In this document: positions 1-64,000 of the stretch, piece by piece
Layout: every line of letters starts with the position of its first letter
Position numbering within the stretch: the stretch's first letter is position 1
IMG/VR virus record: IMGVR_UViG_3300036760_000522
Span: 1-64,000 of that record
Length of the DNA stretch: 64,000 nucleotides
Direction: 5' to 3' (one strand)
Translations under genes and position numbers: made by a program
The notes under the pieces: generated by a model
What the model was told of the DNA's origin: nothing
The model's input: only the letters and a program-made list of their open reading frames with translations
The model's database searches: none

Positions 1-90
1 CGGTAGGGGAGACCTACGATACTGGCCCCTTGTCGTCTGACGAGATTGCCTTGGACTGCGTTGTCAACTTCATGTTATAGTGAGGAGACA

Positions 91-429
91 ATGTCGACCC
101 CGAGACCGCTCCAGTGGCGTCGGCGCCTCACACAACACGGAATGTGTGAGGCGTGTCGAGCTATTTACGTCAAGCGGTGTGTCCGGCAAATCACCGAGCG
201 TGGTCTCGGACTCGAAAACCGTCTCGAGGTTCTTGAAGCGGTGCGCCGAGATCCGAAACTTGTTGCGTTGACGCCTCGTGGATTCTGTCTTTCGTACGAC
301 AGGGGACGCTCAGCGTTTGTCGGCGTCGGTAGCCTCTACAAGGAGGGCGGTTATTTGATGACGGTTCACGATCTAGAGCCCAGATGGTCTGCACGAACCA
401 AAGAGCCTGTTATGGAGTTCTGGCCCTGA
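91..429 (+). CDS. hypothetical phage protein
   Basis: ORF; ATG at 91 preceded by GAGGAG RBS. Confidence 0.55.
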   Translation: MSTPRPLQWRRRLTQHGMCEACRAIYVKRCVRQITERGLGLENRLEVLEAVRRDPKLVALTPRGFCLSYDRGRSAFVGVGSLYKEGGYLMTVHDLEPRWSARTKEPVMEFWP

Positions 430-454
430 CACACTTTGTGCTATACTTCACCCC

Positions 455-832
455 GTGACACAAGCGGCTGCCATCCGAATCGCTGCCCGATACGTGGAGT
501 CTTTCCACGTCGAAGCCATGAGCAATCTGCTCCCTCGACGGACGGGGGTGCGGGGAGCTGTCATTTGGGTTTCTCCGGGTGAGTTCAGTGGCGTTGACGT
601 CCAACACGGTCCGAGGATCAAAGTCATGTTGGGTGAGAAGACCACGACAGAGGGCCTTCACGCGGCAGTATCTGTGACTCTCACAAATCCGCCGCGAGTC
701 CTAGGAGTCTTGCCAGGTAGAGTTCGAGGACAAGTTTTCGCATTCATCAACAAGAACCTAGACGTGCTCTTACGCCACTGGCGAGGTGAGCTGGATCCTG
801 GAGACGTTCTCGAACTCATCGAACGCGTCTGA
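455..832 (+). CDS. hypothetical protein, weakly DUF4160-like
   Basis: SNL..RRTG...IWVS...HGPRIKV and G.LP...FI..N..VLL.HW pattern; N-terminal RIAARY motif. Confidence 0.5.
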   Translation: MTQAAAIRIAARYVESFHVEAMSNLLPRRTGVRGAVIWVSPGEFSGVDVQHGPRIKVMLGEKTTTEGLHAAVSVTLTNPPRVLGVLPGRVRGQVFAFINKNLDVLLRHWRGELDPGDVLELIERV

Positions 833-834
833 AA

Positions 835-1275
835 CTAGTCTAGTAGGTCTTGGTATCGGTGTCGACCGTTTGGGTTCAGGACGACAATGAAACCGTGGCC
901 TTTCGACCACAGCTTGAAGTCCTTCAAAGCGGCGTTGATCAATGTTACGGTCTTGTTCTTCTTCGGGCTCGGCTCTGGATCAATGAACTTCAGCTTGTCG
1001 AGTGAGATGATGCCGTACTCGTACATCGAAGCGTCGCCTACGAAGTCCTTTGCGTTTTTGGTGATGATGATGTTCTTGGCAAGTCGCTCCTTGATGTGTT
1101 CGTCAGGCTCGCCGGGGCGAGGTTTGAGAACACGTAAGTTGGACGCCTGGAGAGCTGTCTCTAATGCGAGGACGTTCTCATCAAGCATGACGATCCCGCG
1201 GGACATGGAGATTCGCTTCGACGCATCTTTTTTGTAGGCATCGAGGATCCGGTCGATAGCTACGTCTCTGGACAT
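835..1275 (-). CDS. PIN-like (DUF5615-type) domain protein
   Basis: LDENV...D..I......IIITKNAKDF acidic PIN pattern; paralog at 25784-26203. Confidence 0.6.
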   Translation of the reverse strand: MSRDVAIDRILDAYKKDASKRISMSRGIVMLDENVLALETALQASNLRVLKPRPGEPDEHIKERLAKNIIITKNAKDFVGDASMYEYGIISLDKLKFIDPEPSPKKNKTVTLINAALKDFKLWSKGHGFIVVLNPNGRHRYQDLLD

Positions 1276-1304
1276 AGCACATATTGTAACAGGGATTTAG
1301 TCGT

Positions 1305-1523
1305 ATGGCGACAGAAACAGAAGAAGCGGAAACCCGATACTTCCTCGACCAGGACAGTTCGTGTCACTGGTATTTGGTGCGGGCGGACAAACGCACGGAA
1401 TGGGAAGCCTGGAACGAACTCAACGAGGAAGACGAACGCGCCTGGGAACCGCCAGAGTTTGCGAAAAGACTCAGCGGAGGACCCATGGGCGTAACCTTCA
1501 CGGATCCTGTGGGTGTTGAATGA
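1305..1523 (+). CDS. hypothetical phage protein
   Basis: ORF; stop overlaps next start (ATGA). Confidence 0.6.
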   Translation: MATETEEAETRYFLDQDSSCHWYLVRADKRTEWEAWNELNEEDERAWEPPEFAKRLSGGPMGVTFTDPVGVE

Positions 1524-1735
1524 CTTGGGGCGACCTCAAGGAAAAATTCGACACGCTACCACTGTCGACGAAGATCGTTGCCCAAGTCTGGATAGACGAC
1601 ATTGACGACGACAATTGGGACGGCTCGTTTGACGGGGCTTTCTACGACGAAACTGAGGAGACGCTCTACTTGGTGAAGCACGAAGAAGAGGCCGACGTGG
1701 TCGACGAACCAAACACTACCGGTAGCCGAGTTTGA
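1520..1735 (+). CDS. hypothetical acidic protein
   Basis: ORF coupled to upstream gene; stop lies inside the repeated 30-bp motif. Confidence 0.55.
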   Translation: MTWGDLKEKFDTLPLSTKIVAQVWIDDIDDDNWDGSFDGAFYDETEETLYLVKHEEEADVVDEPNTTGSRV

Positions 1736-1756
1736 ATCCGTCAGATGTTGAGAGGT
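1727..1756 (+). repeat. dispersed 30-bp element, copy 1
   Basis: CGAGTTTGAATCCGTCAGATGTTGAGAGGT; 29/30 identical to 11346-11375; 25-nt core again at 11420-11444. Confidence 0.9.
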
Positions 1757-1761
1757 AAGGT

Positions 1762-2409
1762 ATGACGCATCGGTTCTCATCAGGGGTGCCGTCGCTCGAC
1801 CGACGCTTGGGGGGCGGTTACCTGCCAGGAGTGGTCGAAGTCTACGGCTCACGAGGTAGTGGCAAGACAACCCTCGCGAGGCGGGCCCTAGCGGCAGCAG
1901 AGAAGGCCGGAGCCTCGGTTTCTTACTGGACTCCAGGGGTAACCAAAAAGCCTCCCAAAGGGCTCCTAGTCGAACATCACACGGAGCGGGACGTTGAGGA
2001 AGTTCTCAAGGGGATCCTGGAAGTGCTCAAACAACGAAAGCGGACGCTTGTCGTTCTCGATCCGCTTTCAAATTTGGTCTCCTTGGACACGGATCTCGTA
2101 TCAGGTGTCCGTCTGTTCGTGATCCACGCGCTCCCAAGACTCTGTCGAGCACTAGTTCGAACACAAAGCGTCTTGATCGTCACCTCGCCAGACAACCAGC
2201 GACACAGGGCGCTTCACTTCTACGCGACAACCTGTTTGCGCATCAGAGAGGACGCATCCCGAAAGTCCAGGAGCATCACAGTTACCAAGCATGTCGAAAT
2301 CGAGTGTGGTGCAGGGAGTGTTAATCGCCAGGCAAGCGTGCGTCGTCGACAAGCTTACGGCCGATCCCTTGAAGGATTCAGGGTCGGCTTCGGGCCAAGC
2401 TCAAAATGA
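1762..2409 (+). CDS. RecA/RadA-family P-loop ATPase (short, divergent)
   Basis: SSGVPSLDRRLGGG, EVYGSRGSGKTT (Walker A), LVVLD (Walker B); C-terminus short relative to RecA. Confidence 0.7.
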   Translation: MTHRFSSGVPSLDRRLGGGYLPGVVEVYGSRGSGKTTLARRALAAAEKAGASVSYWTPGVTKKPPKGLLVEHHTERDVEEVLKGILEVLKQRKRTLVVLDPLSNLVSLDTDLVSGVRLFVIHALPRLCRALVRTQSVLIVTSPDNQRHRALHFYATTCLRIREDASRKSRSITVTKHVEIECGAGSVNRQASVRRRQAYGRSLEGFRVGFGPSSK

Positions 2410-2427
2410 ACCTTTGGGAAGAAGCGT

Positions 2428-2622
2428 GTGTCAAACGAAGTCAAGATCGACGTCTCGTTCGAAGCACACCAAGTGAGCTACGCGATCCAGTTAGCTGTCT
2501 CCGACATCAGGGATGAGATGTCGCGTCCAAGCGTGCTCTTCCGGCCGACACTGACGAAGGACGGAGACAAGTATTGTATGCACTGCGGCCTTTGTGTCGG
2601 GTTCGAGGGCGCAGGGCTGTGA
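2428..2622 (+). CDS. hypothetical protein
   Basis: 64-aa ORF between RecA-like gene and cas5. Confidence 0.5.
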   Translation: MSNEVKIDVSFEAHQVSYAIQLAVSDIRDEMSRPSVLFRPTLTKDGDKYCMHCGLCVGFEGAGL

Positions 2623-2659
2623 TTTCACAAATCACGAAACCGGCACAAAACATGCTGTC

Positions 2660-2706
2660 AAAAATAATTGGTTGACACCGTTTGGTCTCGGGTTCATTGG
2701 AGCCCT
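2660..2706 (+). promoter_or_regulatory. putative cas-operon promoter carrying a PAM-flanked self-target site
   Basis: AT-rich AAAAATAATTG followed by perfect TTGACA (2672-2677); -10 not clearly recognisable; TTC (2693-2695) + ATTGGAGCCCT (2696-2706) is identical to the first 11 nt of the spacer at 9358 and overlaps the GGAG RBS of the GTG at 2707. Confidence 0.6.
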
Positions 2707-3333
2707 GTGAAAAAACTGCGATATTCGAAAGCCTGGGAAATACGTGTCAGCGGAAATCACGCTCTTTATACCCGGGCGGATTTTCAAGCGGAGCGTGTCA
2801 GTTACGATACCCCTACGCCACCGGCTATGGCCGGGATGCTTGAATCGATCCTGTGGCGTCCAGGTTTCAACTGGCGTGTCAGTGAGATTCTCGTCCTGAA
2901 CCCAATTCAGTGGACCAACCTCACTCGAAACGAGGTCAAAGAGATCACGTTTAGTAAGGGCTACGTCGATCTGGATCAGCAACACACACAACGACGATCC
3001 AGAATCCTCGTCAACGTTGATTGGATCGTGAAAGCCAAACTCGTAACAAGCACGGAAACACCTATACCAGAACTCCGAAAAATGGAGGCAATGGCCGAAC
3101 GGTATTTGGCTAACGGGAAATGCAACCACAGACCGTTCTTGGGTTGTAGAGAGTTTCCAGCAAAGGTCCGTCTAGTGAATGGGTCCGAGACTCTACCAAG
3201 TCCGGTCGACATCACGCGGCAGTTGGGCAGGATGCCACACAGCTACCGTTGGGTTCAGGACGTTCGAGCTGAGGTTTTCATGTTCGATGCCGAACTGAAT
3301 CGTGGTCGGCTCGTCGTTCCGGAGGTCGCATGA
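2707..3333 (+). CDS. cas5: type I-C Cas5 (Cas5c/Cas5d)
   Basis: ALYTR...ERVSYDTPTP.A..G.LESILWRP...VLNPI...RNEV and PFLGCREF signatures; GTG start at 2707 preferred (ORF track starts at TTG 2668). Confidence 0.92.
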   Translation: MKKLRYSKAWEIRVSGNHALYTRADFQAERVSYDTPTPPAMAGMLESILWRPGFNWRVSEILVLNPIQWTNLTRNEVKEITFSKGYVDLDQQHTQRRSRILVNVDWIVKAKLVTSTETPIPELRKMEAMAERYLANGKCNHRPFLGCREFPAKVRLVNGSETLPSPVDITRQLGRMPHSYRWVQDVRAEVFMFDAELNRGRLVVPEVA

Positions 3334-5024
3334 TCCTGGAAGCCCTTTGGGCCTACGCCCAAAAAGCACGTCTTGTTCCCAACGAGTACATGGCGCAAAC
3401 GGCGGGCCTCACTGTCGACCTAAACAAGCAAGGGGCCTTTCGAAGCGTCACCGCCAATAGGTTTTCAGTCGACGCCCCAACCCCCGTTCCTGCCAAACGG
3501 CCGGGTACGACACCTAAGCCATATCTGTTGGACCACGTTGGTTACGTGCTTGGATTGGGGACCGATCCGAACAAGCTAGCCCGGCGCAAAACACAACAGC
3601 GAGCCTACAAGGCATACGTTACTGACCTAGCAGAAACCGTCAAAAGTCTGCGACCGGTTGCCAAATTCTTGTCGGGACCTGTACCCAAGGAAATCAAGCA
3701 GCTGAAATGTGCGGATCACATCAAGGTGGCCTTCACCGTCAACGGCAAGTCGATCTACAAAGATTCAGGACTCAGAGCGCACTATCGCAGTCTGCGCAAG
3801 GAGACATCCCCTACGGAGACTTGTCGAATCACCGGCAAGCCTTGCACGCCAGGTTTTTTTCCACTCTTCAAAAACCTTCCAGGATCCAAAGGTTCAAACC
3901 TGATTACCTTCGAGGAGAAGGCGTGGCAATTTGACGGACGAGACTCTAGCAGGTGCTACCCGCTCTTGCGCGAGATTCGTGAGGGTGTTGCAGCTGCCTG
4001 GAACCATCTCACCGAACCAGCAGAAAAGGCGTTTTGGAATCGACGTTCAGCGTTCGTCCTTGAACGATCCAAAGGTACAGAAAAAGACGACAAGTCGAAG
4101 CCTTTGGCGATTTGGTGGACGTTAGCAGATGTTGATCTTAGTCCACTGCAACGCGTTGTGGAAGGACCTGTTTCCGGCAAGCCCTATCGGGAATTTATGG
4201 ATCAGGCTTTCCTCGATCTCTCAGCACTAGAGGTTGAGGGGGACCTATTTGTCTTGGTGGCACAATCGTACGACTCGTGTCCCGGACGTATTTCCGTTCT
4301 GGATTGGTTGGTCGTGCCCCTGAGAAAAGTCGCAAGCAACCTACGACAATTTCGAACTGAAACGGGCAATGCGACGCTGCGACGATTGTGTCGAAGCTCT
4401 CCGAGTTACCTAGTAAGTCAGGCCCTCTTGCGAGCCGCCTTGGTGGGAGAGGATTACCCGCCAGGTGTCATCCGAGAGCTGACTCGTCTAAACAACCAAC
4501 GTTGGCCGGATACTAACGGGCTAGCACCAGGACCTCTACTCACCGGCGTCACAGCCAAACTAATTGGAAAAGGAAATCACATGAACAACGGAAAAGATCT
4601 GGAAGAAGAAAGAGACAACCCATTCCACACGACGGACCCAAATTTTTGGGGCGGCTGTTTGGTAGCTCTGGGTAACCACCTACTGGCTGCTAATGGTGTT
4701 GGTGGGAACTTGGACGCACAACTTGACTCGATCAGCACTCAGCCAGGAAAATACTTTCCGAAGTTCGACGGCAAGGTCCGACGCGCGATCACACGACTCC
4801 GCAAGGCTCCGGTTGAGGAAAAACCCGAGATCCATACGGCCATCTCACACTACGACAGCTCGTACGTCAAGTTCGTACAGGACAGCAGCAAAGGCATCGT
4901 ACCACTGCGTTTGAGCGGCACAGAGTCTCTCGCTTTTCGACGTGGGTATGTCTTGCAGCAGCGAAGCCTAAGAGTCAACAAGGCCAAAACAGCGGAGAAA
5001 CCAGAGAAATTATCAGGGACATAA
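3330..5024 (+). CDS. cas8c: Cas8c (Csd1)-like large subunit, divergent
   Basis: MILEALWAY N-terminus, CRITG motif followed by LITF.E.AW, C-terminal AFRRGY..QQ; lies between cas5 and cas7. Confidence 0.8.
   Translation: MILEALWAYAQKARLVPNEYMAQTAGLTVDLNKQGAFRSVTANRFSVDAPTPVPAKRPGTTPKPYLLDHVGYVLGLGTDPNKLARRKTQQRAYKAYVTDLAETVKSLRPVAKFLSGPVPKEIKQLKCADHIKVAFTVNGKSIYKDSGLRAHYRSLRKETSPTETCRITGKPCTPGFFPLFKNLPGSKGSNLITFEEKAWQFDGRDSSRCYPLLREIREGVAAAWNHLTEPAEKAFWNRRSAFVLERSKGTEKDDKSKPLAIWWTLADVDLSPLQRVVEGPVSGKPYREFMDQAFLDLSALEVEGDLFVLVAQSYDSCPGRISVLDWLVVPLRKVASNLRQFRTETGNATLRRLCRSSPSYLVSQALLRAALVGEDYPPGVIRELTRLNNQRWPDTNGLAPGPLLTGVTAKLIGKGNHMNNGKDLEEERDNPFHTTDPNFWGGCLVALGNHLLAANGVGGNLDAQLDSISTQPGKYFPKFDGKVRRAITRLRKAPVEEKPEIHTAISHYDSSYVKFVQDSSKGIVPLRLSGTESLAFRRGYVLQQRSLRVNKAKTAEKPEKLSGT
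4581..5024 (+). CDS. cas11: putative Cas11 small subunit from an internal in-frame start in cas8c
   Basis: AAGGAAATCAC-ATG at codon 418 of cas8c; 147-aa product resembles the helical Cas8c C-terminal/Cas11c region. Confidence 0.6.
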   Translation: MNNGKDLEEERDNPFHTTDPNFWGGCLVALGNHLLAANGVGGNLDAQLDSISTQPGKYFPKFDGKVRRAITRLRKAPVEEKPEIHTAISHYDSSYVKFVQDSSKGIVPLRLSGTESLAFRRGYVLQQRSLRVNKAKTAEKPEKLSGT

Positions 5025-5069
5025 ATCGTCCTTGTCGGTAAAACAAAACCAACACGAATGGAAAATCAA

Positions 5070-5945
5070 ATGGCGACAGCTAAGAAAACAACACAGGTAC
5101 CCGCATTGGACGGGATCATCGTTCCAGAAACCGTCAACGCAAATCAAAACGGGGATCCAGATGACGGGGGCAATCCTCGTCGCAACGCCGTGACAGACAA
5201 AGGGCTCTGGTCACGTGAAAGCATCAATCGACGGATCCGGGATTACGTCTACGACGTTCACAAAGGTAAACCCGGGTTCGATTTGTTCATCAAACGAGGC
5301 AATGTCCACGAGACACTGATCCGGGAAGCGTACGTGAGTTCCGGAGCAGGAATCGACAAGGGCAGAGACTACGCTAAGGGCAACCTTGCGTTGTGTGAAA
5401 AGTATTTCGACGTGCGGTGGTTCGGACTTGTAGTCACCAAACCTGGTGACGGTGGGATCCGAGGGCCAATTTGCATAAATATTGGTGAATCTGTCTACCC
5501 TATAACGCACGAAGACATGGCGGGTACGAGACAAACTCGGACGAACGAAGAACGTGCCAAAACTGGCAGTCGGGAAATGTCCCACAAGCGGTTCATTCCG
5601 CACGCGGTTTTCACGATTACCTGGCACCTCGATCCGTTTTACGCACAACGAACCGGGTTCGACAAGAACGACTTGGAAATCTTCCTAGACGCGATTACAC
5701 GTGTCTTCAGGAACGATCACTCGTCTATGAGGGGGCGAATCAACCTCCGGTACTCGGTCGTGTTTGAGCACGAGGAGCCTACCCGCAATGCCGAGCCGTG
5801 TGATTTGTTCGAGCTCCTCAAAATCAAGGCAAAGGATCCGCATACGGCTTCGCAATGGTCGGACTACACCGTGACCTTACCGACGGCCAAAGATCTGCCC
5901 GCCGGTGTAACGATGAAAATCCTGCACGCAACGAAGGCTGCTTGA
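5070..5945 (+). CDS. cas7: type I-C Cas7 (Csd2)
   Basis: NANQNGDPDDGGNPR, R.IRDY, YFDVRWFG, GIRGPI.I motifs; alternative start at 5058. Confidence 0.92.
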   Translation: MATAKKTTQVPALDGIIVPETVNANQNGDPDDGGNPRRNAVTDKGLWSRESINRRIRDYVYDVHKGKPGFDLFIKRGNVHETLIREAYVSSGAGIDKGRDYAKGNLALCEKYFDVRWFGLVVTKPGDGGIRGPICINIGESVYPITHEDMAGTRQTRTNEERAKTGSREMSHKRFIPHAVFTITWHLDPFYAQRTGFDKNDLEIFLDAITRVFRNDHSSMRGRINLRYSVVFEHEEPTRNAEPCDLFELLKIKAKDPHTASQWSDYTVTLPTAKDLPAGVTMKILHATKAA

Positions 5946-5953
5946 ACCGCCCT

Positions 5954-5990
5954 TAGAGGACGAGTGCTGAACTTCAGCACTCGTCCTCTA
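5954..5990 (+). terminator. perfect 18-bp inverted repeat between cas7 and helicase (terminator/attenuator or mRNA-stabilising hairpin)
   Basis: TAGAGGACGAGTGCTGAA-C-TTCAGCACTCGTCCTCTA followed by TTTCTGATT. Confidence 0.6.
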
Positions 5991-6011
5991 TTTCTGATTG
6001 GAGTACGAATC

Positions 6012-8345
6012 ATGGAATTTCACGATTACCAAGCTGTTACCTTGGCCGACGCCTGTAACACAGATTGGAAATCTTACTACGTTTTGTGGGCAATGGCAGC
6101 CGGGAAAACGGCGTTTTGCCACGCTTACCTCAAGTGGGCTTTCGAGTGTGACGTCTATGACCACGCAGTAATCCTAACGCCCTACAAAACCACAAGGGAC
6201 GGATTCGTCACCCGTAAACTGGATGATGAGCGCCGCATCTTGTACGTCAGCGATCTGAAATACGACGTGAGAAAGGACCTGGTACGCCCGCTAGAATCGG
6301 ACTCAATCGCAGAGCTTCGTGAATACCTGCGCACACCAAAGCCTGGCTACGCTGTGGTAATTTGTGACGCCACAGCAAGAGCCTTCGTCCAAACGGGGGC
6401 TGACCAGAACGAACGCCTCATAGTAATTGGCGACGAGTGTCATGGCCATCAAGCCCCCGCGATGAGATCATGGGTAAACGCAATTCGAAGCCGCGGAGCA
6501 AAAACCATCAGTCTAACCGCAACACCCTATCGTCACGACAACGTCCCTGTATTGCCTCCACCAGGCACTAAGGGGGTTCGGTTGGGCCCAGTCCGCACGT
6601 ACACCGAGCAGGTACGGGACGGCCTGGCGCCCGACATCACGTTGAAGTGTATTCCTGTGGCCTGTGCAAACGCTATCAATGACGACGAACGCTTTCAGGA
6701 GATGGCTGCGGCAATCGTGGCTAATTGGTCACCAGATCGCAAAGCCATGGTTCAAATTACACCACGGGCTGCTGGTTGGAGCGGGCGCGAGGAGGACGAA
6801 CTGAACGAAGTCCAGAAAACTTTCTGCAACCAATTTCGATGTCGCATCATTGAAGCTCTCCAAAAGGCCAAGATCAGGTGCGTCGACATGACCGACTTTG
6901 AGGAGCACGACGGCTGTCCGCAGAACTATCAAGAGGTGTTACTCGCGGAACGTAAGGTCAGACATTTCAAGGACTCAAAGGTGGACGTCTTTATTGGGAT
7001 CAACAACATATCCCTAGGTGTTGATTGGACATTGTGTAACACAGTAATATCTACAGATTTTATGAGTTCCTTGTCTCGGATGGTTCAATTCAGTGGTCGA
7101 GGAGGTCGAAACAAAAAGGATTTCCTGTCATATCCGAATAGGTATCTAGACCAGATGGAGTTTTTGGTCTTGACACCTGTCAAGCGCGAAAACGAGGATG
7201 CTGTACGAATCCGGGAGATGGCTCGTCACGCCGTACTGCTGTCACTGACACTCTCTCAGTTGACACTTCCAGCAGGTTTGACAGGTTACACCGCCATCCA
7301 ACGGAGATTGCGTGAGATCCATGCCCCAAAGATTGCCACGGAGCTGCGAGACCACCTTGGAAGACGCGATCACTTGACTAAAGTCCACGCGAATACCGTC
7401 GTTGTCCTCTCTGATCAGTGGGGGCGAATCAAGGTAAAGAACCTCAGAGTATTACTCCTTCGACAACAACGGCAGCAGTATCCAGACGAGACCCCGGAGC
7501 AGAGACAACATGCTGTCGACGCGGCCATACAAGAGCTAGTGTCAGCTCAAGTGGATCCCGGACAGATCGAGAAAGCAGTAGCTTCTATCCCACTACAAGA
7601 AGGGACAACTCTCCGATACGTATTCGAGGAGTTGGTCAAGTGGTTCAACGACGAGTATATTGACGTTCGAATCAATCCGTTTCTCCGCAATGCAAGAGAA
7701 TTTGTTACTGAGTTCTACCCGGATACTTGCGACAATGTATTTCGCCGCCTCCGAGAGCTGCAACAAGAGGCTCTGGATCCGACAATCGTATGTGACTGGG
7801 CAATTGCCTTTTACAAAGAGCACGACAGATGGCCCGAGGCAGGCCCCATTCAGGAAGCACCGCACGTCTCCTGGGGGGATGTCAATCAAGCTCTCCTCCA
7901 CGGGACACGAGGGTTACCGCGGCTCCCCAACGGACTGTTGCAATTCCTCGGTGAATGGGCCCACAACCACAAACAGGTCCTCAGGGTGTTCTCGAGAGTC
8001 TTCCACGATATCCACCAGGACAACTCCACGGAGACGGAGTGGCGGCCTGTACTGAGCGCCCTAGGCATTCCAGGAACAGACAATATCCACGAAGCCTTTT
8101 TGCAATACGATCGTGCGCGATTGTCCTCCAGAGTCTACTTTGGTGAGCGGGAGCAAGCCGGATTCGAAGCAGCCATGTCCCACGTGGTGAAACACATTCA
8201 GCTGTTCCATTTCTTGCGGCTCTTCACGAAGGCTTTCTACAGTCGCCAGGGCTCGCATTGGAACTTCTGGTGGACAATTGCAGAAGCCCAGCGCCACGAC
8301 ACAGCTTTGACTATCAGACAACTCCGAAACCTTGCGAGCGGTTAG
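6012..8345 (+). CDS. Cas-associated SF2 (DExH) helicase lacking an HD nuclease domain
   Basis: Motif I AMAAGKT near residue 27, II DECH, III TAT, VI QFSGRGGR; no room for an N-terminal HD domain and no HD motif recognised; GGAG RBS before ATG 6012. Confidence 0.85.
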   Translation: MEFHDYQAVTLADACNTDWKSYYVLWAMAAGKTAFCHAYLKWAFECDVYDHAVILTPYKTTRDGFVTRKLDDERRILYVSDLKYDVRKDLVRPLESDSIAELREYLRTPKPGYAVVICDATARAFVQTGADQNERLIVIGDECHGHQAPAMRSWVNAIRSRGAKTISLTATPYRHDNVPVLPPPGTKGVRLGPVRTYTEQVRDGLAPDITLKCIPVACANAINDDERFQEMAAAIVANWSPDRKAMVQITPRAAGWSGREEDELNEVQKTFCNQFRCRIIEALQKAKIRCVDMTDFEEHDGCPQNYQEVLLAERKVRHFKDSKVDVFIGINNISLGVDWTLCNTVISTDFMSSLSRMVQFSGRGGRNKKDFLSYPNRYLDQMEFLVLTPVKRENEDAVRIREMARHAVLLSLTLSQLTLPAGLTGYTAIQRRLREIHAPKIATELRDHLGRRDHLTKVHANTVVVLSDQWGRIKVKNLRVLLLRQQRQQYPDETPEQRQHAVDAAIQELVSAQVDPGQIEKAVASIPLQEGTTLRYVFEELVKWFNDEYIDVRINPFLRNAREFVTEFYPDTCDNVFRRLRELQQEALDPTIVCDWAIAFYKEHDRWPEAGPIQEAPHVSWGDVNQALLHGTRGLPRLPNGLLQFLGEWAHNHKQVLRVFSRVFHDIHQDNSTETEWRPVLSALGIPGTDNIHEAFLQYDRARLSSRVYFGEREQAGFEAAMSHVVKHIQLFHFLRLFTKAFYSRQGSHWNFWWTIAEAQRHDTALTIRQLRNLASG

Positions 8346-8524
8346 GTGCTGCGACTAGGTCCTTAACCGCTCGCAAGGCGGCTTTGTTCTTTGAAAACTC
8401 ACGACATTTTCACTTCCGTTCACCTGTAGATGGTGAACGGAAGGACGCCATTCTGTTCTCTGCAAGACAACCTCTCGCAATCCACACTGCAAAACCTCGA
8501 TAAAACAGTCTTTAGTGACGAAGG
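8346..8524 (+). promoter_or_regulatory. CRISPR leader
   Basis: Non-coding, relatively AT-rich segment between helicase stop and the first conserved repeat. Confidence 0.65.
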
Positions 8525-9283
8525 GTCGAGACAGGGACCAAGGTCCCTGATGATTTCAACGACATCACCAGCGGCATGCTGCTCGCTGCCCCGGAGTCGA
8601 GACAGGGACCAAGGTCCCTGATGATTTCAACCAACGGACCGATCAAGACCTCTGGTAACGCCATCAGGTCGAGACAGGGACCAAGGTCCCTGATGATTTC
8701 AACGACCATGTTCGGAGAGGACGATGACGCTGTTCGCGGTCGAGACAGGGACCAAGGTCCCTGATGATTTCAACAACCCAGCCGGCGACGGTGGCGGCCC
8801 CGCCATGAACTGGTCGAGACAGGGACCAAGGTCCCTGATGATTTCAACACAATAACGCGGAGCAGATGAATGTCACAATTAGTTGGTCGAGACAGGGACC
8901 AAGGTCCCTGATGATTTCAACTCTGAGTTGAGTCCGCATATGTAGTCACCTACTTCGTGTCGAGACAGGGACCAAAGTCCCTGATGATTTCAACATGGAG
9001 GTCCTATGTTCGTTGATAACAATTGCACCGGGTCGAGACAGGGACCAAGGTCCCTGATGATTTCAACTCAGCGTGGCGACCAAGGAACGGACCTTACAGG
9101 TTGTCGAGACAGGGACCAAGGTCCCTGATGATTTCAACACTGGACGACCCCGCCGGCGCGCGACTCCACCATCAGTCGAGACAGGGACCAAGGTCCCTGA
9201 TGATTTCAACATGCCTGATCGCGTGCACGACTCCTCAGTAGGGGGATGTCGAGACAGGGACCAAGGTCCCTGATGATTTCAAC
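8525..9283 (+). CRISPR. CRISPR array, conserved block: 11 repeats GTCGAGACAGGGACCAAGGTCCCTGATGATTTCAAC (36 nt), spacers 35-38 nt
   Basis: Repeats start at 8525, 8596, 8668, 8739, 8813, 8886, 8959 (one substitution), 9032, 9103, 9175, 9248; stem CAGGGACC/GGTCCCTG followed by 11-nt ATGATTTCAAC. Confidence 0.98.
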
Positions 9284-9346
9284 GCGGCGAGCCGGCCCGG
9301 CGTCACGCGCCACAAGATCGATCAAAAACAGAGGCCTAAGCCTCTG

Positions 9347-9409
9347 ATGATTTCAATATTGGAGCCCTAACCCACGCGATATACGAGATTCCATTGTCCA
9401 GCAAGCAGG
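9347..9409 (+). ncRNA. candidate cas-regulating crRNA 1 (handle + spacer after first variant repeat)
   Basis: Spacer nt 1-11 (9358-9368, ATTGGAGCCCT) identical to 2696-2706 next to a TTC PAM. Confidence 0.65.
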
Positions 9410-10088
9410 GATGTGACAGGAGCCTTGGCTCCTGATGATTTCAACCCAGAGGCCCCTGGCGGTTTGGATGGACCCGAACTGACATGTGACAGGAGCCTTG
9501 GCTCCTGGTGATTCCAACAAGACAGGTGCTTAGGCACCTGATGATTTCAACGGAGTGCGCGTCGTTGCACAGCAGACCGAGGTGCTCGGATCGAAACAGG
9601 GACTCAGTCCCTGATGATTTCAACTTGTCCACCGGTGCATCCCAATGCACCGGTGCCGGAGCTTCAGCTCCTGTTTTTGACTCGTCAAGAACAGCGTTGA
9701 AGCACCTGATGGTTTCAATTCTTGTACCGATCCTGGCTTCACTAGAACGACAGCAGGACGTGACAGGAGCCTTGGCTCCTGGTGATTCCAACATGAGCGC
9801 CGCCTCGATGCGATCCTCAACGCCTTCAAAACGACAGGAGCTTCAAGGCTCCTGATGATTTCAACACACTGCACAGCGAGTCCTCGACAGCATTGGCATC
9901 GCCTCAAGACAGGGGCTACAAGACTCCTGATGATTTCAACACTCAACAACAGGTGGCAGAACGAGGCCTCTCGTATACAGGTGCTTAGGCACCTGATGAT
10001 TTCAACCAAAGCGCCCGGTCCATCGGGATGCACTGCGCCTTCAACTGGAACGGTGATTGTGTATGAAGCAAGAGCAAAAAAGCCCCTG

Positions 10089-10134
10089 GGGATTTCAATA
10101 TTGGTGCCCTATCGTGTTTGGTATGAAAAGTCTA
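10089..10134 (+). ncRNA. candidate cas-regulating crRNA 2
   Basis: Spacer from 10100 (ATTGGTGCCCTAT) matches 2696-2708 except at positions 6 and 12. Confidence 0.55.
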
Positions 10135-10985
10135 GTCAGTAACAGGGGTTCAACCCCTGATGATTTCAACTCGTATCGATGGTATGTCGAACTTGAGCGG
10201 GCAAAATCAGGAGCTTAAGCTCCTGATGATTTCAACAAAGGCAAAGTCGATCGAGAGACTACTGTGCCAAAATCAGGGGATCAATCCCCTGATGATTTCA
10301 ACATCGACAAGCAGGGATTCACCGGAGCGTTGCTGGTTGTCGGTCCAGGGGCTAGGTCCCCTGATGATTTCAACGCGCAGACCATCGACGGCGTAATCGA
10401 AGAGCTCTCGGTCAGAGACAGGAGCTTCGGCTCCTTGGTGATTACAACAAATGCACACCGGCCGGTCTTGTCGGCGCCCCGTCAGTAGCAGGGGTTCAAC
10501 TCCCCTGATGATTTCAACCAGCCCGAAGCTCTAGAGGACGAACTCGCGGCGATGACAGGAAACAGGGACCTTGGTCCCTGATGATTTTAACGTTGAGAAA
10601 CCAGGGCTGTTCCTTCAGCTTGGCCTGTCGAAACAGGGACTCAGGTCCCTGATGATTTCAACATCAAAAGCTCAAAGGCTTGACGGACTTCGTGGGGATC
10701 GAAACAGGGACTCAGGTCCCTGATGATTTCAACCTCTACGGGATATCGGCCATCCGAGATCGCCAAAAAACAGGAGCTGAAGCTCCTGATGATTTCAACT
10801 ACCAATCGTGTTCGTCGAGAGCCCCCAAGATCGAAGACAGTCAGGGGCTTAGGCTCCTGATGATTTCAATAGCACAGTGGACGGGCGCGACGCTGTTGGT
10901 GTACTATCTGGTCATCGGTATCTTGTCGAGATATTGTGCCTTTCGGCTGTGGCCAGATAGCTGACTTGGAGGAGGCCCCACGAAA

Positions 10986-11354
10986 ATGAACGAAGAAATC
11001 GATGCGATGTACTTACAGCACTGCCCTCATTGTGCGGGGGTGCATGTCGAACCCGTCCAACTTCCTGAGCCGCAAACGGCACGAAGACTTGCGTGCGGGA
11101 ATTGTCACTTCACGGCGGAAGAGGAACAATTTCGGGAGTACCAAAAGGCACGAATAAGGGAGTCCGAGCTACTGGCGCATTGCCGGGAGCAGTACGAGAC
11201 GTTGGTTCTTTTCGACAGAGTCGTCGATGTTGAGCCCTTACCTGCTGAGTGGTGTGAGGTGATCGACACATACCATCGCAAATGTGTCGCAGCTCGAGAG
11301 GAAGCTTTCTTCAGTAGCTTCGACAGTGCGATGTCGGTCCAGAATCGAGTTTGA
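10986..11354 (+). CDS. zinc-ribbon hypothetical protein
   Basis: CPHC...CGNC; GGAGG upstream; stop inside the repeated element. Confidence 0.65.
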   Translation: MNEEIDAMYLQHCPHCAGVHVEPVQLPEPQTARRLACGNCHFTAEEEQFREYQKARIRESELLAHCREQYETLVLFDRVVDVEPLPAEWCEVIDTYHRKCVAAREEAFFSSFDSAMSVQNRV

Positions 11355-11375
11355 ACCCGTCAGATGTTGAGAGGT
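11346..11375 (+). repeat. dispersed 30-bp element, copy 2
   Basis: 29/30 identical to 1727-1756. Confidence 0.9.
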
Positions 11376-11419
11376 GTGAGTCACGACCGGAGGCCGCCTT
11401 GTTCGCTCGGGGTAGTTGT

Positions 11420-11450
11420 GTTTGAACCCGTCAGATGTTGAGAGAATAAT
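11420..11450 (+). promoter_or_regulatory. dispersed element copy 3; sigma70-like promoter upstream of RHH gene
   Basis: TTGAAC-17 nt-AATAAT (11422-11450). Confidence 0.55.
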
Positions 11451-11493
11451 CGCGCTCATGGTAACATTAGCGTTGCTTGCCCCCTAAACTACG

Positions 11494-11730
11494 ATGGCTA
11501 CGAAGTCTGTGACACTGCAAGTGAGACTCGACGCTCAATCTGTTGAGTTGCTCGACAGGGTCCGCCACGTCATGCGCCAGCGTGTAGGAGGGGCTGAGGT
11601 ACCAGAGTTCCCAAGATCCAGGGTCCACAGGCTGGCGCTGCTGAGAGGGTTGCAAAGCTTGTGTGACGAGTTCGGGATCAAAGCGGAGCGAAAGCAAAAA
11701 ATTGCTGGTGCCTTTCCTCGAAAAATCTGA
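11494..11730 (+). CDS. ribbon-helix-helix (CopG-like) regulator
   Basis: N-terminal beta pattern TLQVRLD, helix, then SRVHRLALLRGL. Confidence 0.6.
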   Translation: MATKSVTLQVRLDAQSVELLDRVRHVMRQRVGGAEVPEFPRSRVHRLALLRGLQSLCDEFGIKAERKQKIAGAFPRKI

Positions 11731-11755
11731 GAACCTGTAGAGGGAGACAACAACC

Positions 11756-11911
11756 ATGAAATTCGCCCGCAGAAAATTAGTGCTTGGATTGCCGGCCTGG
11801 TTCGCAGTGAAGGCCCAACTTCCTGAGGAGACAGAGCTTGAGGATCCGCTAGACAACAAGGGTCAGTTGACCAAGGAAGACTTGCGACTGTTGGTTGAGG
11901 CCGGGTTGTGA
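11756..11911 (+). CDS. small hypothetical protein (51 aa)
   Basis: GGGAG RBS; MKFARRKLVLG... Confidence 0.45.
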   Translation: MKFARRKLVLGLPAWFAVKAQLPEETELEDPLDNKGQLTKEDLRLLVEAGL

Positions 11912-12081
11912 CAAAGGTTGCTCGCAGTACTCCTTGCGCCTCTTGGTTGTGTCCCAACGGGTGACTTGAAGGAGGCCCAAGCACTCGTTACTACTTCATC
12001 ATCAATACCAAGCGGCCGAACCGGAAAGTGTCGGGACCTTTCCCGCTCAAAACGGCTAAGCAGTAAGGTTGGCACCGAAGT

Positions 12082-12477
12082 ATGATGCAGCCTAAGTTGT
12101 GGCCCGTCTCGTTCGATATTCCGTCAGGTGGCGAAACGTCTAGCCATCATTCGGGGAACCCTACGGGAGCCAAGCAGGATTTGAGGGCACAACCTCCTGT
12201 AGCGGTGGACGGGACACAACAAAGACTCGCGCCAGTACAGGGCGAGGACCGCAACGAGGACGGTTCAGCGCCTTCTCCTCGACCACGCGACGGTTGGGTT
12301 GTGAAGCCGGGTCGCATCTCGTGGTCCGAGCACCTGGAGGCATTTGAGGCGTATGCTGAGCAACATGGTCGAGAGCAAGGACCTGAGCGCATGGCTGAAC
12401 GTGGCGGATTCAGTTACTACGAGTTGCTAATGTTTCTTGGACATCAGCCCAAGACGTGGGAGCCTCGCAAGGGCTAA
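12082..12477 (+). CDS. hypothetical phage protein
   Basis: ORF; C-terminal ISW.EH.EA..AY...G..Q..ER.AERGGF resembles phage hypotheticals. Confidence 0.6.
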   Translation: MMQPKLWPVSFDIPSGGETSSHHSGNPTGAKQDLRAQPPVAVDGTQQRLAPVQGEDRNEDGSAPSPRPRDGWVVKPGRISWSEHLEAFEAYAEQHGREQGPERMAERGGFSYYELLMFLGHQPKTWEPRKG

Positions 12478-12514
12478 ACCTCCTCCTGCCAATTCAAGAC
12501 CTCGGAGAGAAGCT

Positions 12515-12757
12515 GTGACAAGGTGGCGAGTTTACGACTATCCGGCGTCCAAACAGGTGATTGTCAAGGAGGGCTTCAGCTGGCCGTGTTTCCTTTTCTG
12601 GCCAATCTGGGCATTGCTTGCACGGGTTTGGGTCGTCTTCAACCTGTGGGTGTTGTACGCAATGTTAAAGCCAGTATGGCTCGCGGTAAAAAACCGAAGC
12701 GTTCAAAGGTCTGTCGGAAAAGTTTTTGAACCACTTGGTGTCGCCAGCAGACCATGA
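12515..12757 (+). CDS. DUF2628-like membrane protein
   Basis: VKEGFSWPCFLFWPIWALL motif; GTG start with GGAG RBS. Confidence 0.55.
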   Translation: MTRWRVYDYPASKQVIVKEGFSWPCFLFWPIWALLARVWVVFNLWVLYAMLKPVWLAVKNRSVQRSVGKVFEPLGVASRP

Positions 12758-12960
12758 GTACGTTGAACCCTCTGGTCTCTCCAACGGTGGCAGTATGCTA
12801 GGAGGTCTTATGTTGTGGTGTCTTTTCGGAGTCCTCCTCATCGTAGTAGTCGTGGCGGCCTTCTTGTAGTCACGTAGTCGTGGTTTTTCAAAAATTTGAC
12901 CGGGGCGAAATTTGAGAATCCGTACTATTTGTATCCCTTTCGTTTTCTGTTCGCGTATTG

Positions 12961-12980
12961 GATGTGCAAATTTGCACATC
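12961..12980. promoter_or_regulatory. perfect 20-bp palindrome in AT-rich intergenic region
   Basis: GATGTGCAAA|TTTGCACATC. Confidence 0.6.
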
Positions 12981-13067
12981 TTCATCAACCGCTAAGGATA
13001 ATCAAGCGGTTCTGGACCCACTCGAATTAGCGGCGGTGTTTGCGGAGCAGGCTTTGAAAGGTATTCA

Positions 13068-13514
13068 ATGGAACAAATGACAACTGACGACATCAGAACC
13101 AAGGTCGTGGCTTCACTCGAGCTAATCGGGATCAAGTACAGCAAGGTCACGGTTTTGGATCTAGGCCTCCAGTGGGTCGTGGATTGTTTTGAGCAATTGA
13201 GCATACACCTCGAACACGACACACACTTGATTCAAGGAGTTATGATCCAAGCACCAAGAACGTTGCTGCTTCTTGGCGCCAACGGCTACTGGTATGTATT
13301 CGTGGAACGACATTCTCCTGAGGAAGCCCAACCTCATGAGACCTTTGCTGACGGATTTTACTGCGTCTCCGACAGTGAGGAAGGCGGGACACCTGATTGC
13401 CTCATGAGCGGTATTGTGGAAGTCGTGCGTGAGTTGGCCGAGCGTCGTCTTCCAACCACAGGAACGGACGGGCTGCGAACAGGACAGGGGAACGTGCCTG
13501 TGTTCAAGAGATAG
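13068..13514 (+). CDS. hypothetical protein
   Basis: 148-aa ORF at head of a coupled gene run. Confidence 0.6.
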   Translation: MEQMTTDDIRTKVVASLELIGIKYSKVTVLDLGLQWVVDCFEQLSIHLEHDTHLIQGVMIQAPRTLLLLGANGYWYVFVERHSPEEAQPHETFADGFYCVSDSEEGGTPDCLMSGIVEVVRELAERRLPTTGTDGLRTGQGNVPVFKR

Positions 13515-13712
13515 GTGACACACTTGTTCCTAGAGTTCTTGGAACGACACAGCATACCTGTAGTGGGCCTGCTGTGTATTGCCTTCCTCATCTGGATCAC
13601 CAGCGAGATAGGTGAAACCAAATCACAGATCGATACTGCTGTGAAAGACCTCGACGAAATCCGCGCACACGTGTTACGTATCAACGAGTGTTGTAAGGAG
13701 TGTGCTCAATGA
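13515..13712 (+). CDS. small membrane protein
   Basis: one hydrophobic helix then a coiled segment. Confidence 0.5.
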   Translation: MTHLFLEFLERHSIPVVGLLCIAFLIWITSEIGETKSQIDTAVKDLDEIRAHVLRINECCKECAQ

Positions 13713-13876
13713 GCTCACCTGATCTTGAAAGGCGTATGGATGAGGTCATCGCACGACATCGTGCTGAGCATCGAGAGGCGCGAGAGAGATCCCTTGCCGT
13801 GTACGAAGCGTGTTACCTTGCTGCGATGAAAGACGTCATGGAGCGTGCCGCGAAGGAGTCGTTACAAGATGAGTGA
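13709..13876 (+). CDS. small protein, paralog of 14055-14264
   Basis: MSSPDLERRMDEVIARHRAEHREARERS...; ATGA overlap with upstream gene; below the ORF-track size cutoff. Confidence 0.65.
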   Translation: MSSPDLERRMDEVIARHRAEHREARERSLAVYEACYLAAMKDVMERAAKESLQDE

Positions 13877-14054
13877 AGGAACAACAACACTCTTGGCTTG
13901 GGCTGTCTTACGCGAGTACAGCGTTGGCATCTGTGTGATTCTCCTCACCCCTGGGAATCGGTGCTTGGTTGGTCAGTGGTAGCCCGGATCAAACTCCACA
14001 GACTCTCAAGGCGCAGCAAGCACAGATCGAGGAACTCAAGATGGAGCTAAGCCG

Positions 14055-14264
14055 ATGCCGGCGATCCCCGTGACGGGTCCTGACAACAACAGGCCAAGGC
14101 CGTCGGCTGATCTTGAGCGCCGTATGGCCGAAGTCATCGCACGCCACCGCGCTGAACACCGAGAAGCGAGGGAAAGATCAAAACTCATGTATGAAGCCGT
14201 GTGGCTTGCCGCGATGAAGGACCTCATGCTACGTGCAGCCGCAGCCGGTCGAGAGGACCCTTGA
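14055..14264 (+). CDS. small protein, paralog of 13709-13876
   Basis: DLERRMAEVIARHRAEHREARERS shared. Confidence 0.65.
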   Translation: MPAIPVTGPDNNRPRPSADLERRMAEVIARHRAEHREARERSKLMYEAVWLAAMKDLMLRAAAAGREDP

Positions 14265-14265
14265 A

Positions 14266-14586
14266 ATGGATTACAAGCAGCATTGCCCGAACCCCCTCTG
14301 CGGGCAGTCGGATTACATGTTCCTCCGACTGGATAATGTGTTCAGATGCTCGGACTGTGGACTGAGCCTCCCAGAACCGTCCTTCAGAGCCTTCCAGGCC
14401 CTCCAGGAAGCCCACGCCCTGCTTGCCAAGCAATACGAGCTATGCCTCAAGCGGGACCCCACCAACGTCGTCGTGGGGCTAGCAGCGTGTATCGCCACCC
14501 TGGACCAGGCAGCCGGGATGGCTGACGAGTACCGCGATCGCTGCAACGGTACTGTTCGTGTGGTGGGCGCAGAGGGCGGGTATTAG
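14266..14586 (+). CDS. zinc-ribbon hypothetical protein
   Basis: YKQHCPNPLC...CSDC. Confidence 0.6.
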   Translation: MDYKQHCPNPLCGQSDYMFLRLDNVFRCSDCGLSLPEPSFRAFQALQEAHALLAKQYELCLKRDPTNVVVGLAACIATLDQAAGMADEYRDRCNGTVRVVGAEGGY

Positions 14587-14702
14587 GTGCCCGAGGGAAC
14601 AGTGTGAATGCCCCTCGGGCGAAGGCCGACATCAAGCGTAGTCACACCCACCTCTTGGGGAGAGCCTTAGAGCCGTGTGTCACACCAGCTCCGACTACGG
14701 GC

Positions 14703-15230
14703 CTAACACGTCGTCGGAGCTTGCGTGTCTAGAGGCTTGTGCGTCGAGAGGCTTGTGCGTCGAGTGGCGACTTGGATCCGCCTTGAGTTCCTTGAACGCT
14801 TGCTGCCCCGACCTGAGCGTTTCACCTGTAGAGCTTCTTGCCCCTCGGTGACTTTCTCCTCGGTGACTTTCTCCTCAGTCCAATGCAAGCGTCCATCGTC
14901 GGAACAACATCTACACAGGTCACACCAGCTCAACCATTTGCCGTCGACATAAAGATTTCTTCGAATCGCAGGCGGATGACTGCATTTCTGTGTGACCTGG
15001 TGCGGCACTTCGACTAGTCGAAGTGGTTGGATTGGAACTGTCGTCACACCGCCACAAAACTCGATTTCGATTTCGCGAATAATCTCTCGAGTCCGAATTA
15101 GCCCGACTGCTCCAATGAGACGGCGCAAGTTTTGCAAATCCGTCAACGGAGGTATGGGGCTGTCAAGGTCCTTGACAGACGCTTGTGGGAAGGCTTCTTC
15201 GGCTTGTGGAGTTCCATTCGGCGGTTTCAT
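14703..15230 (-). CDS. hypothetical protein
   Basis: ORF in coupled minus-strand run; Cys/His cluster. Confidence 0.5.
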   Translation of the reverse strand: MKPPNGTPQAEEAFPQASVKDLDSPIPPLTDLQNLRRLIGAVGLIRTREIIREIEIEFCGGVTTVPIQPLRLVEVPHQVTQKCSHPPAIRRNLYVDGKWLSWCDLCRCCSDDGRLHWTEEKVTEEKVTEGQEALQVKRSGRGSKRSRNSRRIQVATRRTSLSTHKPLDTQAPTTC

Positions 15231-15619
15231 GTTGATGAGCTCCGTCCTTCAGGCCACGGTACTTCCGGCCAGTACACGACCTGACCGCGTCCTAGCTCGT
15301 CGTAGCTGAGACCTCGAAGTTGTTTCGCCATCGCAGCCACTTCCGCTGCTCCATTGAGAGAGGCTTGCGTGAGCACATCACACACGAAGGCCCAAATTGG
15401 AGTATCGCGATCGAGGGCAACCGAAACACACTGAACGCCGTACATGCCGCGACCTGAATAGGACCGCAGTTCATAGCCCGAGTCTTCTAACGCCTCGATG
15501 AAGGCCGCCTGTTCAAGTTGTAGTTCGGAAGAAGTGGCGTACTCAGCTTGGTACGAAGTGTCGACAGTCAGGCTGTCGAGGTCTTTGACAGAGGCCGGGG
15601 GTGTTCCTTGATTAGACAT
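15227..15619 (-). CDS. hypothetical phage protein
   Basis: YELRSYSGRGMYG..CV...D.LG.G.VVYWP pattern typical of phage hypotheticals. Confidence 0.65.
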   Translation of the reverse strand: MSNQGTPPASVKDLDSLTVDTSYQAEYATSSELQLEQAAFIEALEDSGYELRSYSGRGMYGVQCVSVALDRDTPIWAFVCDVLTQASLNGAAEVAAMAKQLRGLSYDELGRGQVVYWPEVPWPEGRSSST

Positions 15620-15908
15620 GGTTCAATTCCTCTGCGAGTACCTCTGTCAACATTTCGTCTACGAGCCTCTGGCTCAAAGCTGACTGGATCTTGTGCTCGG
15701 GGGTTTCGACCTCGACACAAATCTCGTAGCCGATCCATTCCGCACAGCAACCGAAGGGCGCTACGATCGTACGCACGGACTTGAGTAGGTCAACTACTTC
15801 ACGTCCGACACGAACCATCAATTGGGCGTCTCCTGAAGGCCCTGGTACGAGCTCTGTTGAGTCGTAGCCGGCCGCACATAGAGCCTCCTCAGCAGCTTCG
15901 AGACTCAT
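15612..15908 (-). CDS. hypothetical protein
   Basis: coupled ORF. Confidence 0.55.
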   Translation of the reverse strand: MSLEAAEEALCAAGYDSTELVPGPSGDAQLMVRVGREVVDLLKSVRTIVAPFGCCAEWIGYEICVEVETPEHKIQSALSQRLVDEMLTEVLAEELNHV

Positions 15909-16345
15909 GTTGATGCGTCTTCAAGAGCAAACTGCTCAATGATTGCGTCGGCGACACGGTTGCGATTGGCTTCGAGAATTTGAAACACCGCCTTGAGTGT
16001 GATGTAGTCCGGGCATTCCCGGATTAGGTTCTCGACACGAGACCGATACGCGTTGAGTCTGATACGTGTAAACTCCGCATCGCTGAAGCGACCACCAGCT
16101 TGTTGAAAATCTGCAAGTTCATAAAAGTCACTTTGTGTGCACTTGCCACTTTCAAGATAAAACTTGAGCCTGTGGCCGTCGATCACAAGGTGAACCGTGC
16201 GGCTCGTTACCCGAGTGACCTCCGCCACCACGTAGGGCAGGAAGGGATCCGAAACTCGCGCCCGGTGTTCGTCCATCAACTTGTCACCGATCTTGTGTTC
16301 CATGTCTCTTCCTACGAATCTCGACGCCTCGAAATTGAAAACCAT
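15905..16345 (-). CDS. hypothetical protein
   Basis: coupled ORF. Confidence 0.55.
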   Translation of the reverse strand: MVFNFEASRFVGRDMEHKIGDKLMDEHRARVSDPFLPYVVAEVTRVTSRTVHLVIDGHRLKFYLESGKCTQSDFYELADFQQAGGRFSDAEFTRIRLNAYRSRVENLIRECPDYITLKAVFQILEANRNRVADAIIEQFALEDAST

Positions 16346-16356
16346 TTAGGAGCGTT

Positions 16357-16623
16357 TCAAATGGCTCCCCTGCTGACGTTCCGTAGGCCTTGCTCTCGAA
16401 CCTCATCTTGTCCGAAAGACTCCTCCACGAGGGTCTTGAGTAGCTCGCTGTCCTCGACAAGCTCGACGTAGTCTTCGTGAAGCCACGCCACGGCCCTCCT
16501 GAGGTCTTCGTCGCGGGCGAGGTACTCGTAAGCCTTGAGTAGCTCCAAAGCCGCTCTCCGTCGCCCTGGGGCGTCGTCTACCTTCTTCCTGAGAAGACTC
16601 CTAGCAATGAGCGTCGCGTCCAT
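16357..16623 (-). CDS. hypothetical protein
   Basis: ORF in run. Confidence 0.55.
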   Translation of the reverse strand: MDATLIARSLLRKKVDDAPGRRRAALELLKAYEYLARDEDLRRAVAWLHEDYVELVEDSELLKTLVEESFGQDEVREQGLRNVSRGAI

Positions 16624-16625
16624 AG

Positions 16626-16964
16626 TCAGCTCTTCTCCTGGAACGACCCTAGAAGCCGAGTAAGCAGCTTTGGATCCTCTGAGGCTGTGACGCGGTCTAT
16701 CAACGCCCTCTTGAGCTTTGCGAGCCGGTAGACTTGGAACTCAGACTCGGTCAGCTCGTTCAGGGACACTGACCACATAGTGCTCGTGTCGCCGACAGGC
16801 TTCCCACTGTTCCGACCAAAAACGTAGCTCTCGCTGAGCTCAGCGATGAGCGTACCCGTGGCTCGCTTGATCACGATGTGGCGTTCATTCTGACGCACAA
16901 GTTCACAGAGCTCGATAGGTAACCCGTCCTTGCAGAGCACAATCCCCTTGGTCTCTTTTTTCAT
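16626..16964 (-). CDS. hypothetical protein
   Basis: ATG (MKKETK) with AGGA upstream. Confidence 0.55.
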   Translation of the reverse strand: MKKETKGIVLCKDGLPIELCELVRQNERHIVIKRATGTLIAELSESYVFGRNSGKPVGDTSTMWSVSLNELTESEFQVYRLAKLKRALIDRVTASEDPKLLTRLLGSFQEKS

Positions 16965-17018
16965 GATGCTTGTCCTACGGTTTGAAGCTGCTCGGAATGG
17001 AACGAAATCGGAAATCAC

Positions 17019-17312
17019 CTAGGCGATGCGCTTGACACCCTGTGTCGCTTTGAGCTCCGCTGCTGCGTCCATGAGGTCCCCGATATTCGCTACCTGTTGC
17101 AATCCTGCCGAAAAGCCTTCTTCCCAAAAGTGACGCGCGACGCGGTCCAGGGCGAATATCGCGGAGACATCCCCGTGGGGGTTACCAGGACTACAAATCC
17201 GTGAGTCGTATTTGTGCTCAGCCAAGAGGGCAGTGAGCATTATCGTGACTTCGTCACCTAGTGGTAGGCAGCGGGTTTCCCGTGGATGTCGATTGTTCTT
17301 TTTGGCGGTCAT
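17019..17312 (-). CDS. hypothetical protein
   Basis: ATG (MTAKK) with GGAGG RBS. Confidence 0.55.
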   Translation of the reverse strand: MTAKKNNRHPRETRCLPLGDEVTIMLTALLAEHKYDSRICSPGNPHGDVSAIFALDRVARHFWEEGFSAGLQQVANIGDLMDAAAELKATQGVKRIA

Positions 17313-17316
17313 TGTT

Positions 17317-17610
17317 TCAGGTTCCTCCCTTGATCTTGTCATACTTTTTGGCACAGACAGGACACGTCGGTCGACTGTGAAGCCCAGCTAGACACTCGTC
17401 AGCCAAGTTGTCTAGAGGTTGCCTACATCCAGCTTCCATCCAAATCTCGTGATCGCGACGGAACACAAGATGTGTGAGGAAGTGACGTTTCCCTTCCCCG
17501 CTTTCGAGCTCGCATTTGAGCCCGCCACGATAGACGCCGGCTAGGACACCCACCGTGATTACATCCACGTACTCGATGTTGCGCTTCTTCGAGAGTTTGA
17601 ACGTTGCCAT
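17317..17610 (-). CDS. hypothetical protein with C-terminal Cys cluster
   Basis: ORF; conserved 39-bp element directly upstream. Confidence 0.6.
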   Translation of the reverse strand: MATFKLSKKRNIEYVDVITVGVLAGVYRGGLKCELESGEGKRHFLTHLVFRRDHEIWMEAGCRQPLDNLADECLAGLHSRPTCPVCAKKYDKIKGGT

Positions 17611-17620
17611 GTTACCCCTA

Positions 17621-17659
17621 CTACGAATCTCGTCGCTTCAAAATCGAGTACTATTTCGG
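17621..17659 (-). promoter_or_regulatory. conserved upstream element, copy 1 (copy 2 at 18010-18048)
   Basis: 33/39 identity; shared core AAATCGAGTACTATTTCGG; both about 10 nt upstream of minus-strand starts. Confidence 0.65.
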
Positions 17660-17773
17660 ATCATTTACCAGATTCTCACATTTTCCGTTTGCACCGGGGC
17701 TTACCTGCTAGAACTTCTTCTTGGTGAGGCTGTCGGTTCGTGACCCCCCTCTGTCCGACAGCCTCACTGCTTT

Positions 17774-18001
17774 TCAAGCAGGCAGCGTAGGAAGGTGCCC
17801 AATGCGGCGTTCCTCAGCTCTACGCAGTCCCTGAGCGCGTTTGCTCGTCGTCATGACCCAATCCGTGTAGGCGCTCCTTGGTACCCGAGGAGCCTTCAGA
17901 AGCTCGCTTGATGGGTTCCTGAGCGAGGTAGGGGGAAGAGAGTCGGGCTTACCGAATAGGTCGAGTATGAGCTCTTCGAAGGCTGTGAGTTCAGTTTGCA
18001 C
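17774..18001 (-). CDS. hypothetical protein
   Basis: ORF downstream of element copy 2. Confidence 0.4.
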   Translation of the reverse strand: MQTELTAFEELILDLFGKPDSLPPTSLRNPSSELLKAPRVPRSAYTDWVMTTSKRAQGLRRAEERRIGHLPTLPA

Positions 18002-18593
18002 ATTTCTACCTACGAATTGGGTCGGCTCGAAATCGAGTACTATTTCGGGGACGTTCCCATTTGATATGGAAACGTCAGATCAAATCATATTCGCGGACCA
18101 CTGTCCTGCGTGCGCCTCAACATGGCTCCAAGTCTTTTGGGACACTCGATGGCAAACGAGGTGCACCAACGGAGACCTTCCGATGTTTTCAGAGGCAAAG
18201 GGAGTTGGTGGCTCTGCTGCTGCGCGACTGTCGAGAACGCGAAGACAACGCTGAGTGGAGGACCGAAGCCGGGCTCTTCGAGACGAAGTGTCGGACGAAA
18301 CGAGACGACGAACGGCTTCGGAGCGCGCTTCTCGCGTCAGCAGGATCTGTTGAAAGCGACGAGGATCCATCCATCACCAAACGATGATCTCGTCTTGGGC
18401 ACTTGTACTGAACGCAGTTGCCGATGTGTACAAGTCACATTGCAGAAGTGAAATCGAGATCGGAAACACGTGAAACACAGTGGTTTGCTCAATGAGATCA
18501 AACGTAGTGTCTTTTTTTCTTGACAAACGAGTGTTGCATACGTACTTCGGTGTTGATGGATCCGATCTGTCGAAAACAGCGGGTGTTCAGTGG

Positions 18594-18645
18594 GTTTTAT
18601 TTATCCAAGAGTTCAACACTCGTTGAACTCTTGGATAAATAAAAC
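18594..18645. repeat. perfect 24-bp inverted repeat with 4-nt spacer
   Basis: GTTTTATTTATCCAAGAGTTCAAC-ACTC-GTTGAACTCTTGGATAAATAAAAC. Confidence 0.95.
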
Positions 18646-18820
18646 AGCTTGTTTTGGCTTCGCCTCTAGACTGCTTCGCTCCCACAACGAAATAAACCAG
18701 TTCAACCACACCACAAAAATGCTACCCAAGAGGCACACCTTAACCACTTTCGACTTCCCTTCTTTCGTCTTAAATGTTCGCCGATCGGCGAACATTTAAG
18801 ACCCCTAGGTCTCCCCTGGT

Positions 18821-18848
18821 GTCCTTAGTCCTTAGTCCTTAGTCCTTA
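18821..18848 (+). repeat. tandem heptamer (GTCCTTA)x4
   Basis: read directly from the sequence. Confidence 0.9.
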
Positions 18849-18870
18849 GAGGCACTTAGACAGCACCCTC

Positions 18871-19194
18871 ATGTCTGACCCACATACCCCCACACCAGAG
18901 TCTCCCCCTCTTCCCCCTGCCACCTCCATCGCAGCCGCTTGGGAACGCTACCGCGCCATGGTGTTGCCTGTGGTAGCGAGCGAGGTCCAGGTCGTCGAGA
19001 CCCGAAAGGCCTTCTACGCAGGGGCCATCATGCTGTTCAGGACCCTCATCTCCTCGCTTACGCCTGGCAAAGAAGCGACTGCCGCCGACATGGCCTTCCT
19101 GACCGCCATCGACAACGAGATTGTGGCGTTCGAAACCGAGCTCTACGCTCGCTTGGAAACGAGGCATTCTTCCTCACCACACAGCCTCTCCTGA
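18871..19194 (+). CDS. hypothetical phage protein
   Basis: AWERY...Q..ETRKAFYAGA pattern common in phages. Confidence 0.65.
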   Translation: MSDPHTPTPESPPLPPATSIAAAWERYRAMVLPVVASEVQVVETRKAFYAGAIMLFRTLISSLTPGKEATAADMAFLTAIDNEIVAFETELYARLETRHSSSPHSLS

Positions 19195-19381
19195 GACTTG
19201 GAGGCACAAGCCTGGCCTGTGGACCCTCCTAGTGGCTTAGCCCTTCTCAGGGCTTCCTGGGAGGCCCTAAGGTCCTCAAGACGGATTCGCAGCTCGCAGC
19301 TCTCAGGTCATCCTCATCAGGGCTGCTTCGAGCACCTCTTGGTAGTCCTTGGAAGGGGTCGCTGTCATCATGGGTGTGGCC

Positions 19382-19858
19382 TCACAGGCTCTCAAGGATG
19401 TCGTCCCAAAGGTCCTTCTCCTCGGATTGTGGTGCGTCGTTCTCTTCAATCTTCTGTTCCTCCACAGCCTCAGGCGATTCAGGCAGTACAGCCAACCCTT
19501 CTTCTACAGGTCGTTTCTCCTGACCGTCCGTCGCTTCTTCTGGCTTCTTACGAGTCTTTCTCGCACGACGTGGTGAGACGACAGTAGCAGTTCCTGGAAC
19601 GACTTCGAGTGTTGGTGAGACGACTGGGGGCGGTTTGCGCTGCCCTCGTTTCTCTTTCCGGTTCTTCGCACGTGACCTCACCTCTCTCAGAATAGCGTCG
19701 TAGGCGCCTTCCTTGGAGGATGCCATCAGCCCAATTCCGAGACTGAATGCCGCATTCCCTATCGTGTAGCGTGACGCCACGGGGTGCTCGTCTTCAAGCA
19801 CCTCTAGTTTTGCCAGCGTCTCCGACTGTATTCTGAGCGTAATCACTGTGTCGGCCAT
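19382..19858 (-). CDS. putative RHH-like DNA-binding protein with charged tail
   Basis: N-terminal VITLRIQSETLAKL; palindromes upstream. Confidence 0.5.
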   Translation of the reverse strand: MADTVITLRIQSETLAKLEVLEDEHPVASRYTIGNAAFSLGIGLMASSKEGAYDAILREVRSRAKNRKEKRGQRKPPPVVSPTLEVVPGTATVVSPRRARKTRKKPEEATDGQEKRPVEEGLAVLPESPEAVEEQKIEENDAPQSEEKDLWDDILESL

Positions 19859-20385
19859 ACAATGCGTATTCTCCTGATGTACTTTGAGTACACAGACACC
19901 GGATGAAAACACGTCACGACGTGTGCACAGAATGTAACGCTTTGACACGTGTCAATTAAGTATTCAATTTCTACGCAGCACGCAACGTACTTTCTAGTAT
20001 GCTAGTAGTACAAAGTATACAGAGGAAGCGATGACACCTTCTACAGCACGGGCGAGTCACTCTTACCGGCGCACTCGTCCTCGCCAGCAGCTTGGCGTCG
20101 GAACACGTTCCCCTGTCCTCCCCGGCGTTAGAACCGCAGCAACCGACGTCTTAGCGGGCAGGGCACAAAAGTCCTTGATGCGCTTCAACTCGAGGCCGAA
20201 AAACTCGTCGCTCTACTCAAGAGCCGCGAGATCGGTCTTTCCACTTGGTGGCTCTTCCTAGACACCCGTATCAAGAACACATGCGTTTGGCCATGGATAG
20301 AGCCGAAAAGGGCACAGGATGAAAAACACGAAAGGCCACCCCCTTGAGAGGGCGACCTTTTCGAGTCAAACAGGCTTTCGATTTT

Positions 20386-21168
20386 TTAATCGAAGAGACC
20401 TTTGGCACAGTACGCATGCACGTGCTGGTTGTCGATGTTGTTGACAAAACTCTTCATGTTCTTGCCGCAGTACCCTTGACAGGTCAACCAGCTCCAGGCG
20501 GCGAACCAGCCGTGTGTTCGCCAGCTGTTCTCTGGGACTGGATACACAGTGGTCTTGTTTCCGATTTTGATCGAGTAGTTGGACGTGCCCACCCCGCTAC
20601 AGACAAAGCCGCTATACTCGATGATGTCGTCCGCGTAAATCCAAGAGTAGCCAAAATCCATCAAGAAATACTGGTAGTCGAAATCAGCGGCTTGGCACTG
20701 TATCTGGCTTGAGAGCCAGGTAAAGTCACAGCAGCCATTCCCGCAAGCCGCTTTGTTTGCAACTTCGCCGGTTGCGCCGAACGCGTCACTCGGCTTAGCC
20801 AACTTGGATGGAGCAGCATCGGTCTGTACCGTTTGCAGATTCAGGCGATCTTGCAACGCTGCAAGATTGGCAGGGACCGCCTTGTCTGGCGCCAGACGTG
20901 TCCAGGCTTGCGTCAGTGTCTCGCCAGCAACACCCGCGTAGACAGGGTCGACGAAGGCTTGGCCTCTTTCAGTAATCAGGACTCCGCCTTCAGACGCGAA
21001 GTCGAGAAAATCTACGATATTGCCGTTCGGGAACTTCAGCGTAGCTATCACGCTCCCCGACGGAACAGCGACCGCTTGAGTTTCAGAATCCAGGGCAACT
21101 TCATCACCCCCACTGCACCCGACCAATACCAAACCAACCAACATTCTCACTATCGTGTTTTTTGTCAC
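20386..21168 (-). CDS. Cys-rich putative lipoprotein
   Basis: GGAGG + GTG start; basic-hydrophobic signal with LVGC lipobox; Cys/Trp-rich C-terminal domain. Confidence 0.65.
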   Translation of the reverse strand: MTKNTIVRMLVGLVLVGCSGGDEVALDSETQAVAVPSGSVIATLKFPNGNIVDFLDFASEGGVLITERGQAFVDPVYAGVAGETLTQAWTRLAPDKAVPANLAALQDRLNLQTVQTDAAPSKLAKPSDAFGATGEVANKAACGNGCCDFTWLSSQIQCQAADFDYQYFLMDFGYSWIYADDIIEYSGFVCSGVGTSNYSIKIGNKTTVYPVPENSWRTHGWFAAWSWLTCQGYCGKNMKSFVNNIDNQHVHAYCAKGLFD

Positions 21169-21424
21169 AATGGACCTCCGAGCGCGATTAACGCCCGGTT
21201 TGCCTGTTAGGTAAATATGGCCGAAAATGCCATGTCTCAAAATCACACAGATACGTATTCAAATCATGAATTCGACACGACTTCATGATGGTGTCATTTT
21301 GAGAAACACGAGAACCGCAGGCCTGCCCTCGGAAACCAGTTGTCTGCAACCTCTGCAACGAAGTACAACCACAGAGCTCCTGATTTCAGGACCGGCCCCC
21401 ACCCACAACAGCTTGTGAGCATAT

Positions 21425-21769
21425 ATGAAAGCGAAGACGAGAGTGAAAGCGACGAAAGGCGCAGCAGTTCCTGCGACGGACAGAACAGGCGGCTTTGACA
21501 TGGCCCTCTGCCTTCTCAAGTTAGGAGTCCTTGTCACGCGTCAGTCTTGGCGTGACGGGATCCGTGTCTATCTCGCGCCAAGAAAACCAACTCCGCTCTT
21601 CATTTACGACGATCCAGGAGGTAATAAATACAAGGCCGGTTGGACACCTTCGACTGACGACCTCTTAGCGCGAGATTGGGTCGTTCAGGATCCTTACGAG
21701 GACGTCGCTCCTAAAAAGAAGCGCAAGACCCCGACCGTCTCGTCTCGCACGTTGAGGAAGCCGCTTTAA
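21425..21769 (+). CDS. DUF2829 / Tad2-like protein
   Basis: F..AL..LK.G..V.R..W ... W.PS..DLLA.DW signature. Confidence 0.7.
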   Translation: MKAKTRVKATKGAAVPATDRTGGFDMALCLLKLGVLVTRQSWRDGIRVYLAPRKPTPLFIYDDPGGNKYKAGWTPSTDDLLARDWVVQDPYEDVAPKKKRKTPTVSSRTLRKPL

Positions 21770-22479
21770 GCTCGCAATGGCTCGGCTAGATTCGCCGCAT
21801 CCCAGCCATGGAGCCACGCGTCAAGATGGCCCGTGATTCCGTTCCCGCCTTGTTGGACCAGTCTCATGGCGGACATCAGGTCCCGGTCTTGTGACGGGAC
21901 TCTCGGTTTCCCGACCTTGAAAGCGTCTTTTCCCATTTGACGCGCTTCTGAAGTCGACACAGCTTGTGACGTTGTGCTTTCTTCTGCCTGAGTGGGCTTG
22001 AAGGACCAAAGGACGCTCCCACCTGGGATCGATTGAATCATTGCGAGTCCGTTTCGAAGCAAGACCTTGAGTCCACCATCATCCACCGCGAACCGGGCCG
22101 CGTGGCTCGAGTACGCAAACTCGTGCAAGCCTTCTCGGTACCCGTAATCTGGTTTTGCAGGGCCCAAGGTCCGATGGAGCAGAGCGAGGAGTCGTTTTGG
22201 TGGCTTTGCCGCCCCGAGCTTGTACCGCTCAACGACTTTCGTAGTGGACGCTGTGTGAAGGAGTCGATTGCTGTTCATGGTATCCCCAAGCTCTTGTTGG
22301 ATGATTCCTTCCGCGTGGTCGAAGCTCGGCTTACGCGACTTTATCTCGTGTTCCTTGCCATCCAATGTCAAAAACCACGTCTTGTCTCGCTTGTGTAGCA
22401 CTGCCCGGCCGAAGAGGCCTTCGTACCCGCCCCCAGGTGTCGGCTTCCAGGTCCAGGCTAGCTTCGACGTGGCCTCCAT
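21766..22479 (-). CDS. hypothetical multidomain protein
   Basis: 237-aa ORF. Confidence 0.6.
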   Translation of the reverse strand: MEATSKLAWTWKPTPGGGYEGLFGRAVLHKRDKTWFLTLDGKEHEIKSRKPSFDHAEGIIQQELGDTMNSNRLLHTASTTKVVERYKLGAAKPPKRLLALLHRTLGPAKPDYGYREGLHEFAYSSHAARFAVDDGGLKVLLRNGLAMIQSIPGGSVLWSFKPTQAEESTTSQAVSTSEARQMGKDAFKVGKPRVPSQDRDLMSAMRLVQQGGNGITGHLDAWLHGWDAANLAEPLRA

Positions 22480-22480
22480 G

Positions 22481-22702
22481 CTACTTGGTGTTTCCCATCA
22501 AAGGGACAATACTTGCTGGTTGGGCGCCTGGATGTCTGCGGTGACCGACGACGAGCACGACGCCGCCTACGCATTCGAGGCTCTCTGGTATCACGCCTGT
22601 GAGACTGATACTTGAGTGAGTCTGTCCGCGGAACGGATCAGGCGTATAGACAGTGACTCGCACGCAGTAGCTTTTCTGGTGTTTCCGTAGCATCGTCGCC
22701 AT
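22481..22702 (-). CDS. hypothetical protein
   Basis: ORF in run. Confidence 0.45.
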   Translation of the reverse strand: MATMLRKHQKSYCVRVTVYTPDPFRGQTHSSISLTGVIPESLECVGGVVLVVGHRRHPGAQPASIVPLMGNTK

Positions 22703-22715
22703 GTGGTTTTTTCCT

Positions 22716-23159
22716 TCACGCCTCCACTTGTGGCTCAGTCACTGAATCGCCGTCACGTAAAGGCCAAAGCAACTCACCCTTGCGCAGCAAGGCCCATTCC
22801 GTGTCTGTTAGGGGCCGAAAGCTCCCTCGTGGTTCGCAGTGCCCTCCACTTGTATCTTCAACTCCATCGACGTAGTCTGGAAAGAAAATGTATTTGCCTG
22901 TCCAAATTGACAAGCCCGGTGGTGCATCCTCTAGACCAAGATCCTCCAGGTTGCTCAGTGAGGCGTCTTCGATTTCGCGGGTGATCCCAGGGCCGGTGTA
23001 CTGGAGTACGGTCCCACTCCGTGAGCCATTTGCGATGAGGGCGTGGGACAGTTCGACTCCTCGGTCGCCTGCTCTGACTTCTTCCGGTTGTCCGTGTGCC
23101 ATATAGTCTTTTGTTCCGCTGTAAGATGATGAGGAGAGAGAAATCATCATGCCGTTCAA
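22716..23159 (-). CDS. hypothetical protein
   Basis: ORF; true start uncertain. Confidence 0.5.
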   Translation of the reverse strand: MNGMMISLSSSSYSGTKDYMAHGQPEEVRAGDRGVELSHALIANGSRSGTVLQYTGPGITREIEDASLSNLEDLGLEDAPPGLSIWTGKYIFFPDYVDGVEDTSGGHCEPRGSFRPLTDTEWALLRKGELLWPLRDGDSVTEPQVEA

Positions 23160-23367
23160 GGATAAAGTTGGGTCTACCGATCACGTCGAGGCATCTCTGT
23201 CTACGTACACGCCTCCTGAGTTCCCCTGCCCGAATTGCGGGAAGGCCACGAAAGACGACAACACGGATGAAACGAGGGAGGCTGGCCAAAACATCAGAAT
23301 TTGCTCTTCCCGTGTGTGCCGTTCGCAATCTGACTTCGCGTCAGGCTCCGGCGTTCTAGTCTCCTGA
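23149..23367 (+). CDS. zinc-finger small protein
   Basis: CPNC...CSSRVC; GAGGAG RBS. Confidence 0.55.
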   Translation: MPFKDKVGSTDHVEASLSTYTPPEFPCPNCGKATKDDNTDETREAGQNIRICSSRVCRSQSDFASGSGVLVS

Positions 23368-24447
23368 GTGCGCTGGCAGCAATCTGGGTCCGCTTTCTAC
23401 CGGCCCTTGCTTGACACCGCGGTGCAGCACAATCTCACGTCCACGGGCAGCACCTGCATCGTGTATCGACCCACTGGTTAGATTGAACTTGCGACCAGTG
23501 TGTCGGTCGGGGTTGCGCTTTTCGTAGTAGTCCCGAACGGCTTTTTCCCCTACCCAAACGAGTCCTTCTTGCTGACAAACCTTTTTCTCGTCGTCGAGCT
23601 TGTCGAGAAAGCCTGACATCACGCCGGCTCGGAACTCACGCCTAAAGCGATTAGATCGCAGGCCCTCACCCTGCCTGTACTTGAACCACAACCGGTTCGC
23701 AGTGCGGTTGAGAAAAGTGTGCACGTAGGAGGCTAGCTCCAAGTTGTCGTCTAATCCACAGACCTCGAGAACGCGTCCTTGCTTACCTTCCGCAATGCGC
23801 CAGATGTAGATCCAGATACAGGCAACGAAGAAATGTCGTGACAAGATACAGCTGAGCAACTTGTCCGCTTCCGTGGTCCGTAAGCTTGGTTTGCCGAGAT
23901 GTCGAAAGCCGTAATGACTCGTCGTGACATCCAACACGTTTTCGATATTGTACTTCAGCATTAGCCGTTGCGCCGTTTTCATGGCTATCTCGGCCTCGTG
24001 TTGGTTGGCGCTCTTCGCTAGTGCTAAAAGACCGGCTATCTTTTGCAGGACAGCTGGACGCTCACCATTGCTCTTGGCTTGAGGCAATCCAGATGCTCGT
24101 CCGTCAAAGCCTCGCTCTTGACAGACCTTTTGGAACAAGTCTCCGTGAGGTAGCGCGTCGTCGGCTTTGAGGACTTCGTGAACGTACTGGTGCGCCATCT
24201 CGTGCTTCAAGACTTCGATGACAGCCCCCCACTCGGACGTGAACAAGAACCCGCGTGTGATTTCGACACACCGCGCACTCGGAACCCACCGACCCAAGGT
24301 CTTGGCGGCGTCGGTTAGTTGGAAAGCGCAGGCCTTCAACTGATTTGCGAAGAAATTGTGGTTGATCGATCGGTACTCGCGATACAAGGCGCGAACCGCG
24401 GCACTCTCTAGTTCGTTGGAGAGCTTCGCGTGTCCGGGGTTCAACAT
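23356..24447 (-). CDS. SprT-like metalloprotease + DUF2786 domain protein
   Basis: HEMAH zinc motif; KIAGLLALAKSANQHEAEIA...AQRLMLKYNI (DUF2786-like). Confidence 0.75.
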   Translation of the reverse strand: MLNPGHAKLSNELESAAVRALYREYRSINHNFFANQLKACAFQLTDAAKTLGRWVPSARCVEITRGFLFTSEWGAVIEVLKHEMAHQYVHEVLKADDALPHGDLFQKVCQERGFDGRASGLPQAKSNGERPAVLQKIAGLLALAKSANQHEAEIAMKTAQRLMLKYNIENVLDVTTSHYGFRHLGKPSLRTTEADKLLSCILSRHFFVACIWIYIWRIAEGKQGRVLEVCGLDDNLELASYVHTFLNRTANRLWFKYRQGEGLRSNRFRREFRAGVMSGFLDKLDDEKKVCQQEGLVWVGEKAVRDYYEKRNPDRHTGRKFNLTSGSIHDAGAARGREIVLHRGVKQGPVESGPRLLPAHSGD

Positions 24448-24540
24448 GATGTCCGTGGCTATTGCCGATTCCGGAAAGTTCGGCGCTTTGGTGGAAAGTG
24501 GAAACTAGTGTATAGAAGGCAAGCGGAGGAATCAAACGCG

Positions 24541-25752
24541 ATGTTGGAATGGTTGGTGTCGTTAACGGCGAATCCGGTATTTGGTGGTTTTCTTGGAGGG
24601 GCAGTTGTCGCTGGTGGCCTCTGGCTCCTACGCAACATTCCAGGTCAAGCAGCTAACTTCATACTTTGGCGGTTTGGAGCTTCGTTGATGGTCTTTAGCG
24701 AGGACGCGGCTTTCGAGCGTATGAACGAGTGGCTCAGCTCTCTTGAATACACCAAGAGGTGCCGCCGGCTGCGGCTCACGACAACCTACGACGAGGATAC
24801 CAGAACGGAGCAAGAAGTTGTAGCCCCAGGTATCGGCTCACATCTGTTTTGGTATCGAAACAGACCGATTCTCGTGAAGCGTTCCATCCCTGACAAGGGC
24901 GGACTCGGCAGCTGGAAGCGGTTCGAGGACATTGAAATCAAATCGTTTGGCTCGCCGAACCTGCTGAGGGATCTTGTACAAGACGTGAAGCTCGCGCGTC
25001 AGGAGCGGAACTCGAGAACCATCAACGTGTACCTTTATCGACACCGTTGGAGGCTGGCTGCGCGGAAACCGAAACGGGAACTCGACACAGTAATCTTGGA
25101 GGAGACAACCAAGAAATTGATTGTCTCGGATGCCGAATGGTTCATTGCGTCGCGGCGTCGTTATGACGAACTCGGACTGCCTTACCGTCGTGGTTACCTC
25201 TTTGAGGGCCCGCCAGGATGCGGTAAAACAACTCTTGCCATGGCGCTAGCCAGCCATTTGACGCGTCCGATTTACGCGCTCAATCTTGGCAGTGTCGTCA
25301 ACGACGACATGTTGATCGACGCTGTTTGCGAAGTGCCAGAGCATGCCATTCTCTTACTTGAAGACATCGACGCGACAGAAGCCAGCGTCATGCGACGGCC
25401 CGCAGAGGAGACCAAGGCACCTGTGCAACAACCGCCACCCGGAGCAATGTTTGTAGCTCGTCTGCGGAAACAGATAGAGGACAGCAAGGCTATCGCCGTT
25501 GTTTTAGCGTTCGAGTCCTGGCTTAGAAGCGCACCAATAGGCACACCACGAAGCGCTATACCGGATGATTTGTCTACAGATCCGTTGCGTGAGGAGGGAC
25601 TATTCGTCACTGTCGAAACGCCCAACAAATGTGAAGGCAGATTTGCCAAGATCCGACGTGACGAAAGTGGGAAACCCAGTCTCGACGAATGGGAGTATTT
25701 CACAGGAACCCACGGACGCTTCGTACGGCTACTCCCGCCCATTTGGCAGTGA
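24541..25752 (+). CDS. BCS1-like AAA ATPase, apparently truncated and fused to an unrelated C-terminal domain
   Basis: N-terminal TM segment, BCS1_N-like region, RRGYLFEGPPGCGKT, ILLLEDID; sequence leaves the AAA pattern after Walker B. Confidence 0.7.
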   Translation: MLEWLVSLTANPVFGGFLGGAVVAGGLWLLRNIPGQAANFILWRFGASLMVFSEDAAFERMNEWLSSLEYTKRCRRLRLTTTYDEDTRTEQEVVAPGIGSHLFWYRNRPILVKRSIPDKGGLGSWKRFEDIEIKSFGSPNLLRDLVQDVKLARQERNSRTINVYLYRHRWRLAARKPKRELDTVILEETTKKLIVSDAEWFIASRRRYDELGLPYRRGYLFEGPPGCGKTTLAMALASHLTRPIYALNLGSVVNDDMLIDAVCEVPEHAILLLEDIDATEASVMRRPAEETKAPVQQPPPGAMFVARLRKQIEDSKAIAVVLAFESWLRSAPIGTPRSAIPDDLSTDPLREEGLFVTVETPNKCEGRFAKIRRDESGKPSLDEWEYFTGTHGRFVRLLPPIWQ

Positions 25753-25783
25753 GGTGTTCTCGTGCTAGAGTCTCTGTGATCAT

Positions 25784-26203
25784 ATGAAACCACAAGAACG
25801 CGTCGCGCAACGCTTCCAGCGTGAAGCGATGGCCAGGGGCACGCTTGTCGTGGACGAGAATGTCCAGGCGCTTGCAGCAGCTTTGAAGGACGCCAATATT
25901 CGTGTGATCATTCCGCCAAGCGGCATGCCTGATGAGCAGATCAAGCCAGCTCTCTTGTCAAACCGGATCATTGTGACACGGAACTCGAAAGACTTTGTAC
26001 ATGATGCTAGTGTTTACGATTGTGGCATCGTGTCTCTTGACAAGTTGAGCTTCATCGATGCGTCCCCGAACTACGAGACGAACAAAACAGCTCAGCTCAT
26101 CTCGCGCGCGATCAAGGACTACGATTTGTGGTCGAAGCGCAGCGGCTTTATCTTGGTCCTACACGACAACGGTCGACACGTTTTGCGGCCGTTGACTGTC
26201 TGA
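25784..26203 (+). CDS. PIN-like (DUF5615-type) domain protein, paralog of 835-1275
   Basis: VDENV...PDEQI...IIVTRNSKDF. Confidence 0.6.
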   Translation: MKPQERVAQRFQREAMARGTLVVDENVQALAAALKDANIRVIIPPSGMPDEQIKPALLSNRIIVTRNSKDFVHDASVYDCGIVSLDKLSFIDASPNYETNKTAQLISRAIKDYDLWSKRSGFILVLHDNGRHVLRPLTV

Positions 26204-26204
26204 T

Positions 26205-26711
26205 TTACGGTTGGCGAGGATCCTGGGGAGGAACATCCTCTTGGCCACCCAACACTTCGGTAGCACCTCCGATTCGGAGACCTCTTCCGTACCAAGCCTC
26301 GCGCCGTCTCGAGGCAATGTTCCACGCTTCGAGACACTTGGACAAGAACTCCGCTAGGATGAAGTCTGGCGTGTCCGATCCGTTTTCCTGACAATGCCTG
26401 TTTATTAGGCATTCCAGATCACGTTCAAATGCTGTTTGGGGTTCCGCTGGTTCAACTGGAGGAGTTGTGTGGGAAGGTCTCGCCACCGTTGGCTCGGGGT
26501 TGGATTGTTCTATCAAGCGGTTTGGATCGTCACTGTGCGATCTCTCTTCAGGTTCCATTTCCTCAGACGTGAAAGACCACAAGTACCACTGGCGCCGACA
26601 TTCGGAACAGTTGACCGTGCGGAAATAATCGGGGTCGTTCATGACAACCCAATTGGGTACGTCGTGGCCTCCGCAGAGCGCTTTACCGTGCCGCAAAATG
26701 TGAATCGTCAT
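26205..26711 (-). CDS. hypothetical phage protein
   Basis: LINRHCQENGSDTPDFILA.FL..CL pattern. Confidence 0.6.
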   Translation of the reverse strand: MTIHILRHGKALCGGHDVPNWVVMNDPDYFRTVNCSECRRQWYLWSFTSEEMEPEERSHSDDPNRLIEQSNPEPTVARPSHTTPPVEPAEPQTAFERDLECLINRHCQENGSDTPDFILAEFLSKCLEAWNIASRRREAWYGRGLRIGGATEVLGGQEDVPPQDPRQP

Positions 26712-26726
26712 GTTCCCGACCGTTTT

Positions 26727-27020
26727 CTACTGTGAATGTTTGGTTTTGGAAAGGGCAATGTTCAATGCGTTAAGGATCGCGTCACCAATTTCTTCTACTG
26801 AGCCTTCACCATCAACCGTCACGATTGAGTTGCCTGGAAAAACATCAGGCAAAGCTTGGTAGAAACTGACGAGCCTGCGCTGTAGTGTTTCGTATTCGAA
26901 GAGCTCCGACTTTCCGCCACGGATAGCTCTTCGCTCACGCGCTGTTTTCACCGACGTTACGACTACGATGGTGAGGTCTGGCTTCGGAACACTTTGGTTT
27001 AATTTCTCGACCCATGTCAC
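26727..27020 (-). CDS. tmk: thymidylate kinase, C-terminal half
   Basis: PKPDLTIV...ARERR...ELFE; GTG start overlaps stop of N-half (GTGA). Confidence 0.65.
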   Translation of the reverse strand: MTWVEKLNQSVPKPDLTIVVVTSVKTARERRAIRGGKSELFEYETLQRRLVSFYQALPDVFPGNSIVTVDGEGSVEEIGDAILNALNIALSKTKHSQ

Positions 27021-27391
27021 GAGGTCTGTGTAGCGAGAGGGTCAGAGAGGCTTTGGTAACCAATGGAACTCCAAACCGCTCTGTCGCTGACAACAATCTT
27101 TCCGTCTTTGACCGCGGGTTCGATGACCGACTTGTAGTGGTCTCTCCGGTCTGCTGCAAAGAGCAGTGACATGGTTTCGATGTCGTGACAGGCTTCTGAC
27201 TCCCGAGTCAAGATCTTGCGGATCAGCTGTCCAATAGGCCGGCTCCTTTGGGGCTCTTCAGTCGACACGACTTTGTGGCCCTCGTTCCGGAGGTGGACGA
27301 CTAATCGGTCTCGTTGTGTCGTCGTTCCTGATCCGTCGACACCTTCGAGTGCGATGTGGTATCCCTTCTTAGCTGTTCGCGGTGAAGTCAT
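27017..27391 (-). CDS. tmk: thymidylate kinase, N-terminal half
   Basis: IALEGVDGSGTTTQ, LLFAADR, VSDR...SS.GYQ. Confidence 0.75.
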   Translation of the reverse strand: MTSPRTAKKGYHIALEGVDGSGTTTQRDRLVVHLRNEGHKVVSTEEPQRSRPIGQLIRKILTRESEACHDIETMSLLFAADRRDHYKSVIEPAVKDGKIVVSDRAVWSSIGYQSLSDPLATQTS

Positions 27392-27556
27392 TTTGGTACG
27401 TGACACCGATTCTACTCGATTTCTGGGGTCCGTGATTCGTAGTAGCTGGCATGACGGACTTGCACGAGGGGTATCTTGACGGTCTTTACGGCCGAGACCC
27501 AAATCAGTGCGATCTGTTCTTCGACACCCACGAATGTTGAGTCTGGAGGATCCCCG

Positions 27557-28342
27557 ATGAAGTTTACTACTGTCTCAACCACTAGTCACAAGAGAGTGAC
27601 GAAAGGCAAAACGCGGAACTTCAGCGCAACTCTGCTTGCGTCAGTTGAGAGCGCGTTCTTCCACTCGGCAGCTTATGGGAAACCTAAGCGCCCTGTCTAC
27701 CTGTCGCTCGCGGGGACCGGTTACACGATGCGTGCGATCCAAGCCAACTTGGGTCTCGGCAGTCACCTCTACGATGAGCGTGGCGATTCAGCTTTCGAGG
27801 TTCTGAAGTCCGAGAAGTTCGTGTCGGCTTTTCAAATCGAGCCGGAAGGTACGATCCTGTCCTTACATCACCCAGACTTGTTCCGGCTTGACCCTGGTTT
27901 CGTCGACCCGGAAGGAATCCAGTTCTTGATCTTGTTGCCGACCTACCTCAAAGGAGAGCCCACGTCTGACTCAGTCTCGCACGTGAAGCGCGTCTTTCCA
28001 GGTGTCGAAGAGTCAGACATTTTGAGCTTGAGGGCTCTAGCTCCATACTTCGCCGCGTACTTGGATCGTCGAACACGGTTTCCGCTGGTCGTCGATGAGC
28101 GGTTTTACCTACAACTGCTTGTGGCGTCTCTGGGAGAGGGGTTCGCGTCTCTGGCGGACAGCGACAACTTGTATTCTCGGAGCAGTGATAAGTTTGGTGT
28201 GCACCCGGGCCACGGCTTCGTCGCACAAGGACTCAATACGATGGGTTTCGAGCCCGCGCTTTCCTTCCGGGCAGGTCACGAGAATTTTGGTGTTTTCTTG
28301 TCCGAGGAAGTCCGGAAGTACTTCGACGCAGTGGGGGTGTGA
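27557..28342 (+). CDS. hypothetical protein
   Basis: GGAGGA RBS, 261-aa ORF. Confidence 0.65.
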   Translation: MKFTTVSTTSHKRVTKGKTRNFSATLLASVESAFFHSAAYGKPKRPVYLSLAGTGYTMRAIQANLGLGSHLYDERGDSAFEVLKSEKFVSAFQIEPEGTILSLHHPDLFRLDPGFVDPEGIQFLILLPTYLKGEPTSDSVSHVKRVFPGVEESDILSLRALAPYFAAYLDRRTRFPLVVDERFYLQLLVASLGEGFASLADSDNLYSRSSDKFGVHPGHGFVAQGLNTMGFEPALSFRAGHENFGVFLSEEVRKYFDAVGV

Positions 28343-28343
28343 A

Positions 28344-28544
28344 ATGTCGGAAAGCGACCTTGAAATTGCAGCCGCGTACACACGTCTCTTGCATGAGCCG
28401 GCCGTCGCTAAAGTGATGTTGACAGACTACGAATTCAAGATGGTATGTGAAGCACCGATCGTCTACGAGAAATTTGGTGGATTCACTTGGAAGCAACGCC
28501 GTTTGCTGAGGGAGATCGGCAAGAAGCTTGGAGTATTGTTGTGA
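28344..28544 (+). CDS. hypothetical protein
   Basis: coupled small ORF. Confidence 0.5.
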   Translation: MSESDLEIAAAYTRLLHEPAVAKVMLTDYEFKMVCEAPIVYEKFGGFTWKQRRLLREIGKKLGVLL

Positions 28545-28840
28545 TGATCGATTGCACGAAACACTGTCCGTGTTGCGGTAGTGTCAAATACTACTCGCCA
28601 GGAGAACCGAGACCGATCTTTCAAGGCTACACGTGTTGTTCAAAAGTCGACGAATGTGGGTTCAGTTCGAACGAGGTCGTCTGGCGTCGATGGCAGGCTT
28701 TGCGGGTGAGTCAGGCTGCTTGGGCGGTTGCTGTGACCCCCGAATTCTGTCCATCTCCCTCGCGGACTTGGACAGTAGCGGCGGCCAGATCGTACTATTA
28801 CTTGAACGCGGCAACGCAAACAGCAGAGGATGAAAAATGA
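28544..28840 (+). CDS. zinc-binding small protein
   Basis: HCPCC...CCSKVDEC. Confidence 0.5.
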   Translation: MIDCTKHCPCCGSVKYYSPGEPRPIFQGYTCCSKVDECGFSSNEVVWRRWQALRVSQAAWAVAVTPEFCPSPSRTWTVAAARSYYYLNAATQTAEDEK

Positions 28841-29049
28841 GCCAAACAATCACGCATGAGCTTTTCGCCGATCAACGCAGATGTGGCCTATTTACGCTGC
28901 CAGTCGACATTGAGCCGACCGCGGAGCAGATCGACGAGCTAGCCGGGTACGGCATGACGATCGAGGGCGGGATCGTATATTGTGAGGGCGTTGACGCGCA
29001 CATCCTGTCGCGCCGCGCTCGCGAGGCCCGTGTGGTGCTCGGGACATAG
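28837..29049 (+). CDS. hypothetical protein
   Basis: ATGA-coupled ORF. Confidence 0.5.
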   Translation: MSQTITHELFADQRRCGLFTLPVDIEPTAEQIDELAGYGMTIEGGIVYCEGVDAHILSRRAREARVVLGT

Positions 29050-29131
29050 TGCTGAGTGTCGGGCTGCTCAAGCAATACGTACTAAGCAACGGGATACCGG
29101 CAAGAAACACAGTCTTGAATCTAGGTCCAAC

Positions 29132-29704
29132 ATGTCGAAGGGACAGTTAAAGCGGGCTGCGGACCTGCGACGTCAAGGAATCAAAGTACGAAGACCTTCA
29201 GTGTCGCCTGAAACTTTGAAGAAAATGTCTTTAGCTCAAACTAGTAAGGTTGTTTCTGTTGAGGCGAGAGAAAATATGAGAGCTGCGGCTTTCCGTGCCG
29301 CTACTCCTGAACGTCGACAGATGTTGGCGGAGGTAGTCAGCCGACGTTCTGAGGATTGGAAAATTTGGTTTGCACAGAATCAAAAAGGTGTGCCGAAGTC
29401 CCTTGATCATCGGCTCAAGATTGCAGCTGCTAAGCTAGGTGTTCCAAGATCAGAAGAGACTAAACGGAAACTTTCTGAAGCGAACACAGGTAAGGGGCTA
29501 TACAAGAGTCTGGCGGATATTGACCAAGCGATTTTGTGTTACTTTAAGTCAACGGGTCGACGTCCAGTTGCACACAGTTCGCTCGATTGGGGGAAGGCGT
29601 GCGGTTGGTTACGGGCTCATCAAGACACGACGCTTGCAAAGAGATGTGACGCACTAGGCCTTCCTAGAAGAGCCACAAAACGTGTTGTTCCGGAAGGGAT
29701 TTGA
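29132..29704 (+). CDS. NUMOD3-repeat DNA-binding protein (homing-endonuclease-associated motifs)
   Basis: SPETLKKMS, KGVPKSLDHRLKIA, GVPRSEETKRKLSEAN repeats; no catalytic nuclease motif recognised. Confidence 0.6.
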   Translation: MSKGQLKRAADLRRQGIKVRRPSVSPETLKKMSLAQTSKVVSVEARENMRAAAFRAATPERRQMLAEVVSRRSEDWKIWFAQNQKGVPKSLDHRLKIAAAKLGVPRSEETKRKLSEANTGKGLYKSLADIDQAILCYFKSTGRRPVAHSSLDWGKACGWLRAHQDTTLAKRCDALGLPRRATKRVVPEGI

Positions 29705-29707
29705 GGG

Positions 29708-32700
29708 GTGGCACGGTTAAATTCAACAGCAATAGCGGGGTATTACCCGACTCCGGAACATCTAATTCCGAGGATTGCGAAACACCTTCGTGTGATTGAG
29801 TCCGATCAATGGTCGGGGGCGTGCGCTAGGTGGATGGATCCGTGCGCAGGTGATGGGGCTCTGATTTGTGATCTCGTTACTCGAGTGATGGATCAACCGG
29901 GCAAGGCAGGGCTCTACCTTTGTGAGCTTGAGAAGGAACGCGCTGAACGTTGCAAGGCCAAAGTCTATGAACTGTTCGGCTGGAAAGCTCAACAACAAGT
30001 TTTGCACGGGGACGCCTTTCACACGACTTTTGATGACGGTGACTGTGAAATCCTCTATCTGAATCCGCCGTATGATTTCGATCCGAAACACGTCCGTTTG
30101 GAGCAGAAGTTCCTTTCACGCTTCACGCAAGCGTTGCGACTCGACGGCGTGCTCGTCTTTGTTGTCCCGCATTATGCGCTTTCGGCTAGCGCTGAGCTTC
30201 TGGCCAAGGAGTACAAGGATCTCGTTTGTCTGAGATTTCCCGATCCTGACTACGCCACCTTCAAACAAGTTGTTGTGTTCGCCAGACGGTCGCGTCGTTT
30301 CGAACCGGATCCTGTGGTCGTTGCTCGCGTTCAAGCGTGGGCAGACTCAGTGGAGGGACTGCCCATTCTGGGGGAGACGTCGGCAGTCTACGAAGTCAAA
30401 GGGACGATGTACACAACAACGTGGAAGGTCCAAGAGTTGGATCTGCACGCTCTTGTCGCTAAGGCCCGCCCGTGGCACCAGACGACCCGTGAAGGGCTTC
30501 TTCCAGTTCCCCACACTCTGCCAACGACTCCCCCAGAGTCGCTCCTCTGGAGGCGTTACACGCTGGCTACTCCCCCTAGACCGGCGCACATCGCGAGCGG
30601 CCTCGCTACGGGTCTTTTCAACGGGCTTCGGATCAAGCCCGACACTGACACATCCGGGCTACCCGACCTCTTGGTCAAGGGGACTTTCGAACGAGAGTTC
30701 GTGCCTGTCGAGGATCGGCTTGACGCGGACGGCGTAATCATCGGCGCCGTGGAAGTTGAACGACCTCGGTTAAGTGTGACCTGCCTCAACCTGACAACGG
30801 GCACCTACCAGGAGTTGGGGACGCCTGGGAACCCTACGCTTGGTGACCTCTTGGCGAACTATCGCCAAAGCCTCATGGCTCAGATGCGACACCAATGCCC
30901 AGTCTTGTACGACCCGCAGGATCCCCCTGTTGTCACACTCAAGCCTGTCAGGCGGAAGCTGTACAAAGCTCAGGAGCACTCAGCCAAAGCGATCTTGAAA
31001 TTGCTTGAGCAACGCGAGACGAACCGATCAGCTATTTTGCTTGGCGAAATCGGCAGCGGCAAGTGTCTAGGTTTGGGCACCCTCGTGCTCAAATATGATG
31101 GGACACGCACACCTGTGGAGAGTATTCGTAAGGGGGATTTGTTGATGGGGCCCGACAGCAAGCCTCGCAAGGTTTTGAATACGACTAAAGGGACGGGTTC
31201 TCTTTACAAAGTTGTACCTGTTACTGGGGATTCTTGGATCTGCAATGACGCGCACATTCTGACTCTCGTACACACGATGAGTGATGAGATTTTTGACATA
31301 CCGTTAGCGCGTTATCGCAGTGGCCGCAGACTCAATTTGCGCTTGCGAAATGGACAGACTTCGCGAAGAACTACACATCCTGTTGAAGAGTTCAAGCAGT
31401 TCTTCCCGGAAAACGGAGTTGATTTTCCGGCTCAGGTAGTCACACCATTAGTTGATCCTTACTTTTTAGGTGTGTGGTATGGCGACGGGACTAAATTTAG
31501 TCTAAACGGGGTCAGTCGTTCTGTCGAAGTCACAACGGCGGACCAGGAGATCTTGTCGCTGTTGTCTACGATAGCCTCACAGTACAACTTGAAAGTCAGA
31601 GCCCGTAAAAATTCCAATCCCGACAATAAGGCGACCACTTACGCGCTCACTGTTGGGAACAGAGTCACAAAGAAGCCGTGGGCACACACGAGGGGTAACA
31701 GACCTAATCAACTTCTGCGACAGTTACAGGTATTGTACAAGGACGGGTTCCATCTGCCGCAAGAATATTTGACAGGCAGCCGTGAAGTGCGGAGAGCGTT
31801 TCTTGCGGGGCTGTTGGACTCAGACGGGTATCGGAACGGCCCTGGCGTTTTCGATTTCATTCAAAAGAAGCGAGAGTGGTCCGAAGACGTTTGCTTCTTA
31901 GCTCGTTCTCTAGGTATCAGGGCCACACTACGGAAGACAAGAAAATCCGCTTACCGTGGCGTTGCGGGTGACGTGTACTGGCGGGTCACCATGAGTGGGG
32001 ACTTTTCTGATTTGCCTTTACGTATTCCTCGTAAGCAAGGGCCAATGAGAGCTGCGGTGCGAAAGAATCGAGCCGGGGAGCCGAGTTACCGTCGCACGAA
32101 ACATGTAAGCCGCACGGGCATTCGTATTGGATCGATTGGCCTGGGTGAGTACGCAGGCTTCGAATTGAGTGGTGATGGACGGTTTTTACTAGGGGACTTC
32201 ACAGTCACACACAATACGAGCACGGTTTTAGCTGTCGCAAAAACGATCGCCAAAACTGTGTTCGTCATGTGTCCTCCGCACTTGCTCGACACGTGGAAGA
32301 ACGAGATCAAAGCGAACGTGCCGGAAGCACGTGTGCGTGTTTTGAAGACGATCGACAGTGTGAACCGTTTCGCTGAGGTCGTTGTTGAAAAGCCTCAGCT
32401 CACGATTGCGATCGTGTCGCGTGAGAGTGCCAAACTTGGCCACGGTTGGGAAGGTGTGGGCTCTGCATGTCCCAAGTGTGGCGCTGCAACGCCTGATACA
32501 GATTTAGCTCGGAAGCGCGCTCATTGCGAAGCTGTCGAAGTTCGTGCAGAGGACAGTCTCGCAAAGATGGCTGTTTCACTGGCTGCAACATTGTCTCGAT
32601 ACGCACCTAACCACTCAACGGTTCGAGCCTTGTTGAAGGGGCGTCATTGGTCACGGATTTTGACACATCGTGTAGCCAAAGCGAGTCCGCCTGCTTGGAG

Positions 32701-34519
32701 TGGTATTGAGCTGGAATCACTGACTGAGATTTTTGATCAGATTTTGATCAACCCCTCGGAGGACGGAATTCGTCTCTTTTTTAGGCTCTTGGCTGCGATC
32801 AAAAATCCAGCGGAGATCATACCGGATTTGGTGCGAAAGACTAAGGCGTGTATTGAAGCAAGCCCATATGCTTACCGCTTGGATTCTGTGGAGCGTGTGT
32901 TGGGGCTTTTCCTGCCACCAAACTCCGACCTTCAACGCTTTCTCGGTTTCAAGTTTTGGGATCACGATTTGGAGGCTATCGTGTCGACTGGTGTGTCGAC
33001 CGTTGGTGGTCGCCTTTGTTGGGCTGGGGGCACTCTCTTTTGTGATGACCGTCAAACAGGCTCTGTCGAGGCTGCCCTTGCGCTGCTTGACGAATTGATG
33101 TCTCAAGGCAAATTCACCATGTCCGATCCGTGTGGTGAGCCGTTGTTTGGTGCGTCAGCTCCGCGTCGTTATTCGTTGTCGAAGTATGTCGTCAGACATC
33201 ATCCGGATCTTTTCGATCTATTGATCCTAGACGAAGGGCACGAATACAGTAAAGCGGATACGGCCCAAGGATCGGCCGCACACAAGCTGATACAGCTTGG
33301 GATCCCGACCATTTTGATGACAGGGTCCCTCATGAACGGCTACGCACGAAGTCTGTTCATGAACCTGTGGAGTCTGTCGCCTGAGTTTCGACGCGAGTTC
33401 AATCGAAGCGACTTGCCACGGTTCGTGGATCGTTACGGTTACCGCAAGCGACTGATTGTCGAGGAGCAGGGGGAAGTTGTTGCCTACGGCTCTGTGTCGG
33501 ATCGTGTCGTGCGTGGAATCAAAATGCTCGGTGACGCACCAGGGGTCTTGCCGCTTCTCCTGTTCCGTCACCTCTTGCCGATCAGTGTGACGTTACACAA
33601 ATCGGACCTCGCTCTTGAGTTACCACGCTCAGAACTTCGACAGGTGCTCATTGATCCTGATCCTGCGACGAAGGCAAAGTACGACTTGTTGGTGCAAAGC
33701 CTCATGTCACAAATTAAAAAGGATCAGTTCGATGAGAAGCGCTCCGGGAAGCTCTTTGGTGCTCTAGCTGAGATCCCGAGCTACCTAGATCGCGCCACGT
33801 CGGACACAGGGAACACAGATTACGGGGACTACGAGATCCGATACCCTGCGAGCATTGGCGCTGAACTGGTTGCGTCAGCGCCAGCAATACCCGAGAGCGC
33901 CCGTCTCACCAAAGAAACTTGGCTGCTTGATACAGTTCAACAAGAACTCGACGAAGGGCGTCGAGTTCTTGTATTCTCGTGGCACACGTGCTTGTTACCG
34001 CGTCTTGCTCGGATCCTGTCCGAACACATCATGGAGCCCGTCCAGGTCCTTTACGCGGACAAGGTTCCGACCGGGAAACGTCAGCAGTGGATCGACACCA
34101 AGGTTGTCAAGAGGGACGTCCGCGTCATGGTCGCGAACCCGCTGACGGTACAAACAGGGCTCAACAATTTGGTACACTTCGCGACAGAGATCTGGCACGA
34201 GAACCCTGCGTGCAACCCGCTCATTTTCCGCCAGGCCATCGGTCGAGTGGATCGGATTAATCAGACCCTTGAGACCAGGATCCTGGTCCCTGTGTACCGA
34301 GGCACGATGCAAGAGACCGTCTACGATCTTTTGCTGCATAAGGTCGCCACGTCGACAGCCACCGATGGTGTGGACCCCTCAGCAGCGCTCATGGCGGTTG
34401 GTGGCGTCGAGGAAAACTATTCGGCGGGGCTCAGCCTCGGACGGGAGTTGTGGTCGGCGTGGACGCGGGGTGCCGGCGCGTCTCTAGTTCAAGCGCAGCG
34501 CGAAAAGCGGTCTGCTTGA
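29708..34519 (+). CDS. DNA methyltransferase-SF2/SNF2 helicase fusion containing an intein
   Basis: DPCAGDG (SAM motif I), NPPY (amino-MTase motif IV), GEIGSGK(T), DEGH, C-terminal QTGLN...QAIGRVDR. Confidence 0.85.
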   Translation: MARLNSTAIAGYYPTPEHLIPRIAKHLRVIESDQWSGACARWMDPCAGDGALICDLVTRVMDQPGKAGLYLCELEKERAERCKAKVYELFGWKAQQQVLHGDAFHTTFDDGDCEILYLNPPYDFDPKHVRLEQKFLSRFTQALRLDGVLVFVVPHYALSASAELLAKEYKDLVCLRFPDPDYATFKQVVVFARRSRRFEPDPVVVARVQAWADSVEGLPILGETSAVYEVKGTMYTTTWKVQELDLHALVAKARPWHQTTREGLLPVPHTLPTTPPESLLWRRYTLATPPRPAHIASGLATGLFNGLRIKPDTDTSGLPDLLVKGTFEREFVPVEDRLDADGVIIGAVEVERPRLSVTCLNLTTGTYQELGTPGNPTLGDLLANYRQSLMAQMRHQCPVLYDPQDPPVVTLKPVRRKLYKAQEHSAKAILKLLEQRETNRSAILLGEIGSGKCLGLGTLVLKYDGTRTPVESIRKGDLLMGPDSKPRKVLNTTKGTGSLYKVVPVTGDSWICNDAHILTLVHTMSDEIFDIPLARYRSGRRLNLRLRNGQTSRRTTHPVEEFKQFFPENGVDFPAQVVTPLVDPYFLGVWYGDGTKFSLNGVSRSVEVTTADQEILSLLSTIASQYNLKVRARKNSNPDNKATTYALTVGNRVTKKPWAHTRGNRPNQLLRQLQVLYKDGFHLPQEYLTGSREVRRAFLAGLLDSDGYRNGPGVFDFIQKKREWSEDVCFLARSLGIRATLRKTRKSAYRGVAGDVYWRVTMSGDFSDLPLRIPRKQGPMRAAVRKNRAGEPSYRRTKHVSRTGIRIGSIGLGEYAGFELSGDGRFLLGDFTVTHNTSTVLAVAKTIAKTVFVMCPPHLLDTWKNEIKANVPEARVRVLKTIDSVNRFAEVVVEKPQLTIAIVSRESAKLGHGWEGVGSACPKCGAATPDTDLARKRAHCEAVEVRAEDSLAKMAVSLAATLSRYAPNHSTVRALLKGRHWSRILTHRVAKASPPAWSGIELESLTEIFDQILINPSEDGIRLFFRLLAAIKNPAEIIPDLVRKTKACIEASPYAYRLDSVERVLGLFLPPNSDLQRFLGFKFWDHDLEAIVSTGVSTVGGRLCWAGGTLFCDDRQTGSVEAALALLDELMSQGKFTMSDPCGEPLFGASAPRRYSLSKYVVRHHPDLFDLLILDEGHEYSKADTAQGSAAHKLIQLGIPTILMTGSLMNGYARSLFMNLWSLSPEFRREFNRSDLPRFVDRYGYRKRLIVEEQGEVVAYGSVSDRVVRGIKMLGDAPGVLPLLLFRHLLPISVTLHKSDLALELPRSELRQVLIDPDPATKAKYDLLVQSLMSQIKKDQFDEKRSGKLFGALAEIPSYLDRATSDTGNTDYGDYEIRYPASIGAELVASAPAIPESARLTKETWLLDTVQQELDEGRRVLVFSWHTCLLPRLARILSEHIMEPVQVLYADKVPTGKRQQWIDTKVVKRDVRVMVANPLTVQTGLNNLVHFATEIWHENPACNPLIFRQAIGRVDRINQTLETRILVPVYRGTMQETVYDLLLHKVATSTATDGVDPSAALMAVGGVEENYSAGLSLGRELWSAWTRGAGASLVQAQREKRSA
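31064..32215 (+). mobile_element. intein (384 aa) with LAGLIDADG homing endonuclease
   Basis: Starts CLGLGT directly after Walker A Lys, ends VTHN, Thr+1; FLGVWYGDG and FLAGLLDSDG motifs. Confidence 0.92.
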
Positions 34520-34733
34520 GCTCCCCTGGCGTGAACCCGTGTTCGGAGGCTAGAGCCATAAGGCAGTGAACAGCGGAGCGGAAAGCAGGGTCATCTTTCA
34601 TCCGTTGATCCGTGTCTCGGTAGTAGTTGCGGCTTCTCAACGAAGGCGCAATGTATCCATTACCTTCAATTATGAGGCACTGAGCACACTTTTCTCCCAA
34701 GATTGCAGGGCATCCACAGGTCTCACAGTTCAC
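34431..34733 (-). CDS. hypothetical protein
   Basis: DPAF...V...TPGEL...A pattern; overlaps end of helicase gene. Confidence 0.45.
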   Translation of the reverse strand: MNCETCGCPAILGEKCAQCLIIEGNGYIAPSLRSRNYYRDTDQRMKDDPAFRSAVHCLMALASEHGFTPGELKQTAFRAALELETRRHPASTPTTTPVRG

Positions 34734-34804
34734 GGTTCAGTCTCCAGATATGGTCGGAACAACGCCACAACTGCCACGTGACGTTCAATTTGTGATGACT
34801 CGTT

Positions 34805-35149
34805 TCATGTTTGTGCAGAAGCGACAGCATGCACAACTTCGAGTAGCGACGCAACAGATTCGTTTTTGGAAACCGTCAAGCCTTCGATCACAGGTATTTC
34901 GGTCCCTGTGTAGAAAATGAATCTGGCAGCGAGTTCAGGGTTGCTCGCCTTGACACGGTCACGGAGCTCGAGACCAGTGAGCCCCGGCATATCAACGTCG
35001 CTCACGACGACGTCGTAAGGAGACCCGTTCAATTCAAGCTCAGCTTCAAGACCGTTGGTACAGCTCGTCACATCGTAATGAGGGCTCAGAATCCTAACAA
35101 TGGTCCGTGTTACCATAGGGTCATCCTCGGCGATCAGGACGCGTTTCAT
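34805..35149 (-). CDS. stand-alone CheY-like response regulator receiver
   Basis: VLIAEDD, VVSDVDMPG (phospho-acceptor Asp), FYTG, VSK. Confidence 0.85.
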   Translation of the reverse strand: MKRVLIAEDDPMVTRTIVRILSPHYDVTSCTNGLEAELELNGSPYDVVVSDVDMPGLTGLELRDRVKASNPELAARFIFYTGTEIPVIEGLTVSKNESVASLLEVVHAVASAQT

Positions 35150-35203
35150 GATCTCAAACGGTTTCCTTGATTAGGTTGTTGATAAGAAATTTTGGCGTCT
35201 TAT

Positions 35204-35821
35204 CTAAGAGACCCCCGCATCAGAGGTCAAGTCGAATCGTGATCTCCGTAGAATCTCTTGCGCAACTGGGGCATAACTTTTCCTGTGTATGTGACACGGC
35301 CCAAGGGCACGTAATGCCCTTGCATGGTCCTCCGTTCCGTAGCCCACATTCTTTTCGAAGGTGTAACCAGGATAAGTTGCCGCGAGGGCTCGCATGATAC
35401 GGTCTCTTGTGACTTTGGCGAACACGCTGGCAATTGAGACCGCAGGCACTGTGTCATCGGCTTTGGGGATCCATTCGACGTTAAGATGTGCGAGTAAAAT
35501 CCGTGACGTAGGACTCACCACACCATCGAGGACGATCCGACTTTGAGGCTCAAGACTGTGTAGATGGAGAACGACGTCAGCGTGCGCCTTGCCTAAAGCG
35601 AATGCTATTCCAGCTCGATCAATCTCAGTGGATTCTACCAGGACTGTGTAGTGTTGGATCTTGTTGCGGTAGAGTTCGTAGATTGTCTCTCGTTCTTTTG
35701 GGGTCATCTTTTTGGAGTCTCGGACTCCAATGGCGCGCCAATCGTCAGACACGATGGCTCCGACGACACATAGAGGCCCGGCCCAGCTACCAAGTCCACA
35801 CTCGTCGACGCCGATGATCAT
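35204..35821 (-). CDS. rnhB: ribonuclease HII
   Basis: IGVDECG.G..AGP, DSKK, KAD...VSIASVFAKVTRD, GYGT..H. Confidence 0.92.
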   Translation of the reverse strand: MIIGVDECGLGSWAGPLCVVGAIVSDDWRAIGVRDSKKMTPKERETIYELYRNKIQHYTVLVESTEIDRAGIAFALGKAHADVVLHLHSLEPQSRIVLDGVVSPTSRILLAHLNVEWIPKADDTVPAVSIASVFAKVTRDRIMRALAATYPGYTFEKNVGYGTEDHARALRALGPCHIHRKSYAPVAQEILRRSRFDLTSDAGVS

Positions 35822-35824
35822 TTC

Positions 35825-36418
35825 TCAGTACGTTGCTCTGGGCGTGTTGGGTGACGGAGACGCTTTGAGTTGATACGTCGGCTTTGAAACCGCAGGCTGT
35901 TCCGGCACTACGGCCTCCTTTGCCTGCGGTTTAGGCTTTGGATCGTCGTCGGTGCTGGGAGGTACCTCTTCTTTTGCGGTCAAGTCTAGAATGCCCTCTT
36001 TGGTTACGAGCTTGGGCCCCGTCTCGTCGACCGTGATTTTTGGTTGTGTCTCGACGACGGCTTGTGTCGCCTGTGTCGATTTCTCAATACGAGCTTGAGC
36101 CCTGGAAAGATCCTCGTGTTTCTCGAGGAGTTCGTGGAGCTGACTCTTGATAGTGAAAACTTGTCCTACTGCAATGACGAGTGATACTAGACACAATATG
36201 AGCACTCCCGTGACCACCACCAACATGCTGGTGGCACGCCCGAATTTGAGCACCAAGGTTAGCAGGACGTTGGTGACCGCGTCCAATCCTGCGACGAACT
36301 TGTCAGCTGCTTTCACTGACGATCTGGCCGAGATCGGCTCTTCATCATCGTCAGTGACGTAATTCACTTTGATCGCTTCGATCGACTCTATCGAAGACGG
36401 CTTGAATTTCTCGGTCAC
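35825..36418 (-). CDS. membrane-anchored coiled-coil protein (lysis-cassette candidate)
   Basis: long hydrophobic helix, coiled segment, Pro-rich tail. Confidence 0.55.
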   Translation of the reverse strand: MTEKFKPSSIESIEAIKVNYVTDDDEEPISARSSVKAADKFVAGLDAVTNVLLTLVLKFGRATSMLVVVTGVLILCLVSLVIAVGQVFTIKSQLHELLEKHEDLSRAQARIEKSTQATQAVVETQPKITVDETGPKLVTKEGILDLTAKEEVPPSTDDDPKPKPQAKEAVVPEQPAVSKPTYQLKASPSPNTPRATY

Positions 36419-36621
36419 GATCCAGACCTTTCTACTTTGAGTGCAGGTAGGCGTCGTGCTGTAGACCGGATTAGACGCTCTCGAGCCTCGCGCATTTCAG
36501 CCGTTGCTTGTTGCAACGTTTGCTGACTCAATAATGCTTCTTGCAGTTGTGAGCGAAATTCACTGTCAACGGCTTTTCGCTCTTCCTTTTTGGGGCGTCT
36601 CCAGAAAGAAAACCAACTCAT
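36415..36621 (-). CDS. small coiled-coil protein
   Basis: MSWFSFW start with GAGG RBS. Confidence 0.5.
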   Translation of the reverse strand: MSWFSFWRRPKKEERKAVDSEFRSQLQEALLSQQTLQQATAEMREARERLIRSTARRLPALKVERSGS

Positions 36622-36625
36622 TTGC

Positions 36626-36961
36626 TCACCTCCTCTGTGGAAGTTGGCTGATCGCATTTCGAACTTGAATAAGCTCGTTCCTGAGTGTGTCAATTGCCCG
36701 CTCTTGGGCGCCGAGTACACCCTTGACTTCCGCTACCATGCCGGCTGTACTTCTGGCGGTCTCCACCGTCAAGTCAGCTGATGCTTTGGTGTGGTTCTGG
36801 AGCACGTCTGTCATGCTTCGCTGGTCTGACAGCTGGGCGTCCTTAGCCTTCATGAGCGCCCGGAACAGGACTACAACAGCTGCGAGCAGTAGAACGCAGA
36901 AAGCTCCGAGCACGCCTCGTTCGAGGAGCACGTTGAGGCTCTGAGTGCTGGCTTCGGTCAT
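36626..36961 (-). CDS. single-TM coiled-coil protein (holin/antiholin-like candidate)
   Basis: N-terminal TM helix; close to muralytic genes. Confidence 0.5.
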   Translation of the reverse strand: MTEASTQSLNVLLERGVLGAFCVLLLAAVVVLFRALMKAKDAQLSDQRSMTDVLQNHTKASADLTVETARSTAGMVAEVKGVLGAQERAIDTLRNELIQVRNAISQLPQRR

Positions 36962-37155
36962 CTTGCTGTAGTAACGGCCTTACTGATGTGCGACTTTACA
37001 GAGTCCCCGTTCCCGCCCGAAGTGTTGAACCTTCACTACCGTCTCCAAAATGCTGAGACACCGGAAGAGCAAGCGGCTCTGATAGAGGAGCTTGCAGAGT
37101 TGTCATCGATATGTACATGGAGGAGAATGAACTCACTTGGACTGAAACAGCTGTT

Positions 37156-38040
37156 TTAGACGCGTCGTCCAACTAGGTCACGATATCGGGCGGCGACTCG
37201 TTTCTTGAGCGCATCGATTCGCAAAGGATACGTGATACAGCAGCGTTGGTCCCGCTCGTCGCCAGCACCAAGATGGATTTCGTGTACGCCCCATTCGACT
37301 GGAGTGCTCAGGACTTGATCTGAAAATGACCCCTCGGTATAGCCGAGTGTGACGTGTGGTTTGTATTCTGGGAACTTCTTGCTGTATGCGATCCTGTAGT
37401 GGTCGAGTACGACGCACAGTCTTTCTTGCAGATAATGGATCTCTGGAGAATGAATACGACAGATTACAGGCGTCAAGCCGGAGTCATTTTTTGGAAACGT
37501 CGTGATCTCGTTAACTCTCACAGTGAATGGGGGAGTCGTGCTGACAACGTCGTATGCGGCTACCATGGCTTGCGCCACAGTCTCTAGAGGTACATCGTCT
37601 CCTAGGTAAACGAGCGTGATGTGTTTCCACTCCTCAACGTCGAGTTCGACGTTGGGCAGTGAAAGACCAGAGGTCAGCAGGCGCTCAGTTTCGTGTGGGA
37701 GTTTCGTGTAAAACAAAGCCATGAACGTTTCTCTTCCTCTGTTGTACCGAGAAGCTTCGATTGGTTTCCGGCTCTTCCACCTGCCACCGAAGCCTTTGTA
37801 TTGTTTGACAGCCCACGCGGATCCCTTCTGGCTAGGCCAACGACGGAAGCCTCGTCCGTGATTGGGAGCGTGGATGGTGCGTGGTCCTTTTGGTCCTGCA
37901 CGGGTCATTTCTCGACGATCACCTCGAGCAACAGCAAGAACTCGTTCCCAAAGAATGCTGTCCGTTGGTTCCCACTCGTCTGTGAAACCCGGCTTTGAAG
38001 GCGCGTTCTGTGCAGCCGTTGGTGTTAGAGCGTTAATCAC
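37156..38040 (-). CDS. 2H phosphoesterase (2'-5' RNA ligase/Acb1-like fold) with N-terminal extension
   Basis: two HxT motifs (KHITLVY, PHVTLGY). Confidence 0.8.
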   Translation of the reverse strand: MINALTPTAAQNAPSKPGFTDEWEPTDSILWERVLAVARGDRREMTRAGPKGPRTIHAPNHGRGFRRWPSQKGSAWAVKQYKGFGGRWKSRKPIEASRYNRGRETFMALFYTKLPHETERLLTSGLSLPNVELDVEEWKHITLVYLGDDVPLETVAQAMVAAYDVVSTTPPFTVRVNEITTFPKNDSGLTPVICRIHSPEIHYLQERLCVVLDHYRIAYSKKFPEYKPHVTLGYTEGSFSDQVLSTPVEWGVHEIHLGAGDERDQRCCITYPLRIDALKKRVAARYRDLVGRRV

Positions 38041-38072
38041 GTGGCGCTAATCGAGGAAGGACATAAACGGAA

Positions 38073-39212
38073 ATGACAACACCGGCGAACATCCAGTGGG
38101 GATCCTACAAGGAATTTGAAGGTCCGTTCTTTCGCGGAACACAAAAGTTCAAACTTCCGGACAACCCAACTGAGAGCCAACGAGTCGTGGGCGTCATTAC
38201 TGCAACCGAAGGCGGTTCGTACGACGCAATGAACCTGTACGACAGATGTATCATCAGCACAGGTTTACTGCAATGGTGTGAGGCGAATTATTTCCTTACC
38301 AGTAGTTTGCTCGGAGCTATTCTTCAAAAACAATCCTCATTGATGTCACATCTTCAGCCCGCGTTAGACGCTAGTAATGCGACCTTCCGCTTGAAGTCAG
38401 GCGACAAGTGGAGGTTTTACATTGGCAAGACCGATCCGGAAGAAGTCGACACGTTGCCTGAGCAACAGCGACTGTTCTTGTTGAACAGCGATGGGCACCT
38501 CGGTACGTGGGACGATGCTTCCAAGCAACATGCGAAATTGTGGGCGTCGTGTGTGGCAAACTTGCTTGCAGAGCCTGCGGCTCAAGCCATCCAAATTGAC
38601 TACACAGCCGCGCGAGTGCGGATGTTTGCCAGCACACAGGCCAAAGAGATCCTATTCAACGACCCGACTCCTTCGGAGAGTTGGTGTGGGGCGATGCGAG
38701 CTGGTTACTTGAGCTTTGCGGCGAACCTTCCAGCGGTCGCCAGCCGACACTTGATCAAGGCTGTAAGTGCGACGACGGCTACGAAGTGGAGCCCTGACTG
38801 GTGTTGTGCAGTCTTCCGCGAACTGACGTTCGGCCCGGGGATCGCGATCTACCCTCACCGATACAAGGCTATTCGTCCGGTTGTGGAGCAGCTCTATTCG
38901 GTTGACTTGCCGGACATGGCAGAAGATCTCAAGAACTGGAAGTCCGGGTTAGCCCAGACTGCTGACCTGTCTGAGGGAGCTCCTGACTTTACGGAGCCTC
39001 GAGAGATCCAACGACTTCTCATCGCATTAAAGTACGACCTCGGTCCTTCTGGGGCGGATGGAGTCTTTGGTAAGAAATCCAGAGAGGCCCTCAGCACCTT
39101 TCAGCGACTCAACGGGCTCACAGCGGACGGTATGCCCGGCTCTAATACCAGAGTCAAGCTCATCGCGTCGTGGGGCAAACTGAGCGCGGAAGAACTCGCT
39201 GTCGGACTGTAA
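38073..39212 (+). CDS. putative endolysin: lysozyme-like N-domain + peptidoglycan-binding domain
   Basis: ATEGG..D....D...STGLLQW; C-terminal IQRLL...ADGVFGKKS..A...FQ..NGL.ADG (PG_binding_1-like). Confidence 0.75.
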   Translation: MTTPANIQWGSYKEFEGPFFRGTQKFKLPDNPTESQRVVGVITATEGGSYDAMNLYDRCIISTGLLQWCEANYFLTSSLLGAILQKQSSLMSHLQPALDASNATFRLKSGDKWRFYIGKTDPEEVDTLPEQQRLFLLNSDGHLGTWDDASKQHAKLWASCVANLLAEPAAQAIQIDYTAARVRMFASTQAKEILFNDPTPSESWCGAMRAGYLSFAANLPAVASRHLIKAVSATTATKWSPDWCCAVFRELTFGPGIAIYPHRYKAIRPVVEQLYSVDLPDMAEDLKNWKSGLAQTADLSEGAPDFTEPREIQRLLIALKYDLGPSGADGVFGKKSREALSTFQRLNGLTADGMPGSNTRVKLIASWGKLSAEELAVGL

Positions 39213-39228
39213 GTTGTCCACAGATCAC

Positions 39229-39936
39229 TCACAACTTATGTGAGTGATCTGACTCAAATGGTTCACGTCTAGCAGTCTTGTCTGCGGCGAGCTGTGTCAC
39301 TACGTCCGCGTCGAGAAACGTTGGCTTGTGGTCATACCACCAACGACGTTCGGTGGTCATGCGATTTCGGCTTGCTGCAATCCCGTCAGTACAGTTACCT
39401 GCGGCGTAGACGCTCAACCGATTCTCGAATGGACTCTTACGGCATGTCGCGAAACTGGATCTCAAAATTCTCAAGCCGATTTCAAAGCAGAGCTTGCGGT
39501 CTTCGAGTAGTTCAGGACCGGTATACCCTGCGTGGATTTCTTCTGGAGGATCTCCCCACTTCGGTTGACGATTGTGTACTGCGTTCCAAGGACGTGTCCG
39601 GTCCTTGTCGATTTTGATCTGCATCAAACACCAGGACTTGCCGTCGTCTCCGCGACCGTACTTGCCTAGACCGTAGTCAACCTGTCGATGGAACTCACTC
39701 TCGTGCTTCATGACCGCCAACATCACACTCAGTGTGCGTGCACGTCCTTGGGACCCACGAAAAAGTGGTTTTGTGATCGGATCGTAAACAAATTCGACCA
39801 AGTCTTCGACGATCGAATCGTAGCGCGCTTGCGCCACTTCGACAGCTTCACGGCCTTCTGGCGCAACGGTGTGGAGCCCTGGTGGCGACGTGTTGACGAT
39901 GAACGCCAGGATCCAGATTTTCACTAATTCAAGCAT
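39229..39936 (-). CDS. lysozyme/transglycosylase-like protein with N-terminal hydrophobic segment
   Basis: AVMKHES.F (catalytic Glu candidate), GDDGKSWCLMQI. Confidence 0.6.
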   Translation of the reverse strand: MLELVKIWILAFIVNTSPPGLHTVAPEGREAVEVAQARYDSIVEDLVEFVYDPITKPLFRGSQGRARTLSVMLAVMKHESEFHRQVDYGLGKYGRGDDGKSWCLMQIKIDKDRTRPWNAVHNRQPKWGDPPEEIHAGYTGPELLEDRKLCFEIGLRILRSSFATCRKSPFENRLSVYAAGNCTDGIAASRNRMTTERRWWYDHKPTFLDADVVTQLAADKTARREPFESDHSHKL

Positions 39937-39950
39937 GTTCTCTCCATTCG

Positions 39951-40460
39951 GTGTTTGTAGATTACTCGATTACTCTCTCTTCTTTGTGGAACACCATGCC
40001 TTCACTTGCTAGGTTTCATTACTCGCTGTTACGCCAGCACCCTACACCAGATCAATTGAAGCTTTACGCTTCATTTCCCGAGTACAGAGGATTTTCCAAC
40101 ACCAAGAAGAACCGCGAGTTGTTTGTGTCCGCTTTTGTTACAGGTCTTTGGTTGACGCGTCACTGGGATCGCAGGAAAGCAGAATTTCGGCTTGTGGTGT
40201 TCGCAGTGCCCGAACACCACATGAGCTGGGCCACCGATTCGTTGGGCCAGCTCATTCGGTGCATCAAAAAAGTGAGATCGAAACGACCGTTGTATAAGAG
40301 ACGTCGTGGTGACCAGAACTTGCAAAACTCTTTGTCACACCTGTTGATCGGGAGCAACGTCTACTTTGCCACTAGTGAGCCTCCTTTCTGGGTTGCATTC
40401 GGATTTTCAAGTACGGCCCCGGCTCCAAAGTGGCTCAAGCACGCTTTGTTGAAACTGTGA
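39951..40460 (+). CDS. hypothetical protein
   Basis: ORF. Confidence 0.45.
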   Translation: MFVDYSITLSSLWNTMPSLARFHYSLLRQHPTPDQLKLYASFPEYRGFSNTKKNRELFVSAFVTGLWLTRHWDRRKAEFRLVVFAVPEHHMSWATDSLGQLIRCIKKVRSKRPLYKRRRGDQNLQNSLSHLLIGSNVYFATSEPPFWVAFGFSSTAPAPKWLKHALLKL

Positions 40461-41155
40461 CACACACAAGCTTGCGCGTTCTTGTCGAACAATGGCGTGA
40501 GGGGATTGGACGTGAAGGTTTTTGTCCATTCCTCGTAGTGCCTGCTTACGCTGTCCCATCGACGGCGATTGTTCTAGGCGACTGGTTAAGCTGCGGCTTA
40601 GTGAGTCGCTTTGCTACTTGTGTCTTACATGAGGACTTCGTTCGAGACCTCTCCCAATTGGATGAGACGTCAGTTGTCGACGACTTCCGAGATCTCGTCG
40701 ACCAGGGGGAGATTTACGGAGACGCCTTCAGATTTCTGTGGGAAATCAAATGCGAGCTTGCCGAGCAAAAGCCTGTCGACTCCTTGGTTCGAAACCTGTT
40801 GCAGTGGGCGTCTGGAAATATGACGAATCACGACGCTTTGTCTGCATTGGGGATCACCACGTTACCGACTACTGTCGTCGATCGCTTGGATGTTTTGTTT
40901 TTCCTGATCGGCCTTGGACAGCGCCATCGGCTTCTGCCGGCGTTGGTCGTAACTATTCCTGATGTGGTCCAAGCTCTGGAACATGAACAATCACACAATG
41001 AGTTGTTGATCTTCTGTACGTTGACAGAGCGTTGGGCCCGGTTGGGCGTAGCTGTTGGTGGTGTGTTGTCGACGGATGTGTTGTTGAGTCGAGACCTGAC
41101 AGATCGTTTGGCACCTTACGTAGCGCCCCAGCATCAGTCGATGACTGTGCACTGA
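40430..41155 (+). CDS. hypothetical protein
   Basis: ORF. Confidence 0.55.
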   Translation: MAQARFVETVTHTSLRVLVEQWREGIGREGFCPFLVVPAYAVPSTAIVLGDWLSCGLVSRFATCVLHEDFVRDLSQLDETSVVDDFRDLVDQGEIYGDAFRFLWEIKCELAEQKPVDSLVRNLLQWASGNMTNHDALSALGITTLPTTVVDRLDVLFFLIGLGQRHRLLPALVVTIPDVVQALEHEQSHNELLIFCTLTERWARLGVAVGGVLSTDVLLSRDLTDRLAPYVAPQHQSMTVH

Positions 41156-41172
41156 CGGTGTTTGAAGCCTCC

Positions 41173-42027
41173 ATGGCTCATCCATTTCTGAAATGGGTTG
41201 GGGGCAAGCGCCAACTGCTGCCGATCCTCCTCACGTACGTACCCGAGCAAGTTGAAGGCACGTACTACGAACCATTCATTGGGGGAGGTGCTTTGTTCTG
41301 GTCCTTGGTGAGCAGTGGTCGGATCAAGAAGGCCGTGATCAGTGATGTCAACGACGAGCTCGTTACCGCCTACAACATCGTACGATCGAAGCCCGACGAG
41401 TTGATACGCCTTCTGCAAAGCTGGCCACACACGTCAGATTTCTTCTACGAGCTTCGAGCAAACACAGACGCAAATGATCCTGTGTTTCGTACGGCTCGGA
41501 TGATCTATCTCAATAAGACAGGCTTCAACGGGCTTTACCGCGTCAATCGCTCAGGGCAGTTCAACGTTCCTTTCGGCAAGTACGCGAACCCGAAGATCTG
41601 CGATGACAAGAATTTGTTGGCTTGCAGCAAAGCACTACAAGACTGTCGAATCGAGGTTCGAGACTTTGAAGAGTCGGTCAGCGACGCCGCAGAGGGAGAC
41701 TTCGTCTACTTCGACCCTCCGTATGTGCCAGTCACTGCGACGAGCAACTTCACGAGCTACACGGACAAAGGGTTTGATGTTGACGATCAAGCCCGCGTAG
41801 CGAGTGTGGCGCAGCGGCTCGTTAGTCGAGGTGTTCAGGTCCTTGCATCCAACTCGGACATGCCGGCTGTCCATAGCTTATACTCCAGCTTTCATCGCAC
41901 CTCAGTACCAGCACGACGTAACCTGAATTCCAAAGCGGATGCGAGAGGCCCTGTGGCCGAGCTGGTGATCTCATCGCACTTTTCAACGCCTACGCTAAGC
42001 GATCAGTTTCTGGCGATGTGCCCTTGA
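41173..42027 (+). CDS. dam: Dam-family (D12 class) N6-adenine DNA methyltransferase
   Basis: PFLKWVGGKRQL, YEPFIGGGA, YLNKTGFNGLYRVN, VYFDPPY. Confidence 0.92.
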   Translation: MAHPFLKWVGGKRQLLPILLTYVPEQVEGTYYEPFIGGGALFWSLVSSGRIKKAVISDVNDELVTAYNIVRSKPDELIRLLQSWPHTSDFFYELRANTDANDPVFRTARMIYLNKTGFNGLYRVNRSGQFNVPFGKYANPKICDDKNLLACSKALQDCRIEVRDFEESVSDAAEGDFVYFDPPYVPVTATSNFTSYTDKGFDVDDQARVASVAQRLVSRGVQVLASNSDMPAVHSLYSSFHRTSVPARRNLNSKADARGPVAELVISSHFSTPTLSDQFLAMCP

Positions 42028-42064
42028 CTAGACTCGTGGAAAACACTAAACGCCGCATCACGCT

Positions 42065-42412
42065 ATGGAGCTGCTGCTGCGACGGTCTGTCGGTACTGAG
42101 GTTGCGTACGAGGTTGACGAGAACTGTCACTTGGACTTGGTAGGCGTTTTCGGAAACCGTTATGTCCCGCACGTACAGTGTGTCGTGTTAGGAGACGTCT
42201 CAATTGAAGACGACTTGGAGATTTTCAGAGCTGCCCCCAAACGACTTGCGGCCCTGGTTGAGTTGTTGACCGGCTTGCCGGTTCTTGAGTTCGATGGCGT
42301 CACGATTCGGGGACCTGATAATTTCGGTATTCGCCTAGACCGTGAGGCGTTTGCGAGAGGAAGAAGCACGCCTCCTCAAAGCGTAAGACAGACGTCAACG
42401 GTAGAGAATTGA
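42065..42412 (+). CDS. hypothetical protein
   Basis: ORF. Confidence 0.5.
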   Translation: MELLLRRSVGTEVAYEVDENCHLDLVGVFGNRYVPHVQCVVLGDVSIEDDLEIFRAAPKRLAALVELLTGLPVLEFDGVTIRGPDNFGIRLDREAFARGRSTPPQSVRQTSTVEN

Positions 42413-43972
42413 TCTATCGTACGTAACTGATATTCCAGTGCTGTCCTCGGTCTCTAGGGCATCGCTTTTTAGTACTTCTTGTGCGAACAAAACGTCTGTG
42501 AAAGCCTCATCTTCTGTGTTGAGTGCGTCCGCCGAGGCTTCGACTTCGTACCAGAAGTCTATGTGGAGACCGTCGCCTGCGTAAATCGTGTCGTAAACTT
42601 CGACCGCCGAGGCTTCGACTTCGTACCAGAAGTCTATGTGGAGACCGTCGCCTGCGTAAATCGTGTCGTAAACTTCGACCTCAATTTCGGTGACGGACAC
42701 AAAGAACGAAGCCCTAATGTAGTAGGTGTCGGAAACATGCGACGTGCTGATGTCGACGGTGTCCAGAAGAACGCGATCGTGTGTGAGACTGACGCCGCAC
42801 GTGTCACCAACACTGATCGTGTTGTCGATGTCGATCACACTCTCAGTGCCCGCTAGCGCACTGGTAATCTGATCCGCTACGGTTACAACGTCTTCAACTT
42901 TTCGATCACTTTGGCTCTCGATTACGACCAGTTCTGTGTGGCTGATACTGTCTTGGTTTTCTCGGCTGTAGGCTGTGTCAGCAGAAGTTGTGTCGCTTGC
43001 AGTGATCTCGTCGGTGATCGATCTGAAGTGTTCCAGGGAGACGTAATCTGTGATTGAAACTTCGTCGTTCAAGAACAGTGTTTCGACTACGGTTGTGTCG
43101 ACTAGCACCAATTCGTCAGACAGCGCTACGAACGTCTCACGTGAAATCGTGAAGCCGTCCAAGACACCTATGGTGTCTTGGACGACTCGATCGACAACAA
43201 CGTCAAATGTGGTCTGATCGGTTACTGTGAGCGCATCGTTCGTTTCCCGTAGATGTTCGGCGGATCGATCCGAGCTGTCTGTTGTTGAGAGACCATCTTG
43301 CAGGTTTAGGGACAGGTACAAACTCCGTAGAGTTTGGTCGCTGAAGTCTAAGGAATCCGTGACAATAGTCGCCAGATACAAGCTGAGGGCAGCTTGGTCC
43401 GTGAAGCTCGCCGTGTCTGTGTTCGTGACTTGCAGTGAGAGACTGGTTTGTGTTTGGTCAGTTGTGTTGAACGCATCTTCAGCAAGAACAGAGTAGACGA
43501 CCACGAGGTTGATCGTGATTTGATCACTTAGCACCAAAGAATCAGAAGCACTTGAGGTAACAGATAGATCGACGTTTGACTGATCTGTCAGGTCAACGAC
43601 TTCTTGGAGTACTCGGACGAAACTGCCTTCTGTGTTTAGGTTGTCTGTGAGCGCCAGGACTTCAGACAAAAGACGATCGGCTGCCAGGTCACGAGCGACA
43701 GTGTCTGCGCTGACAACTGTGTCTGTAGTCGACCGATCAAGTGTGGCGTTTGAGACCCCACTGTCCGTGACGGATAGTGTGTCGGTAGCTGATCGATCGT
43801 AGGTAAATTCGTTGGATACTTGGTCCGTCAGTGCGACAGTTTCATTGACGGAGACATCCAAAGCTGTGGCGGACGTCGATGATGTGTCAGGTAGAAGGCC
43901 GAGTTCCGCCGCAGCCCCGTCCCATAATTGGGACGAAGGCAACCCAATGTCGAATAGGCCGATGGCTGACAT
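42395..43972 (-). CDS. acidic ~20-aa-repeat protein (putative virion fibre)
   Basis: (F/Y)xRxxxDx(I/V)xxTD repeats, D/T/S/V-rich. Confidence 0.7.
   Translation of the reverse strand: MSAIGLFDIGLPSSQLWDGAAAELGLLPDTSSTSATALDVSVNETVALTDQVSNEFTYDRSATDTLSVTDSGVSNATLDRSTTDTVVSADTVARDLAADRLLSEVLALTDNLNTEGSFVRVLQEVVDLTDQSNVDLSVTSSASDSLVLSDQITINLVVVYSVLAEDAFNTTDQTQTSLSLQVTNTDTASFTDQAALSLYLATIVTDSLDFSDQTLRSLYLSLNLQDGLSTTDSSDRSAEHLRETNDALTVTDQTTFDVVVDRVVQDTIGVLDGFTISRETFVALSDELVLVDTTVVETLFLNDEVSITDYVSLEHFRSITDEITASDTTSADTAYSRENQDSISHTELVVIESQSDRKVEDVVTVADQITSALAGTESVIDIDNTISVGDTCGVSLTHDRVLLDTVDISTSHVSDTYYIRASFFVSVTEIEVEVYDTIYAGDGLHIDFWYEVEASAVEVYDTIYAGDGLHIDFWYEVEASADALNTEDEAFTDVLFAQEVLKSDALETEDSTGISVTYDRSILYR
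42529..42680. repeat. exact 75-bp tandem duplication (25 aa)
   Basis: VEVYDTIYAGDGLHIDFWYEVEASA encoded twice. Confidence 0.95.
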
Positions 43973-43975
43973 TAC

Positions 43976-44770
43976 TCAGTCCTCAGCAAATTGAAGACAA
44001 GCTTGCAGGACCCCGCTGGCGGTTGTCTGAGCGCAAACAGCCCAGAACAAGCAAGCATCACTTTGGACGTCTGGGATTTGCTCTAGATCTAAGAGAGCAT
44101 CCAGAAGTCGAGGGGCGGAGCCGTACGCCAGAATTGGAAGAGCCACCAACGGTTTGAAAATCGTGATTCCGAAGTTCCCCGCTATTCCCGTCGTCGCTAA
44201 GACAGTGGCAGACGCAACTGCTTGGACGGCTGTGTCCCCCTGCTGTAGTGTAAATGGGATAAGACGCCCGACTTCTCGGTTGTTGGTGGCGCCGAACACA
44301 GAAGCCAGTGTCGTGCGTCCAGTTGTGCCAGCTTGATTTGTATAGCTGGCTGTGATGGTCGTAGCAGTAGTCCCGATGATCGTGTAGATTTCGTAAGCGG
44401 CTATTGCACCTGTTGTGTAACGAGTCAACGCAGCTGTCGGAAGGTTGGTTGTTTGAGCCGTCGTAGTAGTGCCTGAGAGACCACCTTGATGGGAAAGCCG
44501 ATCACACAAGACCAACATGCCCCCACTTGCGAGCGACAACACGTACTCGAGAACACGCAACGTTGTGGCCGAGTTGCCTTGTTCTAGAGCACCCGTTGTT
44601 GCATTGGTAGGAACAGCTGCCGTCGTCGGTGCAGCCCCTGCCAGTGGAGCTGTTGCCCAAAGCGAGTACCACTGCCCTGCGACTGTCGTCAGCGAGTTTT
44701 TGGTAGTGTGTCGACTCTGATACGGTGCTTGACGTTTGGTCGTGTATGTTGAGAAGTCCGTAATCGCCAT
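43976..44770 (-). CDS. putative structural protein, paralog of 44772-45611
   Basis: shared VPTNAT.GAL, DRL.H.GGLSGTTTTAQT, GDT.VQAVAS blocks. Confidence 0.7.
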   Translation of the reverse strand: MAITDFSTYTTKRQAPYQSRHTTKNSLTTVAGQWYSLWATAPLAGAAPTTAAVPTNATTGALEQGNSATTLRVLEYVLSLASGGMLVLCDRLSHQGGLSGTTTTAQTTNLPTAALTRYTTGAIAAYEIYTIIGTTATTITASYTNQAGTTGRTTLASVFGATNNREVGRLIPFTLQQGDTAVQAVASATVLATTGIAGNFGITIFKPLVALPILAYGSAPRLLDALLDLEQIPDVQSDACLFWAVCAQTTASGVLQACLQFAED

Positions 44771-44771
44771 C

Positions 44772-45611
44772 TCAGCGCTCGCTCATGTTGAGTCCGTACA
44801 TGATTTGCGGCACGGTCGTCGTGTTGGCCAACCAGGCGAACGCGAGACACGCGTTGGTCAGGACTTCTGAGAAGCCCCCCGATCTGGCTAGTTGTAGGAT
44901 CCCTCCTACGCCCAAAACTGAAATTGGAATCGCGTACAATGGGCGAACGATCGATACTCCAAAGTTGCCAGCTGTTCCTGTCGTCGCCAGAACTGTGACG
45001 CTTGCCACAGCTTGAACTCCAGTGTCGCCGGCCGCCAACGTCAGGGGAATGATTCGTTGGGCTTCGTTGAGACCTGTTCCCCCGATTGCCACAGCTTGCG
45101 AAGTGACTCCGCTGGTTCCTCCCTGATCTGTGTAACTGGCTGTGACGGTTGTAGCAGTGCCGCCGATGGCAGTGTAGATTTCGACGAAAATTTGGTTACC
45201 GACGCTAGCCGTGCTCGTGTAGCGAGTCAGGGATCCACCAACGGTTTGTGCGGTTGTAGTAGTGCCTGACAGTCCTCCGATGTGGAGCAGTCGATCGTAG
45301 AGGATGAGAGTACCGGCCGCGTTTGCCGTCGCCCAACCACCCGTCAACCACTTCTGTCTACCGCCCCCAGGGTTCGTTTGCTTGAGGGCTCCGTCAGTAG
45401 CGTTGGTGGGCACTGAAACGGCTCCTGGGGCCACTCCGTGGGCAGGACTGCCGTTGTATTGCCAGAGGGAAGTCAGCCTCCCGGCAACTGGTGCTTGGGC
45501 AGCAGCGGCTCCGACGCGGTTGTCTTTCCAGCCAATGATCGCTTCAGGCGTACCGGAGTTTCCTCCAGTTGCTCGATTTACAAGTTCTGACAGATCGGCA
45601 AATGCTGACAT
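44772..45611 (-). CDS. putative structural protein, paralog of 43976-44770
   Basis: tandem paralog with the same conserved blocks. Confidence 0.7.
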   Translation of the reverse strand: MSAFADLSELVNRATGGNSGTPEAIIGWKDNRVGAAAAQAPVAGRLTSLWQYNGSPAHGVAPGAVSVPTNATDGALKQTNPGGGRQKWLTGGWATANAAGTLILYDRLLHIGGLSGTTTTAQTVGGSLTRYTSTASVGNQIFVEIYTAIGGTATTVTASYTDQGGTSGVTSQAVAIGGTGLNEAQRIIPLTLAAGDTGVQAVASVTVLATTGTAGNFGVSIVRPLYAIPISVLGVGGILQLARSGGFSEVLTNACLAFAWLANTTTVPQIMYGLNMSER

Positions 45612-45668
45612 CTAGCGGTGTGGTCCCCTCCGACAATCCGGAGTTAATAAGCGGAAATCATTACGGAT

Positions 45669-45686
45669 ATGACTCATATGAGTCAT
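45669..45686. promoter_or_regulatory. perfect 18-bp palindrome in divergent intergenic region
   Basis: ATGACTCAT|ATGAGTCAT. Confidence 0.55.
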
Positions 45687-45818
45687 GTTTGGAACTTTTC
45701 TCAGATCCAAGACAATAGCTATTGATTCCAATAAAGAACCCTGTACGTATCCTAGAGCCGCGGACCGCGGACCAAAACGGGGAAATCCCGAAGAGCTTAA
45801 AACCCTTTTGAATTTTCC

Positions 45819-48800
45819 TTGGTTGCGATGGCAACACTCGGGGTTCTGACAGTTGATTCGATTGTCGTCACCGACTCCTTGTCGGTGTGGTTGAAGGACG
45901 TTGTCGTTGGGGATGCGGTTTCGATTGCGGATACCGTTCAGCCTTGGCTGAAAGACGTTGTCCTCGCCGATACCATTTCGATCCCTGACATCGCGCTAGC
46001 AGCGTCTAGGATTTCAGCCCTCATCAAGTTTGCGCAAGGGGCGAATGTTGGTGTCGGCGGCGAAGCGTTTGTCGTTGCGACTGGAACAGCTGTCACGATC
46101 ACCAACTACGACAATACCCTTGTCGCGAGTTGGCAGATCGATTTGTATTACACGCCGCAAGGAAGTTCCGTCGAGCGGGCCGTACCTCACACCTTTAACA
46201 ACAGTAGCAGCACGCCTTCGGCCAGCGTCACGCCGGATGTCTCGGGCTCCTATCGCGTCCAGCTGACGGTTTGGGATACTGCCGGCAGGATTGGGGCCTC
46301 TAGCGTCGACATCCGCGTATTCGCTGTTCGTGAAGCTGGCCCACTAGCTTGGATCCGACCACCTGCACAAATCTACCCACTGTCGTTGCCTACGCCGGAA
46401 AGCAGTAGACCCAACGCAAAGCCGGAAGAACTGAATTTCGGTAACCAGCCGTACGGCTGGTCTGGTGCCCAGAACCAGGGTTTGATGGATGATATCCTTC
46501 GTCGCATTTCGGCGGAAGACTCAGTCTCTACGATCCTTTGGGTAGATGCCGGCACGGCTCTGTCGACAGCGTCTCAAGACGGAAGCATCGAGAAACCGTA
46601 CGCGACGGTTCAACAAGCGATCGATCATGGTGCCGCAAGTGCCTTAGTGAGCTGGCACATACAAGTCGCGTTTGGGGACTACTCGTCCCAAAGTCTGACG
46701 ATTCCGCAAGAGAAAGACTTTGTCATTGAGGGTCGTATCCGACGCGGCTTGATGACTTTGGGGTCTGTGACGTGGACGGTCACCGGAAACCAAACGTCTA
46801 GACTTGCGTTTCGACGTGTCATCGTCGGAAGCCTCAGTATCGCCGATGGTGCGGCGCCCGCAACGGATGCTGTCTTGTCGTTCGTCGATTCTCAGGCAGG
46901 TTCCATTACGACGCTTGGGACCAGTATTACGACAGTTGTTCTGGCGGGTGTCTCGCTGGCTAGTTTCGATGTGATCGCGACGCCTAACGTTGCCAGCATT
47001 GTAACAGGACCAGTCAACCTCCTTGGAACGCTGCTCGCACAAAACACACAGTTCCAGGCGACATGTACGTTACTGTCCGTCACAACCTTGTTGGCCGATG
47101 GCTCATCGTTTGAGCAAGACATCCGCGTTTCCAACACGGTTAGCCAGCTGCAAGCGTGCGTTTGGACAGCGAACGGGTTCGACATTGAGTTCACAGGCTC
47201 GGCTGGCATGTTCCACATGGATTCGAGCACGCTCGATTCCTTCCTTGATCACGCCGGCACGATTACGAACGGCAATGTCAGCTCGGACTACCAAGATTTG
47301 TCGGTTACTGGCTTCATCTCAGGTGGTGTTGTTCGTCGCGTTTCTGGACTCACGCTTTCGATCGCAGCAGGTTTCGGTAGTACGGTCCTTGGTACCTCTG
47401 CGACATATGTTGGTTGGATGGCAACGACAATTGCGGCTCCAACCAACACTAGTTTTCAGGTTTATGTCGATTCGACTGGTACGATCTTTTGTGGGACAGG
47501 ATCAGATCCAGAACAACACATCATCCTGTCCAAGGGATATGCGGACGGTTCGGACGTTATCGTCCTCAGTCGCTACGATCTCACAATTCGCCAACTGATT
47601 GCCAAACGTTTAGAATACGCCCGGGATGTCGTCGGACCTGTCACCGTCTCAGGGGTCGCAGCATCGATTTACTCCACACCGTCTCGCCAAGTCTCAGTTT
47701 CATCTGGTACATTTTACGTTGACCAGACACGTCTCACTGCCACGGCCTCAACCCCCATTACCTTCCGGTATTGGTACCGCAATGGCAGTGGTGGTTGGAC
47801 GACGATTGCCAATCAAATTCAGGTCGACAATGCACAGTATGACGACGGGGACGGAACGCGGGCGGCGATTCCAGCTTCGGCGTGGAAAAAAGACCTCTTG
47901 TTCGTTTCCGTGTCGGATGACGGCACTGAATACCATGTTGTTTACGGACAGGAGACATTTTCAACTCAAGGACTAGCAGAAGCAGGTGCCAATCCATTGC
48001 CGCCTGACCAAGTCCTACGAAGTGCTCTGCGAGTCGCGGGCATTGTCCTTCAACTCTCCGGCAATATCGCTAGCGTTGTCGACGCACGCCCATTCCTAGG
48101 GCAGCTCTCCACAGGCTCGACGAGCACGACCGACCACGGTTTGTTGTCTGGGTTGGGAGACGACGACCACACACAATACCTACTCACCAACGGTTCTCGT
48201 GCCATGTCGGGCGGTCTCGACATGGGCGCGAATGCCATCAGCAACGTTGGCACCGTAGACGGGGTCGATGTTTCTGCTCACGCGTCTCGACACAATCCGG
48301 GTGGAGCTGACGCTCTCGCTACTGCCACGGCAGCAACTGTTACAGATTCGACGAATGCGGAGGGATCCGCTACTTCCTACGCTCGATCTGATCACACACA
48401 TTCTCACGGTACCCGTGGCGGTGGGACGCTGCATGCGGCTGTTACGACATCGGTCGACGGCTTCATGTCTGCCGCGGACAAGGCCTTATTGGATTTGTTG
48501 GTCCCCGCCAGCAAGCGGCCGGTTCGGGCCGCTACCACAGCCAACATCACGTTGTCCGGAACTCAGACGGTCGACGGCGTTTCTCTGGTAGCAGGGAACC
48601 GTTGTTTGGTTAAGGACCAGTCTACTGGTGCAAACAACGGTATTTACAATGTTGCCTCTGGTTCGTGGACACGGACAATAGATTTCGACGTAGACGCAGA
48701 AGTTCGTGGTGGCCTATTGGTGCCGATTTCGGAAGGCACGGTGAACGGCGACCGTGTCGCGATGTTGACAACTAACGATCCCATCACAGTTGGGTCGACA

Positions 48801-49607
48801 ACGCTCACGTTTGCAATGACGCAGGTCCCCCCGCTGACTTCAACGGCTCCTGCTGATGTCACGAAAGCAGCCGCCGCAGTTGGCACTTCGACGTTAGCCG
48901 CTCGACAAGACCACAAGCACGACGTCACCACAGCTACAGTCCAGACGCTTACGGACTCAACGAACGCAGAAGGAACAGCGACTTCTTTAGCTCGGTCTGA
49001 TCACACACATTCACACGGCACCCGCGGTGGTGGAACCCTTCACGCCGATGCGACGACTTCCGTGTCAGGATTCTTGTCAGGGGCGGACAAGACCAAGCTC
49101 GACAACATGTTTTTCGGTCAGCGGCAGTTTGGTGGCGCTGACTTTGACGATCCGAACAGCTCGAACTGGACGATCAATGCAGCAGCTGCGTTGGCTGCGG
49201 ACTCAAGCAATGCGGGCCTAGTTGTCCGGAGATTTGATGACACAACGGAAGAGGGTGTGGGGTTTGACGTCTACCTGCCTGTTGGATCTACCAACATCAT
49301 ATTTCGTTTCGTTTCTAGAGCACAGACGGCTCCAGGATCCACACAAACAGTTCGACCTGTCCTGTACGTCCGGGAGATCCCAGACAACGCAGCGGTGGAA
49401 GCCTGGTCTAGCGCGACGTTGATGACAACGATTAGCATCCCCAACAATGCCAACTTTCAGTACGATTCACAAACGATCGCCTTGTCTACGTTGAGTCTCG
49501 TTGCTGGCCGTGTCGCACAGTTTGAGCTCACACGTCGAGGAACCGACGGCAGCGACTCCTTGTCGGGTGACTGGGTGCTTCAGACGTTGGTTGTTGAGTT
49601 CACTTAA
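45819..49607 (+). CDS. tail-fibre-like mosaic protein (1262 aa)
   Basis: G/S/T-rich beta modules; duplicated TDSTNAEG.A.S.ARSDHTHSHGTRGGGTLHA with HxH metal-binding fibre motif; V.AATTANITLSGTQT.DGV.L..G.R.LVK.Q module. Confidence 0.75.
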   Translation: MVAMATLGVLTVDSIVVTDSLSVWLKDVVVGDAVSIADTVQPWLKDVVLADTISIPDIALAASRISALIKFAQGANVGVGGEAFVVATGTAVTITNYDNTLVASWQIDLYYTPQGSSVERAVPHTFNNSSSTPSASVTPDVSGSYRVQLTVWDTAGRIGASSVDIRVFAVREAGPLAWIRPPAQIYPLSLPTPESSRPNAKPEELNFGNQPYGWSGAQNQGLMDDILRRISAEDSVSTILWVDAGTALSTASQDGSIEKPYATVQQAIDHGAASALVSWHIQVAFGDYSSQSLTIPQEKDFVIEGRIRRGLMTLGSVTWTVTGNQTSRLAFRRVIVGSLSIADGAAPATDAVLSFVDSQAGSITTLGTSITTVVLAGVSLASFDVIATPNVASIVTGPVNLLGTLLAQNTQFQATCTLLSVTTLLADGSSFEQDIRVSNTVSQLQACVWTANGFDIEFTGSAGMFHMDSSTLDSFLDHAGTITNGNVSSDYQDLSVTGFISGGVVRRVSGLTLSIAAGFGSTVLGTSATYVGWMATTIAAPTNTSFQVYVDSTGTIFCGTGSDPEQHIILSKGYADGSDVIVLSRYDLTIRQLIAKRLEYARDVVGPVTVSGVAASIYSTPSRQVSVSSGTFYVDQTRLTATASTPITFRYWYRNGSGGWTTIANQIQVDNAQYDDGDGTRAAIPASAWKKDLLFVSVSDDGTEYHVVYGQETFSTQGLAEAGANPLPPDQVLRSALRVAGIVLQLSGNIASVVDARPFLGQLSTGSTSTTDHGLLSGLGDDDHTQYLLTNGSRAMSGGLDMGANAISNVGTVDGVDVSAHASRHNPGGADALATATAATVTDSTNAEGSATSYARSDHTHSHGTRGGGTLHAAVTTSVDGFMSAADKALLDLLVPASKRPVRAATTANITLSGTQTVDGVSLVAGNRCLVKDQSTGANNGIYNVASGSWTRTIDFDVDAEVRGGLLVPISEGTVNGDRVAMLTTNDPITVGSTTLTFAMTQVPPLTSTAPADVTKAAAAVGTSTLAARQDHKHDVTTATVQTLTDSTNAEGTATSLARSDHTHSHGTRGGGTLHADATTSVSGFLSGADKTKLDNMFFGQRQFGGADFDDPNSSNWTINAAAALAADSSNAGLVVRRFDDTTEEGVGFDVYLPVGSTNIIFRFVSRAQTAPGSTQTVRPVLYVREIPDNAAVEAWSSATLMTTISIPNNANFQYDSQTIALSTLSLVAGRVAQFELTRRGTDGSDSLSGDWVLQTLVVEFT

Positions 49608-49616
49608 GGGGGAACA

Positions 49617-50318
49617 ATGGCTATTGATTTTGAGGCTGGAAACACCGATAACTTTTTGCTTAGCGCATCAATCTCTACATTTCAAAACGTGAGTGGTGCG
49701 ACACTCATGTGCTGGTATCTTGGAGAGAGCCTGGCCAACACTGAGGACTACATCGTACATTTCTCGACAACGAACAATATACAGTCACGCTGCGGTATTG
49801 GCCGACGAAGCGGTTTATTTCGCGCAAGCGCGCGAAGGTTAGACGGGGATTTGGTCACCAATTTAGATGGGGCAACTAGCCCGTCAAATGGTGTGTTGTA
49901 TCACTTAGCAGTTACATACAATTTCACAGGTCAATCACTTATACTTTACGTGAATGGGGCACAAGATGGCTCAGCAGCACCTTCGTCTTGGACGGGAAAC
50001 ACGAGCAACACCGCGGGGACAGGCCGGATAGGTACAAGGGCTGACGGATCGGCAACCAACGATATGGATGGCGTCTTGGAAGACGTTCGTGCGTATAACC
50101 GTGCTCTTTCCGCTGAAGAAGTCAATACCATTTACCAAGCCCGGGGACGTGACAAGATAGTAAACGGATTGTTGCATAGGTATAAAATGATCGAGGGGTC
50201 CCCCGGTTCTGCTGCAAGCACAATCGTGGATATTGGATCTTTGAAAATAGACGGTTCTGCGTCTGGAACACCAGCCTACGTTACATCGTTGATAGCCAAT
50301 CGACATCGTCGAGGGTAG
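49617..50318 (+). CDS. LamG/concanavalin-like domain protein (receptor-binding candidate)
   Basis: HLAVTY...LYVNG...IG...DG.LEDVRAYNRALS.EEV. Confidence 0.85.
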   Translation: MAIDFEAGNTDNFLLSASISTFQNVSGATLMCWYLGESLANTEDYIVHFSTTNNIQSRCGIGRRSGLFRASARRLDGDLVTNLDGATSPSNGVLYHLAVTYNFTGQSLILYVNGAQDGSAAPSSWTGNTSNTAGTGRIGTRADGSATNDMDGVLEDVRAYNRALSAEEVNTIYQARGRDKIVNGLLHRYKMIEGSPGSAASTIVDIGSLKIDGSASGTPAYVTSLIANRHRRG

Positions 50319-50323
50319 GGAAC

Positions 50324-51043
50324 ATGGGAACAGTTCTTCATCGAGTTACACTTGAGCTGCTTGAGAGTGTCAACACACCTGATTTCAATCCAGGTCTTTA
50401 TCTGGTCAATCCAGATCTCAGCGCAGTTATTGGACAGCCAAAAAAGTATTGGAAAGTTGTCGGATCGAATGTCGTACTAAAAACTCTGCCTGAGCAGGCT
50501 ACTGCCGATAAGCAGGAATTACCTGCGACCAAGAGACAGTTGTTAGACGCTGTTGATTCCAAATCCGAAGCTTTGATCACTGACGGTCCGGGTCTCGAGC
50601 ACCCAATTGGTAGCGGGAAATTCATCAGCATGAGCATGGGGGCGCAGCTCAAGTGGATCGGTTGGCAGGACATCGCAGACGACTGGACTTCGTTGGGTCT
50701 TCCTTATCCGTTTCGAGTTCGTACCCGTTATGATGATGACTTCATCGAGATCCAGAATGCTGCTGAAGTGAAGGCTGTACTTGGCGAGATGGCACAGTTG
50801 ATAGCTAAGATTTTGACTGAAGCGGAGTACGTCAAGGCGGCTATTGTGAAGGCTACAACACTGACTGACGCTGAGTCCGCTGCTGACAAGTATTTGGAAG
50901 CGACCACCCATCAGTTGCTCTTGTCTGACCTCGTCGACATGACCGATGACGTGGCAGTAGTCCTAGAGGTTCTATTTGATGCGATTGAGATCACAGATCT
51001 CGTAACGAATTTGCTCACGAATTTGCTCACGATTCAAATTTGA
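50324..51043 (+). CDS. putative tail-fibre accessory/assembly protein
   Basis: position after fibre genes; helical composition. Confidence 0.5.
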   Translation: MGTVLHRVTLELLESVNTPDFNPGLYLVNPDLSAVIGQPKKYWKVVGSNVVLKTLPEQATADKQELPATKRQLLDAVDSKSEALITDGPGLEHPIGSGKFISMSMGAQLKWIGWQDIADDWTSLGLPYPFRVRTRYDDDFIEIQNAAEVKAVLGEMAQLIAKILTEAEYVKAAIVKATTLTDAESAADKYLEATTHQLLLSDLVDMTDDVAVVLEVLFDAIEITDLVTNLLTNLLTIQI

Positions 51044-51068
51044 GCGGTTGGGGAAGGTCTGGTGCGTA

Positions 51069-51932
51069 GTGAAAGCCTTAGTGCTCAGTGGTGGAGGGTC
51101 GAAGGGGGCGTATGAGGTCGGAGCGATCTACCATCTGTGTGTAGTCGCTGCTCGAACCTATGACGTGATTTGTGGAGTTTCTGTAGGCGCTCTGAACGGC
51201 GCTTTTTTGGCCCAGTGGAAAGCTGGGGATGAAACCACAGGAGCTATGAAGCTCGACGACTTCTGGGCGACCATCAACCAGTCCAAAGTCTACAAGGCTT
51301 GGTTCGGTGGATACTTGGCGGCCCTGTGGAAACCGAGTCTTTACAATTCCAAGCCACTGCATGATTTGGTGCACAATAATTTGGACGCTGAGGCTGTTCG
51401 TCGCAGTGGTAAGCTCCTGCGTGTTGGAGCAGTTGACCTCAACACAGGTGAATATAGGCTGTTTGACGAACGACATCCAAAGCTTTGGGACGCAGTCCTA
51501 GCAAGCGCTGCCTATCCCGCGATTCTGTCTCCCGTAAAATTGGAATCGGGCCTTTGGATTGATGGAGGCGCGCGAGACATCACACCTCTTGGTGCTGCGA
51601 TACAACTAGGTGCAACAGATATCGACGTTGTCATGGCCTCTCCGTCGGCTGTGAAGCCTAGGAAAGCCCAAGGCATGAACGCGATCGACATTGCTTTTCG
51701 GGCTATCGACATTTTGACGGACGAGGTCAATCGAGGAGACCTGGCCAAGGCGCAGCTCTACAATCAACTGGTTGAGAGCGACCAACGCCCTGACAAGCGT
51801 TACGTGAAACTCACGGTCATCAGGCCGGATACCGAACTCACCAGCAATTCGTTTGACTTCTCTCCGAGCCTCCTCGCTTCGATGCGGAAGCGAGGTTACG
51901 AGGACGCAGATCGTGCCTTGTCCCGTGCTTGA
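51069..51932 (+). CDS. patatin-like phospholipase
   Basis: VLSGGGSKG, GVSVG (GxSxG), IDGG. Confidence 0.9.
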   Translation: MKALVLSGGGSKGAYEVGAIYHLCVVAARTYDVICGVSVGALNGAFLAQWKAGDETTGAMKLDDFWATINQSKVYKAWFGGYLAALWKPSLYNSKPLHDLVHNNLDAEAVRRSGKLLRVGAVDLNTGEYRLFDERHPKLWDAVLASAAYPAILSPVKLESGLWIDGGARDITPLGAAIQLGATDIDVVMASPSAVKPRKAQGMNAIDIAFRAIDILTDEVNRGDLAKAQLYNQLVESDQRPDKRYVKLTVIRPDTELTSNSFDFSPSLLASMRKRGYEDADRALSRA

Positions 51933-51943
51933 CTGGCTAGCGT

Positions 51944-52537
51944 ATGAGTGCATTTGGCAGCGCCCACTGGGGGAGGAACTGGGGCGACGGAGGCTCTGCG
52001 GATGAGCTTGTCGAAATCACAGCGCAAGATTCCGTTTCGGTCACAGACCAGCTGCTCGCGCTCGACGTCGAAATCAACGACCTCGATGAAGCGTTTGAGA
52101 TGGAGGACGACGTCCTCTCAGAGATCCAGACGTTCTTGGTTCAAGTCAACGACACGATCTCGGTCAGTGACGAGCCGTCTACAGCGATAGACTACACACG
52201 ACTCGTTGAAGACGGAGTTTCTACTACAGATACTGTTACGGTTATTTTTGTCTTTGTGTTTGACCGTGGAGTTCAAGACGCTGTCGACGTAACGGATCAA
52301 ACAACTGTAGAGACATTTACCAATTCAATCGAGGTCCTCACTGCTTTAGACGCAGTGGACATTGTTGACGTTGTAGCGTTTGTGACTGGGGGAACGACCA
52401 GCGTGCTGATCTTGGAAGATCAGCTGGTCGTCTTTCGATCCGACTACATGAGAAGAGACCGATCCGTGGCGGGGTCCTCCACACTCACTACAACCTTCAC
52501 TGAAACCATTTTGACCTACTACGAGGCGGCGGAATAG
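51944..52537 (+). CDS. acidic repeat protein (short member of the fibre-like family)
   Basis: same D.(I/V)SV.D repeats. Confidence 0.65.
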   Translation: MSAFGSAHWGRNWGDGGSADELVEITAQDSVSVTDQLLALDVEINDLDEAFEMEDDVLSEIQTFLVQVNDTISVSDEPSTAIDYTRLVEDGVSTTDTVTVIFVFVFDRGVQDAVDVTDQTTVETFTNSIEVLTALDAVDIVDVVAFVTGGTTSVLILEDQLVVFRSDYMRRDRSVAGSSTLTTTFTETILTYYEAAE

Positions 52538-52538
52538 C

Positions 52539-55500
52539 ATGTCCTCGCCTAGTTTTCTTGATGTCTCGGCCCACGTAACCGGTACGACAGGAACGACACG
52601 TACTCCGGACGCGTCGGGGTTTGGACTGGCCGCCGACAACATCCTGTGGTGCTACGTCAATTTACGATTCAGTGGTTGCTCTACGGCCACTGTTACGATG
52701 CCGGCCGCACAGAACTGGAGCCTAGCCAGCGACCAGTCACGGGGCACTAACGCACGGTCGTTGCTCTATTGGAGGCGGTGGGGAGACGGGACCGACGATA
52801 CAACCCCTACCGTAACGGTCACCACAGGCGGGCTCTGGGGCGCCACCCTGGCGGCTTGGACGGGATGCAAGGAGACAGGAAACCCCTACGACGCCGTCAC
52901 AGAGGACCAGGAAACCACAGCTTCGACTACGATGACAGCCCAAGGGGCTACTTCTGACGGTATCGATCGGACTTCGACACGTTGGTTCTTTTCCCCTGAT
53001 GACAACAACCACGGCTCGCCGAGTGAGGGTACCCTCGCGTTTGGAGGTACGAGCTACCAAAACTCCTCTGGCGTCGGATATTCGACATCCTGCTCCTACT
53101 TGACGGGGGAGGTCTCTGGCGACGTTGGTACGGCCACCATGACCCAGGGCTCGAACGGCCCTGATACCTACAACTGGCACACGATCGTTCTTGCACCAAG
53201 TACCTACGATCCGTCGATTAGCGACGACACGATTTCGACGACAGACAGCGTCGCTGTTTCGATCGACTATGGTCGAAGTTCTTCAGACACGATTTCCGTA
53301 ACGGACTCCGTTGCTGTTTCACCGACGTTCGGACGCGCAGTTTCTGATGCGATTTCGGTCGTTACGGATCTCACAGTTGAACTGCTCACAACAACTATCA
53401 CTTACGACGTTACGGTTTCTGACGCGATCTCAGTCACGGACCAGTTGTTGGTCGAGACTGCTTTCCCAGAAGACGCGATTTCGGTCACAGATACAACAAC
53501 TACCAGTTTGGACTATGGGCGTTCTGCCAGTGACTCAATAGACATTGTCGACGAAACCGAGATTATGACAGCCAATCTGGATGTCATGGTCGAGGACACG
53601 ATCTCAGTCACCGACACAATTTCGATTGACTTGGTTTACGCCCGCACTGCCGACGACACAGTATCCGTCACAGATCAAACTTCTGTTGACTTGGTCTACG
53701 CTCGCGAGGCAAACGACGCGATTTCGGTTACCGAGGACACTCTTGCCGAGACCGCGTTCCCTCAAGATACGATTTCGGTCACGGACCAGTTCGCAGTTGA
53801 ACTGTCGTTTGATCGTTCAGCATCAGACACAATCGTAACGACAGATCAGATTCTCACGTCGGTCGAGTTTGACCGCTCAGCATCAGACGCGATTTCGACC
53901 ACAGATGAGACCTCGATTGCATTTGAGCGTGAAGCCAACGACACAGTTTCCGTAACTGATACGTCCACGACAAACGTCGAATACGAGCGTTTGGTTTCAG
54001 ACGCTGTTTCAATTGCAGATCAGACAACAACGGAACTCACGTTCAATCGTACGGCTTCCGATTCGATTGTGGCCACGGACACGACGACCGCGGAGCTTGA
54101 AAGCGGGGAGGTCGTAGGGATCGATGACGACATCGATGTAGACGTCGTCTACGGCAGGATCGTCAGTGACGTTGTTCCAGTAACTGACGATCTATCGGTT
54201 ACGACTTTCTACGACCGCACACTCTCGGATGTTGTCTCAGTAGCGGACCAGACACTGATCGAGACTGTCTTTCCAGAAGACTCGATTTCGATCGTTGACG
54301 CTGTCGCCGTGGGCTTCGTATTTGATCGGCTTCTTTCGGATGCAGTTTCCGTCACTGACACGACGCAGGTCAACGTTGAATTTGATCGGACCCTTGCTGA
54401 TACAGTTTCGGTCGTTGACGCAATCATTGTAGGGATCCAATTCGACAGGTTCGCGGATGAGGCAATCTCTGTCGCTGATTCAACGGCTATAACTGTCGAT
54501 CGGAGCCCGTCCGACACTGTATCGGTTACAGATGAGACCGCTGTCGCCGCCGACTATAGCCGGACACTCGTCGATGTGATCACGGTTGCAGATCAAGTCA
54601 CGTCCTCAGTCGAGTACGATCGCGTCGCAAGTGACACGATTTCTGCTGCCGACACGACGGCTGTCACTCTCACTTTCACGAGAACGGCTTCTGACACGGT
54701 TTCGGTTGCCGACCAGACAATGGTCGAAACCAGCTTTGACGCTGATGTCATCGACATCACGGACACTGTTGCGACAGCGGTTGACTACCAACGAACGCTC
54801 AGTGACACGATTTCAGTCAGTGATCAAACGACTGTCGAGAACGCGTTCCCAGAGGACACAATCTCCGTCACTGACGCAACGGTCGTCGACTTAGCCTACA
54901 ATCGCAAACCTGCGGACACGATCTCGACGACTGATAAGGCGTCTTGGTTCTTCTACTTGGGACTCAGTGATGCCGTTCTCGACAGTGACGTTGCTTACAC
55001 ATCGCTCACGTACGAGAAATCTGCGGCGGACACGATCTCGGTTACTGACCAAGCAACAGCGTCGCGGGAGTTGGGTCGCGTTGTTAGTGATACGATTTCA
55101 GTATCTGATACAACGACTATTGATCTCTATCGGATCATTTCCGTCACAGCTTCAGACACAGTCACTGTCGTCGACCAGACCACACCGGCAACCAGTTACG
55201 TTCGGAGTGCTCAAGACACGGTTTCAACGGCCGATACCGTAGCTGCTGGTCTCGAGTTCACACGCTCCGCCTCCGACACGATTTCAGTCACTGACACGTC
55301 GGCGACTTCAGTCAGCTTCTCGAGGACCGCCACCGACGCAATCGTTGTCACCGACACACTGACAGCGGAAACCAACTACGTTCGAACTGTCCAAGACACG
55401 ATTTCGATCACGGATCAAGTCGTTCGCAGCATTTCATTCGATCGTTCGGCTTCAGATGCGATCTCTGTCGCTGACGCAGCGACTGTCGCCCTCACGCTTG

Positions 55501-56552
55501 GCCGAACTGCCAGCGATATTGTCTCGACGACCGATACGTCAGCAACAGCTCTCGATTACTCGAGGCTTGTTCAAGACGGAGTAGCACTCACCGACGTACT
55601 TCTCGCAGCAACACAGTACTCACGCGACGCCAACGACACGATTTCGATCGTAGACACGGTAGCAGTCGACAGGACCCGTGAAGTATCGGCGTCCGATACG
55701 ATCTCTGTCACTGACGCCGTGGCTACGGAATCTGTGTTTGGACGGACCGTCAGCGACACGATTTCGATCACTGACGAGCTTTCCACGGTCACGAACTACG
55801 TTCGGTTTGCTGATGACGCGATCAGCGTCGTCGACACAGTTACACGTGGGCTTGAAGCTGGGGTCTTTGCCCAAGACACGATCGACGTAACGGACGAAGT
55901 CACGAAGATCGTCACGTTTGAGAGGATCCTTACCGAGGTCCTGACTGTCACCGACGAGCTTCTTACCGTCACGAGCTACGTCCGGTTCGCGGATGACGCT
56001 TTCACGATTACAGACCAAGCCACATCCTCAGTCGAGCAGGACCGGTCGGCTGACGACACAATGTCGGCCACAGACGATGTCGGCATTGCCGTCGATTACG
56101 TTCGGTTCGTAGACGACAGTCCACCAGTTTTCGACGACGTCATCGTCCGGACTTTCGATTTCAGTCTACGAAATCAACCCCCGACAACCACGATCCTGCC
56201 GCCTGTACCCACGGTATTCCGTTACCTACAACGCCTTGTCAATGGGAATCTGGTCTTGACACTAAGAGACCGTCAAGGCCCTTTCACGCCAGCGATTTTG
56301 TACTACTGCCTCTACAGAGTCACCAACTCAGGCGGACGGATACTTGTCGGAGCGCGTCACATCCCCAACACAGCAGGAGTTGGAGTCTTCTATGTCGTCG
56401 CACGCGCCGGAGAGCAACAGCAACCAGGTAATTGGTTAATCAGATGGGAGTACCAGAAGACACGTAATTCCCAAGTACGTATCGTGGAGCAAGCATTTCA
56501 AGTCGTAGCCGGAACCGTCGCGAACCCTGTGCAGAAGTTTGGTTGGGAGTGA
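52539..56552 (+). CDS. long acidic ~20-aa-repeat fibre-like protein (1337 aa)
   Basis: N-terminal beta domain, roughly 45-50 repeats, C-terminal Ig-like domain similar to the N-terminus of 57118. Confidence 0.8.
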   Translation: MSSPSFLDVSAHVTGTTGTTRTPDASGFGLAADNILWCYVNLRFSGCSTATVTMPAAQNWSLASDQSRGTNARSLLYWRRWGDGTDDTTPTVTVTTGGLWGATLAAWTGCKETGNPYDAVTEDQETTASTTMTAQGATSDGIDRTSTRWFFSPDDNNHGSPSEGTLAFGGTSYQNSSGVGYSTSCSYLTGEVSGDVGTATMTQGSNGPDTYNWHTIVLAPSTYDPSISDDTISTTDSVAVSIDYGRSSSDTISVTDSVAVSPTFGRAVSDAISVVTDLTVELLTTTITYDVTVSDAISVTDQLLVETAFPEDAISVTDTTTTSLDYGRSASDSIDIVDETEIMTANLDVMVEDTISVTDTISIDLVYARTADDTVSVTDQTSVDLVYAREANDAISVTEDTLAETAFPQDTISVTDQFAVELSFDRSASDTIVTTDQILTSVEFDRSASDAISTTDETSIAFEREANDTVSVTDTSTTNVEYERLVSDAVSIADQTTTELTFNRTASDSIVATDTTTAELESGEVVGIDDDIDVDVVYGRIVSDVVPVTDDLSVTTFYDRTLSDVVSVADQTLIETVFPEDSISIVDAVAVGFVFDRLLSDAVSVTDTTQVNVEFDRTLADTVSVVDAIIVGIQFDRFADEAISVADSTAITVDRSPSDTVSVTDETAVAADYSRTLVDVITVADQVTSSVEYDRVASDTISAADTTAVTLTFTRTASDTVSVADQTMVETSFDADVIDITDTVATAVDYQRTLSDTISVSDQTTVENAFPEDTISVTDATVVDLAYNRKPADTISTTDKASWFFYLGLSDAVLDSDVAYTSLTYEKSAADTISVTDQATASRELGRVVSDTISVSDTTTIDLYRIISVTASDTVTVVDQTTPATSYVRSAQDTVSTADTVAAGLEFTRSASDTISVTDTSATSVSFSRTATDAIVVTDTLTAETNYVRTVQDTISITDQVVRSISFDRSASDAISVADAATVALTLGRTASDIVSTTDTSATALDYSRLVQDGVALTDVLLAATQYSRDANDTISIVDTVAVDRTREVSASDTISVTDAVATESVFGRTVSDTISITDELSTVTNYVRFADDAISVVDTVTRGLEAGVFAQDTIDVTDEVTKIVTFERILTEVLTVTDELLTVTSYVRFADDAFTITDQATSSVEQDRSADDTMSATDDVGIAVDYVRFVDDSPPVFDDVIVRTFDFSLRNQPPTTTILPPVPTVFRYLQRLVNGNLVLTLRDRQGPFTPAILYYCLYRVTNSGGRILVGARHIPNTAGVGVFYVVARAGEQQQPGNWLIRWEYQKTRNSQVRIVEQAFQVVAGTVANPVQKFGWE

Positions 56553-56932
56553 CAATGCAGAAATTGCTGGAAAAGCTTCGCGCGTTTGAGGCGTCAACTA
56601 CTTCGGAACTTTGGATTACACGTTACGCAATGCGTGTGATCTGTCCTTCTTGTGCGGACAAGATGGCGTCTCTCGGGATCCGCAGTGTCCGGGCCTCAGT
56701 GTTATTTGGTGAGGAGCGCCTAGCTGCTGCTGCCTTGGACCGTACTGTCACAGCCGCTTGGGGCACGTTGCCGAAGGGGTGGACCAATAAGTCGGTCAAG
56801 AAGTTTTGGGAGTCGTTGACAGGGGATAGAAAGCACAAGATCACAGCCTGCATGAAGGCCCTCAAAGGAAAGCCTGGGATCGACGATCCTGGAGCCTTTT
56901 GTGCTAGCCTGAAGCGGAAACTCGAGGACTAA
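56543..56932 (+). CDS. hypothetical virion-associated protein
   Basis: ORF in structural run; DDPGAFCASL motif. Confidence 0.6.
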   Translation: MGVTMQKLLEKLRAFEASTTSELWITRYAMRVICPSCADKMASLGIRSVRASVLFGEERLAAAALDRTVTAAWGTLPKGWTNKSVKKFWESLTGDRKHKITACMKALKGKPGIDDPGAFCASLKRKLED

Positions 56933-57117
56933 AGCAATGGGCCACTACACGTATGATCGTCGAACCGCGGCGACAACAGACCCAGATTGGGAAGCACTCG
57001 AAAACGACCTGGAGCTCAATCTTGGCGACTTGCGTAAAGCAGGTGGAAGACACGGGACTCCGGGAATTGCGACTGAAGCCAACACTGTCAAAGTGACTCG
57101 TTCCGGACGTTAAGTGT

Positions 57118-57885
57118 ATGTCAGGCGTCGCGTACTTTCGAGGGCAGCAGTTAGGGATCGACGACCTCGACCTATGCCTTGAAACGTCGTCAGGCCGACC
57201 TGTCAACGCGGCTGAGATTAGCTACGCTCTCTACGACTTCACGACTGGGCAAGAGGCTTTGCTCGGGATCCCACGACGGACACCGGTCAACGATGTCGTA
57301 GGACACTACTACGCCAGCCTCATCATTCCTCTCGACGCGAACATTGGTTGCTATCGGATCCGGTGGACCTTTCGTGAACTCATCGGCGGAGCCGTTAATC
57401 AAGTGGTCCAAGAGTTCAATGTCATCGACAAGGTGGCTCCTGAAACGACCATCTACACATGTTGTGAAGCCGAGTTGATTCGCAGCTTGCGGTACAGAAC
57501 CCGCGACCTGCGCCCGGATCGCAATTATCACTTCAGACCTCCGGCGCACGAAGAAACCATCCGACAGTTCAATCGTGTGTTTGGTTACATCTGGGAAGAT
57601 GATGAGCTACGAGAATTTTTGAGCCAGGCACTCGACATGGTGTCGGCTGCTCCGCCACGTACACCGATTCCGAACTGCGACATCTTGGCTAGAACCTATC
57701 CCGAATGGCGTTCACTCGTGGTGACAGGCGCCATGATGCATGCGATCTTTGCGTTGATGCTGAATTGGATTTCTGACGAATTCTCAGTTGTAGGGAGCAC
57801 ATTGGTTCGTGTTACGCTTCCGGATGGGCAGGTACTAGACTTGGCAATCAAAGAGCTGCACGACATTCTCCATGAGGATTTGTGA
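57118..57885 (+). CDS. putative head-tail connector/neck protein, N-part, ending in a 33-aa split-intein N fragment
   Basis: extein ends WISDEF; followed by SVVGSTLVRVTLPDG (intein block A-like) and a stop. Confidence 0.75.
   Translation: MSGVAYFRGQQLGIDDLDLCLETSSGRPVNAAEISYALYDFTTGQEALLGIPRRTPVNDVVGHYYASLIIPLDANIGCYRIRWTFRELIGGAVNQVVQEFNVIDKVAPETTIYTCCEAELIRSLRYRTRDLRPDRNYHFRPPAHEETIRQFNRVFGYIWEDDELREFLSQALDMVSAAPPRTPIPNCDILARTYPEWRSLVVTGAMMHAIFALMLNWISDEFSVVGSTLVRVTLPDGQVLDLAIKELHDILHEDL
57784..57885 (+). mobile_element. split intein N-fragment (Ser1, 33 aa)
   Basis: block A-like S-V-V-G-S-T-x-V...DG. Confidence 0.75.
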
Positions 57886-58850
57886 TGTCGTCTGGGTTGT
57901 CTAAACGGCAAGTGGCTCGTCAGTACGGACTCAATTTACACACAGTTGATATACTCTTGAAAAGAAATGTGCTGTCAATTCAAGCGGGTTGTTCACGACT
58001 TCGGCCCAAGCTTGTTGGTTTGGAAAAATTAGTTGAAGGAGAGCATTACATTGTGTGCTTGGAGTGTGGAGCATTCCAAGGAGCGATCATGTCCAAGCAT
58101 CTTCAAGCTTGTTCTGGGACCACGTACGCCGCCTACTTGTGTAGATATCCTGACACTCCTACGATGTCTGTTTTGACTGCTGCCAGCAAAGCCAAAACAG
58201 ACAGTCAGAAACGGTGTCAGTCCTTGACTTTGAAAGCGAGATTCAAGACAAAATCTGGTGATATTACCCGACGACAAATCTCAGAGGCGTCACGTCGATT
58301 ACATGATTCCGGATATCGTGAACGTGCCGCACGACACCTTCGTGTGTTGAATTCCCAACCAGAGCAGAGAGCAGCCCGGTCCGCAGAATCTAAGGCTAGG
58401 TGGGATTCAGGGGAGCAGGGATCTGTAAACAAGAGGTGGAGAACGAAGCATAGAGGTGAGATGCTTGCACTGGCTGCCAACGCACGTCGACATATTGGAC
58501 GGAAGCTAACCAAAATACACAAGGCTGCCAAAGACGCCATGCACGCCTCGGGACTTTCAGGGTTTGTCACTGAATACGAGGTGGGGTACTACTCTATAGA
58601 TGAGGCCCGTCCTGACCTCCGATTAGCCGTAGAGATTGACGGTTGTTACTGGCACGGTTGTCTTGTATGTGGTTTTTCCGGGATGGACAATACTCGGTCC
58701 TACGATAGACGTAAAACCACTTACCTGCGCAATCGCGGGTGGACCATTCTTCATCTTCGCGAGCACGAGATTAAGGACAATCTCAACGAGTGTGTGCGTC
58801 GTGTAGGTCGTATGGTTGAACAATTGTCTGCTAGAGAGGTTGCAGCATGA
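57885..58850 (+). CDS. free-standing Vsr/DUF559-like endonuclease with N-terminal HTH and zinc finger
   Basis: EY.VGYYSID...LAVEIDGCYWHG...YDRRK...LRNRGW.ILHL.E; CLECG...KHL. Confidence 0.8.
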   Translation: MSSGLSKRQVARQYGLNLHTVDILLKRNVLSIQAGCSRLRPKLVGLEKLVEGEHYIVCLECGAFQGAIMSKHLQACSGTTYAAYLCRYPDTPTMSVLTAASKAKTDSQKRCQSLTLKARFKTKSGDITRRQISEASRRLHDSGYRERAARHLRVLNSQPEQRAARSAESKARWDSGEQGSVNKRWRTKHRGEMLALAANARRHIGRKLTKIHKAAKDAMHASGLSGFVTEYEVGYYSIDEARPDLRLAVEIDGCYWHGCLVCGFSGMDNTRSYDRRKTTYLRNRGWTILHLREHEIKDNLNECVRRVGRMVEQLSAREVAA

Positions 58851-59479
58851 ACATTGAAACTCGGAAAGCGATACAAGATGCTTTCCGCATAGGTCAGCTT
58901 CGTGTTCAAACTGTGGAACCGTCAACTGGTCATGTAAATCTGTGTGTTGTATCTGACGTGTTGCGCCACGAAACGGCACATAAAGATAATGTACGTGTGG
59001 TACTCAATGACGGCCGGACAGTTACGTCAACGATCGATCATTCATTGTTCTCCAGACACGACAGCAAGATTTCCCCTATTCAAGCTGGGTCTCTCAAATC
59101 CGGAGATACTGTCGCTACAGTGTCTGGAGGATCTTTAGAATGGTCGGAGGTGGCCAATGTCGATCGACAACCACCTGAGAAACACACGTACGACTTGTCG
59201 GTTCCGGGCCCAGAGAACTTCGTACTTTCGAACGGTATCCTTGCACACAACTCGTACTCGATAGGGGGTGTCTCCCTCGATATTGAGAAGTCGAGCAAGT
59301 ACGAGTCTGCTTACCAGGCGATCAAGGATCAGTTCAACGAACAACTTGAAAAGGCCAAGGCGACAGTGAAGATCGTCAAGGGGCTACAGCAACCGAGATT
59401 CGGCATCGGGATCCGATCCAGCTTCGGTCCTATGGTTTCAGCTGGTGCCCTCACTCCTTCAAAATTTGTTGGATTTTAG
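58847..59479 (+). CDS. split intein C-fragment (135 aa) + C-extein of the neck protein
   Basis: TIDHSLF (block B), TYDLSVPGPENFV (F), AHN-S (G, Ser+1 at 59252); extein SYSIGGVSLDIEKSSKY. Confidence 0.85.
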   Translation: MNIETRKAIQDAFRIGQLRVQTVEPSTGHVNLCVVSDVLRHETAHKDNVRVVLNDGRTVTSTIDHSLFSRHDSKISPIQAGSLKSGDTVATVSGGSLEWSEVANVDRQPPEKHTYDLSVPGPENFVLSNGILAHNSYSIGGVSLDIEKSSKYESAYQAIKDQFNEQLEKAKATVKIVKGLQQPRFGIGIRSSFGPMVSAGALTPSKFVGF

Positions 59480-59499
59480 ATTCGGTGTTTCTTAAGCCT

Positions 59500-59808
59500 A
59501 TGTCTGAAGCAGTTGAAACCCAGAAACCCACCCAACTCACACCGAACGATCCTGTGGATCCAGAGCAGCTGGACCTATTTCGGCAGCTCGCCGAGTCACG
59601 TGCACGATTGTCAGACACTCTTTTGTCCCTGGAGCTGGAGAAGATCCAGATCCTCGGTGCAGCTCGCCAGATAGAGGCACAACAAGGCAAACTCATGGCG
59701 AGGTGCCTGACAGAGCGAGGACTGGCGCCTAATACTGCCGTGAGTATCGACCCGAAGACAGGCGTGTTGACTGTCATACAACAAGAACCTGAGATGCCCT
59801 CCAGTTGA
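59500..59808 (+). CDS. coiled-coil hypothetical protein
   Basis: ORF. Confidence 0.6.
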   Translation: MSEAVETQKPTQLTPNDPVDPEQLDLFRQLAESRARLSDTLLSLELEKIQILGAARQIEAQQGKLMARCLTERGLAPNTAVSIDPKTGVLTVIQQEPEMPSS

Positions 59809-59821
59809 GAGAGGCGCTACG

Positions 59822-60094
59822 TTGATCTATGTGGATCAGTTGATGAGCGGCACTGTAGATGGTTGTCGTGCAACGCAGTGGTGCCATCTCATTGCTGATA
59901 CCGACGAAGAGCTACACAGTTTTGCTAAACAGATAGGTATGAAACATGTGTGGTTCCAAGATGCGCCGCCGGCCAGTTTTCCCCATTACGATTTGACGGC
60001 ACGACGACGTACAGTCGCTGTCAGGCTGGGTGCCACAGAATTAGCGCGACGCGAATTCTCGGCTAAGATGAAGCAGATCCGTCAAACTTGGTGA
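59822..60094 (+). CDS. DUF4031 family protein
   Basis: MIYVD...WCHL.ADT.EELH.FA..IG...WFQ...HYDL. Confidence 0.8.
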   Translation: MIYVDQLMSGTVDGCRATQWCHLIADTDEELHSFAKQIGMKHVWFQDAPPASFPHYDLTARRRTVAVRLGATELARREFSAKMKQIRQTW

Positions 60095-60100
60095 TTTTCA

Positions 60101-62737
60101 ATGCCGTACGCTTCCCAACGAGATCGTGATCCCTCACTACTCGAACTTGAGGTTACGCCGTGGCCAGCCCCGCCACTCAATCTGTTTCTGACGAGCGGTT
60201 ACAAGCCTGGGGTTTTCGATCTTGTTTGGACGGATCCTTCTCAGCTGACACTGAATTCCAGATTCATTCTGGTCGGGGTCAACATTTATCGATCCTTCGA
60301 TTCTGAGTTTGGACCCTACGACCGTATCAACGAGTTCCCCATCGGTTCAACGTTCTGGCGAGACCAGACCGACAATGTCCTGATCTTGGACGAACCAGTT
60401 ACTGACGATCGTTGGCTTCTTCGAGGCCCTTGTACAGGCTCTGAGCTGGATGCTCCTAGGTATGTGTTCCGAACGCTTAGGTGCCCCCTGGTGCAGCCCG
60501 GGTCGCAAGCCCTACCAGCGAACATCCGGGACGTGGAAGTCCGCGTCAATGGCGTTGTGGCCCGTCTCAGTCGCGTCATTGGACCAACTGGTGAAATCGA
60601 GGTCGATCCAAATTCCTACCCCAACGTAGCTCTCCAAAAGCGGGACCCTGGGATCATTCCGGATCCTGGAACAACAGTCACAGTCTCCTACACCTACGAC
60701 AGATCGTTGCTTCGAACCGATCTCTTACAGCGGGTCTTTTACCGGGCGACGACCGTTGGCTATTTGGTTGACCTCAATTGTGCAACTGAGGTCACGCCAA
60801 TCCTACGTGAGACACCTCTAGAGCGTGCTGCGGTAACGAGCAGCGTCGAGGTCGAGAAGATTGATTGGATCTGGCGCGAGGCAGTTCGTCGCAATCGGTG
60901 GATTCTGGATCAAGGCGGCGAACGCGTCAAAGTGTTCATTCGGAAGCATGTGGGTGAGATTTGTGGTTGCACACAAACGACAACTCATAAACAACCGTTG
61001 AACGATTGTCATGTCTGTTTTGCACCGCAAACTTTGGTGCGCACTGATACCGGATACAAACCCATTAACACAGTAGCTGTGGGTGATCATGTTTTGTCTT
61101 CGAGCGGCCAGTATAGCCGTGTGACACGTGTGTTCGAAACCCCCTTTACAGGCGACTTGTTGGCAATCAGGTCCGCAGTTTCAACCAATGCGATTTTGAC
61201 TACTTTGAATCATCCTTTTTACACCTTGGTTGGACACCACGGTGTTGTCCAGTGCCGCCCGACGACTTGCCACATGATTTTGGACCGTGATAACGTTCTC
61301 TACAGTATTCAAGGACAAGGTACGGGGGTACGACAACTCCCTAGTGGGCGTTGGTGGGCGAGAGCTGGTGCTGGAACTAGAGGAAAACGTATAAGTTTGG
61401 GTACATTTTCTACTGAAGAGGAAGCCAAACAAGTTGTTCAATCCTATCGTCTGCGTCACAAGAAAGCCCACTCTTTGGAGTGGCTTCGAGCTGAGGATTT
61501 GGACGAGGATGATTGGCTTGTCGCACAATATCCGAGAACCGTCAGGGACTTGACCTATGTGGAGATCCCTCTATGTTTTCAAAAAACATCCCAATTTGGT
61601 CCAGATCGTCAAGGTGTTACACGATTTGATGTCGATGAAGAATTTCTGTGGGTTGTCGGATTGTACTTAGCTGAAGGATCTGCCGGTGGTCGCAGTATCA
61701 CCTTTGCTCTTCACGCGGATGAAGTAGACTACCAAAGTAGAGTCAAACGGTTTTTTGATCAACGTGGGTACACAGCCTCTATTAGAGTCGATAGTGGCGA
61801 CGGTCTAGGAGCCGTCGTGGTAGTCAACGGTTCACATTTATCAGAGTGGTTCCCTGTTTGGTTGGGTAGACACTGCGATAAAAAGCGGATACCAGAAGAG
61901 TTGATGTGTTTGCCTCCGAAAAAACAACAGTGGTTGCTTCAAGGGATCTACGATGGCGACGGATGGAAAAACGGTACTGAAGTAACACAGACTTCCGAAT
62001 TACTGGCTCTGCAATTGTCGGAGGTTCTACACCGCATTGGGAAACGGCCTTTAATACGACAACAACGTAGCAAGGCGTTGACACCTAAAGGCAATCCACG
62101 CAAATTGGCCTACTGTGTGAATTGGGAGGGTTCAGAGTTTACCAATGCCAGTCGAAAAGGTCGGTGGTCTTTCGAAGGACAGGAACTGTCTAGGATCAAG
62201 GGGATCACAAAAGTTCCATACGAAGGACCAGTATACAATTTGGAGGTCGAAGGGGATCACACGTATGTTGTGCAGGGTGTAGTGGTGCACAATTGTTACG
62301 GCACCTCAATAGTTGGTGGGTACGAAGGACCGTTCGATGTCGTCATGGCCCCCGACGACGCTGAACGAAAGCATTCACAACGTGACACGGGACGTACGAT
62401 CGAACATGGGTACGAGGTTTGGACGGGTCCTAGTCCACTCCTCAGTCAACGTGACTTTGTCGTCAAGATCACAGGGGACCGCTACAGCGTAGGTGCTGTC
62501 CGAATGCCGACGAATCGCGGCATGGTGCTCCAACAACACTTCATGTTGGGGCATTTGGACGAGAAAGACATCAGGTATCGTGTTCCGATCGATCTCTGCA
62601 ATCACGTGGTGTCTAGGTATGTAGACCGGTTGGTTCCTCCTCTCAACTCACCTGCACAAATAACGGACAAGTCAAACATACCTAGTGAGCGTCAGATTCG
62701 TGGCCGCACTATTACGTGGGAAAATATCGTCTGGTGA
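60101..62737 (+). CDS. putative head-closure/neck structural protein containing an intein
   Basis: FN3-like N-terminus, GGERVKVFIRK, C.C...CHV|CYG zinc cluster, C-terminal D.VV...G.RY.V. Confidence 0.65.
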   Translation: MPYASQRDRDPSLLELEVTPWPAPPLNLFLTSGYKPGVFDLVWTDPSQLTLNSRFILVGVNIYRSFDSEFGPYDRINEFPIGSTFWRDQTDNVLILDEPVTDDRWLLRGPCTGSELDAPRYVFRTLRCPLVQPGSQALPANIRDVEVRVNGVVARLSRVIGPTGEIEVDPNSYPNVALQKRDPGIIPDPGTTVTVSYTYDRSLLRTDLLQRVFYRATTVGYLVDLNCATEVTPILRETPLERAAVTSSVEVEKIDWIWREAVRRNRWILDQGGERVKVFIRKHVGEICGCTQTTTHKQPLNDCHVCFAPQTLVRTDTGYKPINTVAVGDHVLSSSGQYSRVTRVFETPFTGDLLAIRSAVSTNAILTTLNHPFYTLVGHHGVVQCRPTTCHMILDRDNVLYSIQGQGTGVRQLPSGRWWARAGAGTRGKRISLGTFSTEEEAKQVVQSYRLRHKKAHSLEWLRAEDLDEDDWLVAQYPRTVRDLTYVEIPLCFQKTSQFGPDRQGVTRFDVDEEFLWVVGLYLAEGSAGGRSITFALHADEVDYQSRVKRFFDQRGYTASIRVDSGDGLGAVVVVNGSHLSEWFPVWLGRHCDKKRIPEELMCLPPKKQQWLLQGIYDGDGWKNGTEVTQTSELLALQLSEVLHRIGKRPLIRQQRSKALTPKGNPRKLAYCVNWEGSEFTNASRKGRWSFEGQELSRIKGITKVPYEGPVYNLEVEGDHTYVVQGVVVHNCYGTSIVGGYEGPFDVVMAPDDAERKHSQRDTGRTIEHGYEVWTGPSPLLSQRDFVVKITGDRYSVGAVRMPTNRGMVLQQHFMLGHLDEKDIRYRVPIDLCNHVVSRYVDRLVPPLNSPAQITDKSNIPSERQIRGRTITWENIVW
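61016..62293 (+). mobile_element. intein (426 aa) with AP2-like domain and LAGLIDADG endonuclease
   Basis: CFAPQT start, TLNHPF, VHN-C end; GVRQLPSGRWWAR...ISLGTFSTEEEA; VGLYLAEGS and LQGIYDGDG. Confidence 0.9.
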
Positions 62738-62738
62738 C

Positions 62739-63218
62739 ATGATCTCTCCTCCACAATTTCGAATCAACGTGAAGTCGTTGCTACCCAAGCGACGGAAGGT
62801 CGAACCACGACGTGTGTTGCGAGAAGCCCAGAAGGAGATCCTCCGACAGCTTCGACGGGAGATCCAGGACACTGCATTCTCGACTCGAGCCAAGCGGGCC
62901 TTGAGTCAGGGAATGACGACTCGGATCGGAAACCGAAGTCTCAAGGTTATTGCGAAGCATCCTGCCTTCTTCCCGCTTCTACGTGGACAGAAGAGCGAAC
63001 AGATGACTTGGCTTACGAAAGCGAAACGGCCTATCCCGATCATCCTAGATGATGGTACTCTGATTTTCCGGAATGCGACTCCTCGAAGCATGCAAAACGG
63101 TAGTTGGATCCATCCTGGGCGTTCTCCGACGACCGTCATCGAACGGGCACGAAAGAAGACCCGAGAGATCATTCAACGACGCGTCGTGGAGTCTTTGCGG
63201 AAGGGTCTCGGAGTTTGA
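62739..63218 (+). CDS. basic putative neck/tail-completion protein (HK97 gp10-like candidate)
   Basis: Arg/Lys-rich; W.HPG motif; neck-module position. Confidence 0.5.
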   Translation: MISPPQFRINVKSLLPKRRKVEPRRVLREAQKEILRQLRREIQDTAFSTRAKRALSQGMTTRIGNRSLKVIAKHPAFFPLLRGQKSEQMTWLTKAKRPIPIILDDGTLIFRNATPRSMQNGSWIHPGRSPTTVIERARKKTREIIQRRVVESLRKGLGV

Positions 63219-63219
63219 C

Positions 63220-63780
63220 ATGTCGGACGGAGGAATCACTGTTTCGAAGACAACGACGGGGGCCTTTCTAATACAAGATATCCGTGTTTATGTCGAACAC
63301 GGCAAGGCGACTTTTATACCGGCTGACAAGGTTGTGTCGTCACGGGACCTGCACCGGGCTCTCTCAGACAAACAGCTCTTTCACTTGACGAGCAGCATGT
63401 TGCAACAACAGGCACAAGATCCTCGAGTAGCTGATCTGACTCGTACAAATGAGGATCTGCGACGTCAACTCGCCGAGCAGCAAGGCCAATGGCAACGGTC
63501 TGTAGAATCGTTGGAGAAGAAATTGGACAACGTCTTGGTAGCGGTGTCTCAACAACCGAAGGTCATTACCGTTCAGGCACCTGCGGCTGAGACAGCAGTA
63601 AAGATCGATTGGGAATTGAAGGAAGGAGCTAACGATATCGTGGACGAGACTGGAACATACGTTCCGAATATCCGGGCCAAAGCGGACAGTGTGAATGTGA
63701 CTGTGACCCCCAAGACCGAAGAAGTCTCTATTGAAGAGACTGCCAAACGCTTGCGACACACTCGCCGCAAACCCTTATGA
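63220..63780 (+). CDS. hypothetical coiled-coil protein
   Basis: ATG at 63220 two nt after upstream stop. Confidence 0.6.
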   Translation: MSDGGITVSKTTTGAFLIQDIRVYVEHGKATFIPADKVVSSRDLHRALSDKQLFHLTSSMLQQQAQDPRVADLTRTNEDLRRQLAEQQGQWQRSVESLEKKLDNVLVAVSQQPKVITVQAPAAETAVKIDWELKEGANDIVDETGTYVPNIRAKADSVNVTVTPKTEEVSIEETAKRLRHTRRKPL

Positions 63781-64000
63781 ATAGTCGTGTGGTATGGACC
63801 CCGTTTGGCAAGCTGTTTGGCACGATCCGACTTCTTATGACGCCCTGATTCACGGGCCGCCTTACTTGCCAACGCAAAAGCTGAGCAGCGAAGACCGATC
63901 TGAGGTTCGAGCTTTTGCTCGAAAGACTGCGGACGATCTGCGTTACGTTACTTCAGGCACCACACTATTCGGTCTTCTGGCTTGGTTGCACGCAATGAGC

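Follow-up and report, generated by a model that had tools for sequence, protein, structure and literature searches.

A probable fractured connector-like gene of a jumbo phage, split by an atypical Ser1/Ser+1 intein around a Vsr-like endonuclease gene

Organization of the locus

The window, i.e. the whole stretch of DNA analyzed, comprises positions 1 to 64,000 (64,000 nucleotides) of the IMG/VR virus record IMGVR_UViG_3300036760_000522. Between positions 57118 and 59479, three ORFs follow each other on the plus strand, each in a different frame. They contain the following features:

57118-57885, plus strand: ORF1, 255 aa, consisting of a 222-aa N-extein and a 33-aa IntN
57118-57783, plus strand: N-extein, 222 codons of the host gene, last residues ...NWISDEF
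57784-57885, plus strand: IntN, 33 aa from Ser1 to HEDL, then TGA; block A and helix α1
57882/57885-58850, plus strand: ORF2, 321-322 aa, free-standing Vsr-like/EDxHD endonuclease gene
57885-58850, plus strand: homing endonuclease (HE) gene within ORF2; HTH-like N-terminal region, C2HC zinc finger (C58, C61, H72, C76), C-terminal Vsr-like/EDxHD nuclease
58847-59479, plus strand: ORF3, 210 aa, consisting of a 135-aa IntC and a 75-codon C-extein
58847-59251, plus strand: IntC, 135 aa, ending in H134-N135
58964-58969, plus strand: NX motif of IntC, R40-H41
59030-59041, plus strand: block B of IntC, T62-I-D-H65
59192-59194, plus strand: block F of IntC, D116
59246-59251, plus strand: block G of IntC, H134-N135, then Ser+1 (S136)
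59252-59479, plus strand: C-extein, 75 codons, SYSIGGVSLDIEK...VGF, and stop codon

The 33-aa tail of ORF1 (SVVGSTLVRVTLPDGQVLDLAIKELHDILHEDL) begins with the Ser1 codon TCA at 57784-57786. The ORF1 stop codon TGA (57883-57885) shares one base with the ATG of ORF2 (57885) in the sequence TGATG, and the ORF2 stop codon overlaps the ATG of ORF3 by 4 nt (ATGA, 58847-58850). SD-like sequences, GAGGA and GAGAGG, are located 6-7 nt upstream of the ORF2 and ORF3 starts. ORF3 matched the Pfam family Intein_splicing above the cut-off (E = 5.7e-13). The initial annotation, made from the letters of the window, had listed the three ORFs, the Ser-first tail of 33 aa at 57784, the 135-aa IntC with blocks B, F and G and HN|S, and the stop/start overlaps on both sides; all of this was recovered when ORFs and sequence were checked. 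The single cysteine of the intein (C33 of ORF3, 58943-58945) is not kept in relatives.

Splice junction and host protein

A search with the N-extein gave 786 homologues at E ≤ 1e-3. Among the best 120, 95 are uninterrupted proteins of 294-303 aa reading [DEQ][EQ]F-xYSIGG. About 100 intein-less homologues contain ...NWI[AS]DEF-[DS]YSIGGVSL... unbroken. Across the junction, the intein-less gp319 of Tunturiibacter phage Tunturi_5, the one homologue found in a cultured phage, reads ...ADQFDYSLNGVSL... and LR745208 reads ...HEEFDYSIGGISL.... The tblastn alignment of the N-extein with gp319 breaks off exactly at residue 222, and the C-extein is collinear with the last 75 aa of intein-less homologues. 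Because these homologues read straight through DEF-[DS]YSIGG, the position of the splice junction is fixed. The ligation product ...WISDEF-SYSIGGVSLD... had been predicted before any homologue was consulted, together with the proposal to look for intein-less alleles joined at this point; the roughly 100 homologues do join there. Since boundaries and predicted product agree with the uninterrupted homologues, the sequences point with good confidence to a fractured gene: a connector-like gene of a 300-kb jumbo phage would be cut by a Ser1/Ser+1 split intein, with an endonuclease gene nested inside and the protein restored by trans-splicing.

Of 151 intein-less contexts, 150 have an acidic residue at either +1 or +10; among the 63 intein alleles, 61 carry Ser/Thr at +1 together with Asp/Glu at +10. 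In this pattern an adaptation of the host protein to the intein is evident, the Asp having apparently moved from +1 to +10 and thereby freed +1 for the nucleophile.

The host gene had been called a virion neck gene. In favor of this label are the depositor's annotation of the Tunturi_5 gp319 homologue as head-tail connector, weak matches to PHROG 17327 (E ≤ 0.01 for 20 of the 63 family members, the lowest value being 8.6e-6, with the window's own pieces unmatched) and language-model leads to Mu gp36, T4 gp13, gp6-like proteins and the SU10 adaptor, all with scores < 0.9. Pfam gave zero matches for the 63 family members, and a PDB sequence profile search with the host protein returned nothing relevant. 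A PDB fold search with its AF2 model yielded generic β-sandwich matches only (E > 3e-3), and a BFVD fold search uncharacterized phage proteins only, e.g. gp165 of Bacillus phage G. The neck label stays weak since none of these Pfam, PDB and BFVD searches named a family; the host may be a conserved virion-module protein, possibly a head-tail connector or adaptor.

Intein class and split site

Ser occupies intein position 1 in all 32 alleles surveyed. Over 23-32 divergent sequences, Ser1, the NX His, T-x-D-H, the block-F Asp, His-Asn and Ser/Thr+1 vary little or not at all. The block-B motif T-x-D-H is invariant in alignment A2 and nearly invariant in A4; the NX His is invariant in both and mostly preceded by R/K, which is a mark of Ser1 inteins (PMC10189870). 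The features of class 1 are all present, i.e. Ser1, a T-x-x-H block B, D116, H134-N135, Ser+1 and exteins collinear with intein-less homologues, and Ser1 and Ser+1 occur without a catalytic Cys as in cysteine-less Ser1 inteins. The closest solved relatives by sequence are also Ser1 inteins (PI-PkoII, 6e-20; TFIIB, 1e-18; Aes123 PolB1, 7.5e-17). By these sequence features, the intein is a class-1 mini-intein of the Ser1/Ser+1 (oxyester) subgroup.

In split alleles, the tail corresponding to that of ORF1 always starts with Ser and is 31-43 aa long, or 57-62 aa in two alleles with the endonuclease fused to IntC. The window's IntN aligns with residues 1-33 of contiguous mini-inteins. For the fold, natural stand-ins were modeled in place of the window's two chains: P0130, a contiguous intein, and P0016, which is intein-less. 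The AF2 model of P0130 (pLDDT 94.8) has a HINT fold with TM values of 0.74-0.78 to solved inteins. According to this model and the alignment of contiguous with split alleles, the window's break falls in the α1-α2 loop; the modeled split site is thus the atypical "S2" site after helix α1. The atypical division into 33 and 135 aa, noticed from the letters, is supported by both, and an IntN of 33 aa lies within the range of about 15-37 aa defined for atypical splits at S1 or S2 sites near the N-terminus (PMC13014065).

The two halves might also be held together non-covalently through the intein fragments, without splicing, to give a two-chain protein in the virion. The fragmented NrdA of phage Aeh1 assembles without an intein. 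Canonical split inteins show charge complementarity between IntN and IntC. None was found here, both parts being acidic (net charge about -3 for the first 30 IntN residues and about -6 for the whole IntC), a pattern unlike that of fast split inteins and in this respect favorable to docking; charge gave no signal between split and contiguous alleles. Mere docking would not, however, preserve residues needed for the chemistry only (Ser1, NX His, block-B His, His-Asn, Ser/Thr+1), which are kept at down to 35% identity, nor the shift of the host Asp from +1 to +10 that makes space for a +1 nucleophile. We therefore consider docking without splicing improbable.

Endonuclease gene

The putative nuclease residues of ORF2 are E250, D252, H257 and D274, with the segment Y255-W256-H257 and the motif GCYWHGCxxC. 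In Pfam, ORF2 matched DUF559 (26.5 bits, cut-off 20.6). MTES_1575 was below its cut-off, Vsr reached 14.2 bits, under the cut-off of 27, and ROS_MUCR and HTH_23 matched weakly. A match to a PHROG homing endonuclease was also obtained. The PDB profile search returned 3hrl (1.6e-5), I-Bth0305I (3r3p, 1e-4) and Vsr (1cw0, 0.03). In the family alignment A3 of 18 sequences, the E, the H and the second D do not vary, and D252 is substituted in two; E250 occupies the position of Vsr Phe62. Family alignment and PDB search hence agree with the earlier assignment as a Vsr-like endonuclease. No homologue of ORF2 was found in cultured phage genomes at E ≤ 1e-5.

Dassa et al. described a hairpin upstream of such endonuclease ORFs; across 19 loci of the present family, RNA folding showed no conserved counterpart (mean z -0.4; 1 of 19 significant). 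The window contains a hairpin at 57859-57884 that pairs with the SD sequence and is not more stable than shuffled sequences. In a promoter and terminator scan of 56400-60200, counts equaled those of shuffled sequences and were uninformative.

Comparison with the contig L007

L007, a contig from another sample, has 91-93% nucleotide identity to the locus, the same three-ORF layout and the same stops, and most differences are synonymous. The layout recurs in more than 20 other loci. The dN/dS ratios were 0.03-0.32 over all five segments (N-extein 0.03, IntN 0.10, endonuclease gene 0.19), and the C-extein has zero non-synonymous changes. Judged by these ratios, purifying selection acts on all parts. 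Sliding-window identity to L007 delimited one further feature:

58400-59400, plus strand: patch of high identity to L007, 96-100% against a background of 81-94%

The patch covers the nuclease-coding half of the HE gene, IntC and the first ~150 nt of the C-extein, and dS is 0.02-0.04 inside and 0.42 outside. On these values it is read as a tract of recent recombination or co-conversion.

Alleles at the same insertion site

Among relatives, the insertion site was found in every expected state. Besides the uninterrupted genes, contiguous mini-inteins of 157-196 aa occur at 7 distinct loci (12 proteins; P0122, P0124 and P0126 among them are C-terminal pieces of genes fractured upstream as well). 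The split intein with a free endonuclease gene is represented by at least 19 distinct alleles or loci, the in-frame fusion of endonuclease and IntC by L038, L039, P0141 and P0158, and the split intein without endonuclease by L003, L013 and L034. In L027, confirmed in an independent Logan assembly, the halves are in swapped gene order; because of this reversal, the full protein could arise only by trans-splicing. The intein of L026 is free of cysteine.

A dying or mis-assembled gene would be another explanation: the intein would be contiguous with a nested endonuclease, and the split an artifact of frameshift, sequencing error or decay. In its favor, in-frame endonuclease-IntC fusions occur in relatives (L038, L039, P0141). 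Against it speak the three frames, whose stop and start codons overlap precisely and are accompanied by SD-like sequences, the identical architecture and mostly synonymous differences of L007 from an independent sample, the at least 19 distinct alleles with a stop 31-43 codons after Ser1, and the existence of endonuclease-free split alleles and of swapped halves. We regard this explanation as extremely unlikely, and the fractured gene is retained.

The genomes of two near-identical pairs, L022/L024 and L026/L014, differ locally only by a clean endonuclease cassette of 944-954 bp at the same intein position. In the IntC tree, contiguous and split alleles with endonuclease are repeatedly sister tips. 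It takes 7 changes to account for the contiguous state, and well-supported branches force at least 4 of these; many branches are unresolved. Elsewhere in the same gene, a paralogous intein is interrupted at the corresponding position by an unrelated, TnsA-like endonuclease. These observations could indicate that the endonuclease is a parasite of the intein, homing into the α1-α2 linker DNA of an endonuclease-free mini-intein rather than into the intein-less host gene, repeatedly turning cis- into trans-splicing and being lost again; the model of Dassa et al. already has an integration point inside the intein (PMC2677866). The contiguous intein of L024, nested among split alleles, holds an SD-like AAGAGGAG followed by ATG-ATG, and these features are explained no less well by loss of the cassette through a deletion between GAGGAG repeats than by its gain. 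Neither the IntC tree, with its many unresolved branches, nor the junction sequences carried a signal for the direction of cassette change. We consider the endonuclease as intein parasite a tentative reading, somewhat doubtful at present. If true, one site would cycle from cis-splicing to trans-splicing with endonuclease, to trans-splicing without it and to rearranged halves; the family would be a complete natural record of split-intein origin and would offer dozens of Ser1/Ser+1 inteins with an S2 split, one without any cysteine.

Proposed splicing pathway and cassette mobility

Trans-splicing into a 297-aa protein is very likely, because the junction is fixed, the site is seen in all states and the catalytic residues are conserved. 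The three ORFs would be co-transcribed and translationally coupled via the TGATG and ATGA overlaps. IntN would then dock on a largely pre-formed IntC, followed by an N-O acyl shift at Ser1, presumably aided by the NX His (H41) and the block-B His (H65). The acyl group would pass to Ser+1 and Asn135 would cyclize, releasing the product with the junction ...NWISDEF-SYSIGGVSLDIEK.... Many of the Ser1 split inteins characterized to date are slow or liable to side reactions (PMC13014065), which makes the splicing efficiency uncertain.

The endonuclease would take no part in splicing. Its presumed activity is to cut cassette-free alleles during co-infection, leading to mobility of the cassette. From the genome pairs differing by the cassette, the at least 4 state changes in the tree and the exchange patch in the window, we infer that the cassette is mobile.

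Comparison with known systems

In 2009, Dassa, London, Stoddard, Schueler-Furman and Pietrokovski described fractured genes in which split inteins are accompanied by free-standing endonucleases of Vsr-like or GIY-YIG type (PMC2677866); the hosts were DNA-metabolism enzymes and terminase. The locus shares with them the order (N-half with IntN, endonuclease ORF, IntC with C-half), the phage origin, a Vsr-like endonuclease in which an additional invariant Glu stands where Vsr has Phe62 (here E250), an endonuclease gene whose 3' end overlaps the start of IntC, and a relative without endonuclease. It differs in the length of this overlap (4 nt, and 1 nt on the other side, compared to 6-69 bp), the virion-module host, the lack of a 5' UTR or conserved hairpin before the endonuclease ORF, the Ser1/Ser+1 intein split after helix α1, and the contiguous, fused and permuted stages all at one insertion site.

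A natural, atypically split Ser1/Ser+1 intein, PolB16 OarG, has already been characterized by Pasch et al. (PMC10189870). Both inteins are naturally split into a short IntN and a long IntC, with Ser1 and Ser+1, an NX His after Arg/Lys and few non-catalytic cysteines. In sequence the two are distantly related (profile E = 7e-7). The IntN of 33 aa compares with one of 15 aa in PolB16 OarG, the split is after α1 (S2) instead of after β2 (S1), and the host is connector-like instead of PolB; the block-B His is conserved here, and the relative L026 is cysteine-free. AceL-TerL and GOS-TerL (Thiel 2014; Bachmann and Mootz 2015) can be compared by the description in PMC13014065: they are atypically split after helix α1 (S2) with an IntN of 25-37 aa, in a virion-assembly gene from phage metagenomes, and are cysteine-dependent (GOS-TerL Ser1/Cys+1), unlike the intein here. 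The window's IntC gave weak tblastn matches to TerL inteins of Serratia phages.

I-Bth0305I (PDB 3r3p; Taylor et al. 2011, PMC3239194), encoded in a group I intron, is an EDxHD homing endonuclease. It belongs to a Vsr-like, PD-(D/E)xK-derived family whose existence was initially predicted on the basis of fractured genes. The catalytic core of I-Bth0305I aligns with ORF2 (profile E = 1e-4). ORF2 differs in an N-terminal half of its own, with HTH-like region and C2HC zinc finger, and has kept the Vsr-type metal-site motif GC[YF]WHGCxxC.

The locus therefore falls within known kinds, namely fractured genes and atypically split cysteine-less inteins such as PolB16. The novelty first attributed to it stands as a further example of a fractured gene with an atypical Ser1/Ser+1 split; a stronger claim is preceded by PolB16 OarG (PMC10189870), the AceL and GOS TerL splits (PMC13014065) and the terminase of 2009 (PMC2677866). 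The example is useful and not surprising, filling in a known picture without altering it. What sets it apart is the unusual completeness of its natural series of stages: all steps of the gene-breaking model of 2009 can be seen at a single insertion site within one gene family. Because all stages and near-identical genomes differing by the cassette exist, the order and mechanism of the steps can be tested. For phage biology, the locus would mean that an essential-looking, highly conserved virion-module protein can persist in two pieces. According to the literature of 2026, a single natural cysteine-less, atypically split intein is known, and it is a poor performer (PMC13014065). The family supplies many natural Ser1/Ser+1 variants with an IntN of 31-35 aa for protein engineering, candidates being the window's intein with its single non-conserved Cys and that of L026 with none.

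The fractured gene and its layout

The fractured gene with a split intein is a real finding and its reading in the initial annotation is largely right. The re-read ORFs, each in its own frame (three frames in all), exactly match the three-ORF layout claimed there:

57118-57885, + strand: ORF1 (N-extein and IntN), 255 aa; ends ...NWISDEF, then SVVGSTLVRVTLPDGQVLDLAIKELHDILHEDL, then stop; intein Ser1 codon at 57784
57885-58850, + strand: ORF2 (endonuclease); start ATG 57885, alternative start GTG 57882
from ATG 58847, + strand: ORF3 (IntC and C-extein); first 135 aa end ...GILAHN, then SYSIGGVSLDIEK...

The ORF1 stop and the ORF2 ATG overlap as TGATG, the ORF2 stop and the ORF3 ATG as ATGA, and SD-like motifs precede ORF2 (GAGGA) and ORF3 (GAGAGG). 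In Pfam, ORF3 matched Intein_splicing (5.7e-13) and ORF2 matched DUF559 above the cut-off and MTES_1575, Vsr, ROS_MUCR and HTH_23 below it; PHROGs assigned ORF2 to the homing endonucleases. The source contig (IMG/VR, UViG_3300036760_000522, first 64 kb in the window) has 301,550 bp, and the contigs of most relatives have 100-500 kb. Neighbouring genes are of virion type (tail-fibre-like and 'virion structural' PHROGs, Laminin_G_3).

Splice junction and uninterrupted homologues

In a tblastn search of cultured and deposited phages, ORF1 matched gp319 of Tunturiibacter phage Tunturi_5, the alignment ending at residue 222; gp319 (283 aa) is uninterrupted across the junction (...ADQFDYSLNGVSLSL...). 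In 5.8 billion proteins, 786 relatives were found. Among the best 120, 95 are uninterrupted (294-303 aa) and read [DEQ][EQ]F-xYSIGG, most commonly NWI[AS]DEF-DYSIGGVSL[ST]IE, with about ten having DEF-SYSIGGVSLDIE; at least 18 are N-halves of 251-274 aa, and every tail (32-43 aa) starts with Ser. Failure of intein-less homologues to join at this point had been named as refuting the trans-splicing reading. The homologues do join here, at DEF-[DS]YS, reading straight through the predicted junction, and the reading thus withstood this comparison.

Fold, split site and catalytic residues

The natural contiguous allele P0130 (residues 217-385) was modelled with AF2, standing in for the two chains of the window. 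The model (pLDDT 94.8, pTM 0.89) has a TM-score of 0.74-0.78 to solved inteins. By alignment, the end of IntN and the start of IntC lie in the loop that joins helix α1 (model residues 27-34) to the following helix at 41-47; in contiguous relatives, this loop is longer by 0-40 residues. The break thus falls after helix α1, in agreement with the atypical split proposed initially, and on this model is placed at the 'S2' site. The AceL and GOS TerL inteins, which depend on cysteine, are known to be split at S2 (PMC13014065).

Ser1 is present in every allele surveyed, and H41, T62, D64, H65, D116, H134, N135 (ORF3 numbering) and Ser/Thr+1 are invariant or nearly so in IntC alignments. The residue before H41 is Arg or Lys in most sequences; by sequence, this pair corresponds to the NX motif, which only Ser1 inteins have and which is crucial to their splicing (Pasch et al., PMC10189870). 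Ser1 inteins are the best solved relatives of the family profile: PI-PkoII (6e-20), the TFIIB inteins Mja and Mvu (about 1e-18) and the cysteine-less Aes123 PolB1 (7.5e-17). PolB16 matched more distantly, at 7e-7. As had been noted, there is just one Cys in the whole intein; this residue, C33 of ORF3, is not conserved among relatives. The natural split allele of locus L026 (3464-4881) has no cysteines in IntN or IntC.

The endonuclease

Common to eighteen endonuclease homologues are a basic HTH-like segment at the N-terminus, an invariant zinc finger (C-x2-C-x10-H-x3-C) and the conserved motif QS..LK.RF.T..G..T. The core reads E250-x-D-G-C-Y-W-H257-G-C-x-x-C ... D274 ... K277 ... G-W (ORF2 numbering). 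E250 lies seven residues ahead of H257 and corresponds to Vsr Phe62; the new family of Dassa et al. has an invariant Glu at this position (PMC2677866). Profile searches gave the DUF559 structure 3hrl (1.6e-5), I-Bth0305I (3r3p, 1e-4) and Vsr (1cw0, 0.03), and together with the E250/H257/D274 core these matches speak for the Vsr-like assignment. No homologues were found in the cultured-phage collection. From these sequence features, we infer splicing and endonuclease activity for the window locus.

Other states of the same insertion site

Occupation of the DEF/SYS site (site B) was surveyed by scanning 1.8 billion representatives with ORF3 (no profile used), by look-ups of the encoding contigs and by a scan of IMG/VR. 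This gave 38 loci, 32 of them distinct.

States of the intein at site B (L, loci on other contigs; P, homologous proteins)
Split, free-standing homologous endonuclease: 19 distinct loci, window and L007 included
Split, endonuclease fused in-frame to IntC: L038, L039; P0141, P0158
Split without endonuclease, short non-coding gap (33 bp in L003): L003, L013, L034
Contiguous mini-intein, 157-196 aa: L014, L016, L018, L024, L032, L036, L037; also P0128, P0130, others
Swapped order, IntC+C-extein ORF upstream of N-extein+IntN ORF: L027

The swapped order was found in L027 (4486-5924) and in the independent Logan assembly L089 (3001-4439), C-half ORF first in both; with the halves in this order, a whole protein cannot arise by read-through or frameshift.

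Selection, exchange and cassette mobility

The 12.5-kb contig L007, which comes from a different sample, has the same three ORFs and the same stops. Nei-Gojobori dN/dS between window and L007 was 0.03 for the N-extein, 0.10 for IntN, 0.19 for the endonuclease, 0.32 for IntC (8 changes only) and 0 for the C-extein; the low values in all five segments indicate that all parts are maintained. Nucleotide identity rises from 81-94 % to 96-100 % across about 58400-59400 (nuclease domain, IntC, start of the C-extein), a stretch which may be a tract of recent recombination. Directly in front of the fractured gene, L007 has ~850 bp with three small ORFs (3877-4725; 71, 73 and 143 aa), the window only ~130 bp (56994-57126).

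L024, a contiguous allele, and L022, a split allele with endonuclease, are identical over the first 32 intein residues; the difference between them is a 944-bp insert. The contiguous allele reads ...AAAGAGGAG/CGTATGATGGAT... and the split allele ...AAAGAGGAG-GGTGAGGAGTAATG-[endonuclease]-...CAAAGGAG/CGTATGATGGAC..., so that the stop of IntN and the SD for IntC both come with the cassette, as does the cassette's overlapping start. The Met-Met at the IntC start is found in the contiguous form, too. Likewise, a 954-bp cassette in this position distinguishes the genomes of L026 and L014, which are 98-99 % identical; they also differ in a 355-bp tract of 80 % identity from the cassette to a second intein site. 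On the IntC tree, the 7 tips in the contiguous state require 7 changes, and well-supported branches force at least 4 of these. L024 is nested among split alleles and retains the internal SD and ATG-ATG; cassette loss by deletion between GAGGAG repeats would fit both at least as well as gain.

The host protein

The intein-less homologue P0016 was modelled with AF2 from a 63-sequence alignment (pLDDT 76) and shows a β-sandwich (1-102), a helical domain (117-261) and a disordered tail. Both insertion points fall in the family's best-conserved motifs (RDN/PDRNYHF, ~133-141; DEF/SYS, 224/225) and in segments unstructured in the monomer model, as would be expected for assembly interfaces. The proposed virion neck function is favoured by matches of 20/63 family members to PHROG 17327 'head-tail connector' (best E 8.6e-6) and by the same name for gp319 in the Tunturi_5 record, whereas Pfam, PDB sequence and PDB fold searches returned nothing. 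Language-model neighbours under the reliability line included Mu gp36, T4 gp13, a gp6-like connector and the SU10 adaptor. Assignment as a head-tail connector is therefore uncertain.

In the 214 distinct junction contexts, either +1 or +10 is acidic. Intein-less alleles with Asp/Glu+1 have Ser/Thr/Asn/Ala/Gly at +10 (103/103 contexts), those with Ser/Asn/Gly/Thr/Gln/Ala+1 have Asp at +10 (47/48), and intein alleles combine Ser/Thr+1 with Asp/Glu+10 (61/63). This swap points to host adaptation to the intein; the 28 intein-less contexts with Ser+1/Asp+10 may be cases of precise intein loss or favoured targets for homing.

Relation to known systems

The window locus belongs to kinds already known, i.e., fractured genes and atypically split inteins. 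It has the same layout as the 2009 fractured genes, whose hosts, terminase included, were otherwise DNA-metabolism enzymes (PMC2677866), and natural atypical splits with an IntN of 15-37 aa are on record (PMC13014065). PolB16, a characterised natural Ser1/Ser+1 atypical split (15 aa, S1 site), is the only reported natural cysteine-less one and in 2026 was called the only one known, of limited utility (PMC13014065). A Ser1 atypical split is thus not novel as such, but the combination of Ser1/Ser+1 with the S2 site is. The host gene is also new (in the papers searched, no description of an intein in this family was found). New, too, are a natural family this large and a single site at which all stages of the gene-breaking model occur.

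Other inteins and neighbouring genes

Judged by sequence, the host gene family appears to be an intein hot spot. It is fractured at a second site (site A, RDQ or RDN/PDRNYHF) in L002 (LR745208.1, 2705-5079, minus strand) and L014 (2345-5100). The site-A intein is a paralogue (Cys1, IntN 33-34 aa, ~29 % identical to IntC of site B). Its break lies at the corresponding point, and the endonuclease that separates its halves is TnsA-like (Pfam PF08722), not the site-B kind. The 2009 survey had only GIY-YIG and Vsr-like endonucleases (PMC2677866). With site A split and site B contiguous, the L014 protein needs one trans-splice and one cis-splice. A third site, PDRNY/[ST]FRPP, occurs among P0126, P0152, P0163, P0167 and P0168, and P0163 has a further intein near its C-terminus.

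The following was also observed in the window:

29708-34519: 1603-aa methyltransferase/helicase-like ORF; Cys1/Thr+1 intein at ~31064-32215 with LAGLIDADG/Hom_end, in the P-loop (GSGK/C...THN/T), bringing the inteins in 64 kb to three
51048-51932: patatin-like phospholipase (Pfam 2.2e-27) within the structural module
52539-56552: 1337-aa ORF, nearly all degenerate ~20-aa repeats (...D[TA]ISVTD...), 87 % nucleotide identity to L007; probably a fibre or decoration protein
59822-60094: DUF4031 gene just downstream of the fractured gene
60101-62737: next large gene, 878 aa; contiguous 426-aa Cys1/Cys+1 intein at ~61016-62293 (...NDCHV/CFAPQ...VVVHN/CYGTS) with AP2 and LAGLIDADG domains; L007 counterpart intein-less, 423 aa (...NDCEN/CYGTS)

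What the first reader, a model, noticed from the sequence alone, without database searches (positions are those of the whole stretch)
61016..62293. Intein carrying an AP2-like DNA-binding domain in addition to LAGLIDADG, inserted in a CxxC motif of a structural protein
Seen: GVRQLPSGRWWAR...KRISLGTFSTEEEAK (about 61319-61450) lies after block B and before the two LAGLIDADG motifs. The insertion splits C-H-V-C. Known: AP2 domains usually accompany HNH endonucleases rather than LAGLIDADG inteins. Inference: a chimeric homing module; splicing restores a metal site needed for head closure. With the split intein next door, two adjacent neck genes are intein-dependent.
Basis: partly seen in the sequence, partly recalled or inferred. 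Interest (0 to 1): 0.6.

Follow-up and report, generated by a model that had tools for sequence, protein, structure and literature searches.

The report
AP2-bearing LAGLIDADG intein in phage neck protein
A huge-phage neck protein is interrupted, inside a cysteine knuckle, by a mobile self-splicing intein whose homing endonuclease carries an extra AP2-type DNA-binding domain, a combination I did not find described and that is widespread in uncultured huge phages.

Summary
ORF 60101-62737 (878 aa) holds a 426-aa class-1 intein at 61016-62293 (Cys1, TxxH, His-Asn, Cys+1). It has two intact LAGLIDADG motifs.

Between block B and the endonuclease lies a discrete domain at 61325-61459. A profile of this segment matches only AP2/ERF structures in the PDB (E 4e-7). 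AlphaFold gives strand-strand-strand-helix at pLDDT above 90, and AtERF1 is the top structural match in two independent searches.

The host protein is not annotated. Its C-terminal half has the phage neck "stopper" (head-completion) fold (Z up to 10.7). In an isolated jumbo phage its homologue lies between the head-tail connector and the tail terminator.

The intein sits before the last Cys of four invariant cysteines. A 93%-identical phage contig and a soil contig lack exactly these 1278 bases. At least 119 relatives (40-68% identical) occupy the same site; 115 keep the AP2 domain.

The neighbouring connector gene is indeed split by a split intein with a free-standing endonuclease gene between the halves.

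Most likely the AP2 domain is an accessory DNA-recognition module, like the PI-SceI recognition region. This is a new variant of a known kind. Function is inferred, not shown.

The parts
60101..62737 (+). Precursor ORF, 878 aa: neck (stopper-fold) protein interrupted by the intein
   Evidence: The start is supported by the conserved MPYAS... N-terminus of homologues.
60101..61015 (+). N-extein (aa 1-305). It ends in C288-x-C290 ... C303-H-V.
   Evidence: 821 homologues were found; the 120 listed are intein-free proteins of about 450 aa. The cysteines are invariant in 47 intein-free homologues.
61016..62293 (+). Intein, 426 aa, class 1: Cys1 (61016-61018), block B T368/H371, block F D719/H720, His730-Asn731
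   Evidence: This stretch is cleanly absent from L081 and from a contig of run X4.
61238..61270 (+). Invariant H380, C385 and C390 just upstream of the AP2 insert. The invariant H457 (61469-61471) lies just downstream. Together they may form a small metal staple at the base of the insert.
   Evidence: Invariant columns of alignments A1 and A2. Metal binding was not tested.
61325..61459 (+). AP2-type DNA-binding domain (three strands plus a helix) inserted in the N-terminal lobe of the Hint domain
   Evidence: Pfam AP2 1.1e-4 and 1.5e-6 in the genome scan. The profile hits only AP2/ERF in the PDB. AF2 pLDDT is above 90. 1gcc matches with rmsd 1.5 A over 47 columns; 2gcc gives Z 6.5 and ranks first of 48,161 chains. 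Phage HNH-AP2 proteins match in BFVD.
61598..62095 (+). Double-motif LAGLIDADG endonuclease domain. Motif 1 is 61646-61681 (catalytic E525), motif 2 is 61934-61966 (catalytic D620).
   Evidence: Pfam LAGLIDADG_3 at its cut-off, matched by 24 of 33 relatives. E525 is at least 90% conserved and D620 is invariant.
62228..62293 (+). C-terminal Hint blocks F and G (VYNLEVEGDHTYVV...VVHN)
62294..62737 (+). C-extein, starting with Cys+1 (C-Y-G-T-S-I-V-G-G-Y-E-G-P), up to the stop codon
   Evidence: It is part of the stopper-fold domain.
57118..57885 (+). N-terminal half of a head-tail connector gene. It ends in a short N-intein of about 33 aa (from nt 57784, SVVGSTLVRV...).
   Evidence: Residues 6-222 align to residues 4-230 of Tunturi_5 gp319, annotated 'head-tail connector protein'.
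57882..58850 (+). Free-standing DUF559/Vsr-like endonuclease gene between the two halves of the split gene
   Evidence: Pfam DUF559 6.1e-6. PHROG homing endonuclease / endonuclease families, about 1e-6.
58847..59479 (+). C-terminal half of the connector gene: C-intein aa 1-135 (holds block B TIDH, ends ...AHN at nt 59251), then Ser+1 and the C-extein
   Evidence: Intein_splicing 5.7e-13. Residues 137-188 align to gp319 residues 232-283.

Best explanation
This is a mobile, bifunctional class-1 intein. Its Hint splicing domain hosts two modules. One is a double-motif LAGLIDADG homing endonuclease in the usual place. The other is an AP2-type DNA-binding domain inserted in the N-terminal Hint lobe, between block B and the strands that lead to the endonuclease. 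PI-SceI carries its DNA recognition region in the same kind of position. The intein sits before the last cysteine of a C-x-C...C-x-x-C-x-G-T-G knuckle in the stopper (head-completion) protein of a 301.5-kb tailed phage. After translation the Hint domain splices itself out, using Cys1, TxxH, His-Asn and Cys+1, and joins the two halves of the neck protein. The released intein is proposed to cut intein-free alleles of the same gene in co-infecting phages. In this model the LAGLIDADG core cleaves at the insertion site and the AP2 domain supplies extra contacts on flanking DNA, so that repair copies the intein in. Shown here: the domain make-up, the fold, the exact insertion or deletion between near-identical genomes, the spread at one site, and the conservation of all modules. 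Inferred: splicing activity, endonuclease activity, DNA binding by the AP2 domain, and metal binding by the knuckle.
For: Architecture. AP2 identity: the family profile hits only AP2/ERF chains, best 4.1e-7. The AF2 model gives b-b-b-a with blocks at pLDDT 88-96. The nine best Foldseek PDB hits are all AP2/ERF; 1gcc has prob 1.0 and rmsd 1.5 A. A Foldseek-independent scan of 48,161 chains ranks AtERF1 first, Z 6.5, 51 residues aligned. Most named BFVD hits are phage HNH endonucleases or AP2/ERF proteins, and PHROG HNH-endonuclease families match aa 409-457. Selection on the module: 115 of 119 relatives keep it. Its mean pairwise identity is 0.55, equal to LAGLIDADG (0.56) and Hint (0.55) and above the extein (0.445). 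The catalytic E525 and D620 and the splicing residues are conserved. Mobility: a 93%-identical contig (L081) with the same gene order lacks exactly 61016-62293. A soil contig of run X4 bridges 61009 to 62291, while runs X2 and X3 hold pieces of the intein itself at full identity. The 120 listed host homologues are all intein-free, against more than 200 intein-bearing proteins. 103 of 119 relatives sit at the same profile position of the same host family. The intein is more conserved than its host and only weakly correlated with it (Spearman 0.39). [quoted passage not shown]
Against: No experiment shows splicing, cleavage or DNA binding. The Pfam AP2 score (22.8 bits) is below the curated cut-off (33.3), and only 7 of 33 relatives reach E<=0.01 singly. 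By my recollection of the AtERF1-DNA complex, only about two of its seven base-contacting residues are kept, so a GCC box is unlikely to be the target, and DNA binding itself rests on homology alone. A whole-intein model was not made (fold cap), so the position of AP2 relative to the LAGLIDADG DNA-binding surface is unknown. Four natural relatives lack AP2 yet keep open frames, so the module is not indispensable to the intein as such. The presence/absence polymorphism could also come from precise loss rather than gain.
Confidence: 0.7

Rival explanations
1. The AP2 domain, together with the C(-3)-x-x-Cys1 knuckle, makes splicing conditional. Zinc or a disulfide on Cys1, or DNA bound by AP2, would hold the precursor until the right moment of virion assembly. 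On this reading the intein is a maturation switch for the neck protein rather than only a parasite.
For: In the precursor the intein's Cys1 sits where the fourth invariant cysteine of the knuckle belongs, three residues after C303. A disulfide between an N-extein cysteine and Cys1 blocks splicing of the P. abyssi MoaA intein, zinc inhibits several inteins, and ssDNA triggers splicing of the RadA intein (PMC10663303). The host is a protein that closes the DNA-filled head. A second neck gene nearby also depends on an intein.
Against: There is no data on splicing conditions. The listed host homologues manage without any intein. The C-x-x-C context is what any Cys1/Cys+1 intein at a metal-ligand cysteine would show. 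Intact LAGLIDADG catalytic residues and the presence/absence polymorphism point to ordinary selfish mobility.
Confidence: 0.12
2. The AP2 segment is a passenger. It would be a relic of an HNH-AP2 homing endonuclease gene that once nested in the intein and lost its nuclease, and it now has no role.
For: The nearest AP2 relatives are those of phage HNH endonucleases. Four relatives have lost the segment cleanly. A distantly related intein at the same site has a cysteine-rich loop there and no AP2.
Against: It is retained in 115 of 119 relatives that have diverged to 40% identity. It is as conserved as the catalytic domains. Residues are invariant in the strands (W, R, G-T). No trace of an HNH motif lies next to it.
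Confidence: 0.1
3. The segment is not an AP2 domain at all but a Hint-domain loop with a chance resemblance.
For: The Pfam score is below the curated cut-off. Foldseek E-values are modest (0.018). Z 6.5 lies in a range where common arrangements occur.
Against: All five profile hits in the PDB are AP2/ERF and nothing else matched. AP2 chains rank first in three independent structure searches, at 33-36% identity. The L-G-T-F and E-E-A signature is conserved across the family.
Confidence: 0.03

Closest known systems
PI-SceI (S. cerevisiae VMA1 intein) and its DNA recognition region; more generally the 'accessory domains' of homing-endonuclease inteins (PI-PfuI, PI-TkoII, Tli/Pho VMA; PMC8966425)
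   Same: A class-1 intein with a nested double-motif LAGLIDADG endonuclease plus a third module. [quoted passage not shown] The presumed role is extra DNA contacts that set affinity and specificity.
   Different: The third module here has the AP2/ERF fold, which the paper on accessory domains does not mention (0 occurrences). The host is a phage virion protein rather than an ATPase or polymerase. No detectable sequence relation to PI-SceI was found.
HNH-AP2 homing endonucleases of phages, cyanobacteria and ciliates (Magnani et al. 2004, as cited in PMC10448857; the IPA-HNH genes of phage ICP1)
   Same: An AP2 domain serves as the DNA-binding module of a homing endonuclease. These are the closest structural and sequence relatives of the segment.
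   Different: There the nuclease is HNH and the genes are free-standing. Here the nuclease is LAGLIDADG and the whole unit is an intein, with AP2 embedded inside the splicing domain rather than at a terminus.
Inteins trapped through an N-extein cysteine or metal (P. abyssi MoaA redox trap; zinc-inhibited DnaB and Prp8 inteins; PMC10663303)
   Same: A cysteine at position -3 and the catalytic Cys1 form a C-x-x-C pair at the N-terminal splice junction.
   Different: Here the pair belongs to a four-cysteine knuckle that is invariant in the host family. Whether it regulates splicing is untested.
Fractured genes: split inteins with a free-standing endonuclease gene between the halves (Dassa et al. 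2009, cited in PMC10448857)
   Same: The neighbouring connector gene (57118-59479) has exactly this layout, with a DUF559/Vsr-like endonuclease ORF between the halves.
   Different: The split lies early in the intein. The N-piece is about 33 aa and block B lies in the C-piece, as in the atypically split inteins I recall from metagenomic phage genes. This concerns the neighbouring gene, not the AP2 intein.
Phage neck stopper / head-completion proteins (SPP1 gp16, phage 812 stopper, T1 stopper, lambda gpFII, T4 neck)
   Same: The fold of residues ~250-405 of the intein-free homologue matches: Z 10.7 to 6.8 across 33 neck entries. The gene sits between connector and tail terminator in Tunturi_5.
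   Different: The protein is about 450 aa, against about 110-270 aa. It has a large N-terminal beta-rich extension and a four-cysteine knuckle. It has no Pfam or PHROG family.

Membership tests
Intein (class 1, Hint splicing domain) | N-terminal Cys/Ser, block B TxxH, block F, C-terminal His-Asn, and Cys/Ser/Thr at +1 | tested here: met
   C306, T368/H371, D719/H720, H730-N731 and C732 are present and conserved in 33 relatives. Pfam Intein_splicing, Hint_2 and PT-HINT give E 3e-7 to 8e-6, each just under its own cut-off.
Intein (class 1, Hint splicing domain) | In-frame insertion absent from orthologues, at a conserved site | tested here: met
   L081 and a contig of run X4 lack exactly nt 61016-62293. 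The 120 listed homologues are intein-free.
Intein (class 1, Hint splicing domain) | Protein splicing activity | not testable with these tools
   Needs expression of the precursor.
LAGLIDADG homing endonuclease (double-motif) | Two LAGLIDADG motifs about 100 residues apart, each ending in a catalytic acidic residue | tested here: met
   LYLAEGS (E525) and IYDGDGW (D620) lie 95 residues apart. LAGLIDADG_3 scores 22.6 bits against a cut-off of 22.5. 24 of 33 relatives match, best 4e-8.
LAGLIDADG homing endonuclease (double-motif) | Site-specific cleavage of the intein-free allele | not testable with these tools
   Needs an in vitro cleavage assay.
AP2/ERF DNA-binding domain (PF00847) | Score over Pfam's curated cut-off | tested here: not met
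   22.8 bits and 27.3 bits, against 33.3. So I do not file it as a Pfam-level member on the single sequence alone.
AP2/ERF DNA-binding domain (PF00847) | Profile-level homology to solved AP2 domains | tested here: met
   A profile of 11 sequences hits only WRI1, TEM1, ERF096 and AtERF1, E 4e-7 to 2e-3.
AP2/ERF DNA-binding domain (PF00847) | Three-stranded antiparallel sheet packed on one helix | tested here: met
   AF2 gives strands 28-30, 36-42 and 47-54 and helix 57-71. 1gcc: rmsd 1.5 A over 47 columns. 2gcc: Z 6.5, rank 1 of 48,161.
AP2/ERF DNA-binding domain (PF00847) | Sequence-specific DNA binding through Arg/Trp of the sheet | not testable with these tools
   The residues invariant in A2 include W36 and R39, and R48 is nearly invariant. 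By my recollection of the AtERF1 complex, most GCC-box contacts are not kept.
Phage neck stopper / head-completion protein | gp16/gpFII-like beta-barrel fold | tested here: met
   In the model of homologue P0003 (pLDDT 69), residues ~250-405 match phage 812, T1, Pam3, SPP1, lambda, T4 and phiKZ neck chains, Z 10.7 to 6.8.
Phage neck stopper / head-completion protein | Gene lies in the neck/tail module | tested here: met
   In Tunturi_5, gp322 lies between the head-tail connector gp319 and the tail terminator gp324 and sheath gp326. In the window it lies 600 bases downstream of the split connector gene.
Phage neck stopper / head-completion protein | Presence in the virion at the portal-tail junction | not testable with these tools
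   The phage is uncultured.
Split intein / fractured gene (neighbouring gene) | Two ORFs that together match one contiguous homologue, with intein pieces at the break and an endonuclease ORF between | tested here: met

The most novel reading that the evidence does not exclude
The intein is more than a parasite. In the precursor its catalytic Cys1 completes the host's four-cysteine knuckle, and a DNA-binding AP2 domain is built into the splicing domain. Maturation of the head-closing stopper protein could therefore be gated by zinc, by redox state or by DNA. Together with the split-intein connector gene nearby, that would give a splicing-controlled checkpoint in neck assembly of huge phages.
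Probability: 0.1. Interest if true: 0.75.

Novelty: new variant of a known kind. Interest (0 to 1): 0.5.

Why it matters
Homing inteins are known to carry structurally diverse accessory domains that tune DNA recognition, and acquiring such domains has been proposed as a way for them to escape extinction (PMC8966425). Here the accessory domain is an AP2 domain, so far tied to HNH homing endonucleases and, through them, to the origin of plant and apicomplexan AP2 transcription factors.

This shows that the AP2 module has been recruited by a second, unrelated nuclease class, and embedded inside a splicing domain. The family is large and natural variants without AP2 exist. A related AP2-less copy sits in the Cys-x-x-Cys of a primase zinc ribbon. 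That gives a ready-made comparative system for asking what an accessory domain does for target choice.

The family could also supply compact, long-site meganuclease scaffolds. It annotates a widespread, previously nameless huge-phage protein as a neck stopper. It shows that two neck genes of one phage depend on protein splicing.

Tried and rejected
- Locus search in IMG/VR with the single intein found no relative. It worked only with alignment A1.
- Pfam and PHROGs gave nothing for the exteins. The ESM Atlas gave only unnamed viral clusters and holds no model.
- The deposited phage collection has no close relative of the intein (best 25% identity). The three full-length distant hits have no AP2 at that position.
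- A GGCGGC (GCC-box) motif lies about 100 bases upstream of the insertion site. I rejected it as an AP2 target because it is too far for a domain tethered to the endonuclease, and it simply encodes the invariant Q-G-G-E-R.
- Magnani et al. 2004 is not held in the library.
- The big representative search was not run. A profile from this family would fill the 150 listed rows with the family itself, so it would not answer whether other intein families carry AP2.
- A whole-intein fold was not possible (two-fold cap, spent on the AP2 segment and on the extein homologue).
- Complex prediction was not used, as no protein-protein binding is claimed.
- Joined extein: a script printed the joined extein once, to read the junction. 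It was not saved, searched or folded. Searches used the N- and C-exteins separately by reference, and the fold used the natural intein-free homologue P0003.
Full report
**1. What is in the sequence**

The window is the first 64 kb of a 301,550-bp virus record with direct terminal repeats. ORF 60101-62737 (+) encodes 878 aa.

Residues 306-731 (nt 61016-62293) carry every hallmark of a class-1 intein:
- Cys1 (CFAPQT...)
- block B T-L-N-H
- block F ...EGDHTYVV
- terminal His-Asn
- Cys at +1

The finding's coordinates are exact. The host reads ...N-D-C-H-V | intein | C-Y-G-T-S..., so the insertion does split C-H-V-C.

Pfam on the single protein gives:
- Intein_splicing 2.6e-7
- Hint_2 3.8e-6
- LAGLIDADG_3 1.3e-4, at its cut-off
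- AP2 1.1e-4, at 22.8 bits and below the cut-off of 33.3

**2. Is the segment an AP2 domain?**

I cut the segment (aa 383-465) from the window and from ten IMG/VR loci that carry a related intein. All were taken by DNA reference and aligned as A2.

- Sequence profile. A profile of A2 searched against all PDB sequences at E<=10 returned five sequences. All five are AP2/ERF domains: WRI1 4.1e-7, TEM1 4.7e-5, ERF096 4.9e-4, AtERF1 1.6e-3 twice.
- Predicted fold. AlphaFold2 on A2 gives strand 28-30, strand 36-42, strand 47-54 and helix 57-71. The ten-residue blocks over this region have mean pLDDT 94, 74, 96 and 88. The flanks are poorly predicted.
- Foldseek against the PDB. All of the nine best hits are AP2/ERF. 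1gcc has probability 1.00, rmsd 1.5 A over 47 columns and 36% identity.
- Foldseek-independent scan of 48,161 representative chains. AtERF1 ranks first (Z 6.5, 51 residues, 33% identity). Apicomplexan and plant AP2 proteins follow.
- Library of viral protein models. The best 50 hits have probability 0.96-1.00. Most of the named ones are phage HNH endonucleases or AP2/ERF-domain proteins. The targets are 52-377 aa long.
- PHROG families of HNH endonucleases match aa 409-457.

The stated refutation test ('segment does not fold as AP2') is therefore failed. The segment is an AP2-fold domain, closest to those of phage HNH homing endonucleases.

The Pfam curated cut-off is not reached. I therefore call it a divergent AP2 domain on profile and fold evidence, not a Pfam-threshold member.

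**3. Position and modularity**

The domain lies after block B and before the strands (H-x-L-E-W...D-W-L-V) that return to the Hint fold and lead to the endonuclease. [quoted passage not shown]

Four residues invariant in 33 relatives bracket it: H380, C385 and C390 upstream, and H457 downstream. They may form a small metal staple; this was not tested.

Of 119 relatives, 115 keep the domain. Four lack exactly this stretch (P0223, P0237, P0239, P0241).

A second, only 22%-identical intein occupies the same host site in L011, L012 and L016. It has a cysteine-rich loop there and no AP2. Distant inteins in deposited phages have nothing there.

Mean pairwise identity among 33 relatives:

| Part | Mean pairwise identity |
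|---|---|
| AP2 | 0.55 |
| LAGLIDADG | 0.56 |
| Hint | 0.55 |
| Extein | 0.445 |

The module is therefore kept as carefully as the catalytic parts. The catalytic E525 and D620 of the two LAGLIDADG motifs are conserved.

**4. The host protein**

The exteins match no Pfam or PHROG family. The N-extein, searched by reference, finds 821 homologues. The 120 listed are intein-free proteins of about 450 aa, on contigs up to 620 kb. In IMG/VR there are 238 relatives, on viral contigs up to 529 kb. This is a core protein of uncultured huge phages.

Instead I folded the natural intein-free homologue P0003 (75% identical) with 46 relatives (mean pLDDT 69).

Residues ~250-405 match phage neck stopper / head-completion proteins:
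- phage 812: Z 10.7 and 9.9
- T1 stopper: Z 9.2
- cyanophage Pam3: Z 9.2
- GTA, phiKZ, T4, lambda, SPP1 gp16 and PBSX XkdH
- in all, 33 consecutive neck entries down to Z 6.3

In the isolated 309-kb phage Tunturi_5, the homologue is gp322, deposited as 'minor tail protein'. It lies between the head-tail connector gp319 and the tail terminator gp324 and sheath gp326. 'Structural, neck' is therefore supported at the level of fold and synteny.

Four cysteines (C-x-C-x12-C-x-x-C, followed by [YF]-G-T-G) are invariant in 47 intein-free homologues. The intein sits before the fourth. A metal knuckle is a reasonable inference, but it was not tested.

In the precursor the intein's Cys1 stands where the fourth cysteine belongs, so C(-3)-x-x-Cys1 keeps the spacing. 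This is the geometry of the known MoaA disulfide trap, and zinc is a known splicing inhibitor (PMC10663303).

**5. Mobility**

- Contig L081, from another sample, has the same gene order and is 93% identical in DNA across the aligned 57126-61009. It lacks exactly nt 61016-62293.
- Contigs of a soil run (X4) bridge 61009 to 62291. Two sediment runs (X2, X3) hold pieces of the intein itself at full identity.
- In the two codons before the site, five of six bases differ (CATGTC against GAAAAT). The surrounding extein DNA is 92-94% identical.
- Across the family, position -2 is His or Pro in 79% of intein-bearing alleles. It is Leu in 40% of intein-free ones, against His or Pro in 15%. This comparison is not controlled for phylogeny. 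It fits co-conversion of flanks, resistance of empty alleles, or a splicing preference.
- 103 of 119 intein-bearing proteins match the stopper-family profile, with the insertion at the same profile position. Their hosts have diverged to barely detectable similarity.
- One AP2-less relative sits in the C-x-x-C of a DnaG-type primase zinc ribbon (P0241).

**6. The neighbour**

ORF 57118-57885 aligns to residues 4-230 of Tunturi_5 gp319 ('head-tail connector protein'). ORF 58847-59479 (residues 137-188) aligns to gp319 residues 232-283.

- The first ORF ends in about 33 aa that look like intein block A.
- The second ORF starts with 135 aa holding blocks B, F and G, and ends ...AHN | S.
- Between them lies a DUF559/Vsr-like endonuclease gene.

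This is the 'fractured gene' layout. Two neck genes therefore depend on inteins. They are separated by two small ORFs, one of them DUF4031.

**7. Mechanism and comparison**

The best-supported reading is a selfish homing intein whose LAGLIDADG endonuclease has gained an AP2 accessory DNA-recognition domain. Accessory domains of homing inteins are known, structurally diverse, and shown to modulate cleavage. The PI-SceI DNA recognition region is likewise an insertion in the Hint domain (PMC8966425). That paper does not mention AP2.

No held paper contains both 'inteins' and 'APETALA2'. The papers that hold both 'AP2 domain' and 'intein' were checked in part: two were read at those terms, and they describe AP2 with HNH endonucleases. 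Absence from this library is not proof of absence from the literature.

I rate the finding a new variant of a known kind: intein plus LAGLIDADG plus accessory domain, with an AP2 fold as the accessory and a virion neck protein as the host.

**8. Limits**

- All function is inferred.
- The spatial relation of AP2 to the endonuclease was not modelled.
- Whether other intein families carry AP2 was not surveyed.
- The extein model is of middling confidence (pTM 0.35) outside the matched domain.

Noticed in passing
window 57118-59479: The head-tail connector gene is fractured by a split intein with an unusually short N-piece (about 33 aa, starting with Ser) and a 135-aa C-piece that holds block B. 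A DUF559/Vsr-like endonuclease ORF (57882-58850) overlaps both halves by 4 bases. The near-identical contig L081 has the same layout.
   Followed up: partly
window 2668-10870: The phage encodes a type I-C-like CRISPR-Cas set: Cas5d (2668-3333), Cas8c/Csd1 (3330-5024), Cas7 (5058-5945) and a helicase (5964-8345). An array of about 30 repeats with spacing near 72 nt follows (8524-10870). The later repeats vary in the hairpin stem, with both arms changed together, but keep the ...CTGATGATTTCAAC end.
   Followed up: partly
window 29708-34519: A 1603-aa ORF with a DUF6094 methyltransferase-like N-terminus carries another LAGLIDADG intein (Hom_end, LAGLIDADG_3, Hom_end_hint; about 31.4-32.0 kb). No AP2 match was found in it.
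   Followed up: no
G000:C1 79443-79706 and 145728-146873 (outside the window): There are two further intein matches in the same phage genome. One, in a 921-aa frame, has a LAGLIDADG domain. In all, the genome shows at least five intein-bearing genes.
   Followed up: no
L011 3844-5040, L012, L016 724-1881: A different intein (22% identical) sits at the very same C-x-x-|C site of the stopper protein in other huge phages. It has a cysteine-rich loop where the AP2 domain sits here. Two intein lineages therefore compete for one site.
   Followed up: partly
protein P0241: A 40%-identical relative of the intein, without AP2, is inserted before the second Cys of a C-x-x-C in a DnaG-type primase zinc ribbon. 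This is a possible jump to an ectopic cysteine-knuckle site.
   Followed up: partly
window 61010-61015 against L081 6823-6828: Five of the six bases just upstream of the insertion site differ between the intein-bearing and intein-free alleles (His-Val against Glu-Asn), within 92-94% identical extein DNA. Family-wide, His or Pro at -2 goes with the presence of the intein.
   Followed up: partly
window 61238-61270 and 61469-61471: The invariant H380, C385, C390 and H457 flank the AP2 insert. The C-G-P-K-C element is kept even in three of the four relatives that lack AP2. It may be a zinc staple at the insertion point.
   Followed up: no
window 24430-25752, 51048-51932, 38073-39212: Other genes in the window: a BCS1-like AAA ATPase, a patatin-like phospholipase next to large structural ORFs, and a protein with a peptidoglycan-binding domain.
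   Followed up: no
L083 (PP885688.1 265599-266870): Tunturi_5 gp322 is deposited as 'minor tail protein', but by fold and position its family looks like a neck stopper / head-completion protein. The annotation could be refined.
   Followed up: partly
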